Source: an uncultured Bacilli bacterium (GTDB lineage: Bacteria; Bacillota_I; Bacilli_A; RF39; UBA660). From it: a stretch of DNA of 64,000 bases. The notes below the pieces were generated by a model that saw only the letters and a list, made by a program, of their open reading frames with translations, made no database searches and was not told the DNA's origin. This document shows positions 1 to 64,000 of this stretch, piece after piece. The position numbers were made by a program, and so were the translations under genes. The DNA lies in NCBI GenBank assembly GCA_963931545.1, contig OZ007025.1, positions 137,145 through 201,144 on the forward strand, read 5' to 3'. Numbering within the stretch: position 1 is the stretch's first letter; the number at the start of each line of letters is the position of its first letter.

Positions 1-750
1 AAGATGAATAATGTCATTTTGAATTGGGGTTTTATTTTTATTTAAATATTTAACATATTCACTAATACCACCTTCATAATGGAAGGTTTCTCCTGTTGTA
101 TCTTCATCATCACGGTCATCTCTTAAAGTTATTTTCAACCCTTTGTTTAAAAAGGCTAATTCTCTTGTTCTAACTTTTAATGTTTCATAATCGAAAATAT
201 CTGTATCAAAAATATCAGCATCTGGCTTAAAGGTTACTGTTGTTCCCGTTCTATTTGATTCACATTCTCCAACGATAGTTAATTTTTGGTCAATATGTCC
301 ACCATCTTTAAATTTAGCTTCATATATTTTTCCATCATGGTAAACTGTGACGATTGTCCAACTTGATAAGGCATTAACGACAGAAGCACCAACTCCGTGG
401 AGTCCACCAGATACCTTATATCCACCACCACCAAACTTACCACCAGCATGAAGTACAGTATAAACTGTTTCAACGGTTGATAGGCCTGTTTTAGGATGAA
501 CACCAACGGGGATTCCACGTCCGTTATCTTTTACAGTAATAGAATTACCTTTATTAATAACTATTTCAATGGCATTACAATAACCTGCTAGTGCTTCATC
601 AATACTATTATCAACTATTTCCCATACTAGATGATGTAGGCCTTTAACATCAGTTGTTCCAATATACATTCCTGGTCTTTTTCTGACAGCTTCTAAACCT
701 TCTAAGACTTGGATATCGGATACATCATAGTGTTCGTTATTTTCGTTCAT
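1..750 (-). CDS. gyrB: DNA gyrase subunit B, N-terminal ATPase part (gene continues past window start)
   Basis: The reverse-complement translation starts at the ATG at 750 and reads [33 protein letters not shown]...[19 protein letters not shown]...[27 protein letters not shown]. This is the classic GHKL ATPase N-terminus of GyrB. An AGAGGTG ribosome-binding site lies inside the recF 3' end. Confidence 0.9.
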
Positions 751-752
751 TT

Positions 753-1865
753 TTACACCTCTATTTCCTTTATTTGTCCATTATCTATATGGATAAGTTT
801 AGCCTTGGCTAGGAGTTTTTTATCAATACTATCTAAATCAGTTGTAGTTATTATTACTTGCATATCTTTATCAATATGTTTTAATAGATTGTTTTTCTTT
901 TTATTATCTAAATCACTAAAAACATCATCGAGTAAAATAATTGGACTTGTCTTTTTAAAATCTTTAAATATTTCTATTTCAGATAGTTTTAAGGCTATTA
1001 CAGCCATTTTTTGCTGGCCCTGAGAGCCAAATTCTCTTAAGTTATTGTATTCTAAGTTGAAAGTAAAATCATCTCTATGGGGACCATATAATGTAGATTT
1101 AAGTTTTATTTCTTTTTCTAAGTGATTATTATAAGCATCTTCTAGAGTTTTTCTTATAGTTTCTTTATCAAAATTTTCTAATTCTACTGATGGATTATAT
1201 TTGATATTAAATCCTTTTAAACCTGTTATTTCTTCATAAATTGGTGGACAAATTTTATTTAGTTTTTCCACAAATTTATTTCTCATTTGATAAATAAAGA
1301 TACTTTTATTCACTAGATAATCGGTTAAAATATGAAAATAATTTAAATCAATAGGCATGTTTTGATTTAATTCTTTTAGATATTCATTTCTGATTTTTAA
1401 AAGTTTATTAAAATCAGTTAAGGCACTATAATAATTGATAGATAATTGAGATAGTTCGAGATTAAAATATTTTCTTCTTTCTCCAGGCGAACCTTTAATT
1501 AAATCTAAATCTTCAGAAGAAAAAATTATGACATTCATTTTTTCTATGTAGTCTGTTTGTTTTGTAATGATTTTGTCATCAATTTTTATTTGTTTTTTGG
1601 TTTTAGTCAAAGCTATTTCTAGATTGTAGGGAATATCTTTAATTAATTTACCCTTTACTATTGCTTTTTCTTGACCTGATTTAATTAAATTATCTGAGGT
1701 AAATGTTCGATGAGAGGTAGTAAAACCTAATAGATATATACTTTCTAAAAGATTGGTTTTACCTTGACCATTTTCTCCATAAATAATATTAATTTTATCA
1801 TTTAGGTTTAGATTCAAAGATGTATAGTTTCTAAAATTTTGAACATTTAGCGTTTTTATTATCAT
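753..1865 (-). CDS. recF: DNA replication and repair protein RecF
   Basis: 370-aa ORF with an N-terminal Walker A motif ([14 protein letters not shown]) and a C-terminal SMC-like signature. It sits in the conserved position between dnaN and gyrB. Confidence 0.9.
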
Positions 1866-1999
1866 GTTTTACCTCACTACCTATTTTCGTGCTACTAAAT
1901 TTAAAATTATAGTATTCTACATACTCCTATACCTCATAATCATTATACCACAAAATGGGCTTAAAAACGTAAAAATAGACAAAATATAGTCTATTTTTA

Positions 2000-2461
2000 T
2001 TACAATTTTGCTTCATTTTTGCGACTTTTTAAAATTAAAAGTAATTTGGTAGCTCTAAGTATTTGATTTTCAAAAGATTCATATGATACTTGAACTTCTA
2101 TTTTTTGATTATTATCAAATAAAATTTGAACATTATTTCCAATTCTTTTATATTCATTAATATTATTTAAAGCAATCCATGTACAGTTGTTATTTTCATA
2201 AGATGCGGTTGGAAATAAAATTATTTCTCTTGTTTCTTCTATTATTATTGGTAATTTGTATTTACTTCCTAAAGAATATTTTGAACCACTTAATCTTCCT
2301 TTAAAAGAACTACCATAATAAGCACAACTATTTTCGATTATTTTTTGAATTGGTAACATTACAGAAATATTATCTCTTTTTTCAATTACTATTGTTGAAA
2401 AGTCATCTTTTGGTATAAGAGCGCATGTTGAAGCATTAATTTCGTATTCTTCTTTAATCAT
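2000..2461 (-). CDS. ComK-family competence transcription factor-like protein
   Basis: 153-aa ORF. By my recall of B. subtilis ComK, the motifs SCAYYGSSFKGRLSGS, KLPIIIEETREIILFPTAS and VSYESFENQILRATKLL align with ComK SCRFFGSSYAGRKAGT, KPPIMVDPSNQIFLFPTLS and ISYNSFENQVYRTAWL. Confidence 0.55.
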   Translation of the reverse strand: MIKEEYEINASTCALIPKDDFSTIVIEKRDNISVMLPIQKIIENSCAYYGSSFKGRLSGSKYSLGSKYKLPIIIEETREIILFPTASYENNNCTWIALNNINEYKRIGNNVQILFDNNQKIEVQVSYESFENQILRATKLLLILKSRKNEAKL

Positions 2462-2566
2462 AAATCCTCCTTTGTCTTTTTAAAGACAACTCTCTTATAC
2501 TCATTTATTTGGTCGAATTTTGTTTATTCTTGTCGATATAGGTAATTTTTTTAAAAAAAGAACTTT

Positions 2567-3688
2567 TTAATAAGTTCTTATTGGTAATATTAGCTGTATT
2601 AAATCATCCGATTCTATATTTTTTAAAATTATTGGTTTAATTTCTCCATTGAACATTAGTTCTATTTCTTCTGATTCTAAAGCTTTTATTGATTCCATCA
2701 TGAATTTTGAGTTAAAAGCTATTTTTATTTCACTATTATTATTTTTTTCCACAGTTATTTTTTCTTCTACATTTCCTATTTCTGGAATATTTGAAGATAT
2801 AATAGCTTCATTATTATTTGTTTCAAATTTTATTGTGTTTTTATCACTTTCGTTTGTTAATAGTGAAGCTCTATCAATAGCACTATATAAATCATCATAT
2901 TTTACTTTTAGCGTTAATTCATAGGTTTCTGGTATTAATTTTGAAGTATCAGGATACGTTCCACTAATTAATCTTGTCATCATATTTATTTGGCCAAATT
3001 TAAATACTACTTTATTAGCAAATATATGCATTTCTAGGTTTTCTTCATCATTATTTAATAGTTTTACTAATTCATTTAAATTTTTAGTTGGAATAATGAT
3101 ATTAGAGTTTTCCACAGCATTATTTTCTAGAGTTATTTTTTTTACAGCTAATCTATAAGAATCTGTTGCGGTACATTCTAAAGTATTTCCTTCTATTTTA
3201 AAGTTTATACCTGTTAATACTGGTCTTGTTTCACTAGTACTTGTAGCAAATGAAGTTTGACTTATAATTGTTTTAAATAGTTTTTGATTTAAGATAATAG
3301 GATTTTGATTAAATTCTAAGTCTAAATCTGGAAATTCATTTACATTACTACAATTTAGAGTAAATGATGAATTATTTGTTGTAATATATAATTTTGAATC
3401 AATTACTTCTTCAAGATTTATCATTTCATTTGGTAGTTTTCTAATTATTTCATGAATATATCTTCCTGAGACTACAATTTCTCCTAATGTATCTATTTTT
3501 TCGATATTTTTTTTATCTATAAATGTTTTTATTGATATTTCACTATCTGTACTCATTAAATATAAGCCTTCATCAGTTAATTCAAATTTTATACAATTTA
3601 AAATTGGTCTTAAGTTTTTTGTTGATATTCCTCTTATTACATAGTTTAAATGTTCTAAGAGAATGTCTTGTTTAATTTCTAATTTCAT
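2567..3688 (-). CDS. dnaN: DNA polymerase III beta sliding clamp
   Basis: 373-aa ORF immediately downstream of dnaA, with the typical beta-clamp length and three-domain pattern. Confidence 0.9.
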   Translation of the reverse strand: MKLEIKQDILLEHLNYVIRGISTKNLRPILNCIKFELTDEGLYLMSTDSEISIKTFIDKKNIEKIDTLGEIVVSGRYIHEIIRKLPNEMINLEEVIDSKLYITTNNSSFTLNCSNVNEFPDLDLEFNQNPIILNQKLFKTIISQTSFATSTSETRPVLTGINFKIEGNTLECTATDSYRLAVKKITLENNAVENSNIIIPTKNLNELVKLLNNDEENLEMHIFANKVVFKFGQINMMTRLISGTYPDTSKLIPETYELTLKVKYDDLYSAIDRASLLTNESDKNTIKFETNNNEAIISSNIPEIGNVEEKITVEKNNNSEIKIAFNSKFMMESIKALESEEIELMFNGEIKPIILKNIESDDLIQLILPIRTY

Positions 3689-3825
3689 AAATTATTCCTC
3701 CTTTATTATTAATTTAAATTATTTTTTATTATTGATGTGGATAAGTGTGGAAAAGTATAACTTTACACTGAAAAATATAGTTATTTTACATGTGGATAAA
3801 ATGTTTATAAGTTTATTATTTTTCA
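3689..3825. promoter_or_regulatory. oriC DnaA-box cluster in the dnaA-dnaN intergenic region
   Basis: The plus strand carries TGTGGATAA at 3736-3744 and 3791-3799 and TGTGGAAAA at 3746-3754. These are TTATCCACA-type DnaA boxes on the dnaA strand, set in AT-rich DNA. Confidence 0.7.
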
Positions 3826-5169
3826 CTATTTAATTTGATTGATTATTTTTGATATTTCTACTTCTAAATTTTTATCTTTTTTTAATTCTCTTTTTATCTT
3901 AGCAACTGAGTGCATTACTGTTGTATGGTCTTTTCCACCAAATTCACTTCCTATTTTTGGTAGAGATTCTTTTAAATGAATTCTACATATATACATGCCT
4001 ATTTGTCTTGGTACGGCTATTTTAGATAATCTTTTTTTAGATTTTATATCTTCAACTGTAATATTATAATTGTTTGCAACTAACTGTATTACTTGGTCTA
4101 TTTTATTTCTTGAGATAATGTTTTTTCCTATATAGTCTTTTAAGGCTTCTACGGCTAGTTCTAGTGTTATTTCAGAGCCATTCATTATAGTAGCATATGC
4201 GAAGACTCTAGTCAAAGCACCTTCTAGTTTTCTTATGTCGGTTGTGCAGTTATTGGCAATATATTCTTTAACTTCTTCTGGCACGAAGCTACCAATCCCT
4301 TGTGCCTCTATTTTTTTATCTAATATTGCCATTCTAAGTTTAAAGTCAGGTGGTAATATGTCGATGGTTAATCCCCAGTTAAATCTTGTTCTTAATCTAT
4401 CTTCTAATTTTTTTAAGTCATCTGGTGATCTATCAGATGATATGATTATTTGTTTATTTTGTGTGTGTAATTCATTAAATGTGTTGAAAAATTCTTGCTG
4501 AGTCTTACTTGCTATTTCCAAATATTGAATATCATCTATCATTAAGACATCTATATCTCTATATTTTCTTTTAAATTTATCTACAGCTTTGAAATTACTT
4601 GTTTCACTTTTTCTATATATGTTTAAAAAATCATCGACAAATTTTTCACTAGTTACATATAATACTTTTTTGTTTGATGTTGCCATGATATAATTTCCTA
4701 TTGCATGCATAAGGTGAGTTTTACCTAAACCGCTACTACCGTATATAAATAGTGGATTATACATTGCACCTGGTTTTTCAGCAACAGCCAAACCTATGGC
4801 TTTTGCAAATTTATTACTTTCACCAGATATAAAGTTATCAAAGGTGTATTTGCTATCAAGGCCACTTTCAAATATAGCTTCATTATTGTTTTCTACTTTA
4901 GTTTGGGGTTTATCTTCAGTTATTTCATCTGGTGTGACATATTTGAATTTAAAGATAGAACCAGTAACTTCCATAAATGTTTCTTTAATTATTTCTCCAT
5001 AGTTTTCTCTTAAATGTTTTTTATGGACATCTAGTGGTACTTCTACTATGGCATATTCATTATTTAGGTCAATTAGTTTTGTGTCTTGAAACCATGTTTG
5101 AAATAAAACTGGTTTTAATTTTATTTCAATTTTGGATAAAAAAACGGACCACATATTTTCTAAATCCAT
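3826..5169 (-). CDS. dnaA: Chromosomal replication initiator protein DnaA
   Basis: 447-aa ORF with the AAA+ Walker A motif GSSGLGKTHL and a C-terminal DNA-binding domain. It is flanked by DnaA boxes. Confidence 0.95.
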   Translation of the reverse strand: MDLENMWSVFLSKIEIKLKPVLFQTWFQDTKLIDLNNEYAIVEVPLDVHKKHLRENYGEIIKETFMEVTGSIFKFKYVTPDEITEDKPQTKVENNNEAIFESGLDSKYTFDNFISGESNKFAKAIGLAVAEKPGAMYNPLFIYGSSGLGKTHLMHAIGNYIMATSNKKVLYVTSEKFVDDFLNIYRKSETSNFKAVDKFKRKYRDIDVLMIDDIQYLEIASKTQQEFFNTFNELHTQNKQIIISSDRSPDDLKKLEDRLRTRFNWGLTIDILPPDFKLRMAILDKKIEAQGIGSFVPEEVKEYIANNCTTDIRKLEGALTRVFAYATIMNGSEITLELAVEALKDYIGKNIISRNKIDQVIQLVANNYNITVEDIKSKKRLSKIAVPRQIGMYICRIHLKESLPKIGSEFGGKDHTTVMHSVAKIKRELKKDKNLEVEISKIINQIK

Positions 5170-5530
5170 ACTACTACCCCCGTTATAAATAATCTATAAA
5201 CATTTTACAATAAATTTACATAATTTTCTATAAAAACTGTGGAAAAAAATCGAAAAAAGTTATTAACAGTCTATAAATGTCGAATTTTAGTACTTTATGT
5301 AACGTTTCCACATAAATTGTGGATAATTATTTTTGCACATTTGTGCATAATTTATTTTTTTACACAAATGTTGAAAAATAGAAAAATTGGTTTATAATAT
5401 ATGGAAATTTTATGTGGATATTTAAAGTGAATAATTTTAAAAAAAATTTACTGTGGAAAACTTGAACGTTGATTTTTTGCTTATTTTTTGATATAATTAT
5501 GGCAATTTTTTAACAAAAATTTTGTTATTA
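5170..5530. promoter_or_regulatory. oriC upstream DnaA-box cluster and AT-rich unwinding region
   Basis: DnaA-box matches: TGTGGAAAA at about 5238-5246, TTTCCACAT at about 5305-5313, TGTGGATAA at 5318-5326, TGTGGATAT at 5413-5421 and TGTGGAAAA at 5452-5460. Long A/T tracts lie between them. Confidence 0.7.
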
Positions 5531-5531
5531 A

Positions 5532-5560
5532 TTGACAAAGTTGTTTTTTATCTATATAAT
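5532..5560 (+). promoter_or_regulatory. Consensus sigma-A promoter of the rpmH-rnpA operon
   Basis: TTGACA at 5532-5537, a 17-nt spacer, then TATAAT at 5555-5560, about 40 nt upstream of the rpmH start codon. Confidence 0.7.
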
Positions 5561-5599
5561 TTATAAAGCGATGTGAATTGAATTTAGGAGGTGTAATAG

Positions 5600-5725
5600 A
5601 TGTCTAAAAGAACATTTCAACCAAACACTCGTAAGAGAAGTAAGAAAATGGGATTTTTTGCGCGTATGAAAGCTGGTATTGTAAGTAGAAGAAGAAAAAA
5701 AGGCCGCAAGGTATTATCTCATTAA
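5600..5725 (+). CDS. rpmH: 50S ribosomal protein L34
   Basis: 41-codon [44 protein letters not shown] with a GGAGG ribosome-binding site. It falls below the ORF-track length cutoff. Confidence 0.9.
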
Positions 5726-5728
5726 TTT

Positions 5729-5756
5729 GCCACTGCTGGCGAGCAGTGGCTTTATT
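5729..5756 (+). terminator. GC-rich stem-loop between rpmH and rnpA (partial terminator or processing site)
   Basis: GCCACTGCT-GGCG-AGCAGTGGC forms a 9-bp stem, followed by TTTATT. Confidence 0.5.
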
Positions 5757-5774
5757 AGTAGTTTAGGAGAGTTT

Positions 5775-6119
5775 ATGAAGAAAATTAATATTGTCAAGGA
5801 AAATCGTGATTATAATAGAATTATTGAAAAAAATAAACCTTTTAGGTATAAGGATTATATTATATATATAGATAAAAGGGAATCTTCTATTTATAAGTTT
5901 GGTTTTTCGGTAGGTAAAAAAATTGGAAATGCGGTTGTTCGTAATAAAGTTAAAAGACAAATTAAGGAAATTGTTTCACAAAATGACTATAAAAATGATT
6001 TTGATTGTATTATAATAGTTGGTAAAGGTATTTTAAATAGAAGTTTTAGTGAGATGAGTCAAGATTTGAATTTTGCTTTACGAAAACTTAATTTAGTAAA
6101 GGAGCGAAAAGATGCATAA
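5775..6119 (+). CDS. rnpA: Ribonuclease P protein component
   Basis: The protein starts MKKINIVKENRDYNRII and contains the GFSVGKKIGNAVVRNKVKRQIKE RNase P motif, immediately after rpmH. The ORF-track start at 5727 lies upstream of the GGAGAG ribosome-binding site. Confidence 0.85.
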   Translation: MKKINIVKENRDYNRIIEKNKPFRYKDYIIYIDKRESSIYKFGFSVGKKIGNAVVRNKVKRQIKEIVSQNDYKNDFDCIIIVGKGILNRSFSEMSQDLNFALRKLNLVKERKDA

Positions 6120-7125
6120 AAAAATTGGATTATTTTTATTGATAGGTGTTTTATCTTTATCTCTTACTGGATGTACTGAATATGTTAAGAATAAAGATGG
6201 TAATCCTGTGAAGGAAGCAACTACTGGACAAACACTTGCTTCAAATATACTTTGTAAGCCAACTAATAAAGATGTTATTAAAACTTATAAGAAAAACAAG
6301 GTAGATATTGAAGATTTGCCAAAATGTGAAAATTTTACTCCAGCTTCTGGAGAATATGGTGGAATTTGGGAAACTATTTTTATTAAACCTTTAAGTTGGT
6401 TTATTATTAAGGTTGGAGAAATTCTTAGTAATTATGGTTTAGCTATTATTGTTGTTACTTTGATTATTCGTTTAATTATTTTTCCTATTAGTAAAAAATC
6501 GGCTTTACAGTCTGAAAATATGAAGTTTGCTCAAAAGGATTTAGAGAGGTTAGAGCGTAAATACCGTGGACGTGAAAGTCAAGAAGACCAAATGATGAAA
6601 GCTCAAGAGATGATGGGAATTTATAAAAAATATGATATTAATCCAATGTCGGGTTGTTTATTTGCTTTTATTCAAATGCCATTATTCTTTGCTTTCTTAG
6701 AGAGTTTGAATAGACTTCCTATTGTCTTTGAAGGTAAATTTTTAGGATTTAATTTAGGAATGAGTCCATTTGTTAAGTTATTTGGTGGAAATTTTGATTT
6801 TTCAGTATTTATGGATAGTTTTACTAATGGTGGATGGATTTATTTATTACTTCCAATATTAGTTGCTTTAACAACATTCTTTTCATTTAGATTAAATTCT
6901 GGTGTTAGTAGTGGTAATGAAGAACAGATGCATCAGATGAAGGTTATTATGAATGTAATGCTTGTATTTATTGTAATTACTTCATTTACAATGCCAACAA
7001 GTATTATTATATATTGGATAACTGGTAGTTTATTTACTATTATTCAAGCTGAAGTGATTAGGAGGATGAAGGAAAATGTTAAAGGTGGTACAAAAAGAAT
7101 CAAAAAACAAAGAAGAAGCGCTTAA
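6112..7125 (+). CDS. yidC: Membrane protein insertase YidC/OxaA family (lipoprotein type)
   Basis: An N-terminal lipobox (LSLTGC) precedes a multi-TM 60-kDa insertase core. Its position after rnpA is conserved. Confidence 0.9.
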   Translation: MHKKIGLFLLIGVLSLSLTGCTEYVKNKDGNPVKEATTGQTLASNILCKPTNKDVIKTYKKNKVDIEDLPKCENFTPASGEYGGIWETIFIKPLSWFIIKVGEILSNYGLAIIVVTLIIRLIIFPISKKSALQSENMKFAQKDLERLERKYRGRESQEDQMMKAQEMMGIYKKYDINPMSGCLFAFIQMPLFFAFLESLNRLPIVFEGKFLGFNLGMSPFVKLFGGNFDFSVFMDSFTNGGWIYLLLPILVALTTFFSFRLNSGVSSGNEEQMHQMKVIMNVMLVFIVITSFTMPTSIIIYWITGSLFTIIQAEVIRRMKENVKGGTKRIKKQRRSA

Positions 7126-7690
7126 TAAGTGTTTAGAAGAATTGAATGTTAATTCTAGCGAGGTTTACTTTTATATAGAAGAAAGTGCTTCTGGACTTTT
7201 TGGTAAGAAGAAATATACAGCTTATGTGGTAACTAAATATGATGTTAAAGAGTTTGTTAGGAAATTTTTAAATAACTTAGCTAATAATATGAATATTTCA
7301 TTTAATATTGAAGTTAATGAAAAAGATGGTGTTATTTCAGCAATTATTGTTACTGATGATAGTGCAATATTGATTGGTAAAGAAGGTAAGACATTAAATT
7401 CTATTCAAACTATATTGAGACAATCTTTGAGAAAATATGGTAATTTTGATATTAAGGTTAATTTAGATATTTCAGGTTATAAGTTAAAAAGGGAGAAAAA
7501 TATTGAAAGAGAAGTTAGAAAACTTGCGAAAGATGTTTTGAAGACTAAAATAGAAGCTAAGTTAGACCCAATGAATTCTTATGAAAGAAGAATTGTTCAT
7601 AATCTCATTGCTTCTTATGATGGTTTAACTACTCAAAGTGAAGGAGAAGCTCCTAATAGATATGTAGTTATTAAGATTAAAGAAGATTAA
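7076..7690 (+). CDS. jag: Jag/KhpB RNA-binding protein (KH and R3H domains)
   Basis: The C-terminal R3H motif is YERRIVHNLIASYDGLTTQSEGEAPNRYVVI. The gene sits in the conserved position after yidC. Confidence 0.8.
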   Translation: MLKVVQKESKNKEEALNKCLEELNVNSSEVYFYIEESASGLFGKKKYTAYVVTKYDVKEFVRKFLNNLANNMNISFNIEVNEKDGVISAIIVTDDSAILIGKEGKTLNSIQTILRQSLRKYGNFDIKVNLDISGYKLKREKNIEREVRKLAKDVLKTKIEAKLDPMNSYERRIVHNLIASYDGLTTQSEGEAPNRYVVIKIKED

Positions 7691-7859
7691 GTTCTTCTTT
7701 TTTTATTAAATAGTGAAAATTATATACAAATTATATTTTATATAATTTAATGTTAATATGTATTATATGTCATTAAAGTGTTAAGAAGATTAATTTCTTC
7801 TTTTTGTGTGTTTAAATACATTTATCAATGTGATATTATTTAAAATAGGGTGGTGTGCT

Positions 7860-9341
7860 ATGAAAAAAGGTTTTAATAATGAAAAGTATGTTGAAATTCA
7901 AAGTAAGAAAATAAAAGAAAAAATAAAAAAGTTTGATAAACTATATTTAGAGTTTGGTGGTAAATTATTTGATGATTATCATGCATCTAGGGTTTTGCCT
8001 GGTTTTGAACCTGATTCTAAGATTAAAATGTTACTTGAATTAAAAGATATTACTGAAATAATTATATGTATTAATGCTAAAGATATTGAAAGAAAAAAAA
8101 TACGTGCTGATTATGGTATTACTTATGATATGGAAGTTTTGAGATTAATTGACGAATTTCAAAATTTAGGTTTATCTGTTAATAGTGTTGTTATTACTTT
8201 ATATACTGGTAAAGAGAGTTCTAAGAAATTTATTAATCAGTTAGAAAAAAGAAATATTAAAACTTATGTACATACGCCTACTAAAGGTTATCCAACTGAT
8301 GTGGATGTAATTGTTTCTGATGAGGGATATGGCGCTAATCCATATATTAAGACTACTAAAAAATTGGTTGTTGTTACTGCTCCTGGTCCTTCTAGTGGTA
8401 AGTTAGCTACTTGTTTATCTCAACTTTATCATGAATATAAAAGAGGTGTTAAAGCTGGATATGCAAAATATGAAACTTTTCCTGTTTGGAATTTACCTTT
8501 AAAACATCCTGTTAATGTTGCTTATGAAGCGGCTACTGCTGATTTAAAGGATGTTAATATGATAGATTCATTTCATTTAGAAAAATATGGTATTACTTCT
8601 GTTAATTATAATAGAGATTTAGCTGTTTTTCCTGTTTTAAAGTCTATTTTGCACAAAATAACTGGTGAGGATATTTATTATTCTCCTACTGATATGGGTG
8701 TTAATATGATAGGTTCTTGTATTGACGATGATGAGGCTATATGTGCGGCTAGTAGGCAGGAGATTATTAGAAGATATTATAAGGCTTTATGTGATTATAA
8801 AACTGGAGATGCTGATGAAGAGGTTTATAAAAGAATTAAAGTTTTAATGAATGAACTTGAAATTAATCCTTTAAAAGAAAGAAAAGTAATTGATGTTGCT
8901 AGAGATAAAAGTAGTAATGAAGATTTACCTGTTATTGCTATGGAACTAGCTAATGGTAAAATTATTACTGGTAAGAAAACTGAAATATTGAGTCCTGCTA
9001 GTAGTTTGATTTTAAATGCAGTTAAAGAGTTGACTAAAATTCCTGATGATGTTGATTTACTTTCTAAATCTGTTTTAGAACCTATTTTAAAACTTAAACC
9101 TTTAGGTAATCATACTTCTAACTCTTTAAATTTGGAAGAAGTTTTAATTGCTCTCAGTATTTGTTCAGCTACTAATCCTATTGTTAAAAGGGCTTTGAAA
9201 AATTTGAATAAATTATCTGGATTAGAAGCTCATGCATCTTTTATGGTTTATAATGGTGATTTAAATACTTTAAAAAGACTTAATATTAATTTAACTTGTG
9301 ATCCTATATTTTATTCTAATAATTTATTTATGAGTGAATAA
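7860..9341 (+). CDS. UPF0371/DUF1846 family protein
   Basis: The N-terminal block KLYLEFGGKLFDDYHASRVLPGFEPDSKIKMLLELKD matches the conserved start of UPF0371 proteins of Firmicutes. The start was chosen at the ATG at 7860, in frame with ORF 7806, which has a GGGTGG ribosome-binding site. Confidence 0.75.
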   Translation: MKKGFNNEKYVEIQSKKIKEKIKKFDKLYLEFGGKLFDDYHASRVLPGFEPDSKIKMLLELKDITEIIICINAKDIERKKIRADYGITYDMEVLRLIDEFQNLGLSVNSVVITLYTGKESSKKFINQLEKRNIKTYVHTPTKGYPTDVDVIVSDEGYGANPYIKTTKKLVVVTAPGPSSGKLATCLSQLYHEYKRGVKAGYAKYETFPVWNLPLKHPVNVAYEAATADLKDVNMIDSFHLEKYGITSVNYNRDLAVFPVLKSILHKITGEDIYYSPTDMGVNMIGSCIDDDEAICAASRQEIIRRYYKALCDYKTGDADEEVYKRIKVLMNELEINPLKERKVIDVARDKSSNEDLPVIAMELANGKIITGKKTEILSPASSLILNAVKELTKIPDDVDLLSKSVLEPILKLKPLGNHTSNSLNLEEVLIALSICSATNPIVKRALKNLNKLSGLEAHASFMVYNGDLNTLKRLNINLTCDPIFYSNNLFMSE

Positions 9342-9402
9342 GACGGTAATTTGTTTATCGTTTTATTTGTGTTATAATATTTTAGAAGAAAAGGAGCTAA
9401 TT

Positions 9403-9948
9403 ATGCGTAAAAAAGATATAACAAAAGAATTGGTTAATGATAAGGAATATTTGGATATTGTTGCTCCAATTTTGGATTCTAAAGAATTTTTAAAAAGAAA
9501 AGAATGGAAACATCATGAAAATTGTTCTCTTTATGAACATTGTTTAATTGTTTCTTATTTATCTTATAAAATTTGTAAAAAAAGAAATTGGAATTATAAG
9601 GATGCGGCTATTGGTGGTTTACTTCATGATTTTTATACTAAACCTTGGCAAGATAATCTGCATAAAAAAGTTTCATTTTTTAAACAACACGGTTTTGTTC
9701 ATGCACATGAGGCAATGGAAAATGCTTATAAATATTTTCCAGAACTTATGAATGAAAGGATTGCTAATATAATTGAAAGACATATGTTTCCGCTTAATAT
9801 TATACCTCCTAAATATAAAGAGGGGTGGGTTGTAACTTATGCGGATAAAAAACTTTCGATGGATGTTGTTGTTAACATTAAGGCTTTACCTAAATATTTG
9901 GGGTTAGCTAGAATTTTTTATAAAATTAAATTATTTTTTAAAAGGTAG
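9403..9948 (+). CDS. HD domain phosphohydrolase
   Basis: The HD motif is GGLLHDFY...HAHEA. The start was chosen at 9403 after an AAGGAG ribosome-binding site. Confidence 0.7.
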   Translation: MRKKDITKELVNDKEYLDIVAPILDSKEFLKRKEWKHHENCSLYEHCLIVSYLSYKICKKRNWNYKDAAIGGLLHDFYTKPWQDNLHKKVSFFKQHGFVHAHEAMENAYKYFPELMNERIANIIERHMFPLNIIPPKYKEGWVVTYADKKLSMDVVVNIKALPKYLGLARIFYKIKLFFKR

Positions 9949-9956
9949 GTGATATT

Positions 9957-19322: not shown

Positions 19323-20459
19323 ATGTTAAAGGTAGATGATTGGATGATTGAATTTAAAAAAGTATCAAAAGCTTATAAAAATAATACTGTTTTAAAAGAT
19401 ATTTCTTTTCAAATTGAAACTGGTAAATTTACAGTTTTAATTGGAGAATCTGGTTGTGGTAAGACAACTTTACTTAAGATGATTAATAAGTTAATTGTGC
19501 CTACTAAGGGAGATATTTTTATCGATGGAAAAAATATAAGAGAAATAGATGATATTAAGCTAAGAAGAAGTATGGGATATGTTATTCAACAAACTGGTCT
19601 TTTTCCTCATATGACTGTTAGGGAGAATATTACAATTATTCCGAAAATTTTAAAGATGGATGAAGGTAAAATTGAGGAAGATACTTTGAAAATGATGGAT
19701 ATGATTGGTTTAGATGAATCTTTACTTGATAGATATCCTAGTGAGCTTTCTGGTGGGCAGCAGCAACGTATTGGAATTGCGAGAGCTTTTATTACTAATC
19801 CAAATATTATTTTAATGGATGAACCTTTTAGTGCTTTAGACCCAATGAGTAGAGTTTCACTTCAAGATGAAATTTTAAAATTACAGGAAAAGTTACATAA
19901 AACTATTGTATTTGTAACTCATGATATGGATGAGGCTATAAAGTTAGCTGATAAGATTGCTATTTTTGATAATGGAGAATTAGTTCAATATGATGTTCCT
20001 GAAAATATTTTAAAACATCCCGCTAATGATTTTGTCAAAAATTTTGTTGGTAAAAAAAGAATTTGGACAAGTCCTAAATATATTAAAGCTTCTGATATTA
20101 TGATTGATAAACCTGTTACTTCTTCACCTAATTATACGGTATTTTATTGTTTGAATAAGATGAAGATGATGAAGGTTGATAGTTTGATGATTATAGATGA
20201 GGATAATAAATTTTTAGGTGTTTTATATGCGGAGAGTGTGACTGATAAGGAAGCTTTAAATAAAATGGCAAGTGATTATATGCTTAAAGATATTCCAATA
20301 GTTAGAAAAGATGATTCTATTAGTACTTTAGCTAAATTAGTTACTGAAAGTAGGCTTTTGAATATACCTGTTTTAGATGATGAAAATCATTTATGTGGGC
20401 TTATTACGAGAAGTAGTTTAATTACAGCTTTGAGTCAGCAGTTCTTGGAGGAGGAATAA
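19323..20459 (+). CDS. Glycine betaine/carnitine/choline ABC transporter ATP-binding protein with tandem CBS domains (OpuCA/OpuBA-like)
   Basis: Walker A GESGCGKTT, ABC signature LSGGQQQRIGIARA and a C-terminal CBS pair. The true start may instead be the ATG at 19344 (MIEFKKVSKAY). Confidence 0.85.
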   Translation: MLKVDDWMIEFKKVSKAYKNNTVLKDISFQIETGKFTVLIGESGCGKTTLLKMINKLIVPTKGDIFIDGKNIREIDDIKLRRSMGYVIQQTGLFPHMTVRENITIIPKILKMDEGKIEEDTLKMMDMIGLDESLLDRYPSELSGGQQQRIGIARAFITNPNIILMDEPFSALDPMSRVSLQDEILKLQEKLHKTIVFVTHDMDEAIKLADKIAIFDNGELVQYDVPENILKHPANDFVKNFVGKKRIWTSPKYIKASDIMIDKPVTSSPNYTVFYCLNKMKMMKVDSLMIIDEDNKFLGVLYAESVTDKEALNKMASDYMLKDIPIVRKDDSISTLAKLVTESRLLNIPVLDDENHLCGLITRSSLITALSQQFLEEE

Positions 20460-20460
20460 G

Positions 20461-22026
20461 ATGGAAATTTTAAATTATATTATTCAAAATAAAGAACAGA
20501 TTATTTCGCTTTTTTTAGAACATATTGAGCTTACTTTTATTGCGGTTTTACTTTCTATTTTAATAGGTGTGCCTATTGGTATTTTAATTAGTTATGTTAA
20601 AAAGTTAGATAAACCTGTTTTGGGCTTGTCTTCAGTTATTCAAGCTGTTCCTTCCATGGCTTTACTTGGTTTTTTAATTCCTTTTGTTGGTATTGGAACT
20701 ATTCCAGCTATTATTGTGGTTATTTTATATTCACTTTTACCAATTATTAAAAATACTTATACTGGTATTAATGGTATTAGTGAGACAATGATTGAGTCGG
20801 CTAAAGGTATTGGACTTACTAAAAGTCAGATTTTATTTAAGATACAGATTCCACAAACTTTACCTGTTATTATGGCTGGTATTAGGATATCTGCAGTATC
20901 AGCTGTGGGTTTAATGACTATGTCAGCATTTATCGGTGGTGGAGGTCTTGGTTATTTGATATTTTCTGGTATTAGAACGGTTAATAATTATCAAATTTTA
21001 GCTGGAGCAATTCCAGCATGTATACTTGCTTTAATTGTCGATTATTTCTTTGGTTTAATTGAAAAATTAGTTACGCCTATTAGTTTGCAGATGAAAGATT
21101 CTTCTAGGGAAGAAGTTATTAGGAAACGTAAAAAACAAAAGGTAATGCTTGTTATTATTTTGATTGTAGTTGGTTTGGTATTTTTAAGTCAAATTAAGTT
21201 TAGTGATGGAAATTCTAAGACTATTACTGTAAGTGGTAAGGATTTTACTGAGCAAAATATTTTATGTGAAATGGTTTCTGATTATATTGAAGCTAATATG
21301 GATATTTCGGTTAATAGGAAATGTAATTTAGGAGGGGCACAGGTAGTTTTTTCAGCTATTCAAAGAGGAGATATTGATTTATATGTCGATTATTTAGGAA
21401 CTGATTATACGGATATTTTGAAGTATTCACCAATTAGTGATGTCGATAAGGTTTATGATACGGTTAAAAAAGAGTTTAATAGTAAATATGATTTGGCTGT
21501 TTTAAAACAAATGAGTTTTAACAATACTTATGCTTTAGCGGTGCGTCCTGATACGGCTTCTAAATATAATTTGAAAACGATTTCGGATATTGTTCCTTAT
21601 TCTAATGAACTTAAGATTTCTCCTACTTTAGAGTTTGTTAATAGGGAAGATGGTTTAGCTGGTCTTAATAAGGTTTATGGACTTAATTTTTCTGATGTTA
21701 TTGCGATTGATGGAAGTCCTAGATATACGGCTTTAATGAATGATAATAGTCAGGTTATTGATGCTTTTACGACTGATGGTTTACTTAGAAAGTTTGGATT
21801 AGTGGTTTTAGAGGATGATAAGAATTTCTTTCCACCTTATTATGCGGTGCCTATTATTAGAAATGAAGTGTTGGATAAATATCCTGAGCTTGAAGGTTTG
21901 ATGAATAAAATAGGAACTTATTTAACTAATGAGAGCGTTCAAGAGTTAAATTATGAAGTGGATGAGCTTGGTAAGAATCCAGAAGTAGTGGCAAATGAAT
22001 TTTTGAAAGAAAATAGTTTGATTTAG
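20461..22026 (+). CDS. Osmoprotectant ABC transporter permease fused to a substrate-binding domain (OpuCB/OpuCC-type fusion)
   Basis: 521 aa. The N-terminal 210 aa form a BPD-transporter permease segment. The C-terminal 300 aa look like a glycine-betaine-binding domain. Confidence 0.8.
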   Translation: MEILNYIIQNKEQIISLFLEHIELTFIAVLLSILIGVPIGILISYVKKLDKPVLGLSSVIQAVPSMALLGFLIPFVGIGTIPAIIVVILYSLLPIIKNTYTGINGISETMIESAKGIGLTKSQILFKIQIPQTLPVIMAGIRISAVSAVGLMTMSAFIGGGGLGYLIFSGIRTVNNYQILAGAIPACILALIVDYFFGLIEKLVTPISLQMKDSSREEVIRKRKKQKVMLVIILIVVGLVFLSQIKFSDGNSKTITVSGKDFTEQNILCEMVSDYIEANMDISVNRKCNLGGAQVVFSAIQRGDIDLYVDYLGTDYTDILKYSPISDVDKVYDTVKKEFNSKYDLAVLKQMSFNNTYALAVRPDTASKYNLKTISDIVPYSNELKISPTLEFVNREDGLAGLNKVYGLNFSDVIAIDGSPRYTALMNDNSQVIDAFTTDGLLRKFGLVVLEDDKNFFPPYYAVPIIRNEVLDKYPELEGLMNKIGTYLTNESVQELNYEVDELGKNPEVVANEFLKENSLI

Positions 22027-22035
22027 GAGGGGTTT

Positions 22036-22665
22036 ATGATAAAGGTTAATATTCAAAGTAGTATTTTGATTGACGAAGGGATTAAGATTTATTTTGACCC
22101 ATTAAAGATGGATAAAAAGTATGATGCAGATTATATTTTTATAACACATAGTCATTATGACCATTTTTCTAAGGAAGATATTTTGAATTTAAAAAATGAT
22201 AATACGGTTATTATTTGTCCTTATGATATATATGATTTATGTGTAGATATGGGGTTTAAAGATAGTAATATTGTTAAGATAAAACCTTTAGATGAAATAG
22301 ATTCAGGTGTTTTTAAGTTTAAGGCAGTGTATGCATATAATATTAATAAACCTTTTCATCCTAAAGAAAATAACTGGGTAGGATATGTTTTAGATTTGTA
22401 TGGTAAACATTACTATATTGCAGGTGATACTGATTTGTTAGAGGAAAATCTGCCTATGCTTAACAATATAGATTATGCTTTTGTTCCAATTGGTGGAACT
22501 TATACGATGGATGCTTTAGAAGCTAGTCAGTTTGTGAATTTATTTAAGCCTAAAACAGTTATTCCTATTCATTATGGTATGGTAGTTGGAGATATAAATG
22601 ATTTGAATAAGTTTGTTTTAAATGTTGATAATTCTATAAATGTTTTAGATTTACTTAAAAAGTAA
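22036..22665 (+). CDS. MBL-fold metallo-hydrolase
   Basis: HxHxDH motif (THSHYDHF) and a downstream His/Asp ligand pattern. Confidence 0.7.
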   Translation: MIKVNIQSSILIDEGIKIYFDPLKMDKKYDADYIFITHSHYDHFSKEDILNLKNDNTVIICPYDIYDLCVDMGFKDSNIVKIKPLDEIDSGVFKFKAVYAYNINKPFHPKENNWVGYVLDLYGKHYYIAGDTDLLEENLPMLNNIDYAFVPIGGTYTMDALEASQFVNLFKPKTVIPIHYGMVVGDINDLNKFVLNVDNSINVLDLLKK

Positions 22666-22725
22666 TTATAATTTCAAGATAATTTCATAAATATATGGTA
22701 TATTTGTGGAGATGGGAGGAATTAT

Positions 22726-22998
22726 ATGAAATGTCCAGTTTGTAAAGATATTACTTTACTTATGAGTGAAAAAAAAGGAATAGAGATTGATTATTGTCCT
22801 GAGTGCCGTGGAATATGGCTTGATAGAGGAGAACTTGAAAAATTAATAGAGAAAGAAAATGAAGTTATTAATCATGATTATGAAAAACGAGACAAACATG
22901 ATGATTATGATAAATATGAATATGATAGAAATGGAAAACATACTAAAAGAAAAAAAGAATCTATTTTTGGAGAGATTTTTGATATGTTTGGAGATTAA
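22726..22998 (+). CDS. Zinc-ribbon (TFIIB-type zf) domain protein with a charged tail
   Basis: The motif CPVC...CPEC(RGIWLDRGELEKL) is typical of zf-TFIIB/DUF-type ribbon proteins. Confidence 0.5.
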   Translation: MKCPVCKDITLLMSEKKGIEIDYCPECRGIWLDRGELEKLIEKENEVINHDYEKRDKHDDYDKYEYDRNGKHTKRKKESIFGEIFDMFGD

Positions 22999-23030
22999 AA
23001 TTAGGTTAATTCCTAATTTTTTGATATAAT

Positions 23031-23915
23031 TTGGTTATGATATTAAATGTTAGTGGTAGAACAGATATAGTAGCTTTTTATAGTAAGTGGTTTATGAATA
23101 GATATAATGAGGGTTATGTGGATGTGCGTAACCCTTTTTATCCTAAGCTTGTTAGTAGAATATATTTTGATGATGTTGATATGATTGTTTTTTGTACTAA
23201 AAATCCTATTCCTATTTTAAATTATTTAGATAAAATTAATAAACCTATTATATTTCAAGTAACATTAACACCTTATGGTAAGGATATTGAATCAAATGTA
23301 ATTTCTAAAGGAAATATTGTGAATGCGATTAAAAAATTATCTAATGTACTTGGGATAGATAATGTATATGTGAGATATGATCCTATTTTAATTAATGATA
23401 AGTATGATATTAATTTTCATATTAAAGCTTTTGATAGTCTATGTAGTAAGTTAAATGGGTATGTTAAACATATTATTGTTTCTTTTGTCGATGATTATAA
23501 GAATGTTAGGAATAATATGAAAGTTTTGAGGCTATATAAGTTAGATGATGATGCTTTAAAAAATATAGGTAAAAACTTTAGTAAGATTGCTTTAGAAAAT
23601 GGAATGAGTGTTCAAACTTGTTTTGAGAAAAATGATTTAGCTTGTTATGGCTTTGTTTCTAATCCCTGTGTTTCTAAAGATTTGGCTTTTAAATTAATTG
23701 GTAAGAAGTTTCCTAAGTGGAAAGCCAGAGATTGTGGTTGCGCGGAGATGGTGGATATTGGTGTTTATAATACGTGCAGGCATTTTTGTAAGTATTGCTA
23801 TGCAAATTATGATGAGGAAAAAGTGAATTATAATGTTAAAATGCATGATGATAATTCTTCTTTGCTTGTTGGTTATTTAGAAGAAGATGATATAGTAAAA
23901 GTTAGAAAAAAGTAA
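23031..23915 (+). CDS. DUF1848-like protein (C-terminal Cys cluster)
   Basis: 294 aa with N-terminal GRTDIVAFYSKWFMNRY and C-terminal CGCAE...CRHFCKYCYA motifs. From memory these resemble the DUF1848 family. Confidence 0.45.
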   Translation: MVMILNVSGRTDIVAFYSKWFMNRYNEGYVDVRNPFYPKLVSRIYFDDVDMIVFCTKNPIPILNYLDKINKPIIFQVTLTPYGKDIESNVISKGNIVNAIKKLSNVLGIDNVYVRYDPILINDKYDINFHIKAFDSLCSKLNGYVKHIIVSFVDDYKNVRNNMKVLRLYKLDDDALKNIGKNFSKIALENGMSVQTCFEKNDLACYGFVSNPCVSKDLAFKLIGKKFPKWKARDCGCAEMVDIGVYNTCRHFCKYCYANYDEEKVNYNVKMHDDNSSLLVGYLEEDDIVKVRKK

Positions 23916-24197
23916 TTTACATTCTATTTACATTTTTAATTATTTTGATATAATTTTGCAATAATATTACTTTTTTGTTTTTAAATTATTTATTAAAAAT
24001 AATTTAAAAAAATTTATAATTTTATTAAATATGTATTATTTTGAAATAAAAGGTAATAAAATGTCAAAATATTTATGTTTAAAATAATAAATTAATGATT
24101 GTAAGTGAGAAAAAATTTATATGTTGTGTTAAAAACGTAAATTTGACAAAAAAATATTATGTTATATAATATTTTTCGTGTTAAAGGGGGAAACATT

Positions 24198-24617
24198 ATG
24201 ACTTTTAGAAAACCTGAATTTAATTTAAAAAAAGATGATACTAAAATAAAAATTATAAATATTGCAAGTGAATATTGGGCAGATAGAATTAAAAATGCTG
24301 GAGAAAGACAAATAAGTTATGAGATGGGTAATGGAATTATCATTGTATCCAATAAAGAATTAGTGCGATTTAAAAGAAATTTTTCTAATGTTATTTCTAA
24401 AATGTATTCTCATATAGGAAACGGAATTATGCTTTGGACACCTGATGGAAAACATTTTAATGATATTGGAACAGATAGTTATTTAAGAAATATTATGAAA
24501 AATTCTAATTTATCACTTACTTGTTTACCTAGTGATGTTTGTATGATGATTTATTCAAATAAAATTGTGGTTGAAGAAGATTTTAAACAATTAATAATTT
24601 ATTCTAAAGTAAAATAA
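24198..24617 (+). CDS. Hypothetical protein (about 140 aa)
   Basis: AAAGGGGG ribosome-binding site before the ATG at 24198. No recognisable family. It follows a roughly 280-bp AT-rich intergenic region. Confidence 0.45.
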   Translation: MTFRKPEFNLKKDDTKIKIINIASEYWADRIKNAGERQISYEMGNGIIIVSNKELVRFKRNFSNVISKMYSHIGNGIMLWTPDGKHFNDIGTDSYLRNIMKNSNLSLTCLPSDVCMMIYSNKIVVEEDFKQLIIYSKVK

Positions 24618-24642
24618 AAAATGGAGTTTTTAATTCCATTTT

Positions 24643-25668
24643 TTAGTATTTGTTTGGGTCAATCATGATTTTTACAGCCGAATCTGTACCGCTTGTTAGT
24701 CTTTCATAAGCTTTTTGAGTTTCTGTAAGTGGCATTATTTCATCGACAAATTTTATGACATTAATTTTTTTATCAGCTATTAAGTTTATGCAATCTTTAA
24801 ATTCTTCTTTAGTATATCCAATAGCGCCTTTGATAGTAAGTTCTTTCATGACAGCTAGTACAGAAGCAAATTCAATAGGTTTTGGAGATACTCCTACTAA
24901 TACCATTGTTCCTCCTGGTTTAATTGTTAAAAGTTCACTTTCAACGGCTTTAGTATTTCCTGAGCAATCAATTACTTTATCAAATCCACCAGGGACTTTT
25001 GTGAGAATATTTTTTAAAAAGTTTTCATCTTTAGCATTAAACCATTCATCAGCTACATTTAAAATTACTGATTTTTCTCCTCTTGCTTCATTTGTTTCAC
25101 TAATGGCAACGTATTGAGCGCCTTCTAATTTAGCAAACATGGCTGAAACTAAACCAATAATACCACCACCGACAACTAAAACATTATCTCCAACTTTAAT
25201 ATCTGCAAGATGAATAGCGTGTAAGCCAACGGCAGTAGGCTCAACCATTGCTCCTTCTTCATCTGATACATTATCTGGTAATTTCATTACCATATCAGGT
25301 CTTACAGCTATAGTGCTTGTTAGACCACCAGGATTATCTAATGAAAGACCAACGGCATGACTCCATGTTTCATTACAGTACTGTGGATTTCCTGTTTCAC
25401 ATGCTTCACAGTGTCCACATGGTGAAATTGGAAGGGCTGTTACTCTATCTCCGACTTTTAAATCTACTCTGGTTGCTGGATTTACTACTTTTCCAGTAAA
25501 TTCGTGGCCCATAATTAATCCTTTTGGACTACCAGCATCCCAATTGTGAATGTCTGATCCACATATTCCTGTTTTTAAAACATCAATGATTACTTTACCA
25601 TCTTCTTTTGGTTTTTCAATATCAACAATTTTAAATTTTTTTACATCATCTAATTGTGCTGCTTTCAT
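24643..25668 (-). CDS. Zinc-dependent alcohol dehydrogenase (MDR family; sorbitol/threonine dehydrogenase-like)
   Basis: Catalytic zinc motif GHEFTGKV, structural zinc cluster CGHCEAC and Rossmann motif VVGGGIIG. Confidence 0.85.
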   Translation of the reverse strand: MKAAQLDDVKKFKIVDIEKPKEDGKVIIDVLKTGICGSDIHNWDAGSPKGLIMGHEFTGKVVNPATRVDLKVGDRVTALPISPCGHCEACETGNPQYCNETWSHAVGLSLDNPGGLTSTIAVRPDMVMKLPDNVSDEEGAMVEPTAVGLHAIHLADIKVGDNVLVVGGGIIGLVSAMFAKLEGAQYVAISETNEARGEKSVILNVADEWFNAKDENFLKNILTKVPGGFDKVIDCSGNTKAVESELLTIKPGGTMVLVGVSPKPIEFASVLAVMKELTIKGAIGYTKEEFKDCINLIADKKINVIKFVDEIMPLTETQKAYERLTSGTDSAVKIMIDPNKY

Positions 25669-25795
25669 GTTTATTACCTCCTTTTTTATTATAGCATTTT
25701 TTATTATTTATAACCTAAATTGTTTTACTTTTTATTTTTACTTTACTTTTTCTATACTAAAAAGCAATATGCGATGATTGCATATTGCTATAAAA

Positions 25796-26584
<789 letters not shown>

Positions 26585-26727
26585 TTTTTCCTCCTTCCAT
26601 TTTATGATATGAAGGAGAGAAAATTTGAACTGAGTTAATATCTAATAATTATTAAATATTTTTAAAATTTTGCATTCGTGTTATACTATAATTGAATTTT
26701 ATAAAATATGATTTGAAGGTGTTTAAA

Positions 26728-27168
26728 ATGACTGATTTAGATAGATTTGTAAAAGCGCAGGAAACTACTTATTTAAAGGCTTTAAGTGAGATAAAAAATG
26801 GTAAAAAGCAATCACACTTTATGTGGTATATTTTTCCACAAATTAGAGGGCTTGGTATGAGTGAAATGTCTAGATATTATGGTATTAGTTGTCCGTTAGA
26901 AGCAAATGATTATTTAAATCATGAAATATTAGGTAGTAGATTACGTGAAATTACAAGTGAACTTTTAAAACTCAATGAGGATAATCCAGAATCTATTTTT
27001 GGATTAGTTGATGCTATGAAACTAAAATCTTGTATGACTTTATTTGATTATGTTTCTTCTTTTGATATTTTTAAGGATGTTTTAGATAAGTTTTATGGTG
27101 GAAAAGTTGATGAAAAAACAATTTTTCTTTGTAATAAAAGTAAAAGTTTAATATATAAAAAGCAATAA
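26728..27168 (+). CDS. DUF1810 family protein
   Basis: The motif SHFMWYIFPQIRGLG is as I recall for DUF1810. The start was chosen at 26728 after a GAAGGTG ribosome-binding site. Confidence 0.55.
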   Translation: MTDLDRFVKAQETTYLKALSEIKNGKKQSHFMWYIFPQIRGLGMSEMSRYYGISCPLEANDYLNHEILGSRLREITSELLKLNEDNPESIFGLVDAMKLKSCMTLFDYVSSFDIFKDVLDKFYGGKVDEKTIFLCNKSKSLIYKKQ

Positions 27169-27289
27169 TTTTTTAATAATTAATTTTATCAAAGCCCATT
27201 ATTTGATTTATATTATGATAATGTGATTTAATAGTTGTATAGAAGCAAAATTATTTTATTAGTTATTATGTTTTTAAGGAGTTATTTAT

Positions 27290-27883
27290 ATGAATTATAA
27301 AAAGTTAATTAGTGAACACATGAAAAACGAAAAATATTTATTAATTCTTATATTGTCATTTATTGCTACAATATTTGTAGGTTTGGTTATAGTGCATAAA
27401 ATGTCTTTGAGAACTTTAATTGTTTTAATTTTATTAGGTCTTTTCCTTATTAGCTTACTTTTTTATCGAAAAAAACAGTTTAATGATATATATGAAAATT
27501 TATCTAAGGAAGGACAAATAGAATTAGATTCGGATATTAACCAAACTTACTTTTTTTCAGGAAAAGATTATGCTTTATCAAGTAAATATATTATAAATTT
27601 AAAAAAACCAAAAATTATTAAGTATAGTTCGATTTTAATTGTTGATAAAACTACAGGACTTAATTCGCATGGTAAGCGTAGTTTTATGTGCGATATAGTA
27701 TATGTTTTTACTAAAACTGAAAAAGTTGGTTTAATTCTCAAAGAGTATGGTGTATTAAATGTTCAACCACAATATTATGCTGGATTATATAATTATATTA
27801 AAGCTCAAAATCCTAATGTATTAAAAGGCTATACAAAAGAAAATAGAAAAATAATAAAAGATAAGTATAATATTGAAATTTAA
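27290..27883 (+). CDS. Hypothetical membrane protein (2 TM)
   Basis: Two N-terminal hydrophobic helices and an AAGGAG ribosome-binding site. Confidence 0.5.
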   Translation: MNYKKLISEHMKNEKYLLILILSFIATIFVGLVIVHKMSLRTLIVLILLGLFLISLLFYRKKQFNDIYENLSKEGQIELDSDINQTYFFSGKDYALSSKYIINLKKPKIIKYSSILIVDKTTGLNSHGKRSFMCDIVYVFTKTEKVGLILKEYGVLNVQPQYYAGLYNYIKAQNPNVLKGYTKENRKIIKDKYNIEI

Positions 27884-28025
27884 TTTGTAAGACTTTGTTA
27901 AAAAATGTGAAATACTGTTGTTTAATAAGATTATAAATGATAAACTATCTGTTTATTTGATAAAATTTTATTATTAGATGTTATATGATGCTTAGTAAAT
28001 TTGTGAATTTATGAGGAGGAATATT

Positions 28026-29975
28026 ATGCTTGAACTTAAATCAAAGTTTAGTCCTAGTGGAGACCAGCCAGAGGCAATAGATGAACTTGTTAAAGGAGTA
28101 GAGGAAGGCAAGAAATTTCAAGTATTACTTGGTGCGACGGGTACTGGTAAAACTTTTACGATTGCTAATGTGATTGCGAAAACTCAAAAACCTACTTTAG
28201 TTTTAGCTCATAATAAAACTTTAGCTGGACAGCTATATGGAGAATTTAAAGAGCTTTTTCCAAATGCTCATGTTTGTTATTTCATAAGTTATTATGATTA
28301 TTACCAACCAGAAGCTTATGTAGCTAAGACTGATACTTATATTGAAAAAGATGCTTCTATTAATGATGAGATAGATGAACTTAGGCATTATGCGACAGCT
28401 TCACTTTTAGCACATAAAGATGTTATAGTTGTTGCTTCTGTTTCTTGTATTTATGGTATTGGAGAAATTGAAGATTATAAGAAAAAGGTTTTGTTTTTGA
28501 GTGTTGGAGAAACTATTGATAGAGATGAAGTTATTCAAAAATTAATCGATATGTTTTATGAGAGAAATGATATTGATTTAAAAAGAGGAACTTTTAGAGT
28601 ACATGGGGATATTTTAGAGGTTGTTCCTATTGGCCAGCACGCTCATGGAATTAGGGTTGAATTTTTTGGCGATGAGATTGATAGAATTAGTGAGTTTGAT
28701 TTAGTTACAGGAACATTAGTTAATGATAAAAAAACTTATACATTATTTCCTGCAAGTCATTTTGTGACTAATGATGAAAAATTAAAGATTGCTATTCAAA
28801 ATATTGAGAAAGAATTAGAAAGTCAATTAGAAAAATTTCAAAGTGAAAATAAGTTATTAGAGTATCAAAGATTAAAAGAGAGAACTAATTATGATATTGA
28901 AATGCTTAAAGAAACTGGTTCATGTAGAGGAGTAGAAAATTATTCAGCACCTTTAGCTTTAAGAAAACCTGGAGAGATGCCTACTACTTTAATTGATTTT
29001 TTTGGCGATGATTTTTTATTAGTTGTCGATGAGTCACATGTTACATTACCACAAGTTAGGGCAATGTATAATGGAGATAGGATGAGAAAGCAAGCTTTGG
29101 TTGATTATGGTTTTAGATTACCTAGTGCTTTAGATAATAGGCCTTTAAAGTTTGAAGAATTTGAGGGTAAGATTAAACAAGCTATATTTGTTTCGGCAAC
29201 TCCTGGAGATTATGAGATGGAAAAAGTTCATAATAAAGTAGTAGAACAAATTATTAGACCAACTGGTTTATTAGACCCTATGATTGAAGTTAAGTCTACT
29301 AAAAAACAGATTGATGATTTAGTTAATCAAATACATTCACAGATAGAAAAAGGAGAGAGAACTTTAATTACTACTTTAACTATTAGAATGGCTGAGGAGT
29401 TATCAGTTTATCTTAAAAATTTGGATATTAAGGTTGCTTATTTACATAATGAAATTAAATCTTTGGAAAGGATGCAGATAATTCATGATTTAAGAGTAGG
29501 TAAGTATGATGTTGTTGTGGGAATTAATTTACTTCGTGAGGGTATCGATGTGCCTGAGGTTAGTTTGATTGCTATTATGGATGCAGATAAACAAGGATTT
29601 TTAAGAAGTGAGCGAAGTTTAATTCAGACCATTGGTAGAGCGGCTAGAAATGCGAATGGTAGAGTTATAATGTATGCGGATGAGATAAGTTCAGCAATGA
29701 ATGCGGCTATAAAAGAGACTAATAGAAGAAGAAAAATACAAGAAGAATATAATCAAAAACATGGGATTGTTCCTAAAACTATTATTAAAGAAGTTAGAGA
29801 AGTTATTTCTAATAAGTTTGAAATTAAAGAGAAAAAAGAGAAAAAACTAAATAAAAAAGATAAAGAAAGATTAATGTTTGAGATGCAGCATGAAATGAAA
29901 GAGGCTGCTAAGAATCTTGATTTTGAAAGAGCTATGGAACTTAGAGATGCTTTATTTGAGATGCAAAGTGAGTAG
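28026..29975 (+). CDS. uvrB: Excinuclease ABC subunit B
   Basis: Walker [11 protein letters not shown], helicase motifs and the C-terminal UvrB/UvrC interaction domain [17 protein letters not shown] ribosome-binding site before 28026. Confidence 0.95.
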
Positions 29976-29977
29976 AG

Positions 29978-30003
29978 ACTGATGTTTTTCAGTCTTTTTC
30001 TTC
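29978..30003 (+). terminator. Intrinsic terminator after uvrB
   Basis: AGACTGA-TGTTTTT-TCAGTCT stem followed by TTTTT. Confidence 0.6.
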
Positions 30004-30055
30004 TTTTGCGAGGAATTTTGGAATATGATATAATGATAGATGAAAGGTGAATAAT

Positions 30056-30484
30056 ATGAAAAATAGTAGATATAATTTCTTTATTAAACTTTTTGATTGG
30101 GTTATTCGTATTTTGGGTTATACAGTTATACTTATGCTTATGACATTAGTTTTTAAAAATACACTTTATATTGATAATTCATATTATGGTTTATGGTGTT
30201 TAATAGCATCTATTTTGATTTATTTACTTAATAAGACAATTAAACCTTTTTTGGTATGGCTTACTATTCCAATTACAGGTATTACTTTAGGACTTTTTTA
30301 TCCTTTTATAAATTTAATTATTTTAAAAATTGTCAGTTTGATTTTAGGTAAGCATTTTGCTATTTATGGTATTTGGTTTGCTTTGTTAGTGGCAATATGT
30401 ATTTCTATTTTAAATGTGATTTTAGATATGACTGTGTTTAAAAGATTGACTTTTAAGGAGGAAAAAGATGAATCCGATAATTGA
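30056..30484 (+). CDS. Small 4-TM membrane protein (phage-holin-4/YvlD-like)
   Basis: Four hydrophobic helices in about 140 aa. Overlaps the lgt start. Confidence 0.45.
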   Translation: MKNSRYNFFIKLFDWVIRILGYTVILMLMTLVFKNTLYIDNSYYGLWCLIASILIYLLNKTIKPFLVWLTIPITGITLGLFYPFINLIILKIVSLILGKHFAIYGIWFALLVAICISILNVILDMTVFKRLTFKEEKDESDN

Positions 30485-31259
30485 TTTAGGTATTATTTCT
30501 ATTCATTGGTATTCTATTTTATTATTTATTGCTATTTTAATAGGCTCTAATTTGGCTATAAAGGAAGCAAAAAAGCATGGTTTTGAAGAAGATTTTATGG
30601 TTAATTTGCTTTTTTTAGGAGTTATTATTGGTATTTTAGGAGCTAGAATTTATTATGTTATATTTAATTTTAATTATTATAAGGATAATTTAATAGAAAT
30701 ATTTAAGGTTTGGAATGGTGGACTTGCTATTCATGGTGGAATCATTGCAGGTTTTATTACGATAGCTACTATATGTTATAAGAAAAAAGTGAACTTACTT
30801 AAGATTTTAGATTATTTAGTGGTTGGACTTGTTATAGCACAAGCTATTGGTAGATGGGGTAATTTCTTTAATGGAGAGGCACATGGTGCTATTACAAGTT
30901 TAAGTTATTTAGAAAGTTTACATTTACCACAGTTTATTATTGATGGAATGTATATTAATGGTAGTTATTATACTCCAACATTTTTGTATGAATCTATTTG
31001 GTGTTTGATTGGTTTTATTATAATGATTATTTTGAGAAGAAAAAAGTTTATGAAGGTCGGATATTTAACTAGTTTTTATTTAGTTTGGTATGGCGTGGAG
31101 AGATTTTTTGTTGAAGGATTAAGAACTGATAGTTTGATGTTTTTCTCTTTAAGAATTGCGCAGTTAGTATCACTTGTAATGATAGTAATTGGTATTGTTA
31201 TATTTATATATAGTTTAAAGAAATCTAAAAAATATGAGGAGGATGATAAAATTGCGTAA
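30468..31259 (+). CDS. lgt: Prolipoprotein diacylglyceryl transferase
   Basis: Signature GRWGNFFNGEAHG and a polytopic membrane profile. Confidence 0.9.
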   Translation: MNPIIDLGIISIHWYSILLFIAILIGSNLAIKEAKKHGFEEDFMVNLLFLGVIIGILGARIYYVIFNFNYYKDNLIEIFKVWNGGLAIHGGIIAGFITIATICYKKKVNLLKILDYLVVGLVIAQAIGRWGNFFNGEAHGAITSLSYLESLHLPQFIIDGMYINGSYYTPTFLYESIWCLIGFIIMIILRRKKFMKVGYLTSFYLVWYGVERFFVEGLRTDSLMFFSLRIAQLVSLVMIVIGIVIFIYSLKKSKKYEEDDKIA

Positions 31260-32130
31260 TTGTGTGATTATTGGAGCAGGTCCTGCTGGTATGAATGCAG
31301 CTTTATATTTAAAAAGAGGCGGGATAGAGCCTATTATTATTGAAAGTGATGTACCTGGTGGAAAAATGCTTAAAACTTATAAAATAGAAAATTATTTAGG
31401 ATATGAATCTATTGATGGTGGCGAGCTTGCTTTAAAAATGAGTAAGCAAGTTAAAGATTTAGGAGTTAAAATTATTAGAGATAAAGTTATTAAAGTAAGT
31501 CATGATGATAAATTTGTTATAAAATGTGAGAATAATGAGTTTATTTCAGATTATGTTATAGTAGCTACTGGAAGAATTCCTAGAAAATTAGGTTTAAAAA
31601 ATGAAAGTGAATTAATAGGCAGAGGAATTAGTTACTGTGCAGTATGTGATGGGGCTTTTTATAAGAATAAAGAAGTTGCTATAATTGGTGGTGGAAATAG
31701 CGCATTAACAGAGGCTCTATATTTATCTGATTTATGTTTAAAGGTTTATATTTTAGCTAGAAAAGATTTAAGAGCTAGTGATGTTTTACAAAATAGAATT
31801 AAGAATAAAGATAATATTGTTGTTTTAAAAAATGTGGAGGTTAGTGAAATTTTAGGTAATGATAAGTTATCTTCTATTTTACTTAATAATGGGGATAGGT
31901 TGGATGTTAGTGGTATGTTTATTGCGATAGGTGGTAATCCTGAACTTAGTTTTTTAGATAGTCTTGGAGTAGAGCTAGTAAATGGATATATTAAGACTAA
32001 TAATAGAATGGAAAGTAATATTAAGGGGTTATATGCAGCTGGAGATGTAAGATATAAGGATTTTTATCAAATTATTACGGCAGCTAGTGATGGAGCTATT
32101 GCAGCTTTAAGTATTAGAGAGGATGTGTAA
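31234..32130 (+). CDS. trxB: Thioredoxin-disulfide reductase
   Basis: FAD motif IIGAGPAGMNAA, redox CAVCDG and NAD motif IIGGGNSALTEA. The true start is probably the ATG at 31243 or the TTG at 31252, after a GAGGAGG ribosome-binding site. Confidence 0.85.
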   Translation: MRRMIKLRNCVIIGAGPAGMNAALYLKRGGIEPIIIESDVPGGKMLKTYKIENYLGYESIDGGELALKMSKQVKDLGVKIIRDKVIKVSHDDKFVIKCENNEFISDYVIVATGRIPRKLGLKNESELIGRGISYCAVCDGAFYKNKEVAIIGGGNSALTEALYLSDLCLKVYILARKDLRASDVLQNRIKNKDNIVVLKNVEVSEILGNDKLSSILLNNGDRLDVSGMFIAIGGNPELSFLDSLGVELVNGYIKTNNRMESNIKGLYAAGDVRYKDFYQIITAASDGAIAALSIREDV

Positions 32131-32132
32131 TT

Positions 32133-33074
32133 ATGAAAGTAGCTGTTTTAGGTGGAGGAACAGGAATGAGCTGTTTGCTTAGAGGATTAAAAAAATTACC
32201 TTTTGATATTTCGGCAATTGTATCTGTCTGTGATGATGGAAGTAGTACAGGTAGACTTAGGGAGGAATTTCATACGCCTGCAGTTGGGGATATTCGTAAG
32301 GTTTTAATTAGTTTATCTGAGAATGAAGATGATGTAAAAAAATTATTTGATTATAGATTTAACACTTCTAGTGATTTGGATGGTCATGCTTTAGGTAATT
32401 TACTTTTGACTGGGGCTGCTTCTATTACTGGTAATGTTTCTGATGGAATTGAACTTGTAAATTCTCTTTTGAAATTAAAAGGTAAGGTTATTCCATTAAC
32501 TGAAGATAATGTTACTTTGATGGGTAAGATGAATAGTGGTAAGGTTGTTATGGGAGAACATCATATTACTGAATATAATGATAAGATTAAATCTGTTTAT
32601 TATAAGGATACTCCTGAGGTTAATCCAGATGTTTTGAAAGCTATTCGTGAAGCTGATGCGATTATTTTAAGTATGGGTAGTTTGTTTACTAGTATTATTC
32701 CTAATTTATTATGTAAGGAAGTTAAAAAGGAAATTGATAATAGTAAGGCTAAACTTATTTATGTTTGTAATATTATGACACAGCCAGGGGAAACTGATGA
32801 TTTTAAGGTTAGTGATCATGTTAAACTTTTGAATAAGTATTTGGGAAAGAGAAAAGTTGATGCGGTTATTTTAAATAATGGTATGATTGATGCAGATATT
32901 GTAAAAAATTATGAAACAACTGAGCAAAAGGATTTGGTTGAAGTTGATTATGATAATTTAGAGAAAATGAATTTGGATATTATTGATAATGATTATATTG
33001 TAATTGAAAATGGTATGATAAGACATAATACATTAAGAGTGGCTATTGATATTCTTTCTTATTTGTTGGATTAG
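32133..33074 (+). CDS. yvcK: Gluconeogenesis factor YvcK (UPF0052/CofD-like family)
   Basis: N-terminal VAVLGGGTGMSCLLRGLK and conserved placement upstream of whiA. Confidence 0.85.
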   Translation: MKVAVLGGGTGMSCLLRGLKKLPFDISAIVSVCDDGSSTGRLREEFHTPAVGDIRKVLISLSENEDDVKKLFDYRFNTSSDLDGHALGNLLLTGAASITGNVSDGIELVNSLLKLKGKVIPLTEDNVTLMGKMNSGKVVMGEHHITEYNDKIKSVYYKDTPEVNPDVLKAIREADAIILSMGSLFTSIIPNLLCKEVKKEIDNSKAKLIYVCNIMTQPGETDDFKVSDHVKLLNKYLGKRKVDAVILNNGMIDADIVKNYETTEQKDLVEVDYDNLEKMNLDIIDNDYIVIENGMIRHNTLRVAIDILSYLLD

Positions 33075-33084
33075 AGGTGATTTT

Positions 33085-33999
33085 GTGTCATTTACAGCAG
33101 CTGTTAAAGATGAGGTTAGCAAATTAGAATGTGAGGAAACTGAGAAAATTTCTGAGTTATCGGCAATTGTTCAGAATAATGAGCATGATGGTATAATTAA
33201 AATAACTTTGGAAAATAATGCGGTGGCTAGATTAGTTTATTCTTTATTTAAAGATTTGTTTGGTGTTTATTCTAAGGTAAGTGTTAAAAGAGGATATAAT
33301 TATAATAAAAATATGCTTTATACTTTAGAAGTTAAAAATAAGGTTTTTGATATTTTGAAAGCTTTAGGGATAGATGGTAATATTCCAGATGGGTTTATTT
33401 ATGCGGATGAGGGATTACTTAGAGCTTATTTGAAAGGTTTATTTTTGATGAAAGCTAGTGTGAATGACCCTAAGACATCAAGATATCATTTAGAATTTAA
33501 TTTAGATAATTTAGAGTATGCGGAATTTGTTAAAAAATGTTTAAATCATTTTAGACTTAATAGTAAGATTTTACATAGGGAACATAGATATGTTGTATAT
33601 ATTAAAGAAGCTGAGAAAATAAGTGATTTTTTAAGAATTATTGGAGCTGTAAAAGCTGTACTTTATTTTGAAGATATTAGAATTTATAGGGATCACAAAA
33701 ATATGACTAATAGACTTAATAATTGTGAGCAAGCTAATGTGGACAAAATTATTGAGACTGCTAATGAACAAGTTAAGGATATTGAGTTACTTAAAGAAAT
33801 GGATGTATATGATTTACTTAATGATAAGGAAAAAGAAGTTTCATTTTATAGATTAAAATACCCTGAAGCTTCTTTAATTGAATTAAGTCAAATAATTAGT
33901 ATGGAAACAGGTAATAAAATTACTAAATCAGGCGTATATCATCGACTTAACAAAATTAGACAGTTAGCTATGAATATGAGAGAAAAATCAGAAAAATAA
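33085..33999 (+). CDS. whiA: DNA-binding protein WhiA
   Basis: LAGLIDADG-like core and C-terminal HTH, after yvcK. Probable GTG start at 33085 after a GAGGTGA ribosome-binding site. Confidence 0.85.
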   Translation: MSFTAAVKDEVSKLECEETEKISELSAIVQNNEHDGIIKITLENNAVARLVYSLFKDLFGVYSKVSVKRGYNYNKNMLYTLEVKNKVFDILKALGIDGNIPDGFIYADEGLLRAYLKGLFLMKASVNDPKTSRYHLEFNLDNLEYAEFVKKCLNHFRLNSKILHREHRYVVYIKEAEKISDFLRIIGAVKAVLYFEDIRIYRDHKNMTNRLNNCEQANVDKIIETANEQVKDIELLKEMDVYDLLNDKEKEVSFYRLKYPEASLIELSQIISMETGNKITKSGVYHRLNKIRQLAMNMREKSEK

Positions 34000-34393
34000 G
34001 TTTTTTATAATTTTAAAGGAAATGATATATATGTAGTTTTAGATGGAAAAAAGTAACTAGTCTAAGTTTATAAGAAATTCAAAAATTAATGTTAGTAAAA
34101 GTGATACTGAAAATTAAATTAGTGTCATTTTTTAAATTAAAATTAACAAAAATATATTAGTTGCATTTATTTGGAATTTATTTATAAGTTTTCATTTATT
34201 TTTATAATGAAAGAAATATTGATGAGAAATTTTATTTGTTATAATATGTCAGTTTTAAAATACTGTGGAAAATTTGATTTTGACAGTGTTTTGTTTTGAA
34301 AATTTATTTTAAAATTACTTTAAAATATAATAAGTTTTAGGAACACTGGACTTAGAGCTAGTGATTTGATACAATTAATAAGAGGGTGATATT

Positions 34394-35374
34394 ATGCGTG
34401 AACTCTTTGAAAACTTAAATGAAAATATAAAAAAACATGATGAAGTTATAATTATGACACATTCAAGACCTGATTTAGATGGGATGGGTTCAGCATTAGC
34501 TTTATATAAAATAATTGAGTCTATGGATAGAAAATGTTATATTGTTTCTCCTTTAAAAAAATTATATCGCTCTTTAGATAAGGCAATGAAATTGCTTGAT
34601 GATAATGGTATAAATTTTGAATTTAAAGATGAAAAAGAAATTATAAATAGTAAACATGTAAAACCATTACTAATTATTTTAGATACACAAAAACCTGAAT
34701 TAGTCGAGTCTGACAAGGTACTTGATTTAATTAATGATAAAATTGTTATTGACCATCATATTGGTAGTTTAGATACTATTAATGATACTATATATAAATA
34801 TAGTGATGCGAATAAATCTAGTATTGTTGAGGTCATGGCTGAATATTTAAATTATTTAGAATTAGAAATTTCTCCACTTATTATGACAGTTTTACTTTCT
34901 GGTATGGTTGTTGATACTAGTAGCTTTAATATAAAAACTACTGCTAGAACTTTTGAGATGGCAGCTTATTTAGCTAAAAACGGGGCTGATTTTGTTTTAA
35001 TACAAGATTTACTTAAAGAGCCTAGAGAAGAAATGGTTGAAAGGTATAGTTTTATAAGTAATAGTGAAGAAATTGCTGAAGATGTTTTGATGTGTAAGAT
35101 GGATGATAAGATTCATGGTAATGTGGATATTGCACTTTTAGCTAAAGAATTACTTAAATTTGAGGATATTAAAGCATCTTTTGCTATTGGAAGACTTTCA
35201 CATAGAATTGTTGGTATTAGTGCAAGGTCTATGGGAAATATTAATGTTGGAGAGATTATGGAAAGATTAGGTGGCGGTGGTCATTTGACTGATGCGGCTG
35301 CACAAATAAAAGATAAAAGTGTTGAAGAGGTGGCTAAAGAGTTAAAGAAAATTATTAAGGATGTGATAAAATGA
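34394..35374 (+). CDS. DHH/DHHA1 phosphoesterase (NrnA-like nanoRNase/pAp phosphatase)
   Basis: DHH motif HSRPDLDGMGS...DHH and DHHA1 GGGGH, upstream of rplI. Confidence 0.8.
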   Translation: MRELFENLNENIKKHDEVIIMTHSRPDLDGMGSALALYKIIESMDRKCYIVSPLKKLYRSLDKAMKLLDDNGINFEFKDEKEIINSKHVKPLLIILDTQKPELVESDKVLDLINDKIVIDHHIGSLDTINDTIYKYSDANKSSIVEVMAEYLNYLELEISPLIMTVLLSGMVVDTSSFNIKTTARTFEMAAYLAKNGADFVLIQDLLKEPREEMVERYSFISNSEEIAEDVLMCKMDDKIHGNVDIALLAKELLKFEDIKASFAIGRLSHRIVGISARSMGNINVGEIMERLGGGGHLTDAAAQIKDKSVEEVAKELKKIIKDVIK

Positions 35375-35808
35375 AGGTTATATTACTTAAAGATGTTAAA
35401 AAACAAGGGAAAAAAGATGATATAATTGAAGTTAAAGATGGATATGGCAACTATTTAATTAATAATAAATTAGCAGTTTTAGCTACTAAAGGAAGTAGTA
35501 AGGTTTTAAAATTTCAACAAGAAAAAGCAGCTTTAGAAGAAAATTTATTAATTAAAGATTGTGAAGATATTAAGAAAAAATTAGAAAGTATGACTTTAAA
35601 TTTTAAAGTTAATACTGGTAAAAATGGTCAAGTATTTGGTCAGATTAGTACTAAACAAATATCAGATGAATTAAAGAAAAAAGGTTTTGATATTGATAAA
35701 AGAAAAATTAAATTAGATGTTCCAATTAATACTTTAGGAACAACTAATGTTAAGATTTTATTACATAAAAAGGTGGAGGCTACATTAAAAATACATTTAC
35801 AAAAGTAG
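35371..35808 (+). CDS. rplI: 50S ribosomal protein L9
   Basis: Starts MKVILLKDVKKQGKKDDIIEVKDGYGNYL. Length 145 aa. Confidence 0.9.
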   Translation: MKVILLKDVKKQGKKDDIIEVKDGYGNYLINNKLAVLATKGSSKVLKFQQEKAALEENLLIKDCEDIKKKLESMTLNFKVNTGKNGQVFGQISTKQISDELKKKGFDIDKRKIKLDVPINTLGTTNVKILLHKKVEATLKIHLQK

Positions 35809-35816
35809 GTGATTAG

Positions 35817-37163
35817 ATGGATGGAAGAACAATGCCTCAGAAAGTAGATGCTGAGCAAGCTATAATTGGTTCAATGTTTTTAAGTGAGAAAGCATTAGAA
35901 AAAATTACTGAAAGATTAAATAAAGATATGTTTTATTTAGATTCTCACAAAAAAATATTTGAAGTTATTAAAAATTTGGCTGATAAAAAAATTCCTATTG
36001 ATATTACAACAGTAACCGCTGAACTAGAAAAGAAAAATTTACTTAATCAAGTTGGTGGAGTAGAATATTTAACAAGTCTTGTGGGTATGGTAGCAACGGC
36101 GGCTAATGCAGAAGAATATATAAAAATAATAGAAGAAAAATATTTAAGACGTAATTTAATTGAGGCTGGTACGGATATTGCAAATGCTGGTTTTTCTTCT
36201 ACTTTGGAAATTGGAGATATTCTAGATGAAGCTGAGAAAAAAATATTCGATGTTGTAAAAAATAGAAGGGGCTCTGAGTTTAAGAGTATTCAAGATGTTT
36301 TATTTAAAGCACAAGCTGATTTAGAAAAATTATCTTCGATGAAAGGTGAAATTACTGGAGTTCCTTCAGGATATTATGATATAGATAGATTAACGGCAGG
36401 TTTTCATGAAAATGAGCTTATAATTATTGCGGCTAGACCAGCAATGGGTAAGACGGCTTTTGCAGTTAATTTAGCTGTTAATATGGCGATGAATGCTAAA
36501 AAAACAGTAGCTTTATTTAATATGGAAATGGGCGCTGAGCAACTTATTTCTCGTATGCTTTCTTCAGTTGGGCAAATTGAAGCTTCAAAACTTCGTACTG
36601 GAAAGCTTGAACACCAAGATTGGAAAAGAGTAAATGAGGCTATTAGTAGACTTGCTGATACTAAGATTTTTATCGATGATACACCTGGTATGACAGTTAG
36701 TGAGATTAGGGCTAAGTGCAGGAGACTTGCTAATTCTGAGGATGGTTTAGATATTGTTATAATTGACTATTTACAGTTAATTAGTGGCTCGGCTAGATAT
36801 GCTGGTCAAAGACAACAAGAGGTTTCTGAAATATCTAGGTCTTTAAAAACTATGGCTATGGAACTTAATATTCCAGTTATTGCTCTCGCACAGCTTTCAC
36901 GTAGTGTTGAGGGAAGGGAAGAAAAAAGGCCACTTCTTTCTGATTTAAGAGAGTCTGGCTCTATCGAACAAGATGCGGATATTGTCGCGTTTTTATATCG
37001 TGATGATTATTATAATAAAGAAAGTGCTATCGATGAAAATACAAGTAAGAGTGAGTTTATTATTGCTAAACACCGTAGTGGTCCAACAGCAACTGTTAAT
37101 TTAATATTTAAAAGAGATACTAGTTCATTTTTCAATATGGAAAATAGTCAGGTAGGCGAATAA
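35817..37163 (+). CDS. dnaB: Replicative DNA helicase (DnaB family)
   Basis: Walker A ARPAMGKTAFA, Walker B and DnaB signature motifs. It follows rplI. Confidence 0.95.
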   Translation: MDGRTMPQKVDAEQAIIGSMFLSEKALEKITERLNKDMFYLDSHKKIFEVIKNLADKKIPIDITTVTAELEKKNLLNQVGGVEYLTSLVGMVATAANAEEYIKIIEEKYLRRNLIEAGTDIANAGFSSTLEIGDILDEAEKKIFDVVKNRRGSEFKSIQDVLFKAQADLEKLSSMKGEITGVPSGYYDIDRLTAGFHENELIIIAARPAMGKTAFAVNLAVNMAMNAKKTVALFNMEMGAEQLISRMLSSVGQIEASKLRTGKLEHQDWKRVNEAISRLADTKIFIDDTPGMTVSEIRAKCRRLANSEDGLDIVIIDYLQLISGSARYAGQRQQEVSEISRSLKTMAMELNIPVIALAQLSRSVEGREEKRPLLSDLRESGSIEQDADIVAFLYRDDYYNKESAIDENTSKSEFIIAKHRSGPTATVNLIFKRDTSSFFNMENSQVGE

Positions 37164-38636
37164 ATGAAAAAATTTGGAATAGGATTTATTTTAATTATAA
37201 CTATTATTTTAGTTTGTGTTTTAGGGTTTGGTTATAAAACATCTCCAGAGCCAAATAATTATTATGAGGTTTATTTGAATGATAAATCTTTGGGAACTAT
37301 TGCTTCTAAGGAGGAATTAGAAGAATATATCGATAAAAATGGTTCTTATTATAAAAATAAGTTTGATGTTGATAAGGTTTATTCACCAAAAGGATTACAA
37401 ATCAGAAGATTAACAACTTATGATGGAGATGTTGATTCAGTATCTGATATTTATGGAAAGATTGCTAAAAAAGAGTCTTTTACTGTTAGAGGTTATGAGT
37501 TTGTTATTAAAGGTCAGCGTGCTGAAAAAGAAGGCGAAGAAGCTAAACTTATAACTCAAAGTATTTATGTTTTAGATAAAGATATTTTTAAAAAGGCTAT
37601 TGAAGCTTTAATTAGGACTTTTGTTGGTGAAGATAAATATGAAGCTTATATTGAAGATAATCAAGTAAAAATAGAAACTACTGGTGAGGAGATTCAAAAT
37701 GTATATGTTGATGAGGATATTACAGTTAAAGAAACTAATATCCCAGTAGATGCAACTATTTATACTGATGCAAGTGAGCTTGCTAATTATTTACTTTATG
37801 GAAAAGACCAGAAAGCTAGAGAATATGTTGTTCAAGCTGGAGATACTATTGAAAATGTTGCTTTTAATAATAAGATTAGTCCAGAGGAAGTTTTAATTTC
37901 AAATTCTAGTTTAACTAGTACAACTAATTTATTATACCCAGGTCAAAAGTTAAAGATAGTTGAAACTAATCCACAGATTAGTGTTGTTGAAGAATCTTAT
38001 TTAGTTGAGGATATTGAAAGTGCTTATCCTACTGAGGAAAGATATGATGAAAATGCGGCTATTGGTATTGATAAGGTTATTCAAAATGGAGAAAATGGTT
38101 TAGAGCGTGTTTCTCAAAGGGTTAGAAAAGTTAATGGTGTTATAAACTATGTTATTCCTGAGGGTAAAACAGTTCTTAAGGCTCCTACTAGTAAAATTAT
38201 TTTGAAAGGTACTAAATATATTCCAGATGTTGGTAGTACGACTAGCTGGGGATGGCCAACTGATAGTGGTTGGAGATTAAGTAGTGGTTATGTTTGGAGA
38301 ACAAATCCAGTTACTGGTAGACGTGAGTTACATGGTGGTTTAGATATAAGTGGTACTGGATATGGCTCTAAGATATATGCGACTAATAATGGTAGAGTTA
38401 AAGAGGCTAGTTATCATTATAGTTATGGTAATCATGTTATAATTGATCATAACAATGGATATTTAACTTTATATGCTCATATGTCTAGGATTAATGTTAA
38501 AGTAGGTCAGGTTGTAGCTAGAGGAGATGTTATTGGTTATGTTGGTATGACTGGTACGGCTACGGGTCCGCATGTACATTATGAAATTTGGAAAGGCTGT
38601 GATTATTGCCGAATTAATCCAATGAGTATGTATTAA
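37164..38636 (+). CDS. M23 family metallopeptidase with LysM and G5-like domains
   Basis: N-terminal TM anchor, LysM YVVQAGDTIENVA, and an M23 HxxxD/HxH core (HGGLDI...HVHYEI). Confidence 0.75.
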   Translation: MKKFGIGFILIITIILVCVLGFGYKTSPEPNNYYEVYLNDKSLGTIASKEELEEYIDKNGSYYKNKFDVDKVYSPKGLQIRRLTTYDGDVDSVSDIYGKIAKKESFTVRGYEFVIKGQRAEKEGEEAKLITQSIYVLDKDIFKKAIEALIRTFVGEDKYEAYIEDNQVKIETTGEEIQNVYVDEDITVKETNIPVDATIYTDASELANYLLYGKDQKAREYVVQAGDTIENVAFNNKISPEEVLISNSSLTSTTNLLYPGQKLKIVETNPQISVVEESYLVEDIESAYPTEERYDENAAIGIDKVIQNGENGLERVSQRVRKVNGVINYVIPEGKTVLKAPTSKIILKGTKYIPDVGSTTSWGWPTDSGWRLSSGYVWRTNPVTGRRELHGGLDISGTGYGSKIYATNNGRVKEASYHYSYGNHVIIDHNNGYLTLYAHMSRINVKVGQVVARGDVIGYVGMTGTATGPHVHYEIWKGCDYCRINPMSMY

Positions 38637-39394
38637 TGAAAGTATGTGTTTTAGCAAGTGGAAGCAAAGGTAATTCATCTTATATTGAAACTGATGAAAC
38701 TAAGTCTTTAGTTGATTTAGGTATGAGTGCGGGTTATATTGCGAAAGCTTTAAAAAATATTGATATAAACCCTTCTTCTATTCAGAGGGTTTTTATCACG
38801 CATGCACATTCTGACCATGTGGCTGGGTTAAAGGTGTTTTTGAAGAAGTATCATCCGACTGTTTATTTAACTCATAAAATGGAAGAAGAATTAGGTTTTG
38901 AAATAGAGGATAAGGTGTATATTGATGGTGATATGAAGATTGCTGATTTGGATGTTAAGGTTATTAAGACTTCACATGATGCAGCTGATAGTAATGGATA
39001 TGTCTTTTCTTCTTATGATAAATCTATAGTTTATATTACAGATACGGGCTATATTAATGTTAGAAATTTTGATAAGTTAAAAAATAAAAATGTCTATGTA
39101 TTTGAGAGTAATCACGATGTACGTATGCTTAGAGAAGGAAAATATCCTTATTATTTACAACAAAGAATACTAAGTGATAAAGGACATTTATCTAATAAAG
39201 ATTCGGCTTATTATTTATCAGAATTTATTGGAAATAATACTGAGAAGATTATTTTGATTCATTTAAGTGAGGAGAATAACAAACCAGAGGTTGCACTTAA
39301 AACATTAATTGATACTTTGGATAAGAAAGGTGTTAGAAAACCTGATATTGAGATTGCTAGTCAAAGAGAAAGTACGGAGCTAATAGAGTTATGA
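38636..39394 (+). CDS. MBL-fold metallo-hydrolase (YycJ/WalJ-like)
   Basis: HAHSDH motif. Conserved pairing with the rlmH gene downstream. Confidence 0.75.
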   Translation: MKVCVLASGSKGNSSYIETDETKSLVDLGMSAGYIAKALKNIDINPSSIQRVFITHAHSDHVAGLKVFLKKYHPTVYLTHKMEEELGFEIEDKVYIDGDMKIADLDVKVIKTSHDAADSNGYVFSSYDKSIVYITDTGYINVRNFDKLKNKNVYVFESNHDVRMLREGKYPYYLQQRILSDKGHLSNKDSAYYLSEFIGNNTEKIILIHLSEENNKPEVALKTLIDTLDKKGVRKPDIEIASQRESTELIEL

Positions 39395-39837
39395 AAATAA
39401 TATGTGTTGGTAAGATTAAAGAAAAGTTTTTTGTGGATGCTATAAATGAATATAGTAAAAGAATTTCTAAGTATACCAAGTTAGAAATAATAGAAATTTC
39501 AGATGAGGCTAATGAAAGTATTGCTTTGAAGAAAGAGGGAGAGAAAATTTTATCTAAGATTAAAGATAGTGATTATGTTATTACTTTAGAAATTGATGGC
39601 AATAGTTTAGATTCTTTAGAGATTGCTAAAAAAATAGATAATAATTTTAATAGTAATAAAAATTTAACTTTTGTGATTGGTGGCTCTTATGGACTTGATG
39701 ATATGGTTAAATTGAGAAGTGATTATAAGTTATCTTTTTCTAGATTAACTTTTCCTCATCAGTTATTTAGAGTAATGCTTTTAGAACAAATATATAGAGC
39801 TTATAAAATTAATAATAATGAAAATTATCATAAGTAA
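39391..39837 (+). CDS. rlmH: 23S rRNA (pseudouridine1915-N3)-methyltransferase RlmH
   Basis: 148 aa, SPOUT-fold family, MKIICVGKIKE... Confidence 0.9.
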   Translation: MKIICVGKIKEKFFVDAINEYSKRISKYTKLEIIEISDEANESIALKKEGEKILSKIKDSDYVITLEIDGNSLDSLEIAKKIDNNFNSNKNLTFVIGGSYGLDDMVKLRSDYKLSFSRLTFPHQLFRVMLLEQIYRAYKINNNENYHK

Positions 39838-40006
39838 AATTTAGACTTTTTGGAAGTGTAATTTCTAAAAAGTTTAAAAAAATATGAATTTGTACATTTA
39901 ATTTTATTAAATACGTGAAACTAAATATTATATTAATGTTTTGTTTGTTATTTTTGTATAAAGAATTAATAAACTACCCATTATTAAATTGAAGGGTGGT
40001 TTTTCA

Positions 40007-40534
40007 ATGAAAAAAACTATTATTTTAATTTTATTGATAGGTATATTTTATGTTTTTATTTCTGATGCTTTAGCTAAAAATTTAATGATACCAGAAGATG
40101 CGATTAGAATAAGGATTATTCCTAATAGTAATTCGGCTTTTGATCAAGATGTTAAAGGAAAGGTTAAAGATAAGTTAGAGATAACAATGTATGATTTACT
40201 TAAAGATGCTGAAAGTAGTGAGGAAGCTAAAGAGATTATAAAAAACAATTTAGAATTAGTAGATAATGATGTTAAAAATATTTTAAGTAAGGAAAATTAT
40301 AATAAGGGTTATAAGATAAATTTTGGTATGAATTATTTTCCTTCTAAGGAATATAAGGGGGTTAAATATGAAGAAGGATATTATGAATCTTTAGTTATTA
40401 CTTTAGGTAAGGGAGAAGGGGATAATTGGTGGTGTGTTTTATTTCCTCCTTTATGTTTGATTGAAGGAGAAGAAGATACCGAGGTTGAATATAAATCTAT
40501 TGTGATGGAAATACTTGATAAATATTTGTCGTAA
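40007..40534 (+). CDS. spoIIR: Stage II sporulation protein R
   Basis: Signal peptide and the highly conserved GDNWWCVLFPPLC motif of SpoIIR. AAGGGTGG ribosome-binding site before 40007. Confidence 0.75.
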   Translation: MKKTIILILLIGIFYVFISDALAKNLMIPEDAIRIRIIPNSNSAFDQDVKGKVKDKLEITMYDLLKDAESSEEAKEIIKNNLELVDNDVKNILSKENYNKGYKINFGMNYFPSKEYKGVKYEEGYYESLVITLGKGEGDNWWCVLFPPLCLIEGEEDTEVEYKSIVMEILDKYLS

Positions 40535-40575
40535 GTTAATAACTAATGCCATAAACTTTTAATAAGAGGTGGAAT

Positions 40576-41100
40576 ATGGCATTAGTTTTTTTAATGGCAA
40601 TTAGTTTAAGTATGGATGCATTTTCTTTAGCTTTAGTGTATGGAACTTTTGGAATTAATAGGAAAAATAAAATTATTTTATCTATAATTGTTGGATGTTT
40701 TCATTTTGTTATGCCACTTTTTGGTATGTTTATAGGTGATTTGATTTTATCACTTTTTAAATTTAATACAGATATTTTAGTGGCTATAATTTTAATTTTT
40801 ATTGGCATGCAAATGGTTATTTCTTCTTTCAAAAAAGAAGATGATTTTAAACCTTTAAAATTTAGTGAGTTTTTTATGTTTGGATTAGCTGTTAGTATTG
40901 ATAGTTTTTCACTTGGCATAACTTTACCAAATATGGGAGTAGGTACGATTATTTCACCAATAATTTTTGCTTTAATTAGTTTTTTATTTACTTTTATTGG
41001 TTTATCAATTGGTAATAAAATTGAAAAATTACTAGGTAAATTAGCAACTATTATAGGAGGTTTAATTTTAACTATTATTGGTATTTTATTTTTGATATGA
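40576..41100 (+). CDS. MntP/YtaF-family (DUF204) membrane protein
   Basis: Six TM segments with duplicated halves, typical of manganese efflux MntP and the sporulation protein YtaF. Confidence 0.6.
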   Translation: MALVFLMAISLSMDAFSLALVYGTFGINRKNKIILSIIVGCFHFVMPLFGMFIGDLILSLFKFNTDILVAIILIFIGMQMVISSFKKEDDFKPLKFSEFFMFGLAVSIDSFSLGITLPNMGVGTIISPIIFALISFLFTFIGLSIGNKIEKLLGKLATIIGGLILTIIGILFLI

Positions 41101-41168
41101 TTGTTAATAGGATGTATATGTATTTGTAAATTTATGTGAATGTGTTAAAATAAAGTGAAAGGTGATTT

Positions 41169-42422
41169 TTGATGGATAAAATTAAAGTTATTGGAAAACA
41201 GACTCTAAGTGGAAAGATATATATAAGTGGTTCTAAGAATAGTGTGGTTTCATTACTTCCAGCATCTATTTTGTCTGATGAGACAGTAATTGAAAAAGTA
41301 CCACATATTTCTGATGTGGATAATTTAGAAGAAATTTTAAGGTATTTAGGAGTTAAATTTTCTTTAGAAAGTGGTACTATTCATATTGATAGTACTTCTA
41401 TGGTAAATAAACCTATACCTTTAGAATATTCTACTAAACTTAGAGCATCTTATTATTTTATGGGAGCTATGCTTTCTAAGTTTAAAAAGGTGGAAATAAG
41501 TTTTCCTGGTGGCTGTAATATAGGAGCAAGGTCTTTTGATTTTCATTTAAAAGGATTTGAAAAATTAGGGGCTAAAGTGACCATTAAAGATGATTTATAT
41601 ATAATTGAAGCTAAGGAATTAAAAGGTGCTTTTATTGATTTACCTTTTCCGAGTGTAGGAGCGACTGTCAATATAATTTTGGCCTCTTTAAAAGCTAAAG
41701 GAAAAACTATTATAAATAATGCTGCTAGTGAACCTGAAATTGGTAATTTAATTGATTTTTTAAATAGTATGGGAGCTAAAATTAAAGGTAAGGATACTAA
41801 TAGGTTAGAAATTATTGGGGTTGGTAAGTTAAGTGGTGGCTCTGTTAGAGTTATACCGGATAGAATAGAAGCTGGAACATATATTTTAGCTGGTGTTATG
41901 AATGGAGATAATTTAGAGATTTGTGATGTTAATCCTAATCATTTGACAAGTTTTTTTAAAGTATTAGATGAAATGGGATGTGATTATAAGATTGTTGGAG
42001 ATAAGGTTATTACTAATAAAGTTTCACATTTAAATTCAGTCAATATTGAAACAGATGTTTATCCTGGTTTTGCGACGGATTTACAGCAACCTATTACAAC
42101 ACTTTTATTACAATGTGATGGTGTAAGTACAGTTAAAGAGACAATTTATGAAAATAGGTTTCAAAATATTAAATATTTAAATGAAATGGGGGCACATATA
42201 GAAGTTTTAGGTAATACTATTAAAGTATATGGCCCAACTTCTTTAAAAGGTAAGTTAGTTAGAACTAGTGATTTAAGAGCAGGAGCTGCTTTAGTTTTAG
42301 CGGCTTTATCAGCTGAAGGGGAAACAACTATAACTGATATTAAACATTTACTTAGAGGTTATAGTGATTTGATTAAAAAATTAACTAATGTTGGGGCTAA
42401 AATATGGCTTGAAGATGAATAG
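41169..42422 (+). CDS. murA: UDP-N-acetylglucosamine 1-carboxyvinyltransferase
   Basis: 417 aa EPT family with the catalytic Cys loop FPGGCNIGAR. Confidence 0.9.
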   Translation: MMDKIKVIGKQTLSGKIYISGSKNSVVSLLPASILSDETVIEKVPHISDVDNLEEILRYLGVKFSLESGTIHIDSTSMVNKPIPLEYSTKLRASYYFMGAMLSKFKKVEISFPGGCNIGARSFDFHLKGFEKLGAKVTIKDDLYIIEAKELKGAFIDLPFPSVGATVNIILASLKAKGKTIINNAASEPEIGNLIDFLNSMGAKIKGKDTNRLEIIGVGKLSGGSVRVIPDRIEAGTYILAGVMNGDNLEICDVNPNHLTSFFKVLDEMGCDYKIVGDKVITNKVSHLNSVNIETDVYPGFATDLQQPITTLLLQCDGVSTVKETIYENRFQNIKYLNEMGAHIEVLGNTIKVYGPTSLKGKLVRTSDLRAGAALVLAALSAEGETTITDIKHLLRGYSDLIKKLTNVGAKIWLEDE

Positions 42423-42478
42423 TTTTTATCTATAATTAATATATTTAAGTAGAGTAATCTACTTTTTTGGAGGTAAAT

Positions 42479-43162
42479 ATGAAAAAAATATTAATTATAG
42501 GTTTAGTTTTTCTTTCTATATTTTTAATTTATTTGGTTAATATGGATAAGAAAGTTTATTATGTGGCTTTAGGAGATTCTTTAGAAAAATTTTATTTAGA
42601 AGATAGAGAGGTTTATGGCTATTCACATTATATTAAAAAATATTTGAAAGATAAGGATTTATTAGAAAGATATTCTGATGATTTTGCTAGAGTAGATATG
42701 AGAAGTACAGATATTATTAATGATATTAATAGTAATAAAAAAATTACTACTCCCAAGGGTTCATTTAATTTAAAAAATGCTTTGATTAAAGCTGATTTAG
42801 TTACAGTTAATCTTAGCTATGAAGATATTTTTAATAAATTATTTGATTCTAATATTATTTATAATGATATATATGATTATATAGATGATTTAGCTTATGA
42901 TTTGGATAGTTTATTTAAATTAATGAGAGAATATTGTAAGGAAGATATTGTTTTTGTTGGTTTTTATAATCCTTTTAAAGAAGCTAATGAAGATGTTTTA
43001 GATATATTTGAATATTTAAATAAAAAGTATAAAGATGTTTGTTTAGAGTATGATGTTATTTATGTAGATATAAGTGATATTGATACTATTACTTCTACTA
43101 GTTTAGAGAAAATAGGTAACAAAGTTATTAATAAAATGCGTAAAAATTTATTTGAGACTTGA
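42479..43162 (+). CDS. SGNH/GDSL hydrolase-like protein, membrane-anchored
   Basis: N-terminal TM then a VALGDSL block (GDS(L) motif). GGAGG ribosome-binding site before 42479. Confidence 0.5.
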   Translation: MKKILIIGLVFLSIFLIYLVNMDKKVYYVALGDSLEKFYLEDREVYGYSHYIKKYLKDKDLLERYSDDFARVDMRSTDIINDINSNKKITTPKGSFNLKNALIKADLVTVNLSYEDIFNKLFDSNIIYNDIYDYIDDLAYDLDSLFKLMREYCKEDIVFVGFYNPFKEANEDVLDIFEYLNKKYKDVCLEYDVIYVDISDIDTITSTSLEKIGNKVINKMRKNLFET

Positions 43163-43245
43163 TTTTTATTGTTTTGTTTGCTAGAATATACTTGCATTTA
43201 AATTTCTATGACTTGTTTTAGTCATGGCGGAAGGAGAAGGTAAAT

Positions 43246-43458
43246 ATGAAAAAAAATATTCATCCAGAATATATGGATACTAAAGTAACATGTGCTTGTG
43301 GTAATACTTTTACTGTAAAATCTAATAAACCTGAACTTGAAATAGAGGTTTGTGATAAATGTCATCCATTTTTTACTGGTAAACAAGGAACAGTTAAAAA
43401 AGCTGGTCAAGTTGAAAAATTTAATAAAAAATATGGATTTACTAACGAAGCTAAATAA
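43246..43458 (+). CDS. rpmE: 50S ribosomal protein L31 (Zn-ribbon type A)
   Basis: [26 protein letters not shown]...[12 protein letters not shown]. Confidence 0.9.
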
Positions 43459-43487
43459 TTTAGCTTTTTTTAATATAAAAAAGCCTA

Positions 43488-44459
43488 TTATGGCTTTTGA
43501 ATTAAGAAATTAATTAGTTCTTCAGAATTTTTATTTTGATAAATTATTTGTTCCATTAAATTTATTATCGGAATATCTACATCTTTGTTTTTAACCAGTT
43601 CACTAACTGATTTTAGGGTATATAGTCCTTCAATAGTTGTGTTTTTAATATAGTTATTTATTTCTTCTTTTGGAGCTTTAGAACCTATTAAATAACCAAA
43701 TGAATAGTTTCTACTTTTAGGAGAAGTTGCTGTTAGTAATAAGTCACCAAATCCAGCATATGATAATACAGTTGAGCCATCGCCACCTAAGCCTTTAATT
43801 AAAGCTTTAATATCATGTAATGATTCAGTTATTAACATAGCAGAGGTTGATTCTGGCATATTTAAACCTTTTAAAATACCAGAAGCTATTGCAATAATGT
43901 TTTTAACTGAGCCACATAATTCTGTTCCAATTATGTCATAGCTTTTTCTTAATTTAAAATGGTTATTAGTTAAAGATGTTGCTATTATATCAATTGTTTC
44001 TTTGTCTTGACAAGCGAGGGTTAGACCTACTGGATAGTTATTAGCTATATCAATGGCAAATGATGGACCTGATATTATGGCTATTTTTTCAGTATTTAAA
44101 ATATTTTTAACGACATCATAGACAAACAAATTAGTGTTTTGTTCAATACCTTTGGTGGCTATACAAATAGGGGTATTTTGATAATATTTTTTAACTTTTT
44201 TAATACTATCTGATAAAAAGGCAGTTGGTATTGCGATGATGATTAATTCAGTTTTATCTAATGCTTTTTCTAAATTATTTGTTATTTTTATATTGTCATA
44301 GATTTTTATATTTGGAAGTTTTGGAGTTGATTTTTTTTCAGTTAATTCTTTTACTTCGTTTTCAAATGGAGTCCATATAGTTACTTCATTTTTATTTTCA
44401 CTTAATATCATTGATAAGGCGCATCCATATGCACCCGCACCTAATACTGTTATTTTCAC
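43488..44459 (-). CDS. gpsA: NAD(P)H-dependent glycerol-3-phosphate dehydrogenase
   Basis: Rossmann motif ITVLGAGAYGCALS and the GpsA C-terminal domain. 323 aa. Confidence 0.9.
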   Translation of the reverse strand: MKITVLGAGAYGCALSMILSENKNEVTIWTPFENEVKELTEKKSTPKLPNIKIYDNIKITNNLEKALDKTELIIIAIPTAFLSDSIKKVKKYYQNTPICIATKGIEQNTNLFVYDVVKNILNTEKIAIISGPSFAIDIANNYPVGLTLACQDKETIDIIATSLTNNHFKLRKSYDIIGTELCGSVKNIIAIASGILKGLNMPESTSAMLITESLHDIKALIKGLGGDGSTVLSYAGFGDLLLTATSPKSRNYSFGYLIGSKAPKEEINNYIKNTTIEGLYTLKSVSELVKNKDVDIPIINLMEQIIYQNKNSEELINFLIQKP

Positions 44460-44619
44460 TTCTAATCACCTAGTATAATTTTAACATTTATAGTGTTATA
44501 AGTAAATATTTAGTTATTTTGGAAAATTGTATAGCAAAAGTTTGGAAAAGTGTATAATTTGATTTTACTTCTTAATTTATAAATGTTATAATTTAAATAA
44601 TAAGAAAGGGTGGTTATTT

Positions 44620-44919
44620 ATGAAAGAAACTTTAGAAAACGTAATGCTTATGGGACTTGGTGCGATGGTTATGACTAGTGAAAAAGCTAGTGAATTAAAG
44701 GATGAATTATTGAAAAAAGGAACGGAGGCATACAATAAAGGACAAGCTATGAATGAAGAATTAAAGCATAAAATAAATGAAAAAATGAAAGAAAATGTTA
44801 CTATTAAAGTAGAAAAAGCCAATTTAACTAAAGAAGAATTAATAGATAAAATAAATGAACTTAGTGAAGAAGATAAGAAAGAAATTTTAAAGTCATTAAA
44901 GGCTAAGAAAAATGCTTAG
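44620..44919 (+). CDS. Small coiled-coil protein (phasin-like), paired with the UbiB kinase
   Basis: 99 aa, K/E-rich helical. Overlaps the start of the following ABC1 kinase gene. Confidence 0.35.
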   Translation: MKETLENVMLMGLGAMVMTSEKASELKDELLKKGTEAYNKGQAMNEELKHKINEKMKENVTIKVEKANLTKEELIDKINELSEEDKKEILKSLKAKKNA

Positions 44920-46477
44920 TGGTAAAGATAGATTATTAGAAATTGTCGGTATTATTAAGAAATATAATTTACTTAAAAATGCGACACCAGAAAATTTAAG
45001 ACTTGCAATAGAAGAAGCTGGGCCAACTTTTATTAAATTAGGTCAGATTTTGGCATCCCGAGATGATGTTATTCCGAAGGAATATTGTGATGAACTTTCT
45101 CATTTGAGAAATCAAGTTAGACCAATGCCATATGAAAATGTTTTAGAAATTTTAGATAGAGAATATAAAGGGAAAACTGATGAGATATTCACAAGTATTG
45201 AAAAAGAGCCTATTGGTTCGGCTTCAATTGCAGAGGTACATAAAGCTGTTTTAAATGATGGGACAGAAGTAGTTATTAAGATTCAAAGAGAAAATATTTA
45301 TGATTTAATGGCTATGGATGTTAAGTTACTTAAAAAAATAATTGATTTACTTAAGATAGATAAAATTTTTGATTCTGTTTTTAATTTTAATGATATTATT
45401 GATGAGATGTTTGAAACGGCTAAGGAAGAAATGAATTTCTTGATTGAAGCTTCACATACTGAAGAATTTTATGAAAAAAATAAAGATATTTTATATATTT
45501 GTTCACCTAAGGTTTATAGAGAATATACAACCAGCAAATCTTTGGTTATGGAATATATGGATGGAATTAGTATAAATGATTATAAAACATTAGATGCTTA
45601 TGGATATGATAGAGATGAAATAGGTAAAAAATTAGCGGCTAATTATATTAAGCAAGCTTTAGATGATGGATATTTCCATGCTGACCCACATATTGAAAAT
45701 TTAAAAATTAAAGATGGTAAGATTATTTATCTGGATTTTGGTATGATGGGAAGATTATCTAAAAGAGATAGAGAACTTTTAAGCAAATGTATTGTAGCTA
45801 TTTTAAAAGATGATGTGACAGAAGTTTCACATATTTTACTTGCTTTTGGTAAAGCTAGAGGTCAAATTGACCATATGGTTTTGAAAAATGATATTAAAAG
45901 AGTAATAGATAAGAATAAAAGTCAAGATATTATAGATATTGATATTAAAGATTTTATGAATGATTTTTTAGCTATGCTTTCTAACAATCATATTAGCTTA
46001 CCTAAAGATGTAACAATGCTTATGAGGGGTATTATTGTTTTAGAAGGAGTTTTAAGAACTGTTAGTCCTGAAATTAATTTGATGCAGATATTAAGTACAC
46101 ATATTAGTTCTAGTAATTACTTTGATAAAGATAAAGTTAAAAGTTTTTTAGAAAAAGGCATTGAAAATGGTAGTGATTTAGTTTATTTGCCAAATGAAAT
46201 GCTTTCATTTTTAAAAGGTGTGAATAGTGGAGAGTTAAGATTTAATATTGAACTTAATGATTCAAAACATCAAATGAGAAATTTAGAGCAGCTGGTACAT
46301 TTATGTATGGTTACTATTTTAGATGTTGCTTATATATTAGGTACTAGTTTGATTGTTATGCAAAGTAATGGAGATTTACCATTTATCTTTTATGTTTATT
46401 TAGTGTTAGGTGGTATATGTACAGTATGGATTTTTTATAAGATGTTTACGAGTAAAATAAGGAATAGGAGAAGATAA
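44912..46477 (+). CDS. ABC1/UbiB/AarF family atypical protein kinase
   Basis: Motif GPTFIKLGQILASRDDVIPKEY, a kinase-like core and C-terminal TM helices. Confidence 0.8.
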   Translation: MLSGKDRLLEIVGIIKKYNLLKNATPENLRLAIEEAGPTFIKLGQILASRDDVIPKEYCDELSHLRNQVRPMPYENVLEILDREYKGKTDEIFTSIEKEPIGSASIAEVHKAVLNDGTEVVIKIQRENIYDLMAMDVKLLKKIIDLLKIDKIFDSVFNFNDIIDEMFETAKEEMNFLIEASHTEEFYEKNKDILYICSPKVYREYTTSKSLVMEYMDGISINDYKTLDAYGYDRDEIGKKLAANYIKQALDDGYFHADPHIENLKIKDGKIIYLDFGMMGRLSKRDRELLSKCIVAILKDDVTEVSHILLAFGKARGQIDHMVLKNDIKRVIDKNKSQDIIDIDIKDFMNDFLAMLSNNHISLPKDVTMLMRGIIVLEGVLRTVSPEINLMQILSTHISSSNYFDKDKVKSFLEKGIENGSDLVYLPNEMLSFLKGVNSGELRFNIELNDSKHQMRNLEQLVHLCMVTILDVAYILGTSLIVMQSNGDLPFIFYVYLVLGGICTVWIFYKMFTSKIRNRRR

Positions 46478-46479
46478 TT

Positions 46480-47277
46480 ATGAATGAATATGAACCAAAT
46501 CCAAAATTACAGAATTTAGTTAATCAACCTAAAAAAAACAATAATAAGATACTTTTTATTTTAATTGGAGTTATTGTTTTACTTATATTTATTATTTTTA
46601 TAATGTCACTTGGTGGTAAGAAGGTTATTGAAAGAGAAGTAGAAAAGAAGCAGAGTTTAGATGAGATATCTACAGAAATTAGATATTTTATTGACATTAA
46701 TAAGTTAGATGCTTTGGATGCTTTTGGATATGATAATTTAGCTAGAGTGGCAATTAATGAAATATGTTATGGGGTTGACAACTGTAAATCTATTCAAGGA
46801 AGTGCGGTAAGGGAATATATTAGTAATATATTTGATACTGAAGTAACTTTTTCGAATATTAACTGCGAGCTTGGCGATGGTGTTATTTACACTTATGATA
46901 GTAAAAACGATAAATTTGTTTTTACTGGGGAACATGCTCATGGTGGGATAGGTACTAAACCTATTTACACTAAGGTTAATAGTATTAAAAGAAAAGGTGA
47001 TAAGATAGAACTTATTTTAAATAAACTGTATTATAATCCTGAAAGGACTGATTATATTACAACTGACCCATTTGGTGTTAATAGGGTTTATAACTCTAAA
47101 GATTATATGCATACCGTTGAAGGTGGTGAAGATGTTGATTTAACAAAATTATCAGCTAATTATGAAAATAATTTTGATGAATTAAAAAATGTTGGAACAA
47201 GATATAAATATTTATTTGTTAAAAAAGATGGTCATTATGTTTTAGAAAAATATGAGATAATTACTGAGGAAGAGTAG
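46480..47277 (+). CDS. Hypothetical membrane-anchored protein
   Basis: One N-terminal TM and no family signal. Confidence 0.5.
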   Translation: MNEYEPNPKLQNLVNQPKKNNNKILFILIGVIVLLIFIIFIMSLGGKKVIEREVEKKQSLDEISTEIRYFIDINKLDALDAFGYDNLARVAINEICYGVDNCKSIQGSAVREYISNIFDTEVTFSNINCELGDGVIYTYDSKNDKFVFTGEHAHGGIGTKPIYTKVNSIKRKGDKIELILNKLYYNPERTDYITTDPFGVNRVYNSKDYMHTVEGGEDVDLTKLSANYENNFDELKNVGTRYKYLFVKKDGHYVLEKYEIITEEE

Positions 47278-47455
47278 GCTTTTAGGGTTTACTTTTTTTG
47301 TTATGAGGGGTGATTTTTTTAACAATATATATTGAAAATGTCGTTAATTTTTGTTATCATTATTATGGCACAATATGGTATCAAAAAAGTTGCTTACTTA
47401 AGTGTGGTTTATTCATACCTTTGTGTTTGCAATTAAAAGTGGAGAGGAGGATTTT

Positions 47456-48010
47456 ATGGAAAAGAAAATTAGTTATTCAGGAGTTATTATTACGGTACTT
47501 GCTGTGGCTATATTAGTTATGTCAGTGGGGTTTGCGGTATTTAGTGCAAATATTAATTTTAATGGTACAGCTAATGTTTCTAGTACTAGGTGGAATGTAT
47601 TTTTAGATGAAAGTACTTATCAAAAAACAGAAGGTAGTGTAGAATCTGTTAGTGAGCCTACTATTAATACTAATTCAATGACTTATAGTGTTAATTTAAC
47701 TAAACCTGGTGATTTTTATGAATTTACTATTCATGTAAAAAACACTGGTTCATTTAATGCAAAATTGAAAAGCCTTACTATGACTGATATTTCTGAACAT
47801 TCTAATTACTTGAAATATACAATTACCTATGCTGGTACACCTTATACTAGCTCTAATTCTAGTTTATCTATTCCACTTAATGCTGGAACTGGTGATGAGG
47901 AAGTTAAAGTAAGAGTTGAATATGTTCAACCTTTACAGGCTACTGATTTACCTAGTGAACTTAAGGCTATTACTTTAAATGCAGCTTTTGATTATGAACA
48001 AGTAGCTTAA
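47456..48010 (+). CDS. TasA/camelysin-like protein with a SipW-cognate-type signal peptide
   Basis: GGAGAGGAGG ribosome-binding site. The signal-peptide end VMSVGFAVFSANINFNGTA resembles the G-T-[FW]-A-x-F-[ST]-D class. NLTKPGDFYEFTIHVKNTGSFNAKLK resembles the TasA NLKPGDKLTKDFQFENNGSLAIK block. Confidence 0.6.
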   Translation: MEKKISYSGVIITVLAVAILVMSVGFAVFSANINFNGTANVSSTRWNVFLDESTYQKTEGSVESVSEPTINTNSMTYSVNLTKPGDFYEFTIHVKNTGSFNAKLKSLTMTDISEHSNYLKYTITYAGTPYTSSNSSLSIPLNAGTGDEEVKVRVEYVQPLQATDLPSELKAITLNAAFDYEQVA

Positions 48011-48021
48011 GTATAGTGTTT

Positions 48022-48051
48022 TAGCTATTCTATTTTTAAATAGAATAGCTA
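48022..48051 (+). promoter_or_regulatory. Perfect 14-bp inverted repeat between the TasA-like and SipW-like genes
   Basis: TAGCTATTCTATTT-TT-AAATAGAATAGCTA with no T-run after it. It could be an attenuator or RNA-stability hairpin, or an operator. Confidence 0.5.
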
Positions 48052-48066
48052 AAGCTCATTATTCAT

Positions 48067-49194
48067 ATGGAAAAATATAAAAATTTATATATTACAGAAG
48101 TTTTAATACTTTTGATTTATATAGTTTTGAAACTTTTGTGTATGAATCAGCCTTTCTTTTTACAGTATTTTGATGCTATATATTTTTGTTTAATTTTTAT
48201 TTATTTTTATTTTAAATATGGAATAGCTAGAGATAAAAATTATTATACAAAAATAAGTGTTAGATATATAATTATATTTTTACTTTTATATGTCTTAATC
48301 ATTTATGGTTTGGGCCTTTTTATGGGGTTTACTAAAACTATATATGATAATAGTTTGGCTTTAATTTTAAAAAATGCATTACCAATTACTATTTTAGTTA
48401 TTTTTAGAGAATTAACGAGATTTATAGTTGCTTATAATAGTAAAAAAAATATGAAACCTATTATATTATTGACTATTATTTATATATTATTTGACTGTTT
48501 TAGTGGATTTGTTAGTTCTTCTTTTAATTCATTTTATAATATATTTCAGCTTGTTTGTTTAACTATATTACCTTCTATATCTAAACATATGCTTTTAAGT
48601 TATTTAACTTATAAGATTAACTGTTTTCCTTCTTTGGTATATAGTTTACCTATGGAAGTTTTAATATATGTATTACCTTTTTTCCCTAATTTAGGTGATT
48701 ATTTAACGGCTGTTATATCATTATTTTTACCTTTTTGTATATATTTGTTTATTAAAAAATTACTTAGTTATGATGAAAAGGAAGTTTTGAAGATTCATGG
48801 CTTATTTATTAAGATATTTATGATAATTACTATAACATTTTTAATTATAATAATTATACTTGTATCTGGAATTTTTAAATATAAAATGATTGCAATTGCT
48901 TCTGATTCAATGAACCCTATTTATTATAGAGGAGATGCTATTATATATGAAAAGGTTAGTTTAGATGAACTTCAGAAAAATGATATTTTAGTTTTTGAAT
49001 ATAATAATTCTGTTGTTACTCATAGGATTATTAATATTATAGAAGAAAATGGTCAAAAATATTTTCAAACTAAAGGGGATAACAACTCTAAAGCTGATTT
49101 GAATTTGGTATCTATGAACGATGTTTTAGGTAAGGTTAAATATATTGTTAAATATATTGGTTTTCCTACAGTATGGTTTAATGAAACGTTTTAA
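48067..49194 (+). CDS. SipW-type (S26B, Ser/His) signal peptidase I fused to a roughly 250-aa N-terminal polytopic membrane domain
   Basis: The C-terminal 100 aa carry SDSMNP (catalytic Ser box), VTHRIINI (His box) and TKGDNN (Asp box), typical of archaeal/eukaryotic-type SipW. Residues 1-275 form about 7 hydrophobic helices. The alternative start at ATG 48820 (MIITITFL...) would give a canonical single-TM SipW of about 124 aa, but no ribosome-binding site is evident there. Confidence 0.65.
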   Translation: MEKYKNLYITEVLILLIYIVLKLLCMNQPFFLQYFDAIYFCLIFIYFYFKYGIARDKNYYTKISVRYIIIFLLLYVLIIYGLGLFMGFTKTIYDNSLALILKNALPITILVIFRELTRFIVAYNSKKNMKPIILLTIIYILFDCFSGFVSSSFNSFYNIFQLVCLTILPSISKHMLLSYLTYKINCFPSLVYSLPMEVLIYVLPFFPNLGDYLTAVISLFLPFCIYLFIKKLLSYDEKEVLKIHGLFIKIFMIITITFLIIIIILVSGIFKYKMIAIASDSMNPIYYRGDAIIYEKVSLDELQKNDILVFEYNNSVVTHRIINIIEENGQKYFQTKGDNNSKADLNLVSMNDVLGKVKYIVKYIGFPTVWFNETF

Positions 49195-49209
49195 AAGGGG
49201 TGAGAAGCT

Positions 49210-50268
49210 ATGAAAAAAAGAAAAATTGACAAACTTATAATAGTGGCTATTATATCTGCTTTGTGTTCTTTTTTAGCTTTAAACTTAGCTAGACTTGGTT
49301 TTCGTAATTATAATGAGAGGATAATTAATTATAATGAAGATTCAAAAATTAATTATCAAGTTCATTTGAAGTCTAATGATTTTTTTCAAAATGAATTTTT
49401 GCCAGAAAATATGTCTTACGTTACTAGTTTAATTGATTATATAAAATTGAATTTTGATTATAATTTGAATTTCGATAAGGAGTTAAGTGGAACATATTCT
49501 TATTATATAAAAGCTACTATGGACGCTAATAAGGAAAATAGTGATAGTAAGTTTTATACTAAAGATTATATTTTAAGTGATGTTAAAACCGAAAAATTTG
49601 ATGATAAGAAAAAAATTAATATAAAAGAAAGTATCGATGTTGATTATGATACTTATAATGATGTTTTAATTGCTTTTAGGGACGAATATGGCGTTCAAAT
49701 GGATGGTAATTTGGATGTTAGTTTGGTTGTTGAAAGTACTTTTAATGATAAAGTTAGTGGGGAAGATGCTGGCAAGAAAAGTGAAACTAGTCTTAATATT
49801 CCTTTAACTACTTTAACTGTTGAAGTTCCTATTGAAAAGGATAATAAGGTAAATAGTGGGATTTTACTTTCGACTAAAATTACTAAAGAAGGGTTTATTT
49901 ATAATGTATTTAGAGTTTTAGCTATTATTTGTTATATAGCGGCCTTTACTTTTCTTTTATATTTTATTTATTTAACTTATTTGAGTTTTAAATTAGAAAA
50001 CGCTTATGTTAAAAAATTAAAGAAAATATTAAAGGTATATGATGGTATTATTGTAAATGTTAAGAAAAAACCTAGTATGGATAATAATAAAGTTGTTTGG
50101 GTTTCTAGTTTTGAAGAATTGATAGATGCTCACGGAGAGGTTAGAAATCCAATTAATTATATTCAAGAAAAAGATGGTGCTTTGTTTTTATTAGTTAGTG
50201 AGAGTTATATTTATGCTTATAAATTAAGAAGAGAACTTTTTGTGCGTGAGGAGAAAATCAATGTTTAA
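49210..50268 (+). CDS. DUF5305-like bitopic membrane protein (SipW-locus associated)
   Basis: N-terminal TM, a roughly 200-aa extracytoplasmic segment, a second TM (VLAIICYIAAFTFLLYFIYL) and a roughly 100-aa cytoplasmic tail. From memory, proteins with this architecture co-occur with SipW and camelysin genes. Confidence 0.4.
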   Translation: MKKRKIDKLIIVAIISALCSFLALNLARLGFRNYNERIINYNEDSKINYQVHLKSNDFFQNEFLPENMSYVTSLIDYIKLNFDYNLNFDKELSGTYSYYIKATMDANKENSDSKFYTKDYILSDVKTEKFDDKKKINIKESIDVDYDTYNDVLIAFRDEYGVQMDGNLDVSLVVESTFNDKVSGEDAGKKSETSLNIPLTTLTVEVPIEKDNKVNSGILLSTKITKEGFIYNVFRVLAIICYIAAFTFLLYFIYLTYLSFKLENAYVKKLKKILKVYDGIIVNVKKKPSMDNNKVVWVSSFEELIDAHGEVRNPINYIQEKDGALFLLVSESYIYAYKLRRELFVREEKINV

Positions 50269-52624
50269 GTTTTTTAAAAAAAATATAATTCTCATGCTTT
50301 TTTGTTTTGCTTTTTGTTTAATGAGTGTTGGGTATGCTTTATATGGTGAGACAGTTAATTTAAATGGAAATATTACTTTGCAAAAAGTAGGTAGAATTGA
50401 AATTACTAGTGCTTCTATTGTGAGTGGTGAGTGCAGTAATATTAGTAATTATGGTAATCCTACTTATAATGGATTACATATTGATTTTAAATTTAACACG
50501 AGAAGTAAGAATTTTACGGCTACTTATTTGGTTACGGTTACAAATAATTCTAATGTTCCTTATACTTATACTGGTACTTTAATAAATTCTAATATTATTA
50601 TTAGTGGTAGTACATATACACCGATGCTTAGCTCTACTTTGACTTATGCAGATAGTGGCGCTTTATTTGAAAATGGTGAATCTATTGATGTTGGTGAGTC
50701 TGTTAATTTAAAGATAAAAATGGATTTTGAAATCGAGCAAAATCCTAGTACTATGAATGTTAGTGGTGGTGTTGATTTTTCTGTTTCACAGGATAATACT
50801 GGTAGTTTAATTCCTTCTATTACCCCTTTAACTGGTAATTTAAGAGGTGATGGAACAATAGCACCTTTTACTTTAAAAGTTATTAATACTTTTAAGTATA
50901 ATAGAAGTTTTAGTTTGTCTTCTAGTAACGAAAATATCATTATAGTTGATAGTAATGGAAGTAGTTTAAATAATTTTACTATTCCTGCTAATTCTACGAA
51001 TGAATATACTATATATTTAATGGTTAAAAAAGGTAGTATATTTTTAACTGATAAAACTGATACAAATATTATATTATCTTCTAGGATGATTGATGATATA
51101 AATGTTGGTAAAATTGATTTGGATGTTGACAAGGATATTAATGCAACTGATTATGAAAAACCTGAAATTGGTAATGTTAATATTAAAATAAGTGAAAGTA
51201 ATCCGGTTGATGGTGAGGCTATTATTTCTTGGACACGTTTGGATAGTGGTGGATCATCAATTATTAATTATTATATTGAACTTGTTAATGTTGATAGTGG
51301 TGAGGTTAAAAAATATGAAACAGGTTCTTCTATAACTAGTTATACGGCTACTGGACTTAGTGCTGGTAATTATTATGCTAGAGTTTATGGTGAAGATGAG
51401 GCTGGAAATATTGGCTCTGATGACTGCTCAGTCGGAAATAGTTATTGTCCTAGTTCTGATGAAGTTTATTTGAGATGGGTATTTAATGTAACTAATGAAA
51501 TTGATAGATATTTAAGGTTTGATGGTGAGCCAACTGCTAATATATATACTAGTTATGAGATGAATCTTAGTGTACAAACTGGTTGGAGACTTCCTGATAC
51601 GGTGGAAATAACTATGGGTGGTGTTACTTTAGTTAGTGGAACTGATTATACGTATGATGCAAGTACTGGCCGAATTGTGATTAACAAGGTTACTGGTGAT
51701 ATATTTTTGAAAGCACATAGCCAAAATGGTTGTTTGGTGGAAGGAACTAAAATTAAATTAGCTGATGGTAGTTATAAAAATATTGAGGATATCGATTATG
51801 ATGATTTACTAATGGTATATAATCATGAAAACGGTGGTATTACTTATGAATATCCAATTTGGATTGAAAAGGTTAAAAAAGCTGATTCTTATGAGAAAAT
51901 TACTTTTAGTGATGGTTCTTATTTAAATACATGGGGACCTCATAGTTTGTTTAGTTATGATAAGATGGATTATGTTAATGTATTAATTCCTGATGATTTC
52001 CATGTAGGAACTAAGATTGTTAAAATTGTTAATGGTAAGATAAAAATAGTAGGTGTTGTTAAAATTGAAACTATTAATGATGAGATAAATTATTATCATG
52101 TTTCTTCTACTAGATATCATAATGTGATTGCTAACGATGTACTTACTACGGATGGTACTGGTGTGACAATGTATTTATATAATTTTAATGATGATTTAAC
52201 TTGGGGTAATGCTAGAGATGAATTTTTAGCTAAAAATGATTTATTTACTTATGAATATTTAAAACCTATTTTTCCTAAATATTTGTATTATGGTTATAGA
52301 ATGGCTGAGGGTAAAAATCCTTATAATCAAGGTAAGTTATTTATTGATAATATTGCTTATTTATTAAATAAAAATAATACTAAAGAAATTTTTAAGGATA
52401 AAGATAATAATAATTTATGGATGGTTACAACTAGTGATGATTTGGTTAATCCTTTTAATAAGAAAAAATATTTAAGAAAAGAAGATAGTTATTATACTTT
52501 ACCTATACCTAAAAATAAAAATAAATTTATTGGTTGGTTAAATACTGGTGATAATAAGATTTATAAACCTTTTGATAAGGTTAAAGTTTTACATGGTATG
52601 CATTTTGTTGCTAAATACGAATAG
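50261..52624 (+). CDS. Secreted 787-aa multidomain protein: SipW-cognate-type signal, TasA-like beta domains, FN3 domain, Hint (intein-like) autoprocessing domain, unknown C-terminal module
   Basis: GAGGAG ribosome-binding site. The signal MFKFFKKNIILMLFCFAFCLMSVGYALYGETVNLNG is paralogous to that of ORF 47456. FN3-like WTRLDSGGSSIINYYIELVNVDSGE...TATGLSAGNYYARVYGEDEAGN lies at about nt 51160-51445. Hint block A CLVEGTKIKLADGSYKNIEDIDYDDLL starts at nt 51731. A TWGPH block B and a YHNVIANDVLT block F-like motif follow. The C-terminal roughly 140 aa are uncharacterised. Confidence 0.7.
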   Translation: MFKFFKKNIILMLFCFAFCLMSVGYALYGETVNLNGNITLQKVGRIEITSASIVSGECSNISNYGNPTYNGLHIDFKFNTRSKNFTATYLVTVTNNSNVPYTYTGTLINSNIIISGSTYTPMLSSTLTYADSGALFENGESIDVGESVNLKIKMDFEIEQNPSTMNVSGGVDFSVSQDNTGSLIPSITPLTGNLRGDGTIAPFTLKVINTFKYNRSFSLSSSNENIIIVDSNGSSLNNFTIPANSTNEYTIYLMVKKGSIFLTDKTDTNIILSSRMIDDINVGKIDLDVDKDINATDYEKPEIGNVNIKISESNPVDGEAIISWTRLDSGGSSIINYYIELVNVDSGEVKKYETGSSITSYTATGLSAGNYYARVYGEDEAGNIGSDDCSVGNSYCPSSDEVYLRWVFNVTNEIDRYLRFDGEPTANIYTSYEMNLSVQTGWRLPDTVEITMGGVTLVSGTDYTYDASTGRIVINKVTGDIFLKAHSQNGCLVEGTKIKLADGSYKNIEDIDYDDLLMVYNHENGGITYEYPIWIEKVKKADSYEKITFSDGSYLNTWGPHSLFSYDKMDYVNVLIPDDFHVGTKIVKIVNGKIKIVGVVKIETINDEINYYHVSSTRYHNVIANDVLTTDGTGVTMYLYNFNDDLTWGNARDEFLAKNDLFTYEYLKPIFPKYLYYGYRMAEGKNPYNQGKLFIDNIAYLLNKNNTKEIFKDKDNNNLWMVTTSDDLVNPFNKKKYLRKEDSYYTLPIPKNKNKFIGWLNTGDNKIYKPFDKVKVLHGMHFVAKYE

Positions 52625-52743
52625 TGTTAGTTATTTACTAGCGCTATTTTATTTTTAAATCATTAATTATTTTAAAAATGTCGCTGCTCTATTATAATTT
52701 AATTTTATTATAATTATTATAGATTTATATTAGTGGTGAAACT

Positions 52744-53397
52744 ATGAAAAATAAGTATAATATGACTAAAGAAGATAATATATTTTTTGCTAAAAGAAAG
52801 TTAGTAGATAATATATATAAAAGTGCTAATTTAGAAGGAATTGCTGTTGCTTTTGCTGATATATATGCTTTTATGAATAATGTTAACACAGGTAATATTT
52901 CTGTGGATGATATGCTTAAACTTAAGGGACTTAAAGATGCTTGGGAATATGTTTTGAATAGTGTAGATGAAGAATTAACGATAGATTATATTAAAAAAAT
53001 TCATTTTGAAATTTGTAAAGGTCAAAATATTTATCCTTTAGGTGATTTTAGAAAGTGTGGTGTAGGTATTACTGGTACATCTTGGAGGCCTAAACTTCCC
53101 AGTGAATGTGATTATGAGGCTGAATTAAATGAGTTATTTAATATTTCTTCTGAAATAGATAGATGCATTAGTATATTTTGCTGGATACAAAGAAGTCAGA
53201 TGTTTTTAGATGGTAATAAAAGAGTAGCTAATTTGGTTGCTAATAAAGAGATGATTAAAAATGGTCAGGGTGTTATTGCTATTTCTGTAGAGAAAATTGG
53301 CGATTATATGGTTAGGTTAATTAAATATTATGAAACTAATGATATGTCAGAAATTAAAAAATGGATATATGATAATTGTATTGATGGTATTAATTAA
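52744..53397 (+). CDS. Fic/Doc-family protein with a degenerate active-site motif (SQMFLDGNKRVA)
   Basis: Motif FCWIQRSQMFLDGNKRVANLVAN aligns to Doc HIFNDANKRTA and Fic HPFxDGNGR. It has the Doc-type NKR, but the motif His is replaced by Gln. Confidence 0.55.
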   Translation: MKNKYNMTKEDNIFFAKRKLVDNIYKSANLEGIAVAFADIYAFMNNVNTGNISVDDMLKLKGLKDAWEYVLNSVDEELTIDYIKKIHFEICKGQNIYPLGDFRKCGVGITGTSWRPKLPSECDYEAELNELFNISSEIDRCISIFCWIQRSQMFLDGNKRVANLVANKEMIKNGQGVIAISVEKIGDYMVRLIKYYETNDMSEIKKWIYDNCIDGIN

Positions 53398-53448
53398 AGA
53401 TAAACTGTAAAAGGTTTATTTTTTTGAAAAATTTTTGTTAAAAAAGTA

Positions 53449-53477
53449 TTGATTTTCATATATTTTTAGTGTATATT
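53449..53477 (+). promoter_or_regulatory. Promoter of the S10 ribosomal protein operon
   Basis: TTGATT at 53449-53454, a 17-nt spacer, then TATATT at 53472-53477 preceded by TG. A structured leader of about 135 nt follows before rpsJ. Confidence 0.6.
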
Positions 53478-53611
53478 ATTGAGTGTGTGACGTGCTTAGA
53501 TGTGTGAGGTTGCCGATACACCAGGTTAAGTTGTAAAACAATTTAATCCTTAAGTCGGGTTTTTACACGGAGCAAGTCTATACTAGATATAGGCGAGAGG
53601 AGGATACAATA

Positions 53612-53917
53612 ATGTCAAAGAAGGTTCGTATTAAATTAAAATCTTTTGAACACAAGAATTTGGATACTGCTTGTGGTAAAATTGTCGACACAGTTAAAAG
53701 AACTGGCGGCGAAGTTAGTGGACCTGTACCACTTCCAACTGAAGTTGAAAAGATTACAATTTTAAGAGCTGTTCACAAATATAAAGATTCACGTGAACAA
53801 TTTGAAAAAAGAACACATAAAAGACTTATTGATATCAATAATCCAAGCAAGGAGACTATCGATGCTTTATCGCATTTAGATATTCCAAGCGGTGTTGATA
53901 TTCAAATTAAATTATAA
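53612..53917 (+). CDS. rpsJ: 30S ribosomal protein S10
   Basis: [18 protein letters not shown]... 101 aa. AGGAGG ribosome-binding site. Confidence 0.95.
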
Positions 53918-53932
53918 TAGGAGGATGAAAAT

Positions 53933-54652
53933 ATGAAAGGAATCTTAGGTCGTAAAATCGGAATGACTCAAGTTTTTGATCAAGATGGTAAATTAACTCC
54001 AGTTACTGTAGTTGAGGTTACGCCTAATGTAGTAACACAAGTTAAAACTATGGAAAACGACGGTTATGAAGCTATTCAACTTGCATTCGATGATAAAAGA
54101 GAAAAATTAGCGACAAAAGCTTCTACTGGTATTACTAGTAAAGCTAATACGACACCTAAGCGCTTCTTTAAAGAAATCAGAGGTGTAGACATCAATAATT
54201 ATAACCTTGGTGATGAGGTTAAAGCTGACATTTTTGAAGTTGGTGAGATGGTTGATGTAACTGGAACTACTAAAGGTAAAGGGTTCCAAGGAAATATTAA
54301 AAAATATAATCAAAGTAGAGGACCTATGGGTCATGGTTCTAAATACCATAGAGGTGTAGGTTCACTTGGTACAATGCTTCCAAAACGTGTATTTAAAGGT
54401 AGAGGACTTCCAAGTCACATGGGAGTTAATACTGTAACTATTCAAAATCTAGAAATCGTAGATGTTGATTTAGAAAATAACGCTATTTTAGTTAAAGGAA
54501 ATATTCCTGGACCTAAAAAAGGCTTAGTTATGATTAGAAGTGCAGTTAAAAATATGGGTAAAGTAAATAAGCGTGCAGAACTTGTTAGTTATGTTAAGGA
54601 AGAAGTTAAACCTAGCGAACAAGTAGAAAATACAGAAAGTGCTGAAGCATAG
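53933..54652 (+). CDS. rplC: 50S ribosomal protein L3 (with a roughly 30-aa acidic C-terminal extension)
   Basis: [16 protein letters not shown]... 239 aa, against about 209 typical. Confidence 0.95.
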
Positions 54653-54663
54653 GAGGTATTTTT

Positions 54664-55287
54664 ATGAAAAAAAGTCATGTGATTAATGTTAAAGGCGAAA
54701 AAGTTAGTGATATTACTTTAAATAAAAATATTTTTGGTATTGAACCTAATGACGCTGTTTTATATGATGCTATTACTTTAGCTCAATCTTCTAGAAGACA
54801 AGGGACTGCTGATACAAAAACACGTTCAGAAGTAAGTGGTGGCGGAAGAAAGCCATGGAGACAAAAAGGTACTGGTAGAGCTAGACAAGGAAGTACTAGA
54901 GCTCCACATTGGTATCATGGTGGTGTAGTATTTGGACCACACCCAAGAAGTTACGGTAAGAAAATGAATCGTAAAGAAAGAGTTTTAGCTTTAAAATCAG
55001 CTTTATCTTATAAAGTAGCTAATGATGAGATAATCATTTTAGATAAATTAAATGTTAAAACTCCAAAAACTAAAGATATGATTAAATTATTAAATGATAT
55101 TAAAGCTCCTAGCAAAACTTTAATTGTTGTAGATGAGCTTACTGATAATTTAATTTTAGCTACTCGTAATATTCCTAAAGTGGAATTATTAGAAGCTAAT
55201 GAAATTAATGTTTTGGATATTATAGGTGCAGATGGACTTGTAATAACTAAAAAAGCATTAGAAATGATAGAGGAGGCGTATAAATAA
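54664..55287 (+). CDS. rplD: 50S ribosomal protein L4
   Basis: 207 aa. Operon position and conserved GTGRARQGS motif. Confidence 0.95.
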
Positions 55288-55562
55288 TGGAAAATTATAG
55301 AGACATTATAAAAGCTCCAATTATCACTGAAAAATCTAGTGATTTAGCTAAGAACAACACTTATGTATTTAGTGTTGATACTAAAGCTAATAAAATTCAA
55401 ATAAAACAAGCTATTGAGAAAATTTTTAATGTTAAAGTTGAAAATGTTAATACAATTAATACTTATGCAAAAAGAAAAAGAGTTGGACGTTATTTTGGTA
55501 GAGCCAACAAAGTTAAAAAAGCAATTGTTAAGTTAAAAGAAGGAAATTCAATTGAATTTTAA
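55287..55562 (+). CDS. rplW: 50S ribosomal protein L23
   Basis: 91 aa, [17 protein letters not shown]. Confidence 0.95.
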
Positions 55563-55573
55563 GGAGGACGAAT

Positions 55574-56404
55574 ATGGCAATTAAATCATATAGACCAACA
55601 ACTAATGGTAGACGTGGAATGACAACTTTGATAAATGATGAAATTACTAAAACAACTCCAGAAAAATCATTAGTTGTAACAATGAAAAAATCTGGTGGTC
55701 GTAATAATCAAGGTCAAATCACTGTGAGACATCATGGCGGTGGAGCTAAGAGAAAATACAGAATCATCGATTTTAAAAGAAATAAGGATGGTGTGATTGG
55801 AACTGTTGCTTCAATCGAATACGATCCAAATAGAAGTGCTAACATTGCTTTAATTAATTATGCCGATGGAGAAAAGAGATATATAATCGCTCCAAAAGCT
55901 TTAAAAGTTGGAATGAAAATTGAAAGTGGAGAAGGTGCTGACATTAAAGTTGGTAACAATTTACCACTTGCTAATATTCCAGAAGGTACTTTAGTTCATA
56001 ATGTTGAATTAAAGCCTGGTAAAGGTGGCCAAATGGCTAGAAGTGCAGGTTCTAGTGTACAAATTTTAGGCCGTGAAGGAAATTATACATTACTTCGTTT
56101 AACGAGTGGCGAAGTTAGAAAAGTTTTAAGTGTCTGCCGCGCAACTGTCGGTGAAGTTGGTAACGAAGATTATAGTTTAGTAAATTATGGTAAAGCTGGA
56201 AGAAAAAGACATATGGGAATCAGACCTACTGTTCGTGGTTCTGTTATGAATCCTAACGATCACCCACATGGTGGTGGTGAAGGTAGAGCTCCTGTTGGAC
56301 GTAAACACCCAGTTACACCTTGGGGTAAACCAGCACTTGGCTTTAAGACACGTAATAATAAGAAAGCTTCAAGCAAACTAATTGTTCGCTCAAGAAAGAA
56401 ATAA
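55574..56404 (+). CDS. rplB: 50S ribosomal protein L2
   Basis: 276 aa with the conserved motifs [11 protein letters not shown] and HHGGG. Confidence 0.95.
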
Positions 56405-56421
56405 GAAAGGATGATTTATAA

Positions 56422-56694
56422 ATGGCAAGAAGTACAAAGAAAAAACCTTTTGTCGATGATTATTTGATGAAAAAGGTTGAAAAAATAAATGAATCTGGTA
56501 AAAAAGAGGTAATTAAAACTTGGTCTCGCCGTTCTACAATTTATCCTGTATTTATTGGACACACATTTGCTGTGCATAATGGTAAAGAATTCATTCCAGT
56601 TTATGTAACAGAAGATATGGTTGGACATAAATTAGGAGAATTTGCCTTAACACGTAAATTTGGTGGCCACGGCGACGATAAGAAAAAGAAATAA
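56422..56694 (+). CDS. rpsS: 30S ribosomal protein S19
   Basis: 90 aa, [30 protein letters not shown]. Confidence 0.95.
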
Positions 56695-56713
56695 ACCGGA
56701 AAGGATGGTATAA

Positions 56714-57049
56714 ATGGAAGCTAAAGCAATTGCTAAAGAAATTAGAATTTCACCTAGAAAAATGCGTTTATCTATCGATTTAATTCGTGGAAAAGATGCT
56801 AAAGAAGCAGATATTATTTTAGCTAATTTAAATAAAGAAGCTGCAAGAGTAATTCGTAAGGTTTTAAAATCCGCTGTATCTAATGCGGTAAATAATTTAG
56901 AACTTAATGAAGATAATCTTTATGTAAGTGAAGCTTATGTTAATGAGGGCAGAACTCTTAAAAGAGGCCGCGCTGGTGCCAAAGGTAGCCCTAAACCAAT
57001 ATTAAAAAGATCAAGCCACGTTACAGTGGTAGTGAGTGAGAAAAATTAA
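56714..57049 (+). CDS. rplV: 50S ribosomal protein L22
   Basis: 111 aa, [20 protein letters not shown]. Confidence 0.95.
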
Positions 57050-57066
57050 GCAAAGGAGGGTAATGC

Positions 57067-57777
57067 ATGGGTCAAAAAGTTAGTCCAGTCGGACTTAGAA
57101 TTGGTATAAACAAAACTTGGGAATCTAAGTGGTATGCTGGTAATCAAGATTTTGCTAAATACTTAAATAATGACTATAAAATTCGTGAATGCTTAGAGAA
57201 AAAATTAAAAGACGCCGCTGTTTCAAGTATTCTTATTGAAAGAAATAGTGAAAAGACCGAAGTTATTATCAATACTGCCAAACCTGGTGTAGTAATTGGT
57301 CATGGCGGAGATGAAATAGAAAAATTAAGAAAAGAGTTAAATAAATTAACTGGTGAAGAGATTCATATTTCTATTAAAGAAATTAAGAATCCAAATTTAG
57401 ATGCGGCACTTGTTGCTGAAAATATTGCCCATCAAATCGAAAACCGTGTTTCTTATAAAATTGCTCAAAAGAAAGCGATTAGAAATGTTATGAAATCTGG
57501 AGCTAAAGGTATTAAAACTTTAGTGTCTGGTAGATTAAATGGTGCTGAAATTGCTAGAGGAGAAGGTTATACTGAAGGAAAAGTTCCTCGTCATACTTTA
57601 AGAGCTGATATTGATTATGCTTTAAAAGAAGCTGATACTATTTATGGTAAGATTGGTGTTAAGGTATGGATTTACAAAGGAGAAATCCTAGGGGATGCAA
57701 AAAAAGAAGAAAAAGTTAGACCTTCTAGAAGAAATAAGGGAGGTGTAAAGGATGGCAGTAATTCCAAAGAGAACTAA
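57067..57777 (+). CDS. rpsC: 30S ribosomal protein S3
   Basis: 236 aa, [24 protein letters not shown]. Confidence 0.95.
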
Positions 57778-58183
57778 GTATCGTCGTCCTCACCGTCTAT
57801 CTTATGAAGGTGAAGCTAGAGGAAATAGACAAGTTTCATTTGGTGAATATGGACTTCAAGCTTTAGAAGGAGCTTGGATTACTCAACAACAAATTGAAGC
57901 TGCCCGTGTAGCGATGACTCGTTACATGAAACGTGGTGGTAAAGTATGGATTAATATTTTTCCACATTTATCTTTGACTGCCAAAGGTATTGGTATGCGT
58001 CAAGGTAAAGGTAAAGGTACACCTGAAAAATGGGTTGCCGTTGTTAAAAAAGGAAAGATTATGTTCGAAATTGCCGATGTTAGTGAAGAAGTTGCTAGAG
58101 AAGCGTTTCGCTTAGCTATGCACAAATTGCCAATCAAATGTAAGTTTGTAAAGAAAGAAAGTGGTGAGGCAAATGAAAATTAA
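57752..58183 (+). CDS. rplP: 50S ribosomal protein L16
   Basis: [15 protein letters not shown]... Overlaps the rpsC 3' end by 26 nt. GGGAGG ribosome-binding site. Confidence 0.9.
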
Positions 58184-58367
58184 TGAACTAAGAGAACTTA
58201 GTAACGAAGATTTAAAGAAAAAAATCGATGAAACTAAAGCTGAACTTTTTAATTTACGTTTTAGCCAAGCTACTGGTAGTCTTGAGAAGCCAGCTAGAAT
58301 TAATGAACTTAGAAAGGCTGTCGCAAGAATGAAAACTATTCTTCGCGAACGTGAATTACAAGACTAG
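58173..58367 (+). CDS. rpmC: 50S ribosomal protein L29
   Basis: [30 protein letters not shown]. The start was chosen at 58173, after a GGTGAGG ribosome-binding site. Confidence 0.9.
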
Positions 58368-58376
58368 GAGGTTTTT

Positions 58377-58634
58377 ATGGAAAATAAAAAAAGAGAATTA
58401 GTTGGTAAAGTTGTAAGTGTTAAAAATAATAAAACTATTACTGTATTAGTAGAAACTTACATTATGGATAAAAAATATGGTAAAAGAGCTATGTACTCTA
58501 AAAAATATGCTGCTCATGATGAGAAAAATGAAGCTAAAGTTGGCGACAAAGTTAGAATTGCTGAAACTAGACCTTTATCTAAAACTAAACATTATCGTTT
58601 AGTAGAAATTGTAGAGAAAGCAGTTATTTTATAA
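58377..58634 (+). CDS. rpsQ: 30S ribosomal protein S17
   Basis: 85 aa, [18 protein letters not shown]. Confidence 0.95.
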
Positions 58635-58647
58635 GGGAGGTATTTAA

Positions 58648-59016
58648 ATGATTCAACAGGAAACTCGTTTAAAAGTTGCAGACAATTCTGGAGCTAGAGA
58701 ACTTTTAGTTATTAGAGTGTTTGGCGGAAGTAAAGTTAAAACAGGCAATATCGGAGATATAGTAGTTGGAACAGTTAAAAAAGCGACACCTAATGGAACT
58801 GTTTCTGAAGGTAAGGTTGTTAAAGCTGTTATTGTTAGAACAAAACGTGGAGTTCGTAGAGAAGATGGTTCTTATATTAAGTTTGATGACAATGCATGTA
58901 TTTTAATCAAAGATGATAAGACACCAGTTGGAACTCGTGTGTTTGGTCCAGTTGCTCGTGAAATAAGAGATGCAGGATTTATGAAAATTGTTTCACTTGC
59001 TAAGGAAGTATTATAG
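58648..59016 (+). CDS. rplN: 50S ribosomal protein L14
   Basis: 122 aa, [18 protein letters not shown]. Confidence 0.95.
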
Positions 59017-59037
59017 GAATCGTTTGGAGGAATTAAT

Positions 59038-59346
59038 ATGAAAATAAAACAAGGAGATAAAGTAGTTGTCATTGCTGGTAAAGACAAAGGCAAAGAAGGA
59101 AAAGTTATCCAAACTTTAAAAGCCCAAGATAAAGTCATCGTTGAAGGCGTTAATATTGTTAAAAAACATATTAAACCAAACGGTGGACAAGATGGTAGAA
59201 TTGCCGAGGTAGAGGCACCACTTCATGTTTCAAATGTAATGATTGTGGACCCTAAGACTAAAAAGGCTACTAAAGTAGGATACACTACTGATAAAAATGG
59301 AAAGAAAATAAGAGTGTCAAGAAAATCAAATGAAAAACTTGACTAA
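59038..59346 (+). CDS. rplX: 50S ribosomal protein L24
   Basis: 102 aa, [22 protein letters not shown]. Confidence 0.95.
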
Positions 59347-59365
59347 ACCTGAAAGGAGGGTATTT

Positions 59366-59905
59366 ATGAACCGCCTACAAAAAAAGTACAATGAAGAAAT
59401 CGTACCTAGTTTAAGAGAAAAGTATAATTATAAAAGTGTAATGGCAATACCAAAGTTAGAAAAAATAGTTGTTAATATGGGTGTTGGTGATGCAACTAGT
59501 AATAGTAAATTATTAGATGCAGCAGTAAGTGATTTAAAAGCTATTACTGGTCAGCAACCTATTATAACTAAAGCTAAAAAAGCTGTCGCTAACTTTAAAG
59601 TACGTGAAGGTCAAGGAATCGGCTGTAAGGTTACTTTAAGAGGCGACAATATGTATAACTTTTTAGACAAACTAATTAGTATTACATTACCTCGTGTTCG
59701 TGACTTTAGAGGGATTAGTCCAAAATCATTTGATGGTAGAGGAAACTACACTCTAGGTTTAACAGAACAATTAATTTTCTCAGAAATAGATTATGATAAA
59801 GTTGTTAAAGTACGCGGAATGGATATTGTGTTTGTTACGACAGCACATACCAATGAGGAAGCTTTAGACTTATTAAAAGGTTTCGGTATGCCTTTTAGAA
59901 AATAA
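59366..59905 (+). CDS. rplE: 50S ribosomal protein L5
   Basis: [16 protein letters not shown]... AAAGGAGGG ribosome-binding site before 59366. The ORF-track start at 59330 lies upstream of the ribosome-binding site. Confidence 0.9.
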
Positions 59906-59921
59906 TGATTAGGAGGAAATT

Positions 59922-60107
59922 ATGGCTAAAAAAAGTATGATTGTAAAAGCTAATCGTGAGCCTAAATTTAAAGTACGTAAATATACTAGATGTAAAATTT
60001 GTGGTAGACCACATTCTGTACTTAAAAAATATGGAATTTGCCGTATTTGTTTTAGGGAATTAGCTTATAAAGGACAAATACCTGGAATTACAAAATCAAG
60101 TTGGTAA
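59922..60107 (+). CDS. rpsN: 30S ribosomal protein S14 type Z (zinc-binding)
   Basis: 61 aa with [20 protein letters not shown]. Confidence 0.95.
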
Positions 60108-60123
60108 GAAGGGAGGATTAAAT

Positions 60124-60522
60124 ATGGTAGTATCAGATCCAATTGCTGATATGCTTACGAGAATCCGTAATGCAAATCAATTAAGATATAAAGAAGTTTC
60201 TATGCCATCTTCAAAGATGAAAGAGGAAATTGCTAGAATCTTAAAAGAAGAAGGATATATTGTTAATTATAAAGTTATGAAAAAAGATGTTCAAAATGAA
60301 TTAGTTTTGACTTTAAAATATGGAGCTAAAAAACAAAGAGTTATTACTGGTCTTAAAAGAATTTCTAAACCAGGACTTAGAGTTTATGCTCATGCAGATG
60401 AAATACCAAGTGTTTTAAATGGACTAGGTATCGCTATTGTTTCAACTAGTGAAGGTGTAATGACAGGTAGAGATGCTAAGAAGAAATCACTAGGTGGCGA
60501 AGTGTTAGCTTACGTTTGGTAG
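60124..60522 (+). CDS. rpsH: 30S ribosomal protein S8
   Basis: 132 aa, [15 protein letters not shown]. Confidence 0.95.
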
Positions 60523-60537
60523 AAAGGAGAAAGTGAT

Positions 60538-64000: not shown

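Follow-up and report, generated by a model that had tools for sequence, protein, structure and literature searches.

TasA fibres are assembled by donor-strand exchange. The loci of P. abyssi AbpX and of the bacterial and archaeal homologues of AbpX combine a subunit of the TasA superfamily with an SPase I of ten helices, an accessory DUF5305 protein and tip or minor subunits, as described in a preprint of January 2026 in which Hint or intein domains are not mentioned (bioRxiv 10.64898/2026.01.04.697558). An SPase together with a DUF5305 protein is also found in the Tafi loci (PMC12337348), and no Hint cassette has been reported for the Tafi subunits (PMC12337348, PMC11821415).

In the present study we analysed a window of 64,000 nucleotides, the whole stretch of DNA under study, from an uncultured Bacilli bacterium. 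Four of its genes, g1 to g4 (47456-52624), form a conserved operon of uncultured gut Bacilli; all genomes behind the comparisons are uncultured MAGs. The initial annotation did not recognise the gene combination as a described system. The combination has been published for AbpX, and its peptidase and DUF5305 pair for Tafi, so that the operon type is already described and not new as such. That claim does stand for the cassette of a Hint domain and a C-terminal module carried by g4: we found no description in the literature of such a cassette on a large minor subunit, and it is apparently an undescribed part of the system.

Results

The five co-directional open reading frames lie where they had been initially annotated, and the domain calls made for them hold by ORF coordinates, HMM searches, profiles and models (Table 1). 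The promoter proposed for g1 is present as a match, but such matches are no commoner in this AT-rich stretch than in shuffled sequences (58 versus 52.3 +/- 6.8), and it is therefore plausible by position only. The stem-loop between g1 and g2 is a candidate attenuator or mRNA stabiliser that may raise the ratio of subunit to accessory proteins. Terminator-like hairpins bracket the genes, which we count in favour of the operon, and a second promoter-like site (52671-52698), separate from that of the operon, is located 5' of the Fic gene.

Table 1. Features of the locus, in window coordinates.
Feature	Position	Strand	Remarks
Promoter-like TTGAAA-17 nt-TATCAT with TG extension	47332..47360	+	10/12 matches; intergenic gap 5' of g1
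g1, predicted major fibre subunit, 184 aa	47456..48010	+	
Stem-loop, 17 bp, without U-tail	48018..48055	+	between g1 and g2; -21.6 kcal/mol, z -5.6 versus shuffles
g2, dedicated signal peptidase, 375 aa	48067..49194	+	polytopic N-terminal domain fused to S26B catalytic domain
g3, DUF5305 protein	49210..50268	+	PF17231 65.5 bits, cut-off 29
g4, 787 aa	50261..52624	+	g1-like domain, beta domains, FN3, Hint, C-terminal module
g4 aa 1-180: signal peptide, N-terminal strand, subunit-like domain D1	50261..50800	+	
g4 aa 181-490: stalk, three beta domains	50801..51730	+	predicted model and profile
g4 aa 491-632: Hint (bacterial intein-like) autoprocessing domain	51731..52156	+	profile and AlphaFold model
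g4 aa 633-787 and stop codon: conserved C-terminal module, 155 aa	52157..52624	+	
Intrinsic-terminator-like hairpin and U-rich tail, UUUUAUUUUU	52619..52649	+	ends operon after g4; -15.5 kcal/mol, z -4.9
g5, Fic/Doc-like	52744-53397	+	Fic 28.3 bits, cut-off 24

A comparison of gene neighbourhoods found the order g1-g2-g3-g4 in about 35 other loci, on MAG and metagenome contigs with differing genomic contexts, and it is kept in essentially every locus with enough upstream DNA, down to 32% identity. The gene 3' of g4 varies by locus and may be Fic, spoVG, CYTH or an unrelated ORF. The initial annotation had counted the Fic/Doc-like gene with the locus; its Fic match is confirmed, but its membership of the system is not. 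No more than the three closest relatives have the gene at the locus, every other locus lacks it, and a terminator with a U-tail precedes it; it is thus an unrelated neighbour.

The g1 protein starts with a signal peptide (aa 1-27), with predicted cleavage after a conserved SVGFA, followed by a conserved amphipathic N-terminal strand (aa 28-45) and a beta-sandwich domain (aa 48-182) that carries the motif PGDFYEF. In g4 the corresponding signal peptide (aa 1-26, predicted cleavage after SVGYA) and strand (aa 27-44) precede D1, whose model shows aa 30-41 disordered and strands across aa 46-176. Both families have in common [ST][VI]G[FY]A, followed by x[FYL]...LxINGT in g1 and by xY...LxLNGN in g4; the stretch of approximately 20 residues that follows the predicted cut is conserved, has alternating hydrophobic and polar residues and is unstructured in both monomer models. 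Furthermore, aa 1-165 of g4 align to all of g1 in a profile-profile comparison (hhalign, 98% probability, E 1.9e-13), by which D1 is homologous to the whole of g1. The two signals had been taken as paralogous and similar to the SipW-cognate class; the paralogy is borne out by the conserved pattern and this alignment, but HMM searches with TIGR04088 (SipW-cognate signal) gave no match for g1 or g4, and neither did the TasA/camelysin Pfam models.

Two independent methods gave as best fold matches of g1 only TasA-superfamily subunits of donor-strand filaments (7pnb, 7ueg, 9p0a, 8aur), with the TasA fibre 8aur as top Foldseek match and chaperone-usher pilins ranking next. By sequence, g1 could be linked neither to TasA or AbpX nor to any other subunit of solved structure: a search of the PDB with the profile returned nothing relevant, the alignment with AbpX is out of register (E 0.1), and hhalign with a TasA sequence aligned only the motif KPGD...N.G (E 0.3).

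The SipW-type S26B peptidase annotated between the two substrates is confirmed for g2 by TIGR02228 (archaeal/ER-type signal peptidase I; 89.1 bits, cut-off 51.85, E 2.6e-25, aa 252-370) and by Peptidase_S26 (27.5 bits, cut-off 22.9). Its archaeal/ER-type catalytic domain comprises aa ~250-370 and comes after some 250 aa of polytopic sequence; hydropathy indicates 9-10 hydrophobic segments in the polytopic aa 1-278. The best 120 of 774 homologues are mostly ~375 aa long. An alignment of 113 sequences shows conservation of 95% or more for S281-M282-x-P284, T318-H319-R320 and G337-D338-N339-N340, and equally for E115 and R118 of the membrane part. The assignment of g3 to DUF5305 likewise stands. 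Hydropathy gives this protein a transmembrane segment at 9-27, an external domain of ~200 aa, a second segment at 236-254 and a cytoplasmic domain of ~100 aa, the same topology as published for DUF5305 (bioRxiv 10.64898/2026.01.04.697558). It is presumed to be the accessory subunit of the g2 peptidase, and the end of its gene overlaps the start of g4 by 8 nt.

The composition proposed for g4 is found in terms of subunit-like beta domains, FN3, Hint and C-terminal module, but not as a match to TasA/camelysin models. The model divides the stalk into D2 (aa 183-288), FN3 (aa ~296-395) and D4 (aa 396-490); the profile supports FN3 at aa ~303-385, matching titin FN3 with E 1.8e-21 and also fibronectin, and PF00041 is precomputed on many homologues.

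The Hint domain, also predicted at the outset, is faint in Pfam (E 0.03-0.08), but its family profile matches the solved BIL domain BIL2 (6y75) over the full length with E 1.7e-8. The AlphaFold model (pLDDT 88) gave Foldseek TM-scores of 0.81 with BIL2, 0.83 with a C. thermocellum BIL domain, 0.82 with the DnaB mini-intein and 0.71-0.76 with Hedgehog Hint domains. Cys491 is the first residue, TxxH is found at 557-561, and the domain ends with L-T-T-D and then Gly in place of H-N and a nucleophile. No other region of g4 is as well conserved: C491 and H561 occur in 76/76 sequences and T557 in 66 of them.

The C-terminal module directly follows the Hint domain, at the C-terminal end, in all 76 proteins in which both are complete; the protein ends at most 17 residues after the module among the examples listed, and the largest tail overall is 49. 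The model shows a helical part (aa 635-701) and then a beta part (aa 718-786). The last ~50 aa resemble the Listeria-Bacteroides (Flg_new) repeat, matched by 4 of 24 members (best E 2.4e-4), and sequence searches found no solved relative and no toxin family match. The module has 137 matches in 1.84 billion representative proteins and is conserved family-wide, with a mean top-residue frequency of 0.53, similar to the stalk. Proteins with a type IV pilin-like N-terminus carry the cassette as well, as would be expected of a payload on a filament-integration module, and in one case (L025) the stalk accompanies it. These sequence features suggest that the cassette may be an autoprocessing payload at filament tips.

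Discussion

We propose that the four-gene operon probably builds a donor-strand-type surface fibre of the TasA superfamily with its own processing machinery. In this mechanism g1 and g4 would be exported by Sec and stay tethered by their special signal peptides until cut, after the conserved [ST][VI]G[FY]A, by a dedicated complex of g2, a Ser/His peptidase of S26B type with a 9-10-helix membrane domain, and the DUF5305 protein g3. The predicted cut would free the amphipathic strand xF...LxINGTAxV, which may then enter the beta-sandwich of a neighbouring subunit, leading to a polymer of g1. Since g4 shares this strand and begins with a domain like g1, one copy would be incorporated as a minor subunit, the tip being its most likely place by analogy with the bulky minor pilins of type IV systems, displaying the stalk of two beta domains and FN3 that ends in the Hint domain and the 155-aa module. 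The conservation of the catalytic residues points to an N-to-S acyl shift at residue 490/Cys491. The Hint domain is probably unable to splice, because Thr-Asp replaces His-Asn and no nucleophile follows; the thioester would be resolved either by hydrolysis, so that the Hint domain and module are shed, or by a different attacking nucleophile. Against a fibre counts that g1 has no sequence-level link to solved subunits and that TIGR04088 and the TasA/camelysin models are silent.

An alternative placement of g4, which we consider unlikely, is at the base of the fibre, with the Hint thioester coupling it covalently to peptidoglycan or lipid of the producer's envelope. Such an attachment would stand in for the sortase/LPXTG or SLH anchors of other bacterial TasA-like loci, and the locus is indeed without LPXTG, SLH and a sortase gene, which bacterial AbpX loci often have (bioRxiv 10.64898/2026.01.04.697558). 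Among solved structures BIL2 is the closest relative of the Hint domain, and it ligates its preceding domain to lysine amines; a donor-strand protein would be added last if growth took place at the membrane; and the organism probably has peptidoglycan, given a LysM-M23 protein and a MurA-like gene in the window. The same cassette is nevertheless found on large type IV pilin-like proteins, whose bulky C-terminal payload points outward since the N-terminal helix is the membrane-proximal end, and long stalks with FN3 are a usual feature of distal adhesins.

It is still less probable that g1 and g4 form no fibre and are ordinary monomers, either surface or S-layer-like proteins, dependent on a dedicated signal peptidase, with the cassette as an intramolecular aid to folding or secretion that is removed after export. 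Self-cleaving C-terminal chaperone domains are known from other fibre proteins, and beta-sandwiches are common, with only moderate similarity of fold to filament subunits here and no sequence-level membership of the TasA family. However, the best structural matches by both methods are specifically strand-exchange filaments, and the monomer models leave the conserved N-terminal strand without a partner. A small protein of abundant type and one large protein have this strand and the first domain in common, like known major/minor pairs, and the AbpX and Tafi fibre loci have an identical gene set.

The polymorphic-toxin architecture initially suggested, in which Hint would release a C-terminal toxin from g4 like PT-HINT and g1-g3 would serve only for export and processing, is very improbable: although Hint directly precedes a module without assigned function and a Fic/Doc-like gene directly follows in the window, polymorphic toxins have variable tips whereas all 76 cassette-bearing representatives have the same conserved module, no toxin family match was found for it, and the downstream gene differs among loci, which leaves no conserved immunity partner.

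The proposed fibre locus resembles the AbpX loci in its small secreted beta-sandwich subunit, its larger subunit-like tip or minor protein, its TIGR02228-type SPase I with about ten TM helices and its DUF5305 protein of the same topology. Unlike AbpX, which is no detectable sequence homologue and is absent from the top structural matches of g1, the g1 family has no acidic residue at mature position 4; it has a pI of 4.9 and 9.8% Asp+Glu, versus ~4.0 and ~15% in AbpX, and no SLH, LPXTG, sortase or c-di-GMP genes are located nearby. The haloarchaeal Tafi pili (TafA/TafE, with the TafD peptidase and the DUF5305 protein TafG; PMC12337348, PMC11821415) differ in being archaeal and in having mostly Tat-exported subunits. 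The B. subtilis tapA-sipW-tasA operon likewise has a dedicated S26B (Ser/His) peptidase and, beside its major fibre subunit, a minor one whose N-terminal strand is related. Its gene order is different, as had been noted initially, and here a DUF5305 partner is present, the minor subunit has 787 aa with FN3 and Hint, and the TasA/camelysin and TIGR04088 models are unmatched; unlike SipW, g2 is fused to a 9-10-helix domain and reaches 69.6 bits against the SipW equivalog cut-off of 190.

With the BIL and Hedgehog ('Hog') Hint domains, the g4 domain has in common the fold (TM-score 0.71-0.83), the first-residue Cys and the conserved TxxH. BIL2 transfers its upstream domain to amines. Hedgehog also lacks a working C-terminal splice junction and has a conserved C-terminal region after Hint, to whose sterol-recognition region the 155-aa module bears no detectable relation. 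In contrast to both, the Hint domain described here ends in Thr-Asp/Gly and its host is a predicted filament subunit exported via a dedicated signal peptidase.

Results

The operon and its genomic setting

Five co-directional ORFs were read between 47278 and 53397 of the window, encoding a predicted major fibre subunit (g1), a signal peptidase (g2), a DUF5305 protein (g3), a large minor subunit (g4) and a Fic/Doc-like protein (g5). The window has a low G+C content (about 27%) and its GC skew switches sign close to 5 kb, where a gap of about 940 bp between dnaA and yidC is probably the chromosomal replication origin, which would place the fibre operon about 42 kb away and on the leading strand. 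On the other side the locus adjoins the S10 ribosomal protein operon. The origin genes and the S10 operon thus locate g1-g4 in the core chromosome, on no obvious mobile element. Two further genes of the window, for a LysM-G5-peptidase M23 protein and for a member of the EPSP synthase family that is MurA-like, suggest the presence of peptidoglycan in an organism whose relatives are labelled Tenericutes or Mycoplasma.

Coordinates of the operon, its surroundings and the predicted parts of g2 and g4
Feature	Position	Strand	Size or basis
recF	753-1865	minus	
dnaN	2567-3688	minus	
dnaA	3826-5169	minus	
Probable replication origin	5170-6111		about 940 bp
yidC	6112-7125	plus	
LysM-G5-peptidase M23 gene	37164-38636		
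MurA-like gene	41169-42422		
g1	47456-48010	plus	184 aa
g2	48067-49194	plus	375 aa
g2, polytopic domain	48067-48810 (aa 1-248)	plus	
g3	49210-50268	plus	352 aa
g4	50261-52624	plus	787 aa
g5	52744-53397	plus	217 aa
S10 operon, start	53612		
g4, signal helix	aa 2-27		model
g4, disordered strand region	aa 30-41		model
g4, domain 1	aa 46-176		model
g4, domain 2	aa 183-288		model
g4, FN3	aa ~303-379		model; profile E 1.8e-21 to titin FN3
g4, domain 4	aa 402-485		model
g4, Hint domain	aa 491-630		model
g4, helical region	aa 635-701		model
g4, small beta unit	aa 718-786		model

Conservation of g1-g4

More than 110 homologues of g4 were found, nearly all of 780-800 aa and matching over the full length down to 30% identity, in metagenome-assembled genomes (MAGs) labelled Bacilli, Tenericutes or Erysipelotrichaceae. 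A scan with one genome per species gave 49 loci, all from uncultured MAGs and many labelled as gut or rumen samples. The five window proteins were compared by tblastn with all 56 fetched loci, and wherever the upstream DNA reached far enough, the order g1-g2-g3-g4 was present in essentially all cases; this neighbourhood, including the position of the peptidase gene directly 3' of the subunit gene, is kept in about 35 loci. The flanking genes vary, being a ribosomal operon, spoVG/yabP, CYTH or murB. In the window a strong hairpin lacking a U-tail follows g1, and a U-tailed hairpin follows g4, ahead of a separate promoter-like site for the Fic gene. Synteny, varied flanks and hairpin layout together indicate that the unit comprises g1-g4. 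The promoter proposed upstream of g1 is present as a motif, but it is indistinguishable from chance matches.

The initial annotation had counted the Fic/Doc-like gene as part of the locus. We rejected it as a member of the system, because g5 occurs in the three closest relatives only, as does g0 (the gene upstream of g1), and because g5 lies behind the terminator. The protein scores 28.3 bits against PF02661 (Fic), just over the cut-off of 24, and its motif as read by eye, QMFLDGNKRVAN, combines a Doc-like GNKR with a Gln at the expected position of the catalytic His (reference HxFx(D/E)GN(G/K)R). In these three relatives the identity of g5 is 91-95%, but that of g4 reaches only 71-78%. In a distant relative (locus L002, 1664-4614) the four-gene operon is preceded by another, partial module, in which a g1-like gene (187 aa), a DUF5305 gene (357 aa) and an ORF of 407 aa occur and a second peptidase is lacking.

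The peptidase and its putative accessory protein

The g2 protein scores 89.1 bits against TIGR02228, the model of archaeal/ER-type signal peptidase I (cut-off 51.85), and stays below the cut-off of the bacterial-type model TIGR02227. The Ser/His pair is the signature of S26B enzymes, and in 113 aligned homologues the motifs S281-M-x-P, T-H319-R and G-D-N-N each show a conservation of 95% or more. Judged by its sequence, g2 is therefore an S26B (archaeal/ER-type, SipW-like) signal peptidase I, as had been claimed for it. It was rejected as a SipW orthologue on the basis of 69.6 bits against the Bacillus SipW equivalog NF046067 (cut-off 190) and of an additional polytopic domain, which spans about 250 residues ahead of the catalytic domain and comprises 9-10 hydrophobic segments. 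This fusion is a trait of the family (the best 120 of 774 homologues are for the most part about 375 aa long). Within the polytopic domain N103, E115 and R118 within FRELTRF are strictly conserved, together with several Gly and Pro residues; model searches returned no family match for it, and it is given no enzymatic assignment.

The DUF5305 assignment of g3 also holds, with 65.5 bits against PF17231 (gathering score 29). Hydrophobic segments at aa 9-27 and 236-254 delimit an external part of about 200 aa and a cytoplasmic part of about 100 aa, leading to the topology TM, external domain, TM, cytoplasmic domain of the TafG-like signal peptidase accessory proteins.

The predicted fibre subunit and its copy in g4

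The paralogous N-terminal pattern noticed in g1 and g4 is borne out in 75 g1 and 76 g4 homologues, in which [ST][VI]G[FY]A precedes a strand of alternating hydrophobic residues, xF..LxINGTAxV....W in the g1 family and xY..LxLNGNxTL in the g4 family. Furthermore, a profile-profile alignment matches the entire g1 to residues 1-165 of g4 (98% probability, E 1.9e-13), so that a copy of the subunit forms the start of g4. In the AlphaFold model of g1 (pLDDT 86) a signal helix and a stretch without structure (aa 23-47) precede a beta-sandwich (aa 48-182). Its best three Foldseek matches, with moderate scores, are AbpA, the 0406 thread and the fibre of TasA, all of which polymerise by strand donation. 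The fold of g1 and of g4 domain 1 is accordingly a beta-sandwich/jelly-roll like that of TasA, AbpA, the Saci_0406 thread and Tafi. Considering the conserved amphipathic strand, which follows the predicted cleavage site and is unstructured in the monomer models, we infer that g1 would polymerise by insertion of its N-terminal strand into the next subunit.

At the level of sequence the relationship is not recovered. Neither g1 nor g4 matched the TasA/camelysin Pfam model or TIGR04088, the SipW-cognate signal; the g1 family profile retrieved no solved subunit, and hhalign with a TasA sequence aligned the motif KPGD...N.G only (E 0.3). Thus, of the resemblance to SipW-cognate TasA proteins put forward in the initial annotation, the fold and the adjacent peptidase stand, but membership by sequence does not. 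That g1 and g4 are surface proteins of a non-fibre type, a reading that these negative searches would favour and the fold matches oppose, appears improbable to us.

The Hint domain and the C-terminal module

The profiles and the AlphaFold model of g4 (pLDDT 88) uphold the proposed composition of TasA-like beta domains, FN3, Hint and C-terminal module. Longer versions of g4 (1040-1115 aa) with a duplicated subunit-like domain 1 occur in L004, P0367, P0390, P0392, P0430 and P0471, and in L004 (6578-11303) an extra 467-aa gene separates the DUF5305 gene from the large one.

Pfam Hint models alone are faint on g4 and remain under their cut-offs. The presence of a Hint domain was nevertheless substantiated by a full-length match of its sub-profile to BIL2 of Tetrahymena BUBL1 (6y75; E 1.7e-8) and by superposition of its model on BIL domains, mini-inteins and the Hedgehog Hint domain with TM-scores of 0.71-0.83 (0.81-0.83 for BIL domains). 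It is the best-conserved region of g4 in 76 homologues, with the first residue C491 and H561 invariant (76/76 each) and T557 present in 66/76, which gives the block B TxxH. At its end an L-T-T-D is followed by Gly (T629 74/76, T630 66/76, D631 63/76, G632 61/76) and aligns with LAH(N) of BIL2. Since L-T-T-D-G stands where BIL2 has L-A-H-N, the C-terminal splice junction is absent and the chemistry of the N-terminal junction alone is expected. A true intein was rejected, as both the C-terminal His-Asn and the +1 nucleophile are missing and a domain of about 140 aa is too short to include an endonuclease.

Conservation among the 76 homologues extends to the C-terminal 155 residues. An identity for this module was sought in Pfam and the PDB and none was accepted: its profile found no solved relative among PDB sequences, and the sole Pfam signal was a resemblance of the last ~50 residues to the Listeria-Bacteroides (Flg_new) repeat in 4/24 members. 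The arrangement may be compared with the Hedgehog 'Hog' unit, in which the C-terminal region after Hint recruits the nucleophile resolving the thioester; the architecture here is analogous, the Hint domain being followed in every case by the same 155-aa module. In BIL2, the solved domain closest to this Hint domain, the preceding domain is conjugated to lysine amines through its thioester (PMC8616854), which gives a precedent for ligation and not mere cleavage.

The cassette on other carriers

Several loci match only the C-terminal part of g4. In three of them (L051, L053 and L054) the cassette of Hint domain and C-terminal module lies on a protein beginning KKGFTLIELLAVIVIL, a type IV pilin signal with PF07963 and TIGR02532 above their cut-offs, and in L025 domain 2, FN3 and domain 4, the stalk of g4, are fused along with the cassette. 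In the latter locus (3899-8860) the gene of the pilin-like stalk-Hint protein lies directly 3' of an SpaA-domain LPXTG protein and sortase pair and of Flg_new-repeat proteins, so that three kinds of surface-filament genes are clustered there.

A search with the C-terminal module alone in 1.84 billion representative proteins yielded only 137 hits, which were classified with local HMMs. A complete Hint domain directly precedes a complete module, at the C-terminal end of the protein, in 76 of them, whose N-termini are g4-type (44), type IV pilin (6), AYF[TS]D (3), other (18) or truncated (5); no full-length protein among the 137 hits had the module without a Hint domain. The AYF[TS]D proteins (P0394, P0439 and P0453) show a signal peptide followed by AYF[TS]D...N.FT, by eye a classical TasA/camelysin SipW-type N-terminus. 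They could represent a third carrier class, a lead for which TIGR04088 and the other HMMs gave no support.

This distribution is the pattern of a payload exchanged between filament-integration modules, which speaks for g4 as a minor subunit borne on a filament and against a toxin. A polymorphic toxin releasing a domain through PT-HINT, one of the two architectures that the initial annotation had seen in the large protein, was rejected as very improbable, as this module is conserved whereas a variable toxin domain would be expected, and the downstream genes differ between loci with no adjacent cognate immunity gene kept.

Discussion

The observation made in the initial annotation is confirmed and its interpretation partly supported. 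The analysis shows which genes the operon contains, the folds and catalytic residues of their products, its synteny and the distribution of the cassette. From these we propose that g1-g4 is probably a strand-exchange fibre operon with its own peptidase, in which g4 carries a self-processing cassette. In this mechanism g1 and g4 would be exported by Sec and cleaved by a g2-g3 complex after Ala27 of g1 and Ala26 of g4, g1 would polymerise via strand exchange and a single g4 would occupy one end of the polymer (probably its tip), and autoprocessing of the Hint domain at 490/491 would lead to the shedding or exchange of the C-terminal cassette. A role of g4 in anchoring to the envelope is unlikely, though less so than the non-fibre reading.

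Going beyond the fibre operon, we tentatively suggest, as a possibility with the odds against it, that the Hint domain and the 155-aa module form a portable 'reactive tip', distal on TasA-like fibres and type IV pili, ligating the fibre covalently to a target. A thioester may form at the last stalk residue, the module may present the nucleophile of the target, and Hint and module may be released; the target may be a glycan or protein of the host, another cell, or the wall of the producer itself. If true, bacteria would have in it a counterpart of Hedgehog cholesteroylation or BIL2 conjugation, serving adhesion or anchoring.

Fibres of the TasA-like, strand-exchange kind are emerging in more than one domain of life as a route to biofilm matrices and pili. 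With the g1-g4 operon their range would come to include a clade of gut Bacilli, uncultured and low in GC (about 49 species-level genomes), in the core chromosome beside a ribosomal protein operon. If the cassette is active, one end of the filament would have a built-in chemical step, shedding or covalent ligation, which would represent a new principle for adhesion or anchoring.

Comparison with known systems

The closest described loci are those of a preprint on AbpX of P. abyssi (January 2026; bioRxiv 10.64898/2026.01.04.697558), bacterial and archaeal, with an AbpX-like subunit, minor subunits and predicted tip proteins, a dedicated ten-TM signal peptidase I (TIGR02228) and a DUF5305 accessory; in Tafi the peptidase TafD is likewise paired with the DUF5305 protein TafG (PMC12337348, PMC11821415). 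The g1-g4 operon matches the AbpX architecture in its polytopic signal peptidase I, its DUF5305 protein and its minor or tip subunit, and the topology of g3 is exactly that of the published accessory. Membership of the AbpX subfamily itself was rejected, since the locus architecture alone fits: phmmer of g1 against AbpX gave E 0.1 with an alignment out of register, the g1 family profile found no AbpX chain at E <= 1, and the top 50-60 structural matches of g1 do not include AbpX. The subfamily is defined by an aromatic residue at mature position 2, an acidic residue at position 4, a pI of about 4 and about 15% Asp+Glu. The g1 family has F/L/Y at position 2 and T/Q/S/A, none acidic, at position 4, and g1 has a higher pI (4.87) and fewer acidic residues (9.8% D+E); in the g4 family position 2 is Y/F in 74/76 and position 4 acidic in 20/76 only.

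Hint or intein domains are not mentioned in the AbpX preprint, and a full-text search of the literature returned nothing relevant joining Hint/intein-like domains with TasA, donor strand, pilin or pilus. Thus, of the combination that the initial annotation did not recognise as described, the operon architecture is already published, but the Hint and C-terminal cassette, common to two kinds of filament subunit, is apparently described here for the first time.

Follow-up and report, generated by a model that had tools for sequence, protein, structure and literature searches.

An archaeal/ER-type signal peptidase fused to an eight-helix membrane domain of apparent CPBP fold in a probable fibre cassette of uncultured gut Bacilli

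Donor-strand fibres of the TasA, AbpX and Tafi type are emerging as one of the major filament classes of biofilms and surfaces, in both bacteria and archaea. In Bacillus subtilis, TasA and TapA are handled by SipW, an archaeal/ER-type Ser-His signal peptidase of about 190 residues with one N-terminal anchor and a C-terminal helix. The haloarchaeal Tat-fimbriae depend on TafD for processing of TafA (PMC11821415), and in this TasA-like fibre cluster a dedicated signal peptidase I (TafD) is paired with a DUF5305 protein, TafG (PMC11821415, PMC12337348). A preprint on AbpX notes, in one sentence, a signal peptidase I with ten transmembrane helices at AbpX loci, many of which also carry a DUF5305 accessory (bioRxiv 10.64898/2026.01.04.697558). 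In Staphylococcus aureus, a degenerate CAAX-protease-like protein, SpbR, binds and inhibits the signal peptidase SpsB through contacts in its extracellular domain and transmembrane region (PMC12260438). Our literature searches found no described fusion of a CPBP domain with a signal peptidase. Here, we analyze such a candidate, a 375-aa protein encoded in a 64-kb window (the whole stretch of DNA that was analyzed), whose parts are as follows:

48067..49194, + strand: ORF of the 375-aa peptidase, with an ATG start.
48067..48792, + strand: eight-helix membrane domain (aa 1-242), predicted CPBP/Rce1/SpdC fold with degenerate motifs.
48409-48411 and 48418-48420, + strand: codons of Glu115 and Arg118, conserved residues of helix 4.
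48793..48867, + strand: ninth transmembrane helix (aa 243-267, structure model), which is the peptidase's N-in/C-out signal anchor.
48868..49194, + strand: extracytoplasmic signal peptidase I domain, archaeal/ER type (aa 268-375 and the stop codon).
48907-48909 and 49021-49023, + strand: codons of Ser281 and His319; Asp338 and Asp344 are also present (codons of the catalytic set read directly).

The first-pass annotation had described this ORF as a SipW-type signal peptidase fused to a polytopic N-terminal domain, and had suggested that split genes at orthologous loci would betray a frameshift. The ORF is confirmed as described, and the loci are fused: the peptidase ORF is full length (369-395 aa) in 64 of 65 genome loci, with shorter forms only at locus L003 (211 aa) and in contig-end fragments. 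Fourteen contigs, which come from different samples and assemblers and reach 1.36 Mb in length, encode an identical 375-aa protein, and more than 110 full-length homologues share 38-99% identity with it. The gene is thus genuine and widely conserved, encoding an archaeal/SipW-type signal peptidase with an eight-helix membrane domain, and the fusion is unusual, as first supposed, only when compared with textbook SipW, being common across metagenomes and already covered by the preprint's one-sentence description. Searching with a profile of the N-domain returned 1,284 clusters, and 119 of 145 further proteins from this search are 350-400 aa long, while among the best 150 of the 1,284 cluster representatives the N-domain is almost never seen without the peptidase. 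Stand-alone or split N-domain genes were considered for the matches of 200-290 aa and rejected, as these end mid-helix or in unrelated sequence and thus look like truncated or chimeric gene calls. The gene boundary had been called uncertain because neither 48067 nor the internal ATG at 48820 has a good Shine-Dalgarno sequence. Indeed, none is present before either codon, but homologues align with the 375-aa protein from residue 1, several orthologous loci carry GGAGG or AGGTGA before the equivalent long start, and independent gene callers return 375 aa, which together identify the long start at 48067 as the real one.

The three catalytic boxes first recognized by eye, SDSMNP (aa 279-284), THRIINI (aa 318-324), and KGDNN (aa 336-340), lie within an S26 domain of approximately aa 268-375. 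Ser281, His319, Asp338, and Asp344 are invariant in 114 homologues, giving a catalytic set composed of a serine in an S-x-S-M-x-P motif, a histidine (rather than a lysine) as general base, and conserved aspartates. Matches to Pfam Peptidase_S26 (aa 253-314, 27.5 bits, cut-off 22.9) and to NCBIfam TIGR02228, the archaeal-type signal peptidase I family (aa 252-370, 89.1 bits, cut-off 51.85), both start inside the anchor helix, and on these profile matches the domain is classed as an archaeal/ER-type signal peptidase I (TIGR02228; MEROPS S26B). The anchor is the highest hydropathy peak of the protein (aa 248-266), and, read from the positive-inside pattern of its loops, the topology has the N-terminus inside and aa 268-375 outside. 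The Bacillus SipW equivalog NF046067 scores 69.6 bits, below its cut-off of 190, and where the SipW description calls for about 190 aa and a single N-terminal anchor, this protein has 375 aa and nine transmembrane helices. What the two enzymes share is the archaeal/ER-type Ser-His chemistry, operon linkage to a donor-strand-exchange subunit, and a cleavage site, predicted in the present case, with an aromatic P2′ residue; they differ in the eight extra helices, in the C-terminal helix, which neither hydropathy nor the structure model shows here, and in the partner gene, which is DUF5305 for the 375-aa peptidase and TapA for SipW. The eukaryotic signal peptidase complex (SEC11 with SPCS1-3) differs again, as the extra helices here belong to the same polypeptide and to a predicted CPBP fold, and no homology of these helices to SPCS1-3 was detected.

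The peptidase gene is part of a cassette in the order AbpX-like subunit, peptidase, DUF5305, and 787-aa FN3/Hint protein, with these further features:

47332..47360, + strand: promoter-like site, TTGAAA-17-TATCAT with a TG extension (10/12 consensus matches), a pattern-based candidate for the operon promoter, such sites being no more numerous in the region than shuffling predicts.
47456..48010, + strand: 184-aa precursor of the major fibre subunit, AbpX/TasA-superfamily-like in profile comparisons.
47456-47536, + strand: signal peptide of the subunit (aa 1-27), ending in MSVGFA.
48018..48055, + strand: perfect 17-bp stem-loop between the subunit and peptidase genes (MFE -21.6 kcal/mol, z -5.1).
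49210..50268, + strand: 352-aa DUF5305 protein (PF17231, E 6e-18, 65.5 bits, cut-off 29).
50261..52624, + strand: 787-aa protein with an MSVGYA signal motif, a subunit-like N-terminal domain, FN3, and Hint (HMM and profile matches).
52619..52649, + strand: terminator-like hairpin with a T-run at the cassette end (pattern scan).

This arrangement recurs across the 65 loci, of which 55 have the subunit gene upstream of the peptidase, 64 have the DUF5305 gene immediately 3′ of the peptidase, and 38 contain an orthologue of the 787-aa protein. A profile of 39 subunit orthologues placed AbpX first among PDB sequences (9sj2_C, E 0.0036; 9rhp_A, E 0.027), and hhalign gave a moderate link to the AbpX family (probability 89.5%, E 2e-6), aligning Gly25-Phe26-Ala27 of the subunit with the T-Y-A cleavage site of AbpX. 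The predicted cut in the subunit immediately follows the invariant Ala27 and would give a donor strand at the new N-terminus (VFSANINFNGTANV...). Only two ORFs of the window contain the signal motif MSVG[FY]A, the subunit and the 787-aa protein, and the latter is also matched by the subunit HMM (E 2.2e-11), which suggests that it is a second substrate of the peptidase. Further along the 787-aa protein, FN3/Hint matches were found in the PDB (6y75_A, E 1.2e-6), Pfam detects fn3 in 13 and Hint in 9 of 33 orthologues, and Cys491, His561, and Asn621 of the Hint module are invariant among orthologues; a tip, anchor, or adhesin component is its probable role. The DUF5305 protein has two transmembrane helices (5-30 and 228-260) flanking an extracellular domain. 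By analogy with TafG we propose that it is an accessory subunit of the signal peptidase, a role proposed for DUF5305 proteins elsewhere (PMC11821415, PMC12337348, bioRxiv 10.64898/2026.01.04.697558). The pairing of a dedicated signal peptidase I with DUF5305 in a TasA-like fibre cluster is common to this locus and to TafD/TafG, while TafD itself has four transmembrane helices, an N-terminal peptidase domain, an additional C-terminal extracellular domain, no CPBP-like domain, and substrates that use the Tat pathway. Overall, a compact four-gene fibre system is found in a large group of uncultured Bacilli and Clostridia from gut and rumen, and it seems also to occur in Saccharibacteria.

Where about seven helices had first been estimated for the N-terminal region, hydropathy and two AlphaFold models give eight (2-25, 29-51, 60-86, 97-124, 130-150, 156-183, 186-202, and 210-234), or nine in the whole protein with the anchor. 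The initial impression that this region has no recognizable family holds, and the second refutation suggested at the outset, a match to a common fused family, fails, as the region lies outside every catalogued sequence family that we searched: when the full protein and 29 N-domains were scanned against Pfam and NCBIfam, nothing came back for the first ~245 aa, with CPBP, exosortase/archaeosortase, VanZ, and rhomboid matches all absent; PF02517 (CPBP) was absent from 29/29 N-domains even at E up to 10; and the N-domain profile had zero matches among PDB sequences at E up to 10. In the predicted structure, however, one of the three candidate families named at the outset reappears, as the N-domain appears to have an eight-helix Rce1-type CPBP fold, with the sequence-level link to CPBP absent. 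The Foldseek E-value is weak (0.14), the fold match is specifically to SpdC and Rce1, and the assignment of a CPBP fold to this signal peptidase appears to be new. The other two candidates, exosortase/archaeosortase and VanZ-like, had no Pfam or NCBIfam match, and an exosortase-like Cys/Arg/His enzyme was rejected on the further grounds that no Cys or His is conserved and that the fold match is to SpdC and Rce1.

Conservation within the N-domain is specific. Residues G83, G87, F88, N103, E115, R118, P204, P207, G210, P222, and K238 persist over a range of 27-99% identity and across two phyla, and the most conserved motifs, LGLFTGF (83-88) and P204-x-x-P207-x-LG, sit in two extracytoplasmic loops beside the peptidase domain. 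In helix 4, Glu115 and Arg118 are invariant or at least 90% conserved across the family, and this near-invariant pair implies that the domain is still under a specific functional or structural constraint, which leaves some chance of residual catalysis. The motif here is [R/K]-E115-x-x-R118, while CPBP motif 1 is EExxxR with a different spacing; equating the two is inferential. CPBP motifs 2 (FxxxH) and 3 (HxxxN/D), which supply the catalytic histidines, have no counterpart in aa 1-245, where neither His nor Cys occupies any invariant or at least 90%-conserved column in alignments of 114 and of 29 sequences; the absence of a conserved His is independent of any alignment to CPBP.

The nearest described relative in architecture is the AbpX-locus enzyme of Pyrodictium abyssi (WP_338249487.1). 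Both proteins adjoin an AbpX-family subunit gene, are similar in length (380 and 375 aa), and place a polytopic region of about 250 aa before an S26 domain (267-370 in P. abyssi, 262-367 here; hhalign E 7.5e-17), and the two line up at a G-F ... 27 residues ... R-E-x-x-R motif. They differ in helix number, ten according to the preprint and nine here, and while relatives P0274 and P0275 have a C-terminal helix, the 375-aa peptidase does not; the preprint makes no mention of a CPBP/CAAX fold. P0274, recovered through the archaeal peptidase domain, matches our N-domain profile at 46 bits, with shuffled sequences reaching at most 7.5 bits. Comparison of the N-domain with the P. abyssi N-region by hmmsearch with shuffled controls was not significant, hhalign of the two N-domain alignments gave E 0.06 (probability 0.9%), and the archaeal N-domain profile did not significantly match the bridging P0274 and P0275, this profile having been built from only seven proteins, too few for a good one. 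At the level of sequence, homology of the N-domain to the P. abyssi enzyme is thus not statistically demonstrable. The hosts are also unlike, P. abyssi being a hyperthermophilic archaeon and the carrier of the 375-aa peptidase an AT-rich gut bacterium (26-28% GC). The type of enzyme is under-described but not unprecedented, since ten-helix AbpX-locus enzymes were already noted in the 2026 preprint.

Taken jointly, we consider it probable that the protein is the dedicated signal peptidase of a fibre operon of the TasA/AbpX superfamily, equipped with a non-catalytic platform of CPBP fold. The peptidase domain would cleave after the invariant Ala of the MSVG[FY]A motif, with an aromatic residue at P2′ as in TasA, a residue that the housekeeping LepB would handle poorly; PMC10269814 describes the aromatic P2′ of TasA as incompatible with LepB. 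Cleavage would then free the N-terminal strand for polymerization by donor-strand complementation. The CPBP-fold domain, devoid of both His-containing catalytic motifs, most likely serves the attached peptidase as a platform within the membrane that has no catalysis of its own, and could dock the signal-anchor helix of the substrate and/or the two-helix DUF5305 partner, and could position or gate the peptidase active site. This docking or gating role is proposed by analogy with pairs in which a degenerate CPBP protein and a single-pass hydrolase associate in trans (SpbR-SpsB, SpdC-SagB), the same logic having here perhaps become covalent. Like the 375-aa peptidase, SpbR-SpsB joins a degenerate CPBP polytopic protein to a type I signal peptidase, but SpbR is a separate polypeptide, SpsB is a bacterial Ser-Lys (LepB-type) enzyme, and the demonstrated effect is inhibition in the context of lipoteichoic acid synthesis rather than fibre assembly (PMC12260438). 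The SpbR motifs HELYMR and FIYLD seem to resemble R-E115-L-T-R118 and Y139-I-L-F-D143. SpdC(LyrA), Rce1, and APH-1 have ~10% sequence identity to an N-domain that itself has no Pfam CPBP match; the partners in SpdC(LyrA)-SagB and APH-1 gamma-secretase are a glucosaminidase or presenilin, and Rce1 is catalytically active with a full motif set, unlike the degenerate N-domain.

The inhibition of SpsB by SpbR, exerted through transmembrane and extracellular contacts in vitro as well as in vivo (PMC12260438), raises the idea of an inhibitory or regulatory part for the CPBP-like domain, which would hold the attached peptidase inactive until it is engaged by DUF5305 or a substrate, rather than offer a docking site. 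The position of the two conserved loop motifs next to the peptidase domain would suit such a role, as would the full-length model, whose pTM of 0.80 points to domains set in a fixed relation to each other. It is hard to see, however, why a dedicated peptidase that shares an operon with its own substrates should need a permanent inhibitor joined to it covalently, and we regard this account as unlikely; it is a variant of the platform reading and not a contradiction of it. That the domain is instead a second, active intramembrane protease, clearing the signal peptide or trimming subunits in a two-protease enzyme, is very improbable. Its predicted fold is that of the glutamate-dependent protease Rce1, and the conserved Glu-Arg pair is still found in P. 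abyssi (REMVR) and in the distant P0274 (LEFIR), but CPBP catalysis needs the two histidine motifs in addition to motif 1, the spacing is E-x-x-R and not E-E-x-x-x-R, and the known CPBP proteins with degenerate motifs, SpdC, LnsB, and SpbR, are non-catalytic (PMC12260438).

CPBP/Abi proteins as a group have diverse roles, bacteriocin immunity among them. An enlarged neutral anchor, or an unrelated Abi-type immunity function fused by chance, is nevertheless scarcely probable given the retention of specific N-domain residues over such a range of identity, the near-constant company of the peptidase, and an invariant cassette context. Lastly, an artefactual ORF (a frameshift or misassembly that ran a membrane-protein gene into a short SipW gene, or a true start at 48820) could appeal to the bare start at 48067 and the short L003 version, but 48820 is equally bare, orthologues have good Shine-Dalgarno sequences at the long start, and the identical contig copies, the loci, and the homologues with their protein-level conservation of N-domain residues have already refuted it, leaving it with almost no chance of being correct.

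Returning to the platform reading, it can be extended further, though with low probability, to a self-contained machine in which the CPBP-fold domain, peptidase, and DUF5305 couple cleavage to donor-strand polymerization. Here, the CPBP-like cavity would take hold of the class-specific signal peptide by its basic n-region and helix, and would pass the N-terminal strand that cleavage exposes straight to the growing fibre. If true, this would give prokaryotes an equivalent of the eukaryotic signal peptidase complex and would amount to the missing assembly platform for TasA/AbpX-type fibres, and the CPBP-signal peptidase partnership, seen in trans as SpbR-SpsB in S. aureus, would be ancient and widespread. 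A dedicated peptidase fused to a degenerate CAAX-protease-fold domain connects the fibre field with the control of signal peptidases by CPBP pseudo-proteases, and the fused protein offers a natural single-chain model for structural study of their interaction. Should the platform idea hold, it would also open fibre assembly to study in organisms that are not yet culturable.

The intergenic stem-loop at 48018..48055 is a smaller feature of the same operon. It is more stable than all shuffled versions (0/200 as stable) and is terminator-like in a pattern scan, with a weak T tail. Most orthologous loci with a spacer of at least 40 nt have a strong hairpin at the same place, although of unrelated sequence, and it is probably a partial terminator or mRNA stabilizer that sets a high ratio of subunit to machinery.

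The peptidase encoded at 48067..49194 (+) is a single conserved polypeptide, in which an N-terminal membrane domain (N-domain, ~aa 1-242/245), modelled as a degenerate CPBP fold, leads via an anchor helix into an intact peptidase domain of the archaeal type (~268-375). Its open reading frame comprises 375 codons, starting with ATG and free of internal stops, and the catalytic boxes named in the first-pass annotation are found within the last 100 residues (SDSMNP, aa 279-284; THRIINI, 318-324; KGDNN, 336-340). Residues 253-314 match Pfam Peptidase_S26 above the gathering threshold, and the catalytic residues S281, H319, D338, and D344 are invariant across 114 aligned full-length sequences. The enzyme had been called SipW-type, which holds for its type but not for orthology: because the archaeal-type signal peptidase I model TIGR02228 (NCBIfam) matches aa 252-370 with 89.1 bits (cut-off 51.85), while the Bacillus SipW equivalog model (NCBIfam) reaches 69.6, far short of its cut-off of 190, the peptidase is SipW-like without being a SipW orthologue.

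A database of 5.8 billion proteins yielded 774 matches to the peptidase; nearly all of the best 120 are 370-387 aa long, and they align over the whole query (100%) with identities of 38-99%. Residues throughout the N-domain are invariant or nearly so in the 114-sequence alignment (G52, Y75, Y80, G83, F85, G87, F88, N103, P106, E115, R118, T136, F160, F162, Y179, P188, P204, P207, L209, G210, Y212, P222, K231, Y235, and K238), so that this region is under constraint at the protein level. Searched against 1.84 billion cluster representatives, an N-domain-only profile matched 1,284 clusters at E <=1e-3 and 826 at <=1e-10; 119 of 145 further proteins among the matches listed are 350-400 aa. Shorter matches look like truncated or chimeric gene calls, since their ends fall mid-helix or enter unrelated sequence. 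In two cluster representatives, P0258 (812 aa) and P0121 (463 aa), the N-domain and the first part of the peptidase domain give way to unrelated sequence, which looks like the product of chimeric gene calling or misassembly and not like a new architecture. The identical 375-aa peptidase is encoded on 14 contigs from various samples and assemblers (longest 1.36 Mb), and together the homologues, conservation, N-domain profile, and identical copies show that the proposed fusion to a polytopic N-terminal domain is real. The long frame as an artefact is refuted in both its forms, a frameshift by the full-length homologues, the N-domain constraint, and the 14 copies, and translation from an internal start by independent gene callers (184, 375, 352, and 787 aa for the cassette genes) and by orthologues with GGAGG or AGGTGA before the equivalent long start. 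The Shine-Dalgarno sequence is indeed absent at 48067, but those orthologues remove the doubt over the gene boundary, and its absence is a local peculiarity.

Where about seven N-terminal helices had been predicted, hydropathy and two AlphaFold2 models (full length, pLDDT 87.1, pTM 0.80; N-domain alone, pLDDT 87.5, pTM 0.85) give eight, followed by the anchor helix (243-267), for nine TM helices in total. The positions of the Lys/Arg-rich loops in the hydropathy analysis (50-66, 114-130, 173-185, and 230-249) indicate a cytoplasmic N-terminus and an extracytoplasmic peptidase domain. The N-terminal part was said to belong to no recognisable family, and Pfam and NCBIfam indeed give no match in aa 1-245. 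Its models point to a CPBP (CAAX protease and bacteriocin-processing, Abi) fold, for which similarity is undetectable in sequence. Catalysis by CPBP proteases requires EExxxR, FxxxH, and HxxxN/D (PMC12260438). Homologue alignments contain no conserved His or Cys anywhere in aa 1-245, and the lack of conserved His means that motifs 2 and 3 are missing under any alignment. Helix 4 carries a conserved [R/K]-E115-x-x-R118 and helix 5 Y139-x-x-x-D143, which may correspond to HELYMR and FIYLD, the degenerate motifs of SpbR. This CAAX-protease-like protein, likewise degenerate, binds and inhibits the signal peptidase SpsB, contacting its TM helix and extracellular domain in an AlphaFold2 model (PMC12260438). 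SpdC and LnsB, too, are CPBP proteins that partner membrane enzymes without being catalytic (PMC12260438).

The peptidase gene sits inside an AbpX-like fibre cassette, flanked by two putative substrates with one common signal motif:

47332-47360: promoter-like site at the upstream edge (pattern match)
47456..48010 (+): 184-aa AbpX-like subunit
48018-48055: perfect 17-bp stem-loop between subunit and peptidase genes (MFE -21.6 kcal/mol, z -5.1)
48067..49194 (+): 375-aa peptidase
49210..50268 (+): 352-aa DUF5305 protein
50261..52624 (+): 787-aa protein
52619-52649: terminator-like site after the last cassette gene (pattern match)

The signal of the 184-aa subunit is conserved and ends in MSVGFA, with Ala27 invariant. 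In a PDB search with a profile of 39 subunit orthologues AbpX ranks first (9sj2_C, E 0.0036; 9rhp_A, E 0.027), and hhalign against the AbpX family gives a probability of 89.5% (E 2e-6), pairing G25-F26-A27 with the T-Y-A that closes the 54-residue AbpX signal sequence, whose processing is described in a 2026 preprint (bioRxiv 10.64898/2026.01.04.697558). With the predicted cut after Ala27, most orthologues would have Val/Ala as P1' and Phe/Tyr as P2'; the aromatic P2' is shared with TasA, where it is reported to be incompatible with LepB (PMC10269814). The 787-aa protein bears the equivalent MSVGYA, is matched by the subunit HMM (E 2.2e-11), and shares MSVG[FY]A with only one other ORF of the 64-kb window. 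Its subunit-like N-terminal domain is followed by an FN3 domain and, at ~aa 491-637, by a Hint module of the intein/hedgehog type, in which Cys491, His561, and Asn621 are invariant. Such a module in a protein that is probably a fibre tip or anchor suggests chemistry for autoprocessing or for covalent attachment.

Of 65 orthologous loci from species-representative genomes, 64 have the DUF5305 gene directly after the peptidase, 55 encode a ~185-aa secreted protein ahead of the peptidase, and 38 continue past DUF5305 with a ~790-aa protein; this order holds as identity falls from 70% to 27%. In the close relative L003, the peptidase ORF has only 211 aa (L003:8294-8929) and DUF5305 is apparently joined to the large protein (L003:8944-10659, 571 aa); this copy is probably frameshifted, degraded, or misassembled. 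The hosts are all uncultured MAGs; most are AT-rich gut or rumen Bacilli, under labels such as Tenericutes, Erysipelotrichaceae, and Clostridium sp. CAG:710, and some are Clostridia. Window GC is 26-33%. Seven contigs whose record titles read Candidatus Saccharibacteria/Nanosyncoccaceae (L023, L024, L026, L039, L042, L045, L057) also carry the subunit-peptidase-DUF5305 cassette, at 39-43% GC versus 24-35% in sampled Bacilli/Clostridia loci, which implies spread across phyla as far as titles give the phylum. Most orthologous loci with a subunit-peptidase spacer of >=40 nt have a hairpin there of unrelated sequence, and since structure is kept without sequence conservation, the stem-loop suggests attenuation or mRNA stabilisation, with over-production of the subunit.

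Three papers (PMC11821415; PMC12337348; the AbpX preprint) link TasA-superfamily fibres to DUF5305 and to a dedicated signal peptidase. The Haloarcula protein TafG belongs to DUF5305 (PMC11821415; PMC12337348), and TafD, with four TM helices, is needed there for TafA processing (PMC11821415). The Pyrodictium abyssi peptidase downstream of abpX (WP_338249487.1, 380 aa) has an identical layout, its S26 domain (267-370) aligning with residues 262-367 of the 375-aa peptidase (hhalign E 7.5e-17). HMM and profile-profile comparisons found no significant similarity between the two N-terminal regions; G-F and R-E-x-x-R are in register, spaced by 27 residues in both. P0274 (394 aa), a protein recovered via the archaeal peptidase domain, scores 46 bits with the N-domain profile (<=7.5 for shuffled controls) and has an additional C-terminal helix, which would give ten TM.

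The peptidase would cut off the MSVG[FY]A-type signal after the invariant Ala, exposing an N-terminal donor strand. The CPBP-fold domain is probably a non-catalytic intramembrane platform, on which the signal helix of the substrate, the DUF5305 partner with its two TM helices, or both could dock; it could also position the active site or gate it. This idea draws on the most conserved N-domain motifs, LGLFTGF (83-88) and P204-x-x-P207-x-LG, lying in two extracytoplasmic loops that border the peptidase domain, on the high full-length pTM, and on the SpbR-SpsB and SpdC-SagB precedents. The N-domain might instead be purely inhibitory, or a neutral anchor; that it is a second, active protease is weakened by the missing His motifs.

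A fused peptidase is not categorically new, as polytopic signal peptidases with ten TM helices at AbpX loci are noted in one sentence of the AbpX preprint and a CPBP pseudo-protease is known to partner a signal peptidase in trans. The preprint makes no mention of a CPBP or CAAX fold, and literature searches found no described CPBP-signal peptidase fusion. What appears new is the model-based assignment of the extra helices to this fold, the family's size and phyletic range among uncultured gut organisms, and the compact cassette of four genes, whose second substrate contains a Hint module; we rate the peptidase as belonging to a barely described kind of enzyme.

Immediately 5' of the cassette lies a 265-aa single-pass membrane protein (46480-47277), which has no family assignment and no MSVG[FY]A motif, is conserved among the loci in just L001 and L003, the two closest relatives, and probably does not belong to the cassette. 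The 217-aa ORF immediately 3' (52744-53397), labelled 'fic' from appearance only, is 91-93% conserved in the same two but not in the other loci. The only Rfam match in the window, RF03156 (L31-Firmicutes ribosomal protein leader) at 43206-43236, scores 34.6 bits (gathering score 33.3) and is consistent with a Bacillota host.

Follow-up and report, generated by a model that had tools for sequence, protein, structure and literature searches.

A conserved, Hedgehog-style Hint cassette most likely ends a putative accessory subunit of a bacterial fibre operon

In the window analysed here, a 64,000-nucleotide stretch of contig OZ007025.1 from an uncultured gut Bacilli bacterium, the open reading frame 50261-52624 (+) encodes a protein in which an earlier sequence-only reading had noticed an internal Hint domain followed by a 140-aa C-terminal module. 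The question raised by this locus is what a Hint domain does at such a position, either releasing a toxin, as was then proposed, or processing a fibre-associated protein, as was offered as the alternative. The ORF and its 787-aa product have been confirmed; the start codon ATG at 50261 is preceded by a GAGGAG ribosome-binding site, with an 8-nt overlap with the stop codon of the upstream gene. The product is an exported multidomain protein, and its gene is the last one of a conserved four-gene operon coding for a small acidic subunit, a SipW-type peptidase, a DUF5305 protein and the Hint protein (Table 1).

Table 1. Features of the operon and of the 787-aa protein, with positions in the window.
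Feature	Coordinates	Strand	Evidence
Promoter-like site, TTGAAA-17-TATCAT with TG, upstream of the operon	47332..47360	+	Consensus scan only; such sites are not enriched over shuffles in this AT-rich DNA (weak)
Small secreted acidic subunit, 184 aa; signal ends ...MSVGFA; mature ~157 aa, pI 4.7	47456..48010	+	Family of ~185-aa proteins
Hairpin, 17-bp stem, directly 3' of the small-subunit gene; possible partial terminator or attenuator	48018..48055	+	Terminator-like scan
Polytopic SipW/archaeal-type signal peptidase I, 375 aa	48067..49194	+	TIGR02228 E 2.6e-25; SipW model E 2.6e-19; Peptidase_S26
DUF5305 membrane protein (TafG-like), proposed accessory of the dedicated signal peptidase	49210..50268	+	PF17231 E 6e-18; literature (PMC11821415, PMC12337348, bioRxiv 10.64898/2026.01.04.697558)
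Signal peptide of the 787-aa protein, residues 1-26, ending ...MSVGYA	50261..50338	+	Signal and first mature residues common to the small subunit, BLASTP E 4e-5
N-terminal pilin-like domain (residues 27-165) with homology to the small subunit	50339..50755	+	Profile comparisons
Second beta-rich domain, residues 166-298	50756..51154	+	Conserved block in homologue alignment; no Pfam match
Fibronectin type III domain, residues ~299-398	51155..51454	+	Titin FN3 matches E 0.018; PF00041 precomputed on many homologues
Pre-Hint beta domain, residues 399-490, ending in conserved strand xVTGDIxIxA	51455..51730	+	Also accompanies the Hint cassette in other carriers
Hint domain, residues 491-634; nucleophile Cys491, block-B His561, near-invariant Glu536, end ...LTTD631|G632	51731..52162	+	Profile, fold, residue counts
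Helical bundle, residues 635-715; always follows this Hint type; position analogous to Hedgehog SRR/ARR	52163..52405	+	
Beta-grasp domain, residues 716-787, InlB B-repeat / Listeria-Bacteroides repeat-like (Flg_new)	52406..52621	+	
Terminator-like hairpin and T-run over the stop codon; likely operon end	52619..52649	+	Terminator-like scan

The Hint domain is genuine and non-splicing, as judged from the modelled fold and the profile evidence, which are decisive. The lone sequence gave only sub-threshold matches against Pfam (Hom_end_hint, E 0.031; Intein_splicing, E 0.081), which alone are no proof. A 23-sequence profile of residues 476-787 matched the BIL2 Hint domain of Tetrahymena BUBL1 (6y75/6tmm) over the whole domain with an E value of 3e-8, and Hom_end_hint and the Hedgehog Hint model were matched by 20/23 and 15/23 of the profile members, respectively. 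An AlphaFold model comprising the Hint domain, the helical bundle and the B-repeat was obtained with a pLDDT of 90.7 and a pTM of 0.88, and its Foldseek comparison with solved Hint structures gave target TM-scores of 0.77-0.85 and E values of about 5e-10 to 1e-7. The structures matched were BIL2 (E 4.6e-10), Hedgehog 1at0 (E 1.2e-8, TMt 0.77), the Ssp DnaB and Mtu RecA mini-inteins and the C. thermocellum BIL 2lwy. The large secreted protein with an internal Hint domain described by the sequence-only reading is borne out; with regard to the BIL/PT-HINT type named there, the best match was BIL2 (6y75), and the PT-HINT model was not matched at E<=1 by any of the 23 members.

Catalytic residues were counted in about 255-260 cassette-bearing relatives. 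The beginning of the domain at Cys491, as read earlier, agrees with the presence of this residue (Cys1) in 255/255 relatives; His561 (His71, block B) was found in 260/260, Asn131 in 250/256 and Glu536 in 217/258. Block B had been given as TxxH, and its His is correct, but the motif is really T-x-x-x-H, with the Thr shifted by one residue and present in 173/261 relatives only, which leaves the His as the sole conserved residue of the block. The block F/G stretch HNVIANDVLTTD, also recognised beforehand as block-F-like, aligns residue for residue with HNFVANDIIVHN of Ssp DnaB, so that the penultimate His corresponds to Thr630, the terminal Asn to Asp631 and the +1 residue to Gly632. Throughout the family, the penultimate position is occupied by T (183 sequences) or S (36) and the terminal one by D (180) or N (17). 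The earlier statement that a terminal HN plus nucleophile is missing was therefore right, and because the His-Asn pair and the +1 nucleophile of inteins are replaced by Thr-Asp and Gly, the Hint domain of the 787-aa protein is unable to splice. Atypical inteins ending in Asp reportedly support C-terminal cleavage, and by analogy Asp631 could in principle do the same.

The C-terminal 140-aa module has a confidently predicted fold (pLDDT 90.1) and aligns end to end in more than 100 homologues, down to 31% identity. The module noticed earlier is real. For its helical part neither a recognised family nor a structural match of the bundle was found, and its last part is InlB B-repeat-like. The pTM of 0.88 suggests that the Hint domain, the helical bundle and the B-repeat form one packed unit. 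The shorter homologue matches look like contig-end fragments.

The cassette formed by the Hint domain and the helical bundle, with or without the B-repeat, is found on very different carriers, 425-2470 aa long, and always at their extreme C-terminus; at E<1e-30 there are 811 cluster representatives. These carriers include type IV pilin-like proteins (five with N_methyl above threshold), camelysin/TasA-operon proteins, Flg_new surface proteins and phage or giant-virus proteins, and the helical module is kept even in the most distant ones. Their N-terminal parts vary while the cassette stays constant. Similarity of two carriers, P0112 and P0113, to the 787-aa protein runs from residue ~446 onward, within the pre-Hint domain, in whose terminal strand the V and G are nearly invariant in the homologue alignment. 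P0113 combines a camelysin-type signal with the same cassette, and its gene is located directly 3' of a Peptidase_M73 (TasA/camelysin) gene and a short SipW gene. Other carriers are lipoprotein-like or without recognisable signal, and for this reason the cassette is not specific to fibres.

The N-terminal part of the 787-aa protein relates it to the first gene of the operon. In the hhalign comparison, residues 1-163 matched the small-subunit profile with a probability of 98.8%, an E value of 9e-17 and 155 aligned columns, and the small-subunit HMM finds the 787-aa protein at E 2e-7 (hmmsearch). The signal, with its aromatic P2' residue, is common to the two proteins; SipW-type cleavage of the 787-aa protein is predicted after ...VGYA, which would leave Tyr at P2'. 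A published study describes an aromatic residue at P2' as a TasA/SipW hallmark (PMC10269814).

The SipW-DUF5305-Hint adjacency was kept in 43 of the 54 loci with enough upstream sequence, and in 37 of them the small gene was detected upstream of the peptidase. Genes of the operon overlap, hairpins bracket it and the genes flanking it differ from locus to locus. Hydropathy analysis of the signal peptidase predicts about 7-9 TM segments ahead of the SDSM catalytic motif; a dedicated SPase I with ~10 TM segments is typical of AbpX loci (bioRxiv 10.64898/2026.01.04.697558). Tafi and AbpX loci have been described as recognisable by DUF5305 together with a dedicated multi-TM SPase I, and they also encode minor subunits and tip or anchor proteins (PMC11821415, PMC12337348, bioRxiv 10.64898/2026.01.04.697558). 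The four-gene set is the signature of an AbpX/Tafi/TasA-type donor-strand fibre locus, the type to which the operon probably belongs. The small subunit, which has 367 homologues in a tight family of proteins of ~185 aa, is a putative major fibre subunit, AbpX/TasA-superfamily-like. The best matches of its profile in the PDB, AbpX 9sj2 (E 0.074) and 9rhp (E 0.19), are both non-significant, and among 26 family members DUF11 was matched by 11 and Peptidase_M73 by one. Its mature pI and the aromatic residue at mature position 2 agree with described AbpX features, and its link to AbpX/TasA rests on gene context. By the homology of its N-terminal domain, the 787-aa protein would be a large accessory subunit of the fibre operon, of the tip, nucleator or anchor type.

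The explanation that we consider probable is a large accessory subunit of an AbpX/Tafi/TasA-type donor-strand fibre operon with a C-terminal Hog-like autoprocessing cassette. The 787-aa protein would be exported by Sec, the dedicated peptidase would remove the signal peptide at the predicted site, and the N-terminal pilin-like domain would join the fibre built from the small subunit, presumably by donor-strand co-assembly. The C-terminal 297 residues, namely the Hint domain, the helical bundle and the B-repeat beta-grasp domain, would act as the autoprocessing cassette, in which Cys491 would attack the Gly490 carbonyl (N-to-S acyl shift, His561-assisted) to give a thioester. Resolution of this thioester would set the ~50-kDa fibre-bound part (residues 27-490) apart from the ~35-kDa cassette, and cleavage at Gly490|Cys491 is the most likely activity of the latter. 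Hydrolytic maturation, with removal of the C-terminal region as a pro-domain, would be the default outcome, and transfer to a specific nucleophile the main alternative, so that in fibre biology the cassette may serve as pro-domain, anchor or warhead. The cassette is most likely a conserved, Hedgehog-style self-processing module that ends the fibre protein, and a published description of such a module was found in no paper. Covalent or autoproteolytic processing of a fibre-associated protein, the second option of the sequence-only reading, fits the evidence best, with the processing itself being a prediction.

The main alternative, a Hedgehog-like directed transfer, is a distinctly less likely reading although one to be taken seriously. 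The thioester at residue 490 would then be resolved by a specific nucleophile bound to the helical bundle and/or the B-repeat; an amine or hydroxyl of the cell envelope, a lipid, or a glycan of host or substrate are examples. To this nucleophile the fibre-bound fragment would become covalently coupled by its C-terminus, providing sortase-independent anchoring or covalent adhesion. A Hint domain with an obligatory extra module at the extreme C-terminus and variable cargo ahead is the Hog layout (PMC2362128, PMC7765530), and the retention of the helical module in distant carriers, the suggested single packed unit and the occurrence of the cassette at the distal ends of type IV pilin-like and Flg_new surface proteins point in the same direction. 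SLH or LPXTG anchor proteins have the equivalent role in other bacterial AbpX loci (bioRxiv 10.64898/2026.01.04.697558) and are absent from the locus under study. Glu536 aligns with the cholesterol-activating Asp46 (D303) of Hedgehog, but with low confidence (hhalign E 0.04). Directed transfer is also weakened by the lack of an identified ligand or nucleophile and of a structural match for the helical bundle, by the BIL activities known from a review, which are autocleavage at the N- or C-terminus, and by the lipoprotein-like carriers, for which a second anchor would be needless.

A catalytically silent Hint domain, acting as a structural or spacer element in a protein that stays intact on the cell surface, would account for the poorly conserved block-B Thr and for the loss of the penultimate His and the terminal Asn. 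It is nevertheless improbable in view of the absolute conservation of Cys1 and His71 in divergent sequences. In mean pairwise identity the Hint domain (53%) ranks ahead of the B-repeat (44%), the helical part (34%) and the N-terminal domain (30%), which makes it the best-conserved part of the protein and speaks for a working enzyme. Moreover, it is hard to see why, for structure alone, an exported protein should keep a free Cys invariant at exactly position 1 of the fold.

The polymorphic-toxin precursor of the sequence-only reading, in which the Hint domain would release the C-terminal 140 aa as a toxin or novel effector, is very unlikely and has been rejected. A Hint domain close to the C-terminus of a secreted multidomain protein had prompted it, and the unrecognised helical part and the Fic/DOC-like gene that follows in the window would suit it. 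The comparison of homologues proposed by the same reading gave the opposite of polymorphic-toxin logic, the N-terminal part being variable and the cassette constant: every full-length homologue shows the C-terminal module in co-linear arrangement, it is never swapped, and its conservation equals or exceeds that of the N-terminus. By this invariance the toxin interpretation fails the refuting test that the same reading had set. No toxin family was found in the module in Pfam or NCBIfam, its last domain being an InlB B-repeat-like beta-grasp, and the PT-HINT model was unmatched, as indicated above. After a cut at Cys491 the module would still carry the Hint domain, and the His-Asn needed for C-terminal release is absent. 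No conserved immunity-like gene was found 3' of the Hint gene across the loci compared; a Fic gene is located there only in the window and its two closest loci (L005 and L014), with SpoVG in L003, an opposite-strand ORF in L001 and unrelated genes elsewhere. A true mobile intein splicing residues 1-490 to 632-787 is effectively refuted despite the strong block A and F/G resemblance to mini-inteins, as the splicing residues are absent (Asn to Asp, penultimate His to Thr, +1 Gly without nucleophile), no Hint-less allele or homologue joining the flanks was seen among >250 relatives (115 + 150), a homing-endonuclease insert is lacking and the Hint domain is vertically conserved together with its flanks.

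Like the PT-HINT systems (such as MafB or Rhs/CdiA-type precursors), the 787-aa protein is large and secreted and has its Hint domain ahead of a C-terminal module, but here this module is constant and lacks a toxin fold, an immunity gene and a PT-HINT model match. BIL domains, especially those of B-type, provide the nearest solved structures, BIL2 (6y75) and 2lwy, and the best profile and fold matches to this non-splicing Hint domain of a bacterial secreted protein; as a review describes for B-type BILs, intein-like blocks A, B and F are present and the proper C-terminal motif is absent. According to the same review, BILs are found in hypervariable regions of non-conserved proteins with variable flanks, whereas in the present family it is the domain and its C-terminal flank that are conserved, as a fixed terminal cassette. 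The locus shares with AbpX/Tafi/TasA loci a dedicated many-TM SipW/archaeal-type signal peptidase, a DUF5305 partner, a small acidic subunit with aromatic P2' and a larger protein with the N-terminal domain of the subunit, as in predicted tip, minor or anchor proteins. It differs from them in the SLH or LPXTG anchors that the described bacterial loci use and in its Hint domain, which has been reported in no described locus (the word Hint has 0 occurrences in the text of the AbpX preprint, bioRxiv 10.64898/2026.01.04.697558). Compared with the eukaryotic Hog domain, the cassette is bacterial or viral, its post-Hint module is a ~80-aa helical bundle without detectable SRR similarity, usually followed by the B-repeat beta-grasp domain, and the second Hedgehog cysteine (C143) is absent from the 787-aa protein, in which Cys491 is the sole Cys within residues 397-787; the likeness concerns layout, fold and residues and does not extend to evidence for a sterol or other adduct. 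Within these terms, both are C-terminal cassettes of a Hint fold (1at0, E 1.2e-8) and an obligatory extra module, placed at the very C-terminal end of secreted proteins whose N-terminal cargo is interchangeable, and both are non-splicing, with invariant Cys1 and block-B His and, by the low-confidence alignment, a conserved acidic residue at about position 46.

The 787-aa Hint protein is encoded from an ATG at 50261 that follows GAGGAG and overlaps by 8 nt with the stop codon of the gene before it. Single-sequence searches of the whole protein in Pfam, NCBIfam and PDB gave sub-threshold Hint matches (Pfam Hom_end_hint, E 0.031; Intein_splicing, E 0.081) and a hint of FN3, nothing more, and for this reason profiles were needed. 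The profile A2, built from 23 homologues over residues 476-787, matched the BIL2 Hint domain of Tetrahymena BUBL1 (6y75/6tmm) with an E value of 3e-8 and full coverage of the domain. Hom_end_hint was matched by 20 of the 23 A2 members and the Hedgehog Hint model by 15. The AlphaFold model of the cassette, which comprises the Hint domain, a helical bundle and a B-repeat-like beta-grasp (pLDDT 90.7, pTM 0.88), matched the folds of BIL2 (E 4.6e-10), Hedgehog (1at0, E 1.2e-8), the Ssp DnaB and Mtu RecA mini-inteins and a C. thermocellum BIL, with target TM-scores of 0.77-0.85. The Hint domain proposed in the sequence-only reading was therefore confirmed by profile, member and fold matches; its description as near-textbook needed more support than the single sequence offered, and these results provided it.

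Among the relatives with the same Hint type (about 255-260 compared), Cys491 was conserved in 255/255 and His561 in 260/260. Block B, previously read as TxxH, has the real spacing T-x-x-x-H and its Thr occurs in just 173 of 261 sequences, so that only the His of that reading is invariant. The Hint end HNVIANDVLTTD, followed by G, pairs residue for residue with that of Ssp DnaB, HNFVANDIIVHN followed by S. The penultimate His of inteins is replaced here by Thr630, the terminal Asn by Asp631 and the +1 residue by Gly632, which excludes splicing, and a true intein was rejected. The conserved residues support a predicted N-terminal acyl shift with cleavage. Past position 58, Cys491 is the sole Cys besides the pair at residues 389-396 (CSVGNSYC; family consensus Cxx..NGYCS), which is conserved between the FN3 and pre-Hint domains and probably forms a disulfide loop in the exported protein.

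Features of the window in the origin region and in and around the putative fibre operon
Feature	Position	Strand	Remarks
Replication origin region	753-7125		chromosomal
recF	753-1865	-	
dnaN	2567-3688	-	
DnaA-box clusters	3736-3799 and 5238-5460		
dnaA	3826-5169	-	
yidC	6112-7125	+	
265-aa protein	46480-47277		directly 5' of the operon, on its strand
Small secreted acidic protein	47456-48010		184 aa
Hairpin	48018-48055		17-bp stem, between small-subunit and signal-peptidase genes
Signal peptidase I, SipW/archaeal type	48067-49194		375 aa; TIGR02228, E 2.6e-25
DUF5305 protein	49210-50268		E 6e-18
Hint protein	50261-52624		
Cysteine pair	51425-51448		
Fic/DOC-family gene	52744-53397		directly downstream of the operon

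The Hint gene is the final gene of the operon, after those of the small protein, the signal peptidase and the DUF5305 protein, and a terminator-like hairpin overlaps its stop codon. The signal peptidase has about 7-9 hydrophobic segments ahead of its SDSM catalytic motif. The hairpin behind the small-subunit gene could, by analogy with other pilus operons, raise the ratio of subunit to accessory protein. Of 54 related loci whose upstream sequence was long enough, 43 kept the peptidase-DUF5305-Hint order and 37 showed the small gene, and the remaining loci mostly had the same genes close by in another arrangement; the genes flanking the operon differed between loci. DUF5305 is TafG, which has been proposed to partner TafD, the dedicated signal peptidase of haloarchaeal Tat-fimbriae (PMC11821415, PMC12337348). 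A 2026 preprint on AbpX describes a locus type in archaea and Bacillota with an AbpX subunit, a dedicated signal peptidase I of about 10 TM segments, a DUF5305 accessory protein, minor subunits and tip proteins, and in bacteria also SLH or LPXTG anchor proteins for which donor-strand co-assembly is predicted.

When the small-subunit profile was compared with PDB, AbpX ranked first, non-significantly (E 0.074 and 0.19), and TasA was not matched; the homologue profile search yielded 367 proteins, none of them named, and connected the small subunit to no named family. The mature pI of 4.7 and the aromatic residue at mature position 2 are in line with the described AbpX features. The entire small subunit has its homologue in residues 1-163 of the Hint protein (hhalign probability 98.8%, E 9e-17), and common to both is a signal ending in MSVG(F/Y)A with an aromatic P2', which according to PMC10269814 is the property making TasA SipW-dependent. 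From the operon gene set, this homology and the common signal we conclude that the Hint protein is probably the large accessory subunit of an AbpX/Tafi/TasA-type fibre.

The operon adjoins the S10 ribosomal-protein operon. The origin genes, the DnaA boxes and a sign change of the GC skew near 5 kb place it on the leading strand, about 45 kb away from oriC. The 265-aa protein encoded just ahead of it has one N-terminal TM segment, no assigned family and a weak FliL-like match (E 0.003). At the locus of the relative P0091 (L001:3664-10023), two DUF5305-type and two small-subunit-like genes lie 5' of the Hint protein as a duplicated module, with a large DUF11/CLIPPER-repeat protein also on the upstream side. 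All relatives derive from MAGs of uncultured gut or rumen bacteria, with the labels Bacilli, Tenericutes, Mollicutes or Erysipelotrichaceae; the closest is 72% identical. Two loci have MurB and sporulation genes near the operon, which points to a cell wall in at least some of the hosts.

The region behind the Hint domain had been read as the possible effector of a polymorphic-toxin precursor. Most of the 115 homologues found were 780-800 aa long, with 100% query coverage down to 31% identity, and their alignment was co-linear through the final residue. Mean pairwise identity was 30% in the N-terminal domain, 35% in domain 2, 40% in FN3, 43% in the pre-Hint domain, 53% in Hint, 34% in the helical part and 44% in the last domain. 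Modelled separately (pLDDT 90.1), residues 635-787 form five short helices followed by a beta-grasp, and no match to the helical bundle was found. No toxin family was detected in Pfam or NCBIfam searches, PT-HINT was absent among the models matched by the 23 A2 members, and the genes 3' of the Hint gene varied from locus to locus. The toxin reading was rejected because the C-terminal module is co-linear in homologues, without a toxin family or a constant downstream gene; an invariant, unswapped module is what that reading itself had named as evidence against it. The case warns against automatically taking a Hint domain plus a C-terminal domain for a toxin. The downstream Fic/DOC-family gene has a degenerate, Doc-like motif (QMFLDGNKR), with Gln at the expected catalytic-His site as read from the translation. 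Its identity to the copies at the two closest loci is 92-93%, whereas the Hint protein is only about 71-72% identical there, and at more distant loci it does not follow the operon. A role as immunity or partner gene was rejected, since the gene lies downstream only in the window and these two loci.

An exhaustive cassette profile search returned 6104 cluster representatives at E<1e-3, with 811 left at E<1e-30. The 811 make up a large family in which the Hint domain and its constant helical partner serve as the terminal cassette of surface and filament proteins; among the carriers are type IV pilin-like proteins and the accessory subunit of AbpX/TasA-type fibre loci, a locus type recognised only recently. 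In the best 150 matches the cassette always reached the protein C-terminus, on carriers of 425 to 2470 aa. Many carriers end after the helical part (profile position about 232-238) and thus have no B-repeat. A SipW-type xG(Y/F)A signal was present in 63 carriers, and others had camelysin-type AYFTD signals, lipoprotein-like N-termini or no recognisable signal; five were type IV pilin-like, with N_methyl over the Pfam threshold. One carrier with a camelysin signal (P0113) is encoded directly 3' of a Peptidase_M73 (TasA/camelysin) gene and a short SipW gene, a second, independent tie of the cassette to TasA-type operons. DUF285/Flg_new surface proteins were also among the carriers, and the N-termini of some others resemble phage tail fibres. 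A Gaeavirus protein in BFVD was matched across the Hint and helical parts (E 1.4e-16, 263 columns), and several Caudovirales 'Hint domain' proteins have FN3 or collagen repeats. The cassette is a mobile module of filament and surface proteins. A distant carrier of 1152 aa (P0115, contig L085:1-14917), with the Hint and helical parts only and no signal peptide, is surrounded by giant unannotated proteins of 1210-1551 aa, with Peptidase_S8 and Laminin_G_3 genes near; this stretch may belong to a phage or encode some other large apparatus, either contractile or of the cell surface.

The mechanism proposed starts from the observed fold, invariant Cys1 and His, loss of splicing residues, cassette architecture and operon. 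Once the protein has been exported by Sec and has lost its signal, its N-terminal domain would be incorporated into the fibre, Cys491 would form a thioester at Gly490, and breakage of this bond would part a fibre-bound fragment of about 50 kDa (pI 4.4) from the cassette of about 35 kDa. Cys491-dependent N-terminal cleavage is a reasonably probable function, with hydrolysis as the default resolution of the thioester; the known BIL activities are N- or C-terminal autocleavage (review), and there is no candidate ligand for transfer. Directed transfer of the thioester to another nucleophile is a minority possibility, favoured by the obligatory helical module at the Hedgehog SRR/ARR position, by the high pTM of the three-part unit and by Glu536 (217/258), which pairs weakly (E 0.04) with the cholesterol-activating Asp46 of Hedgehog. 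It is rather unlikely that the cassette acts as a bacterial and viral Hog counterpart, a single-turnover ligase in which the Cys491 thioester serves to couple surface, pilus or fibre proteins covalently, at their C-termini, to one particular nucleophile other than water that the helical bundle and B-repeat select, with one chemistry common to TasA-type fibres, type IV pilin-like and phage fibre-like proteins. The target of such a ligase might lie in the cell wall or membrane, which would give anchoring independent of sortase, or be a glycan of the host or substrate, which would give covalent adhesion.

Hint autoprocessing is well understood for inteins and Hedgehog, and what is known of its roles in bacterial secreted proteins comes mostly from polymorphic toxins and a few BIL domains. 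In the open-access literature no paper was found tying Hint domains to TasA/AbpX/Tafi fibres or pilins, nor one combining a Hint domain with pilin, TasA or autoprocessing in this way. The single elements are already known; both the fixed terminal cassette of Hint and helical parts and its association with filament subunits appear undescribed. Simple self-removal of the cassette would represent a new fibre maturation step in abundant uncultured gut and rumen Bacilli; transfer, if true, would make the cassette a prokaryotic counterpart to Hedgehog lipidation and a means of forming covalent surface links without sortase. The constant C-terminal cassette with variable cargo follows the same logic as the Hog proteins, unlike that of polymorphic toxins.
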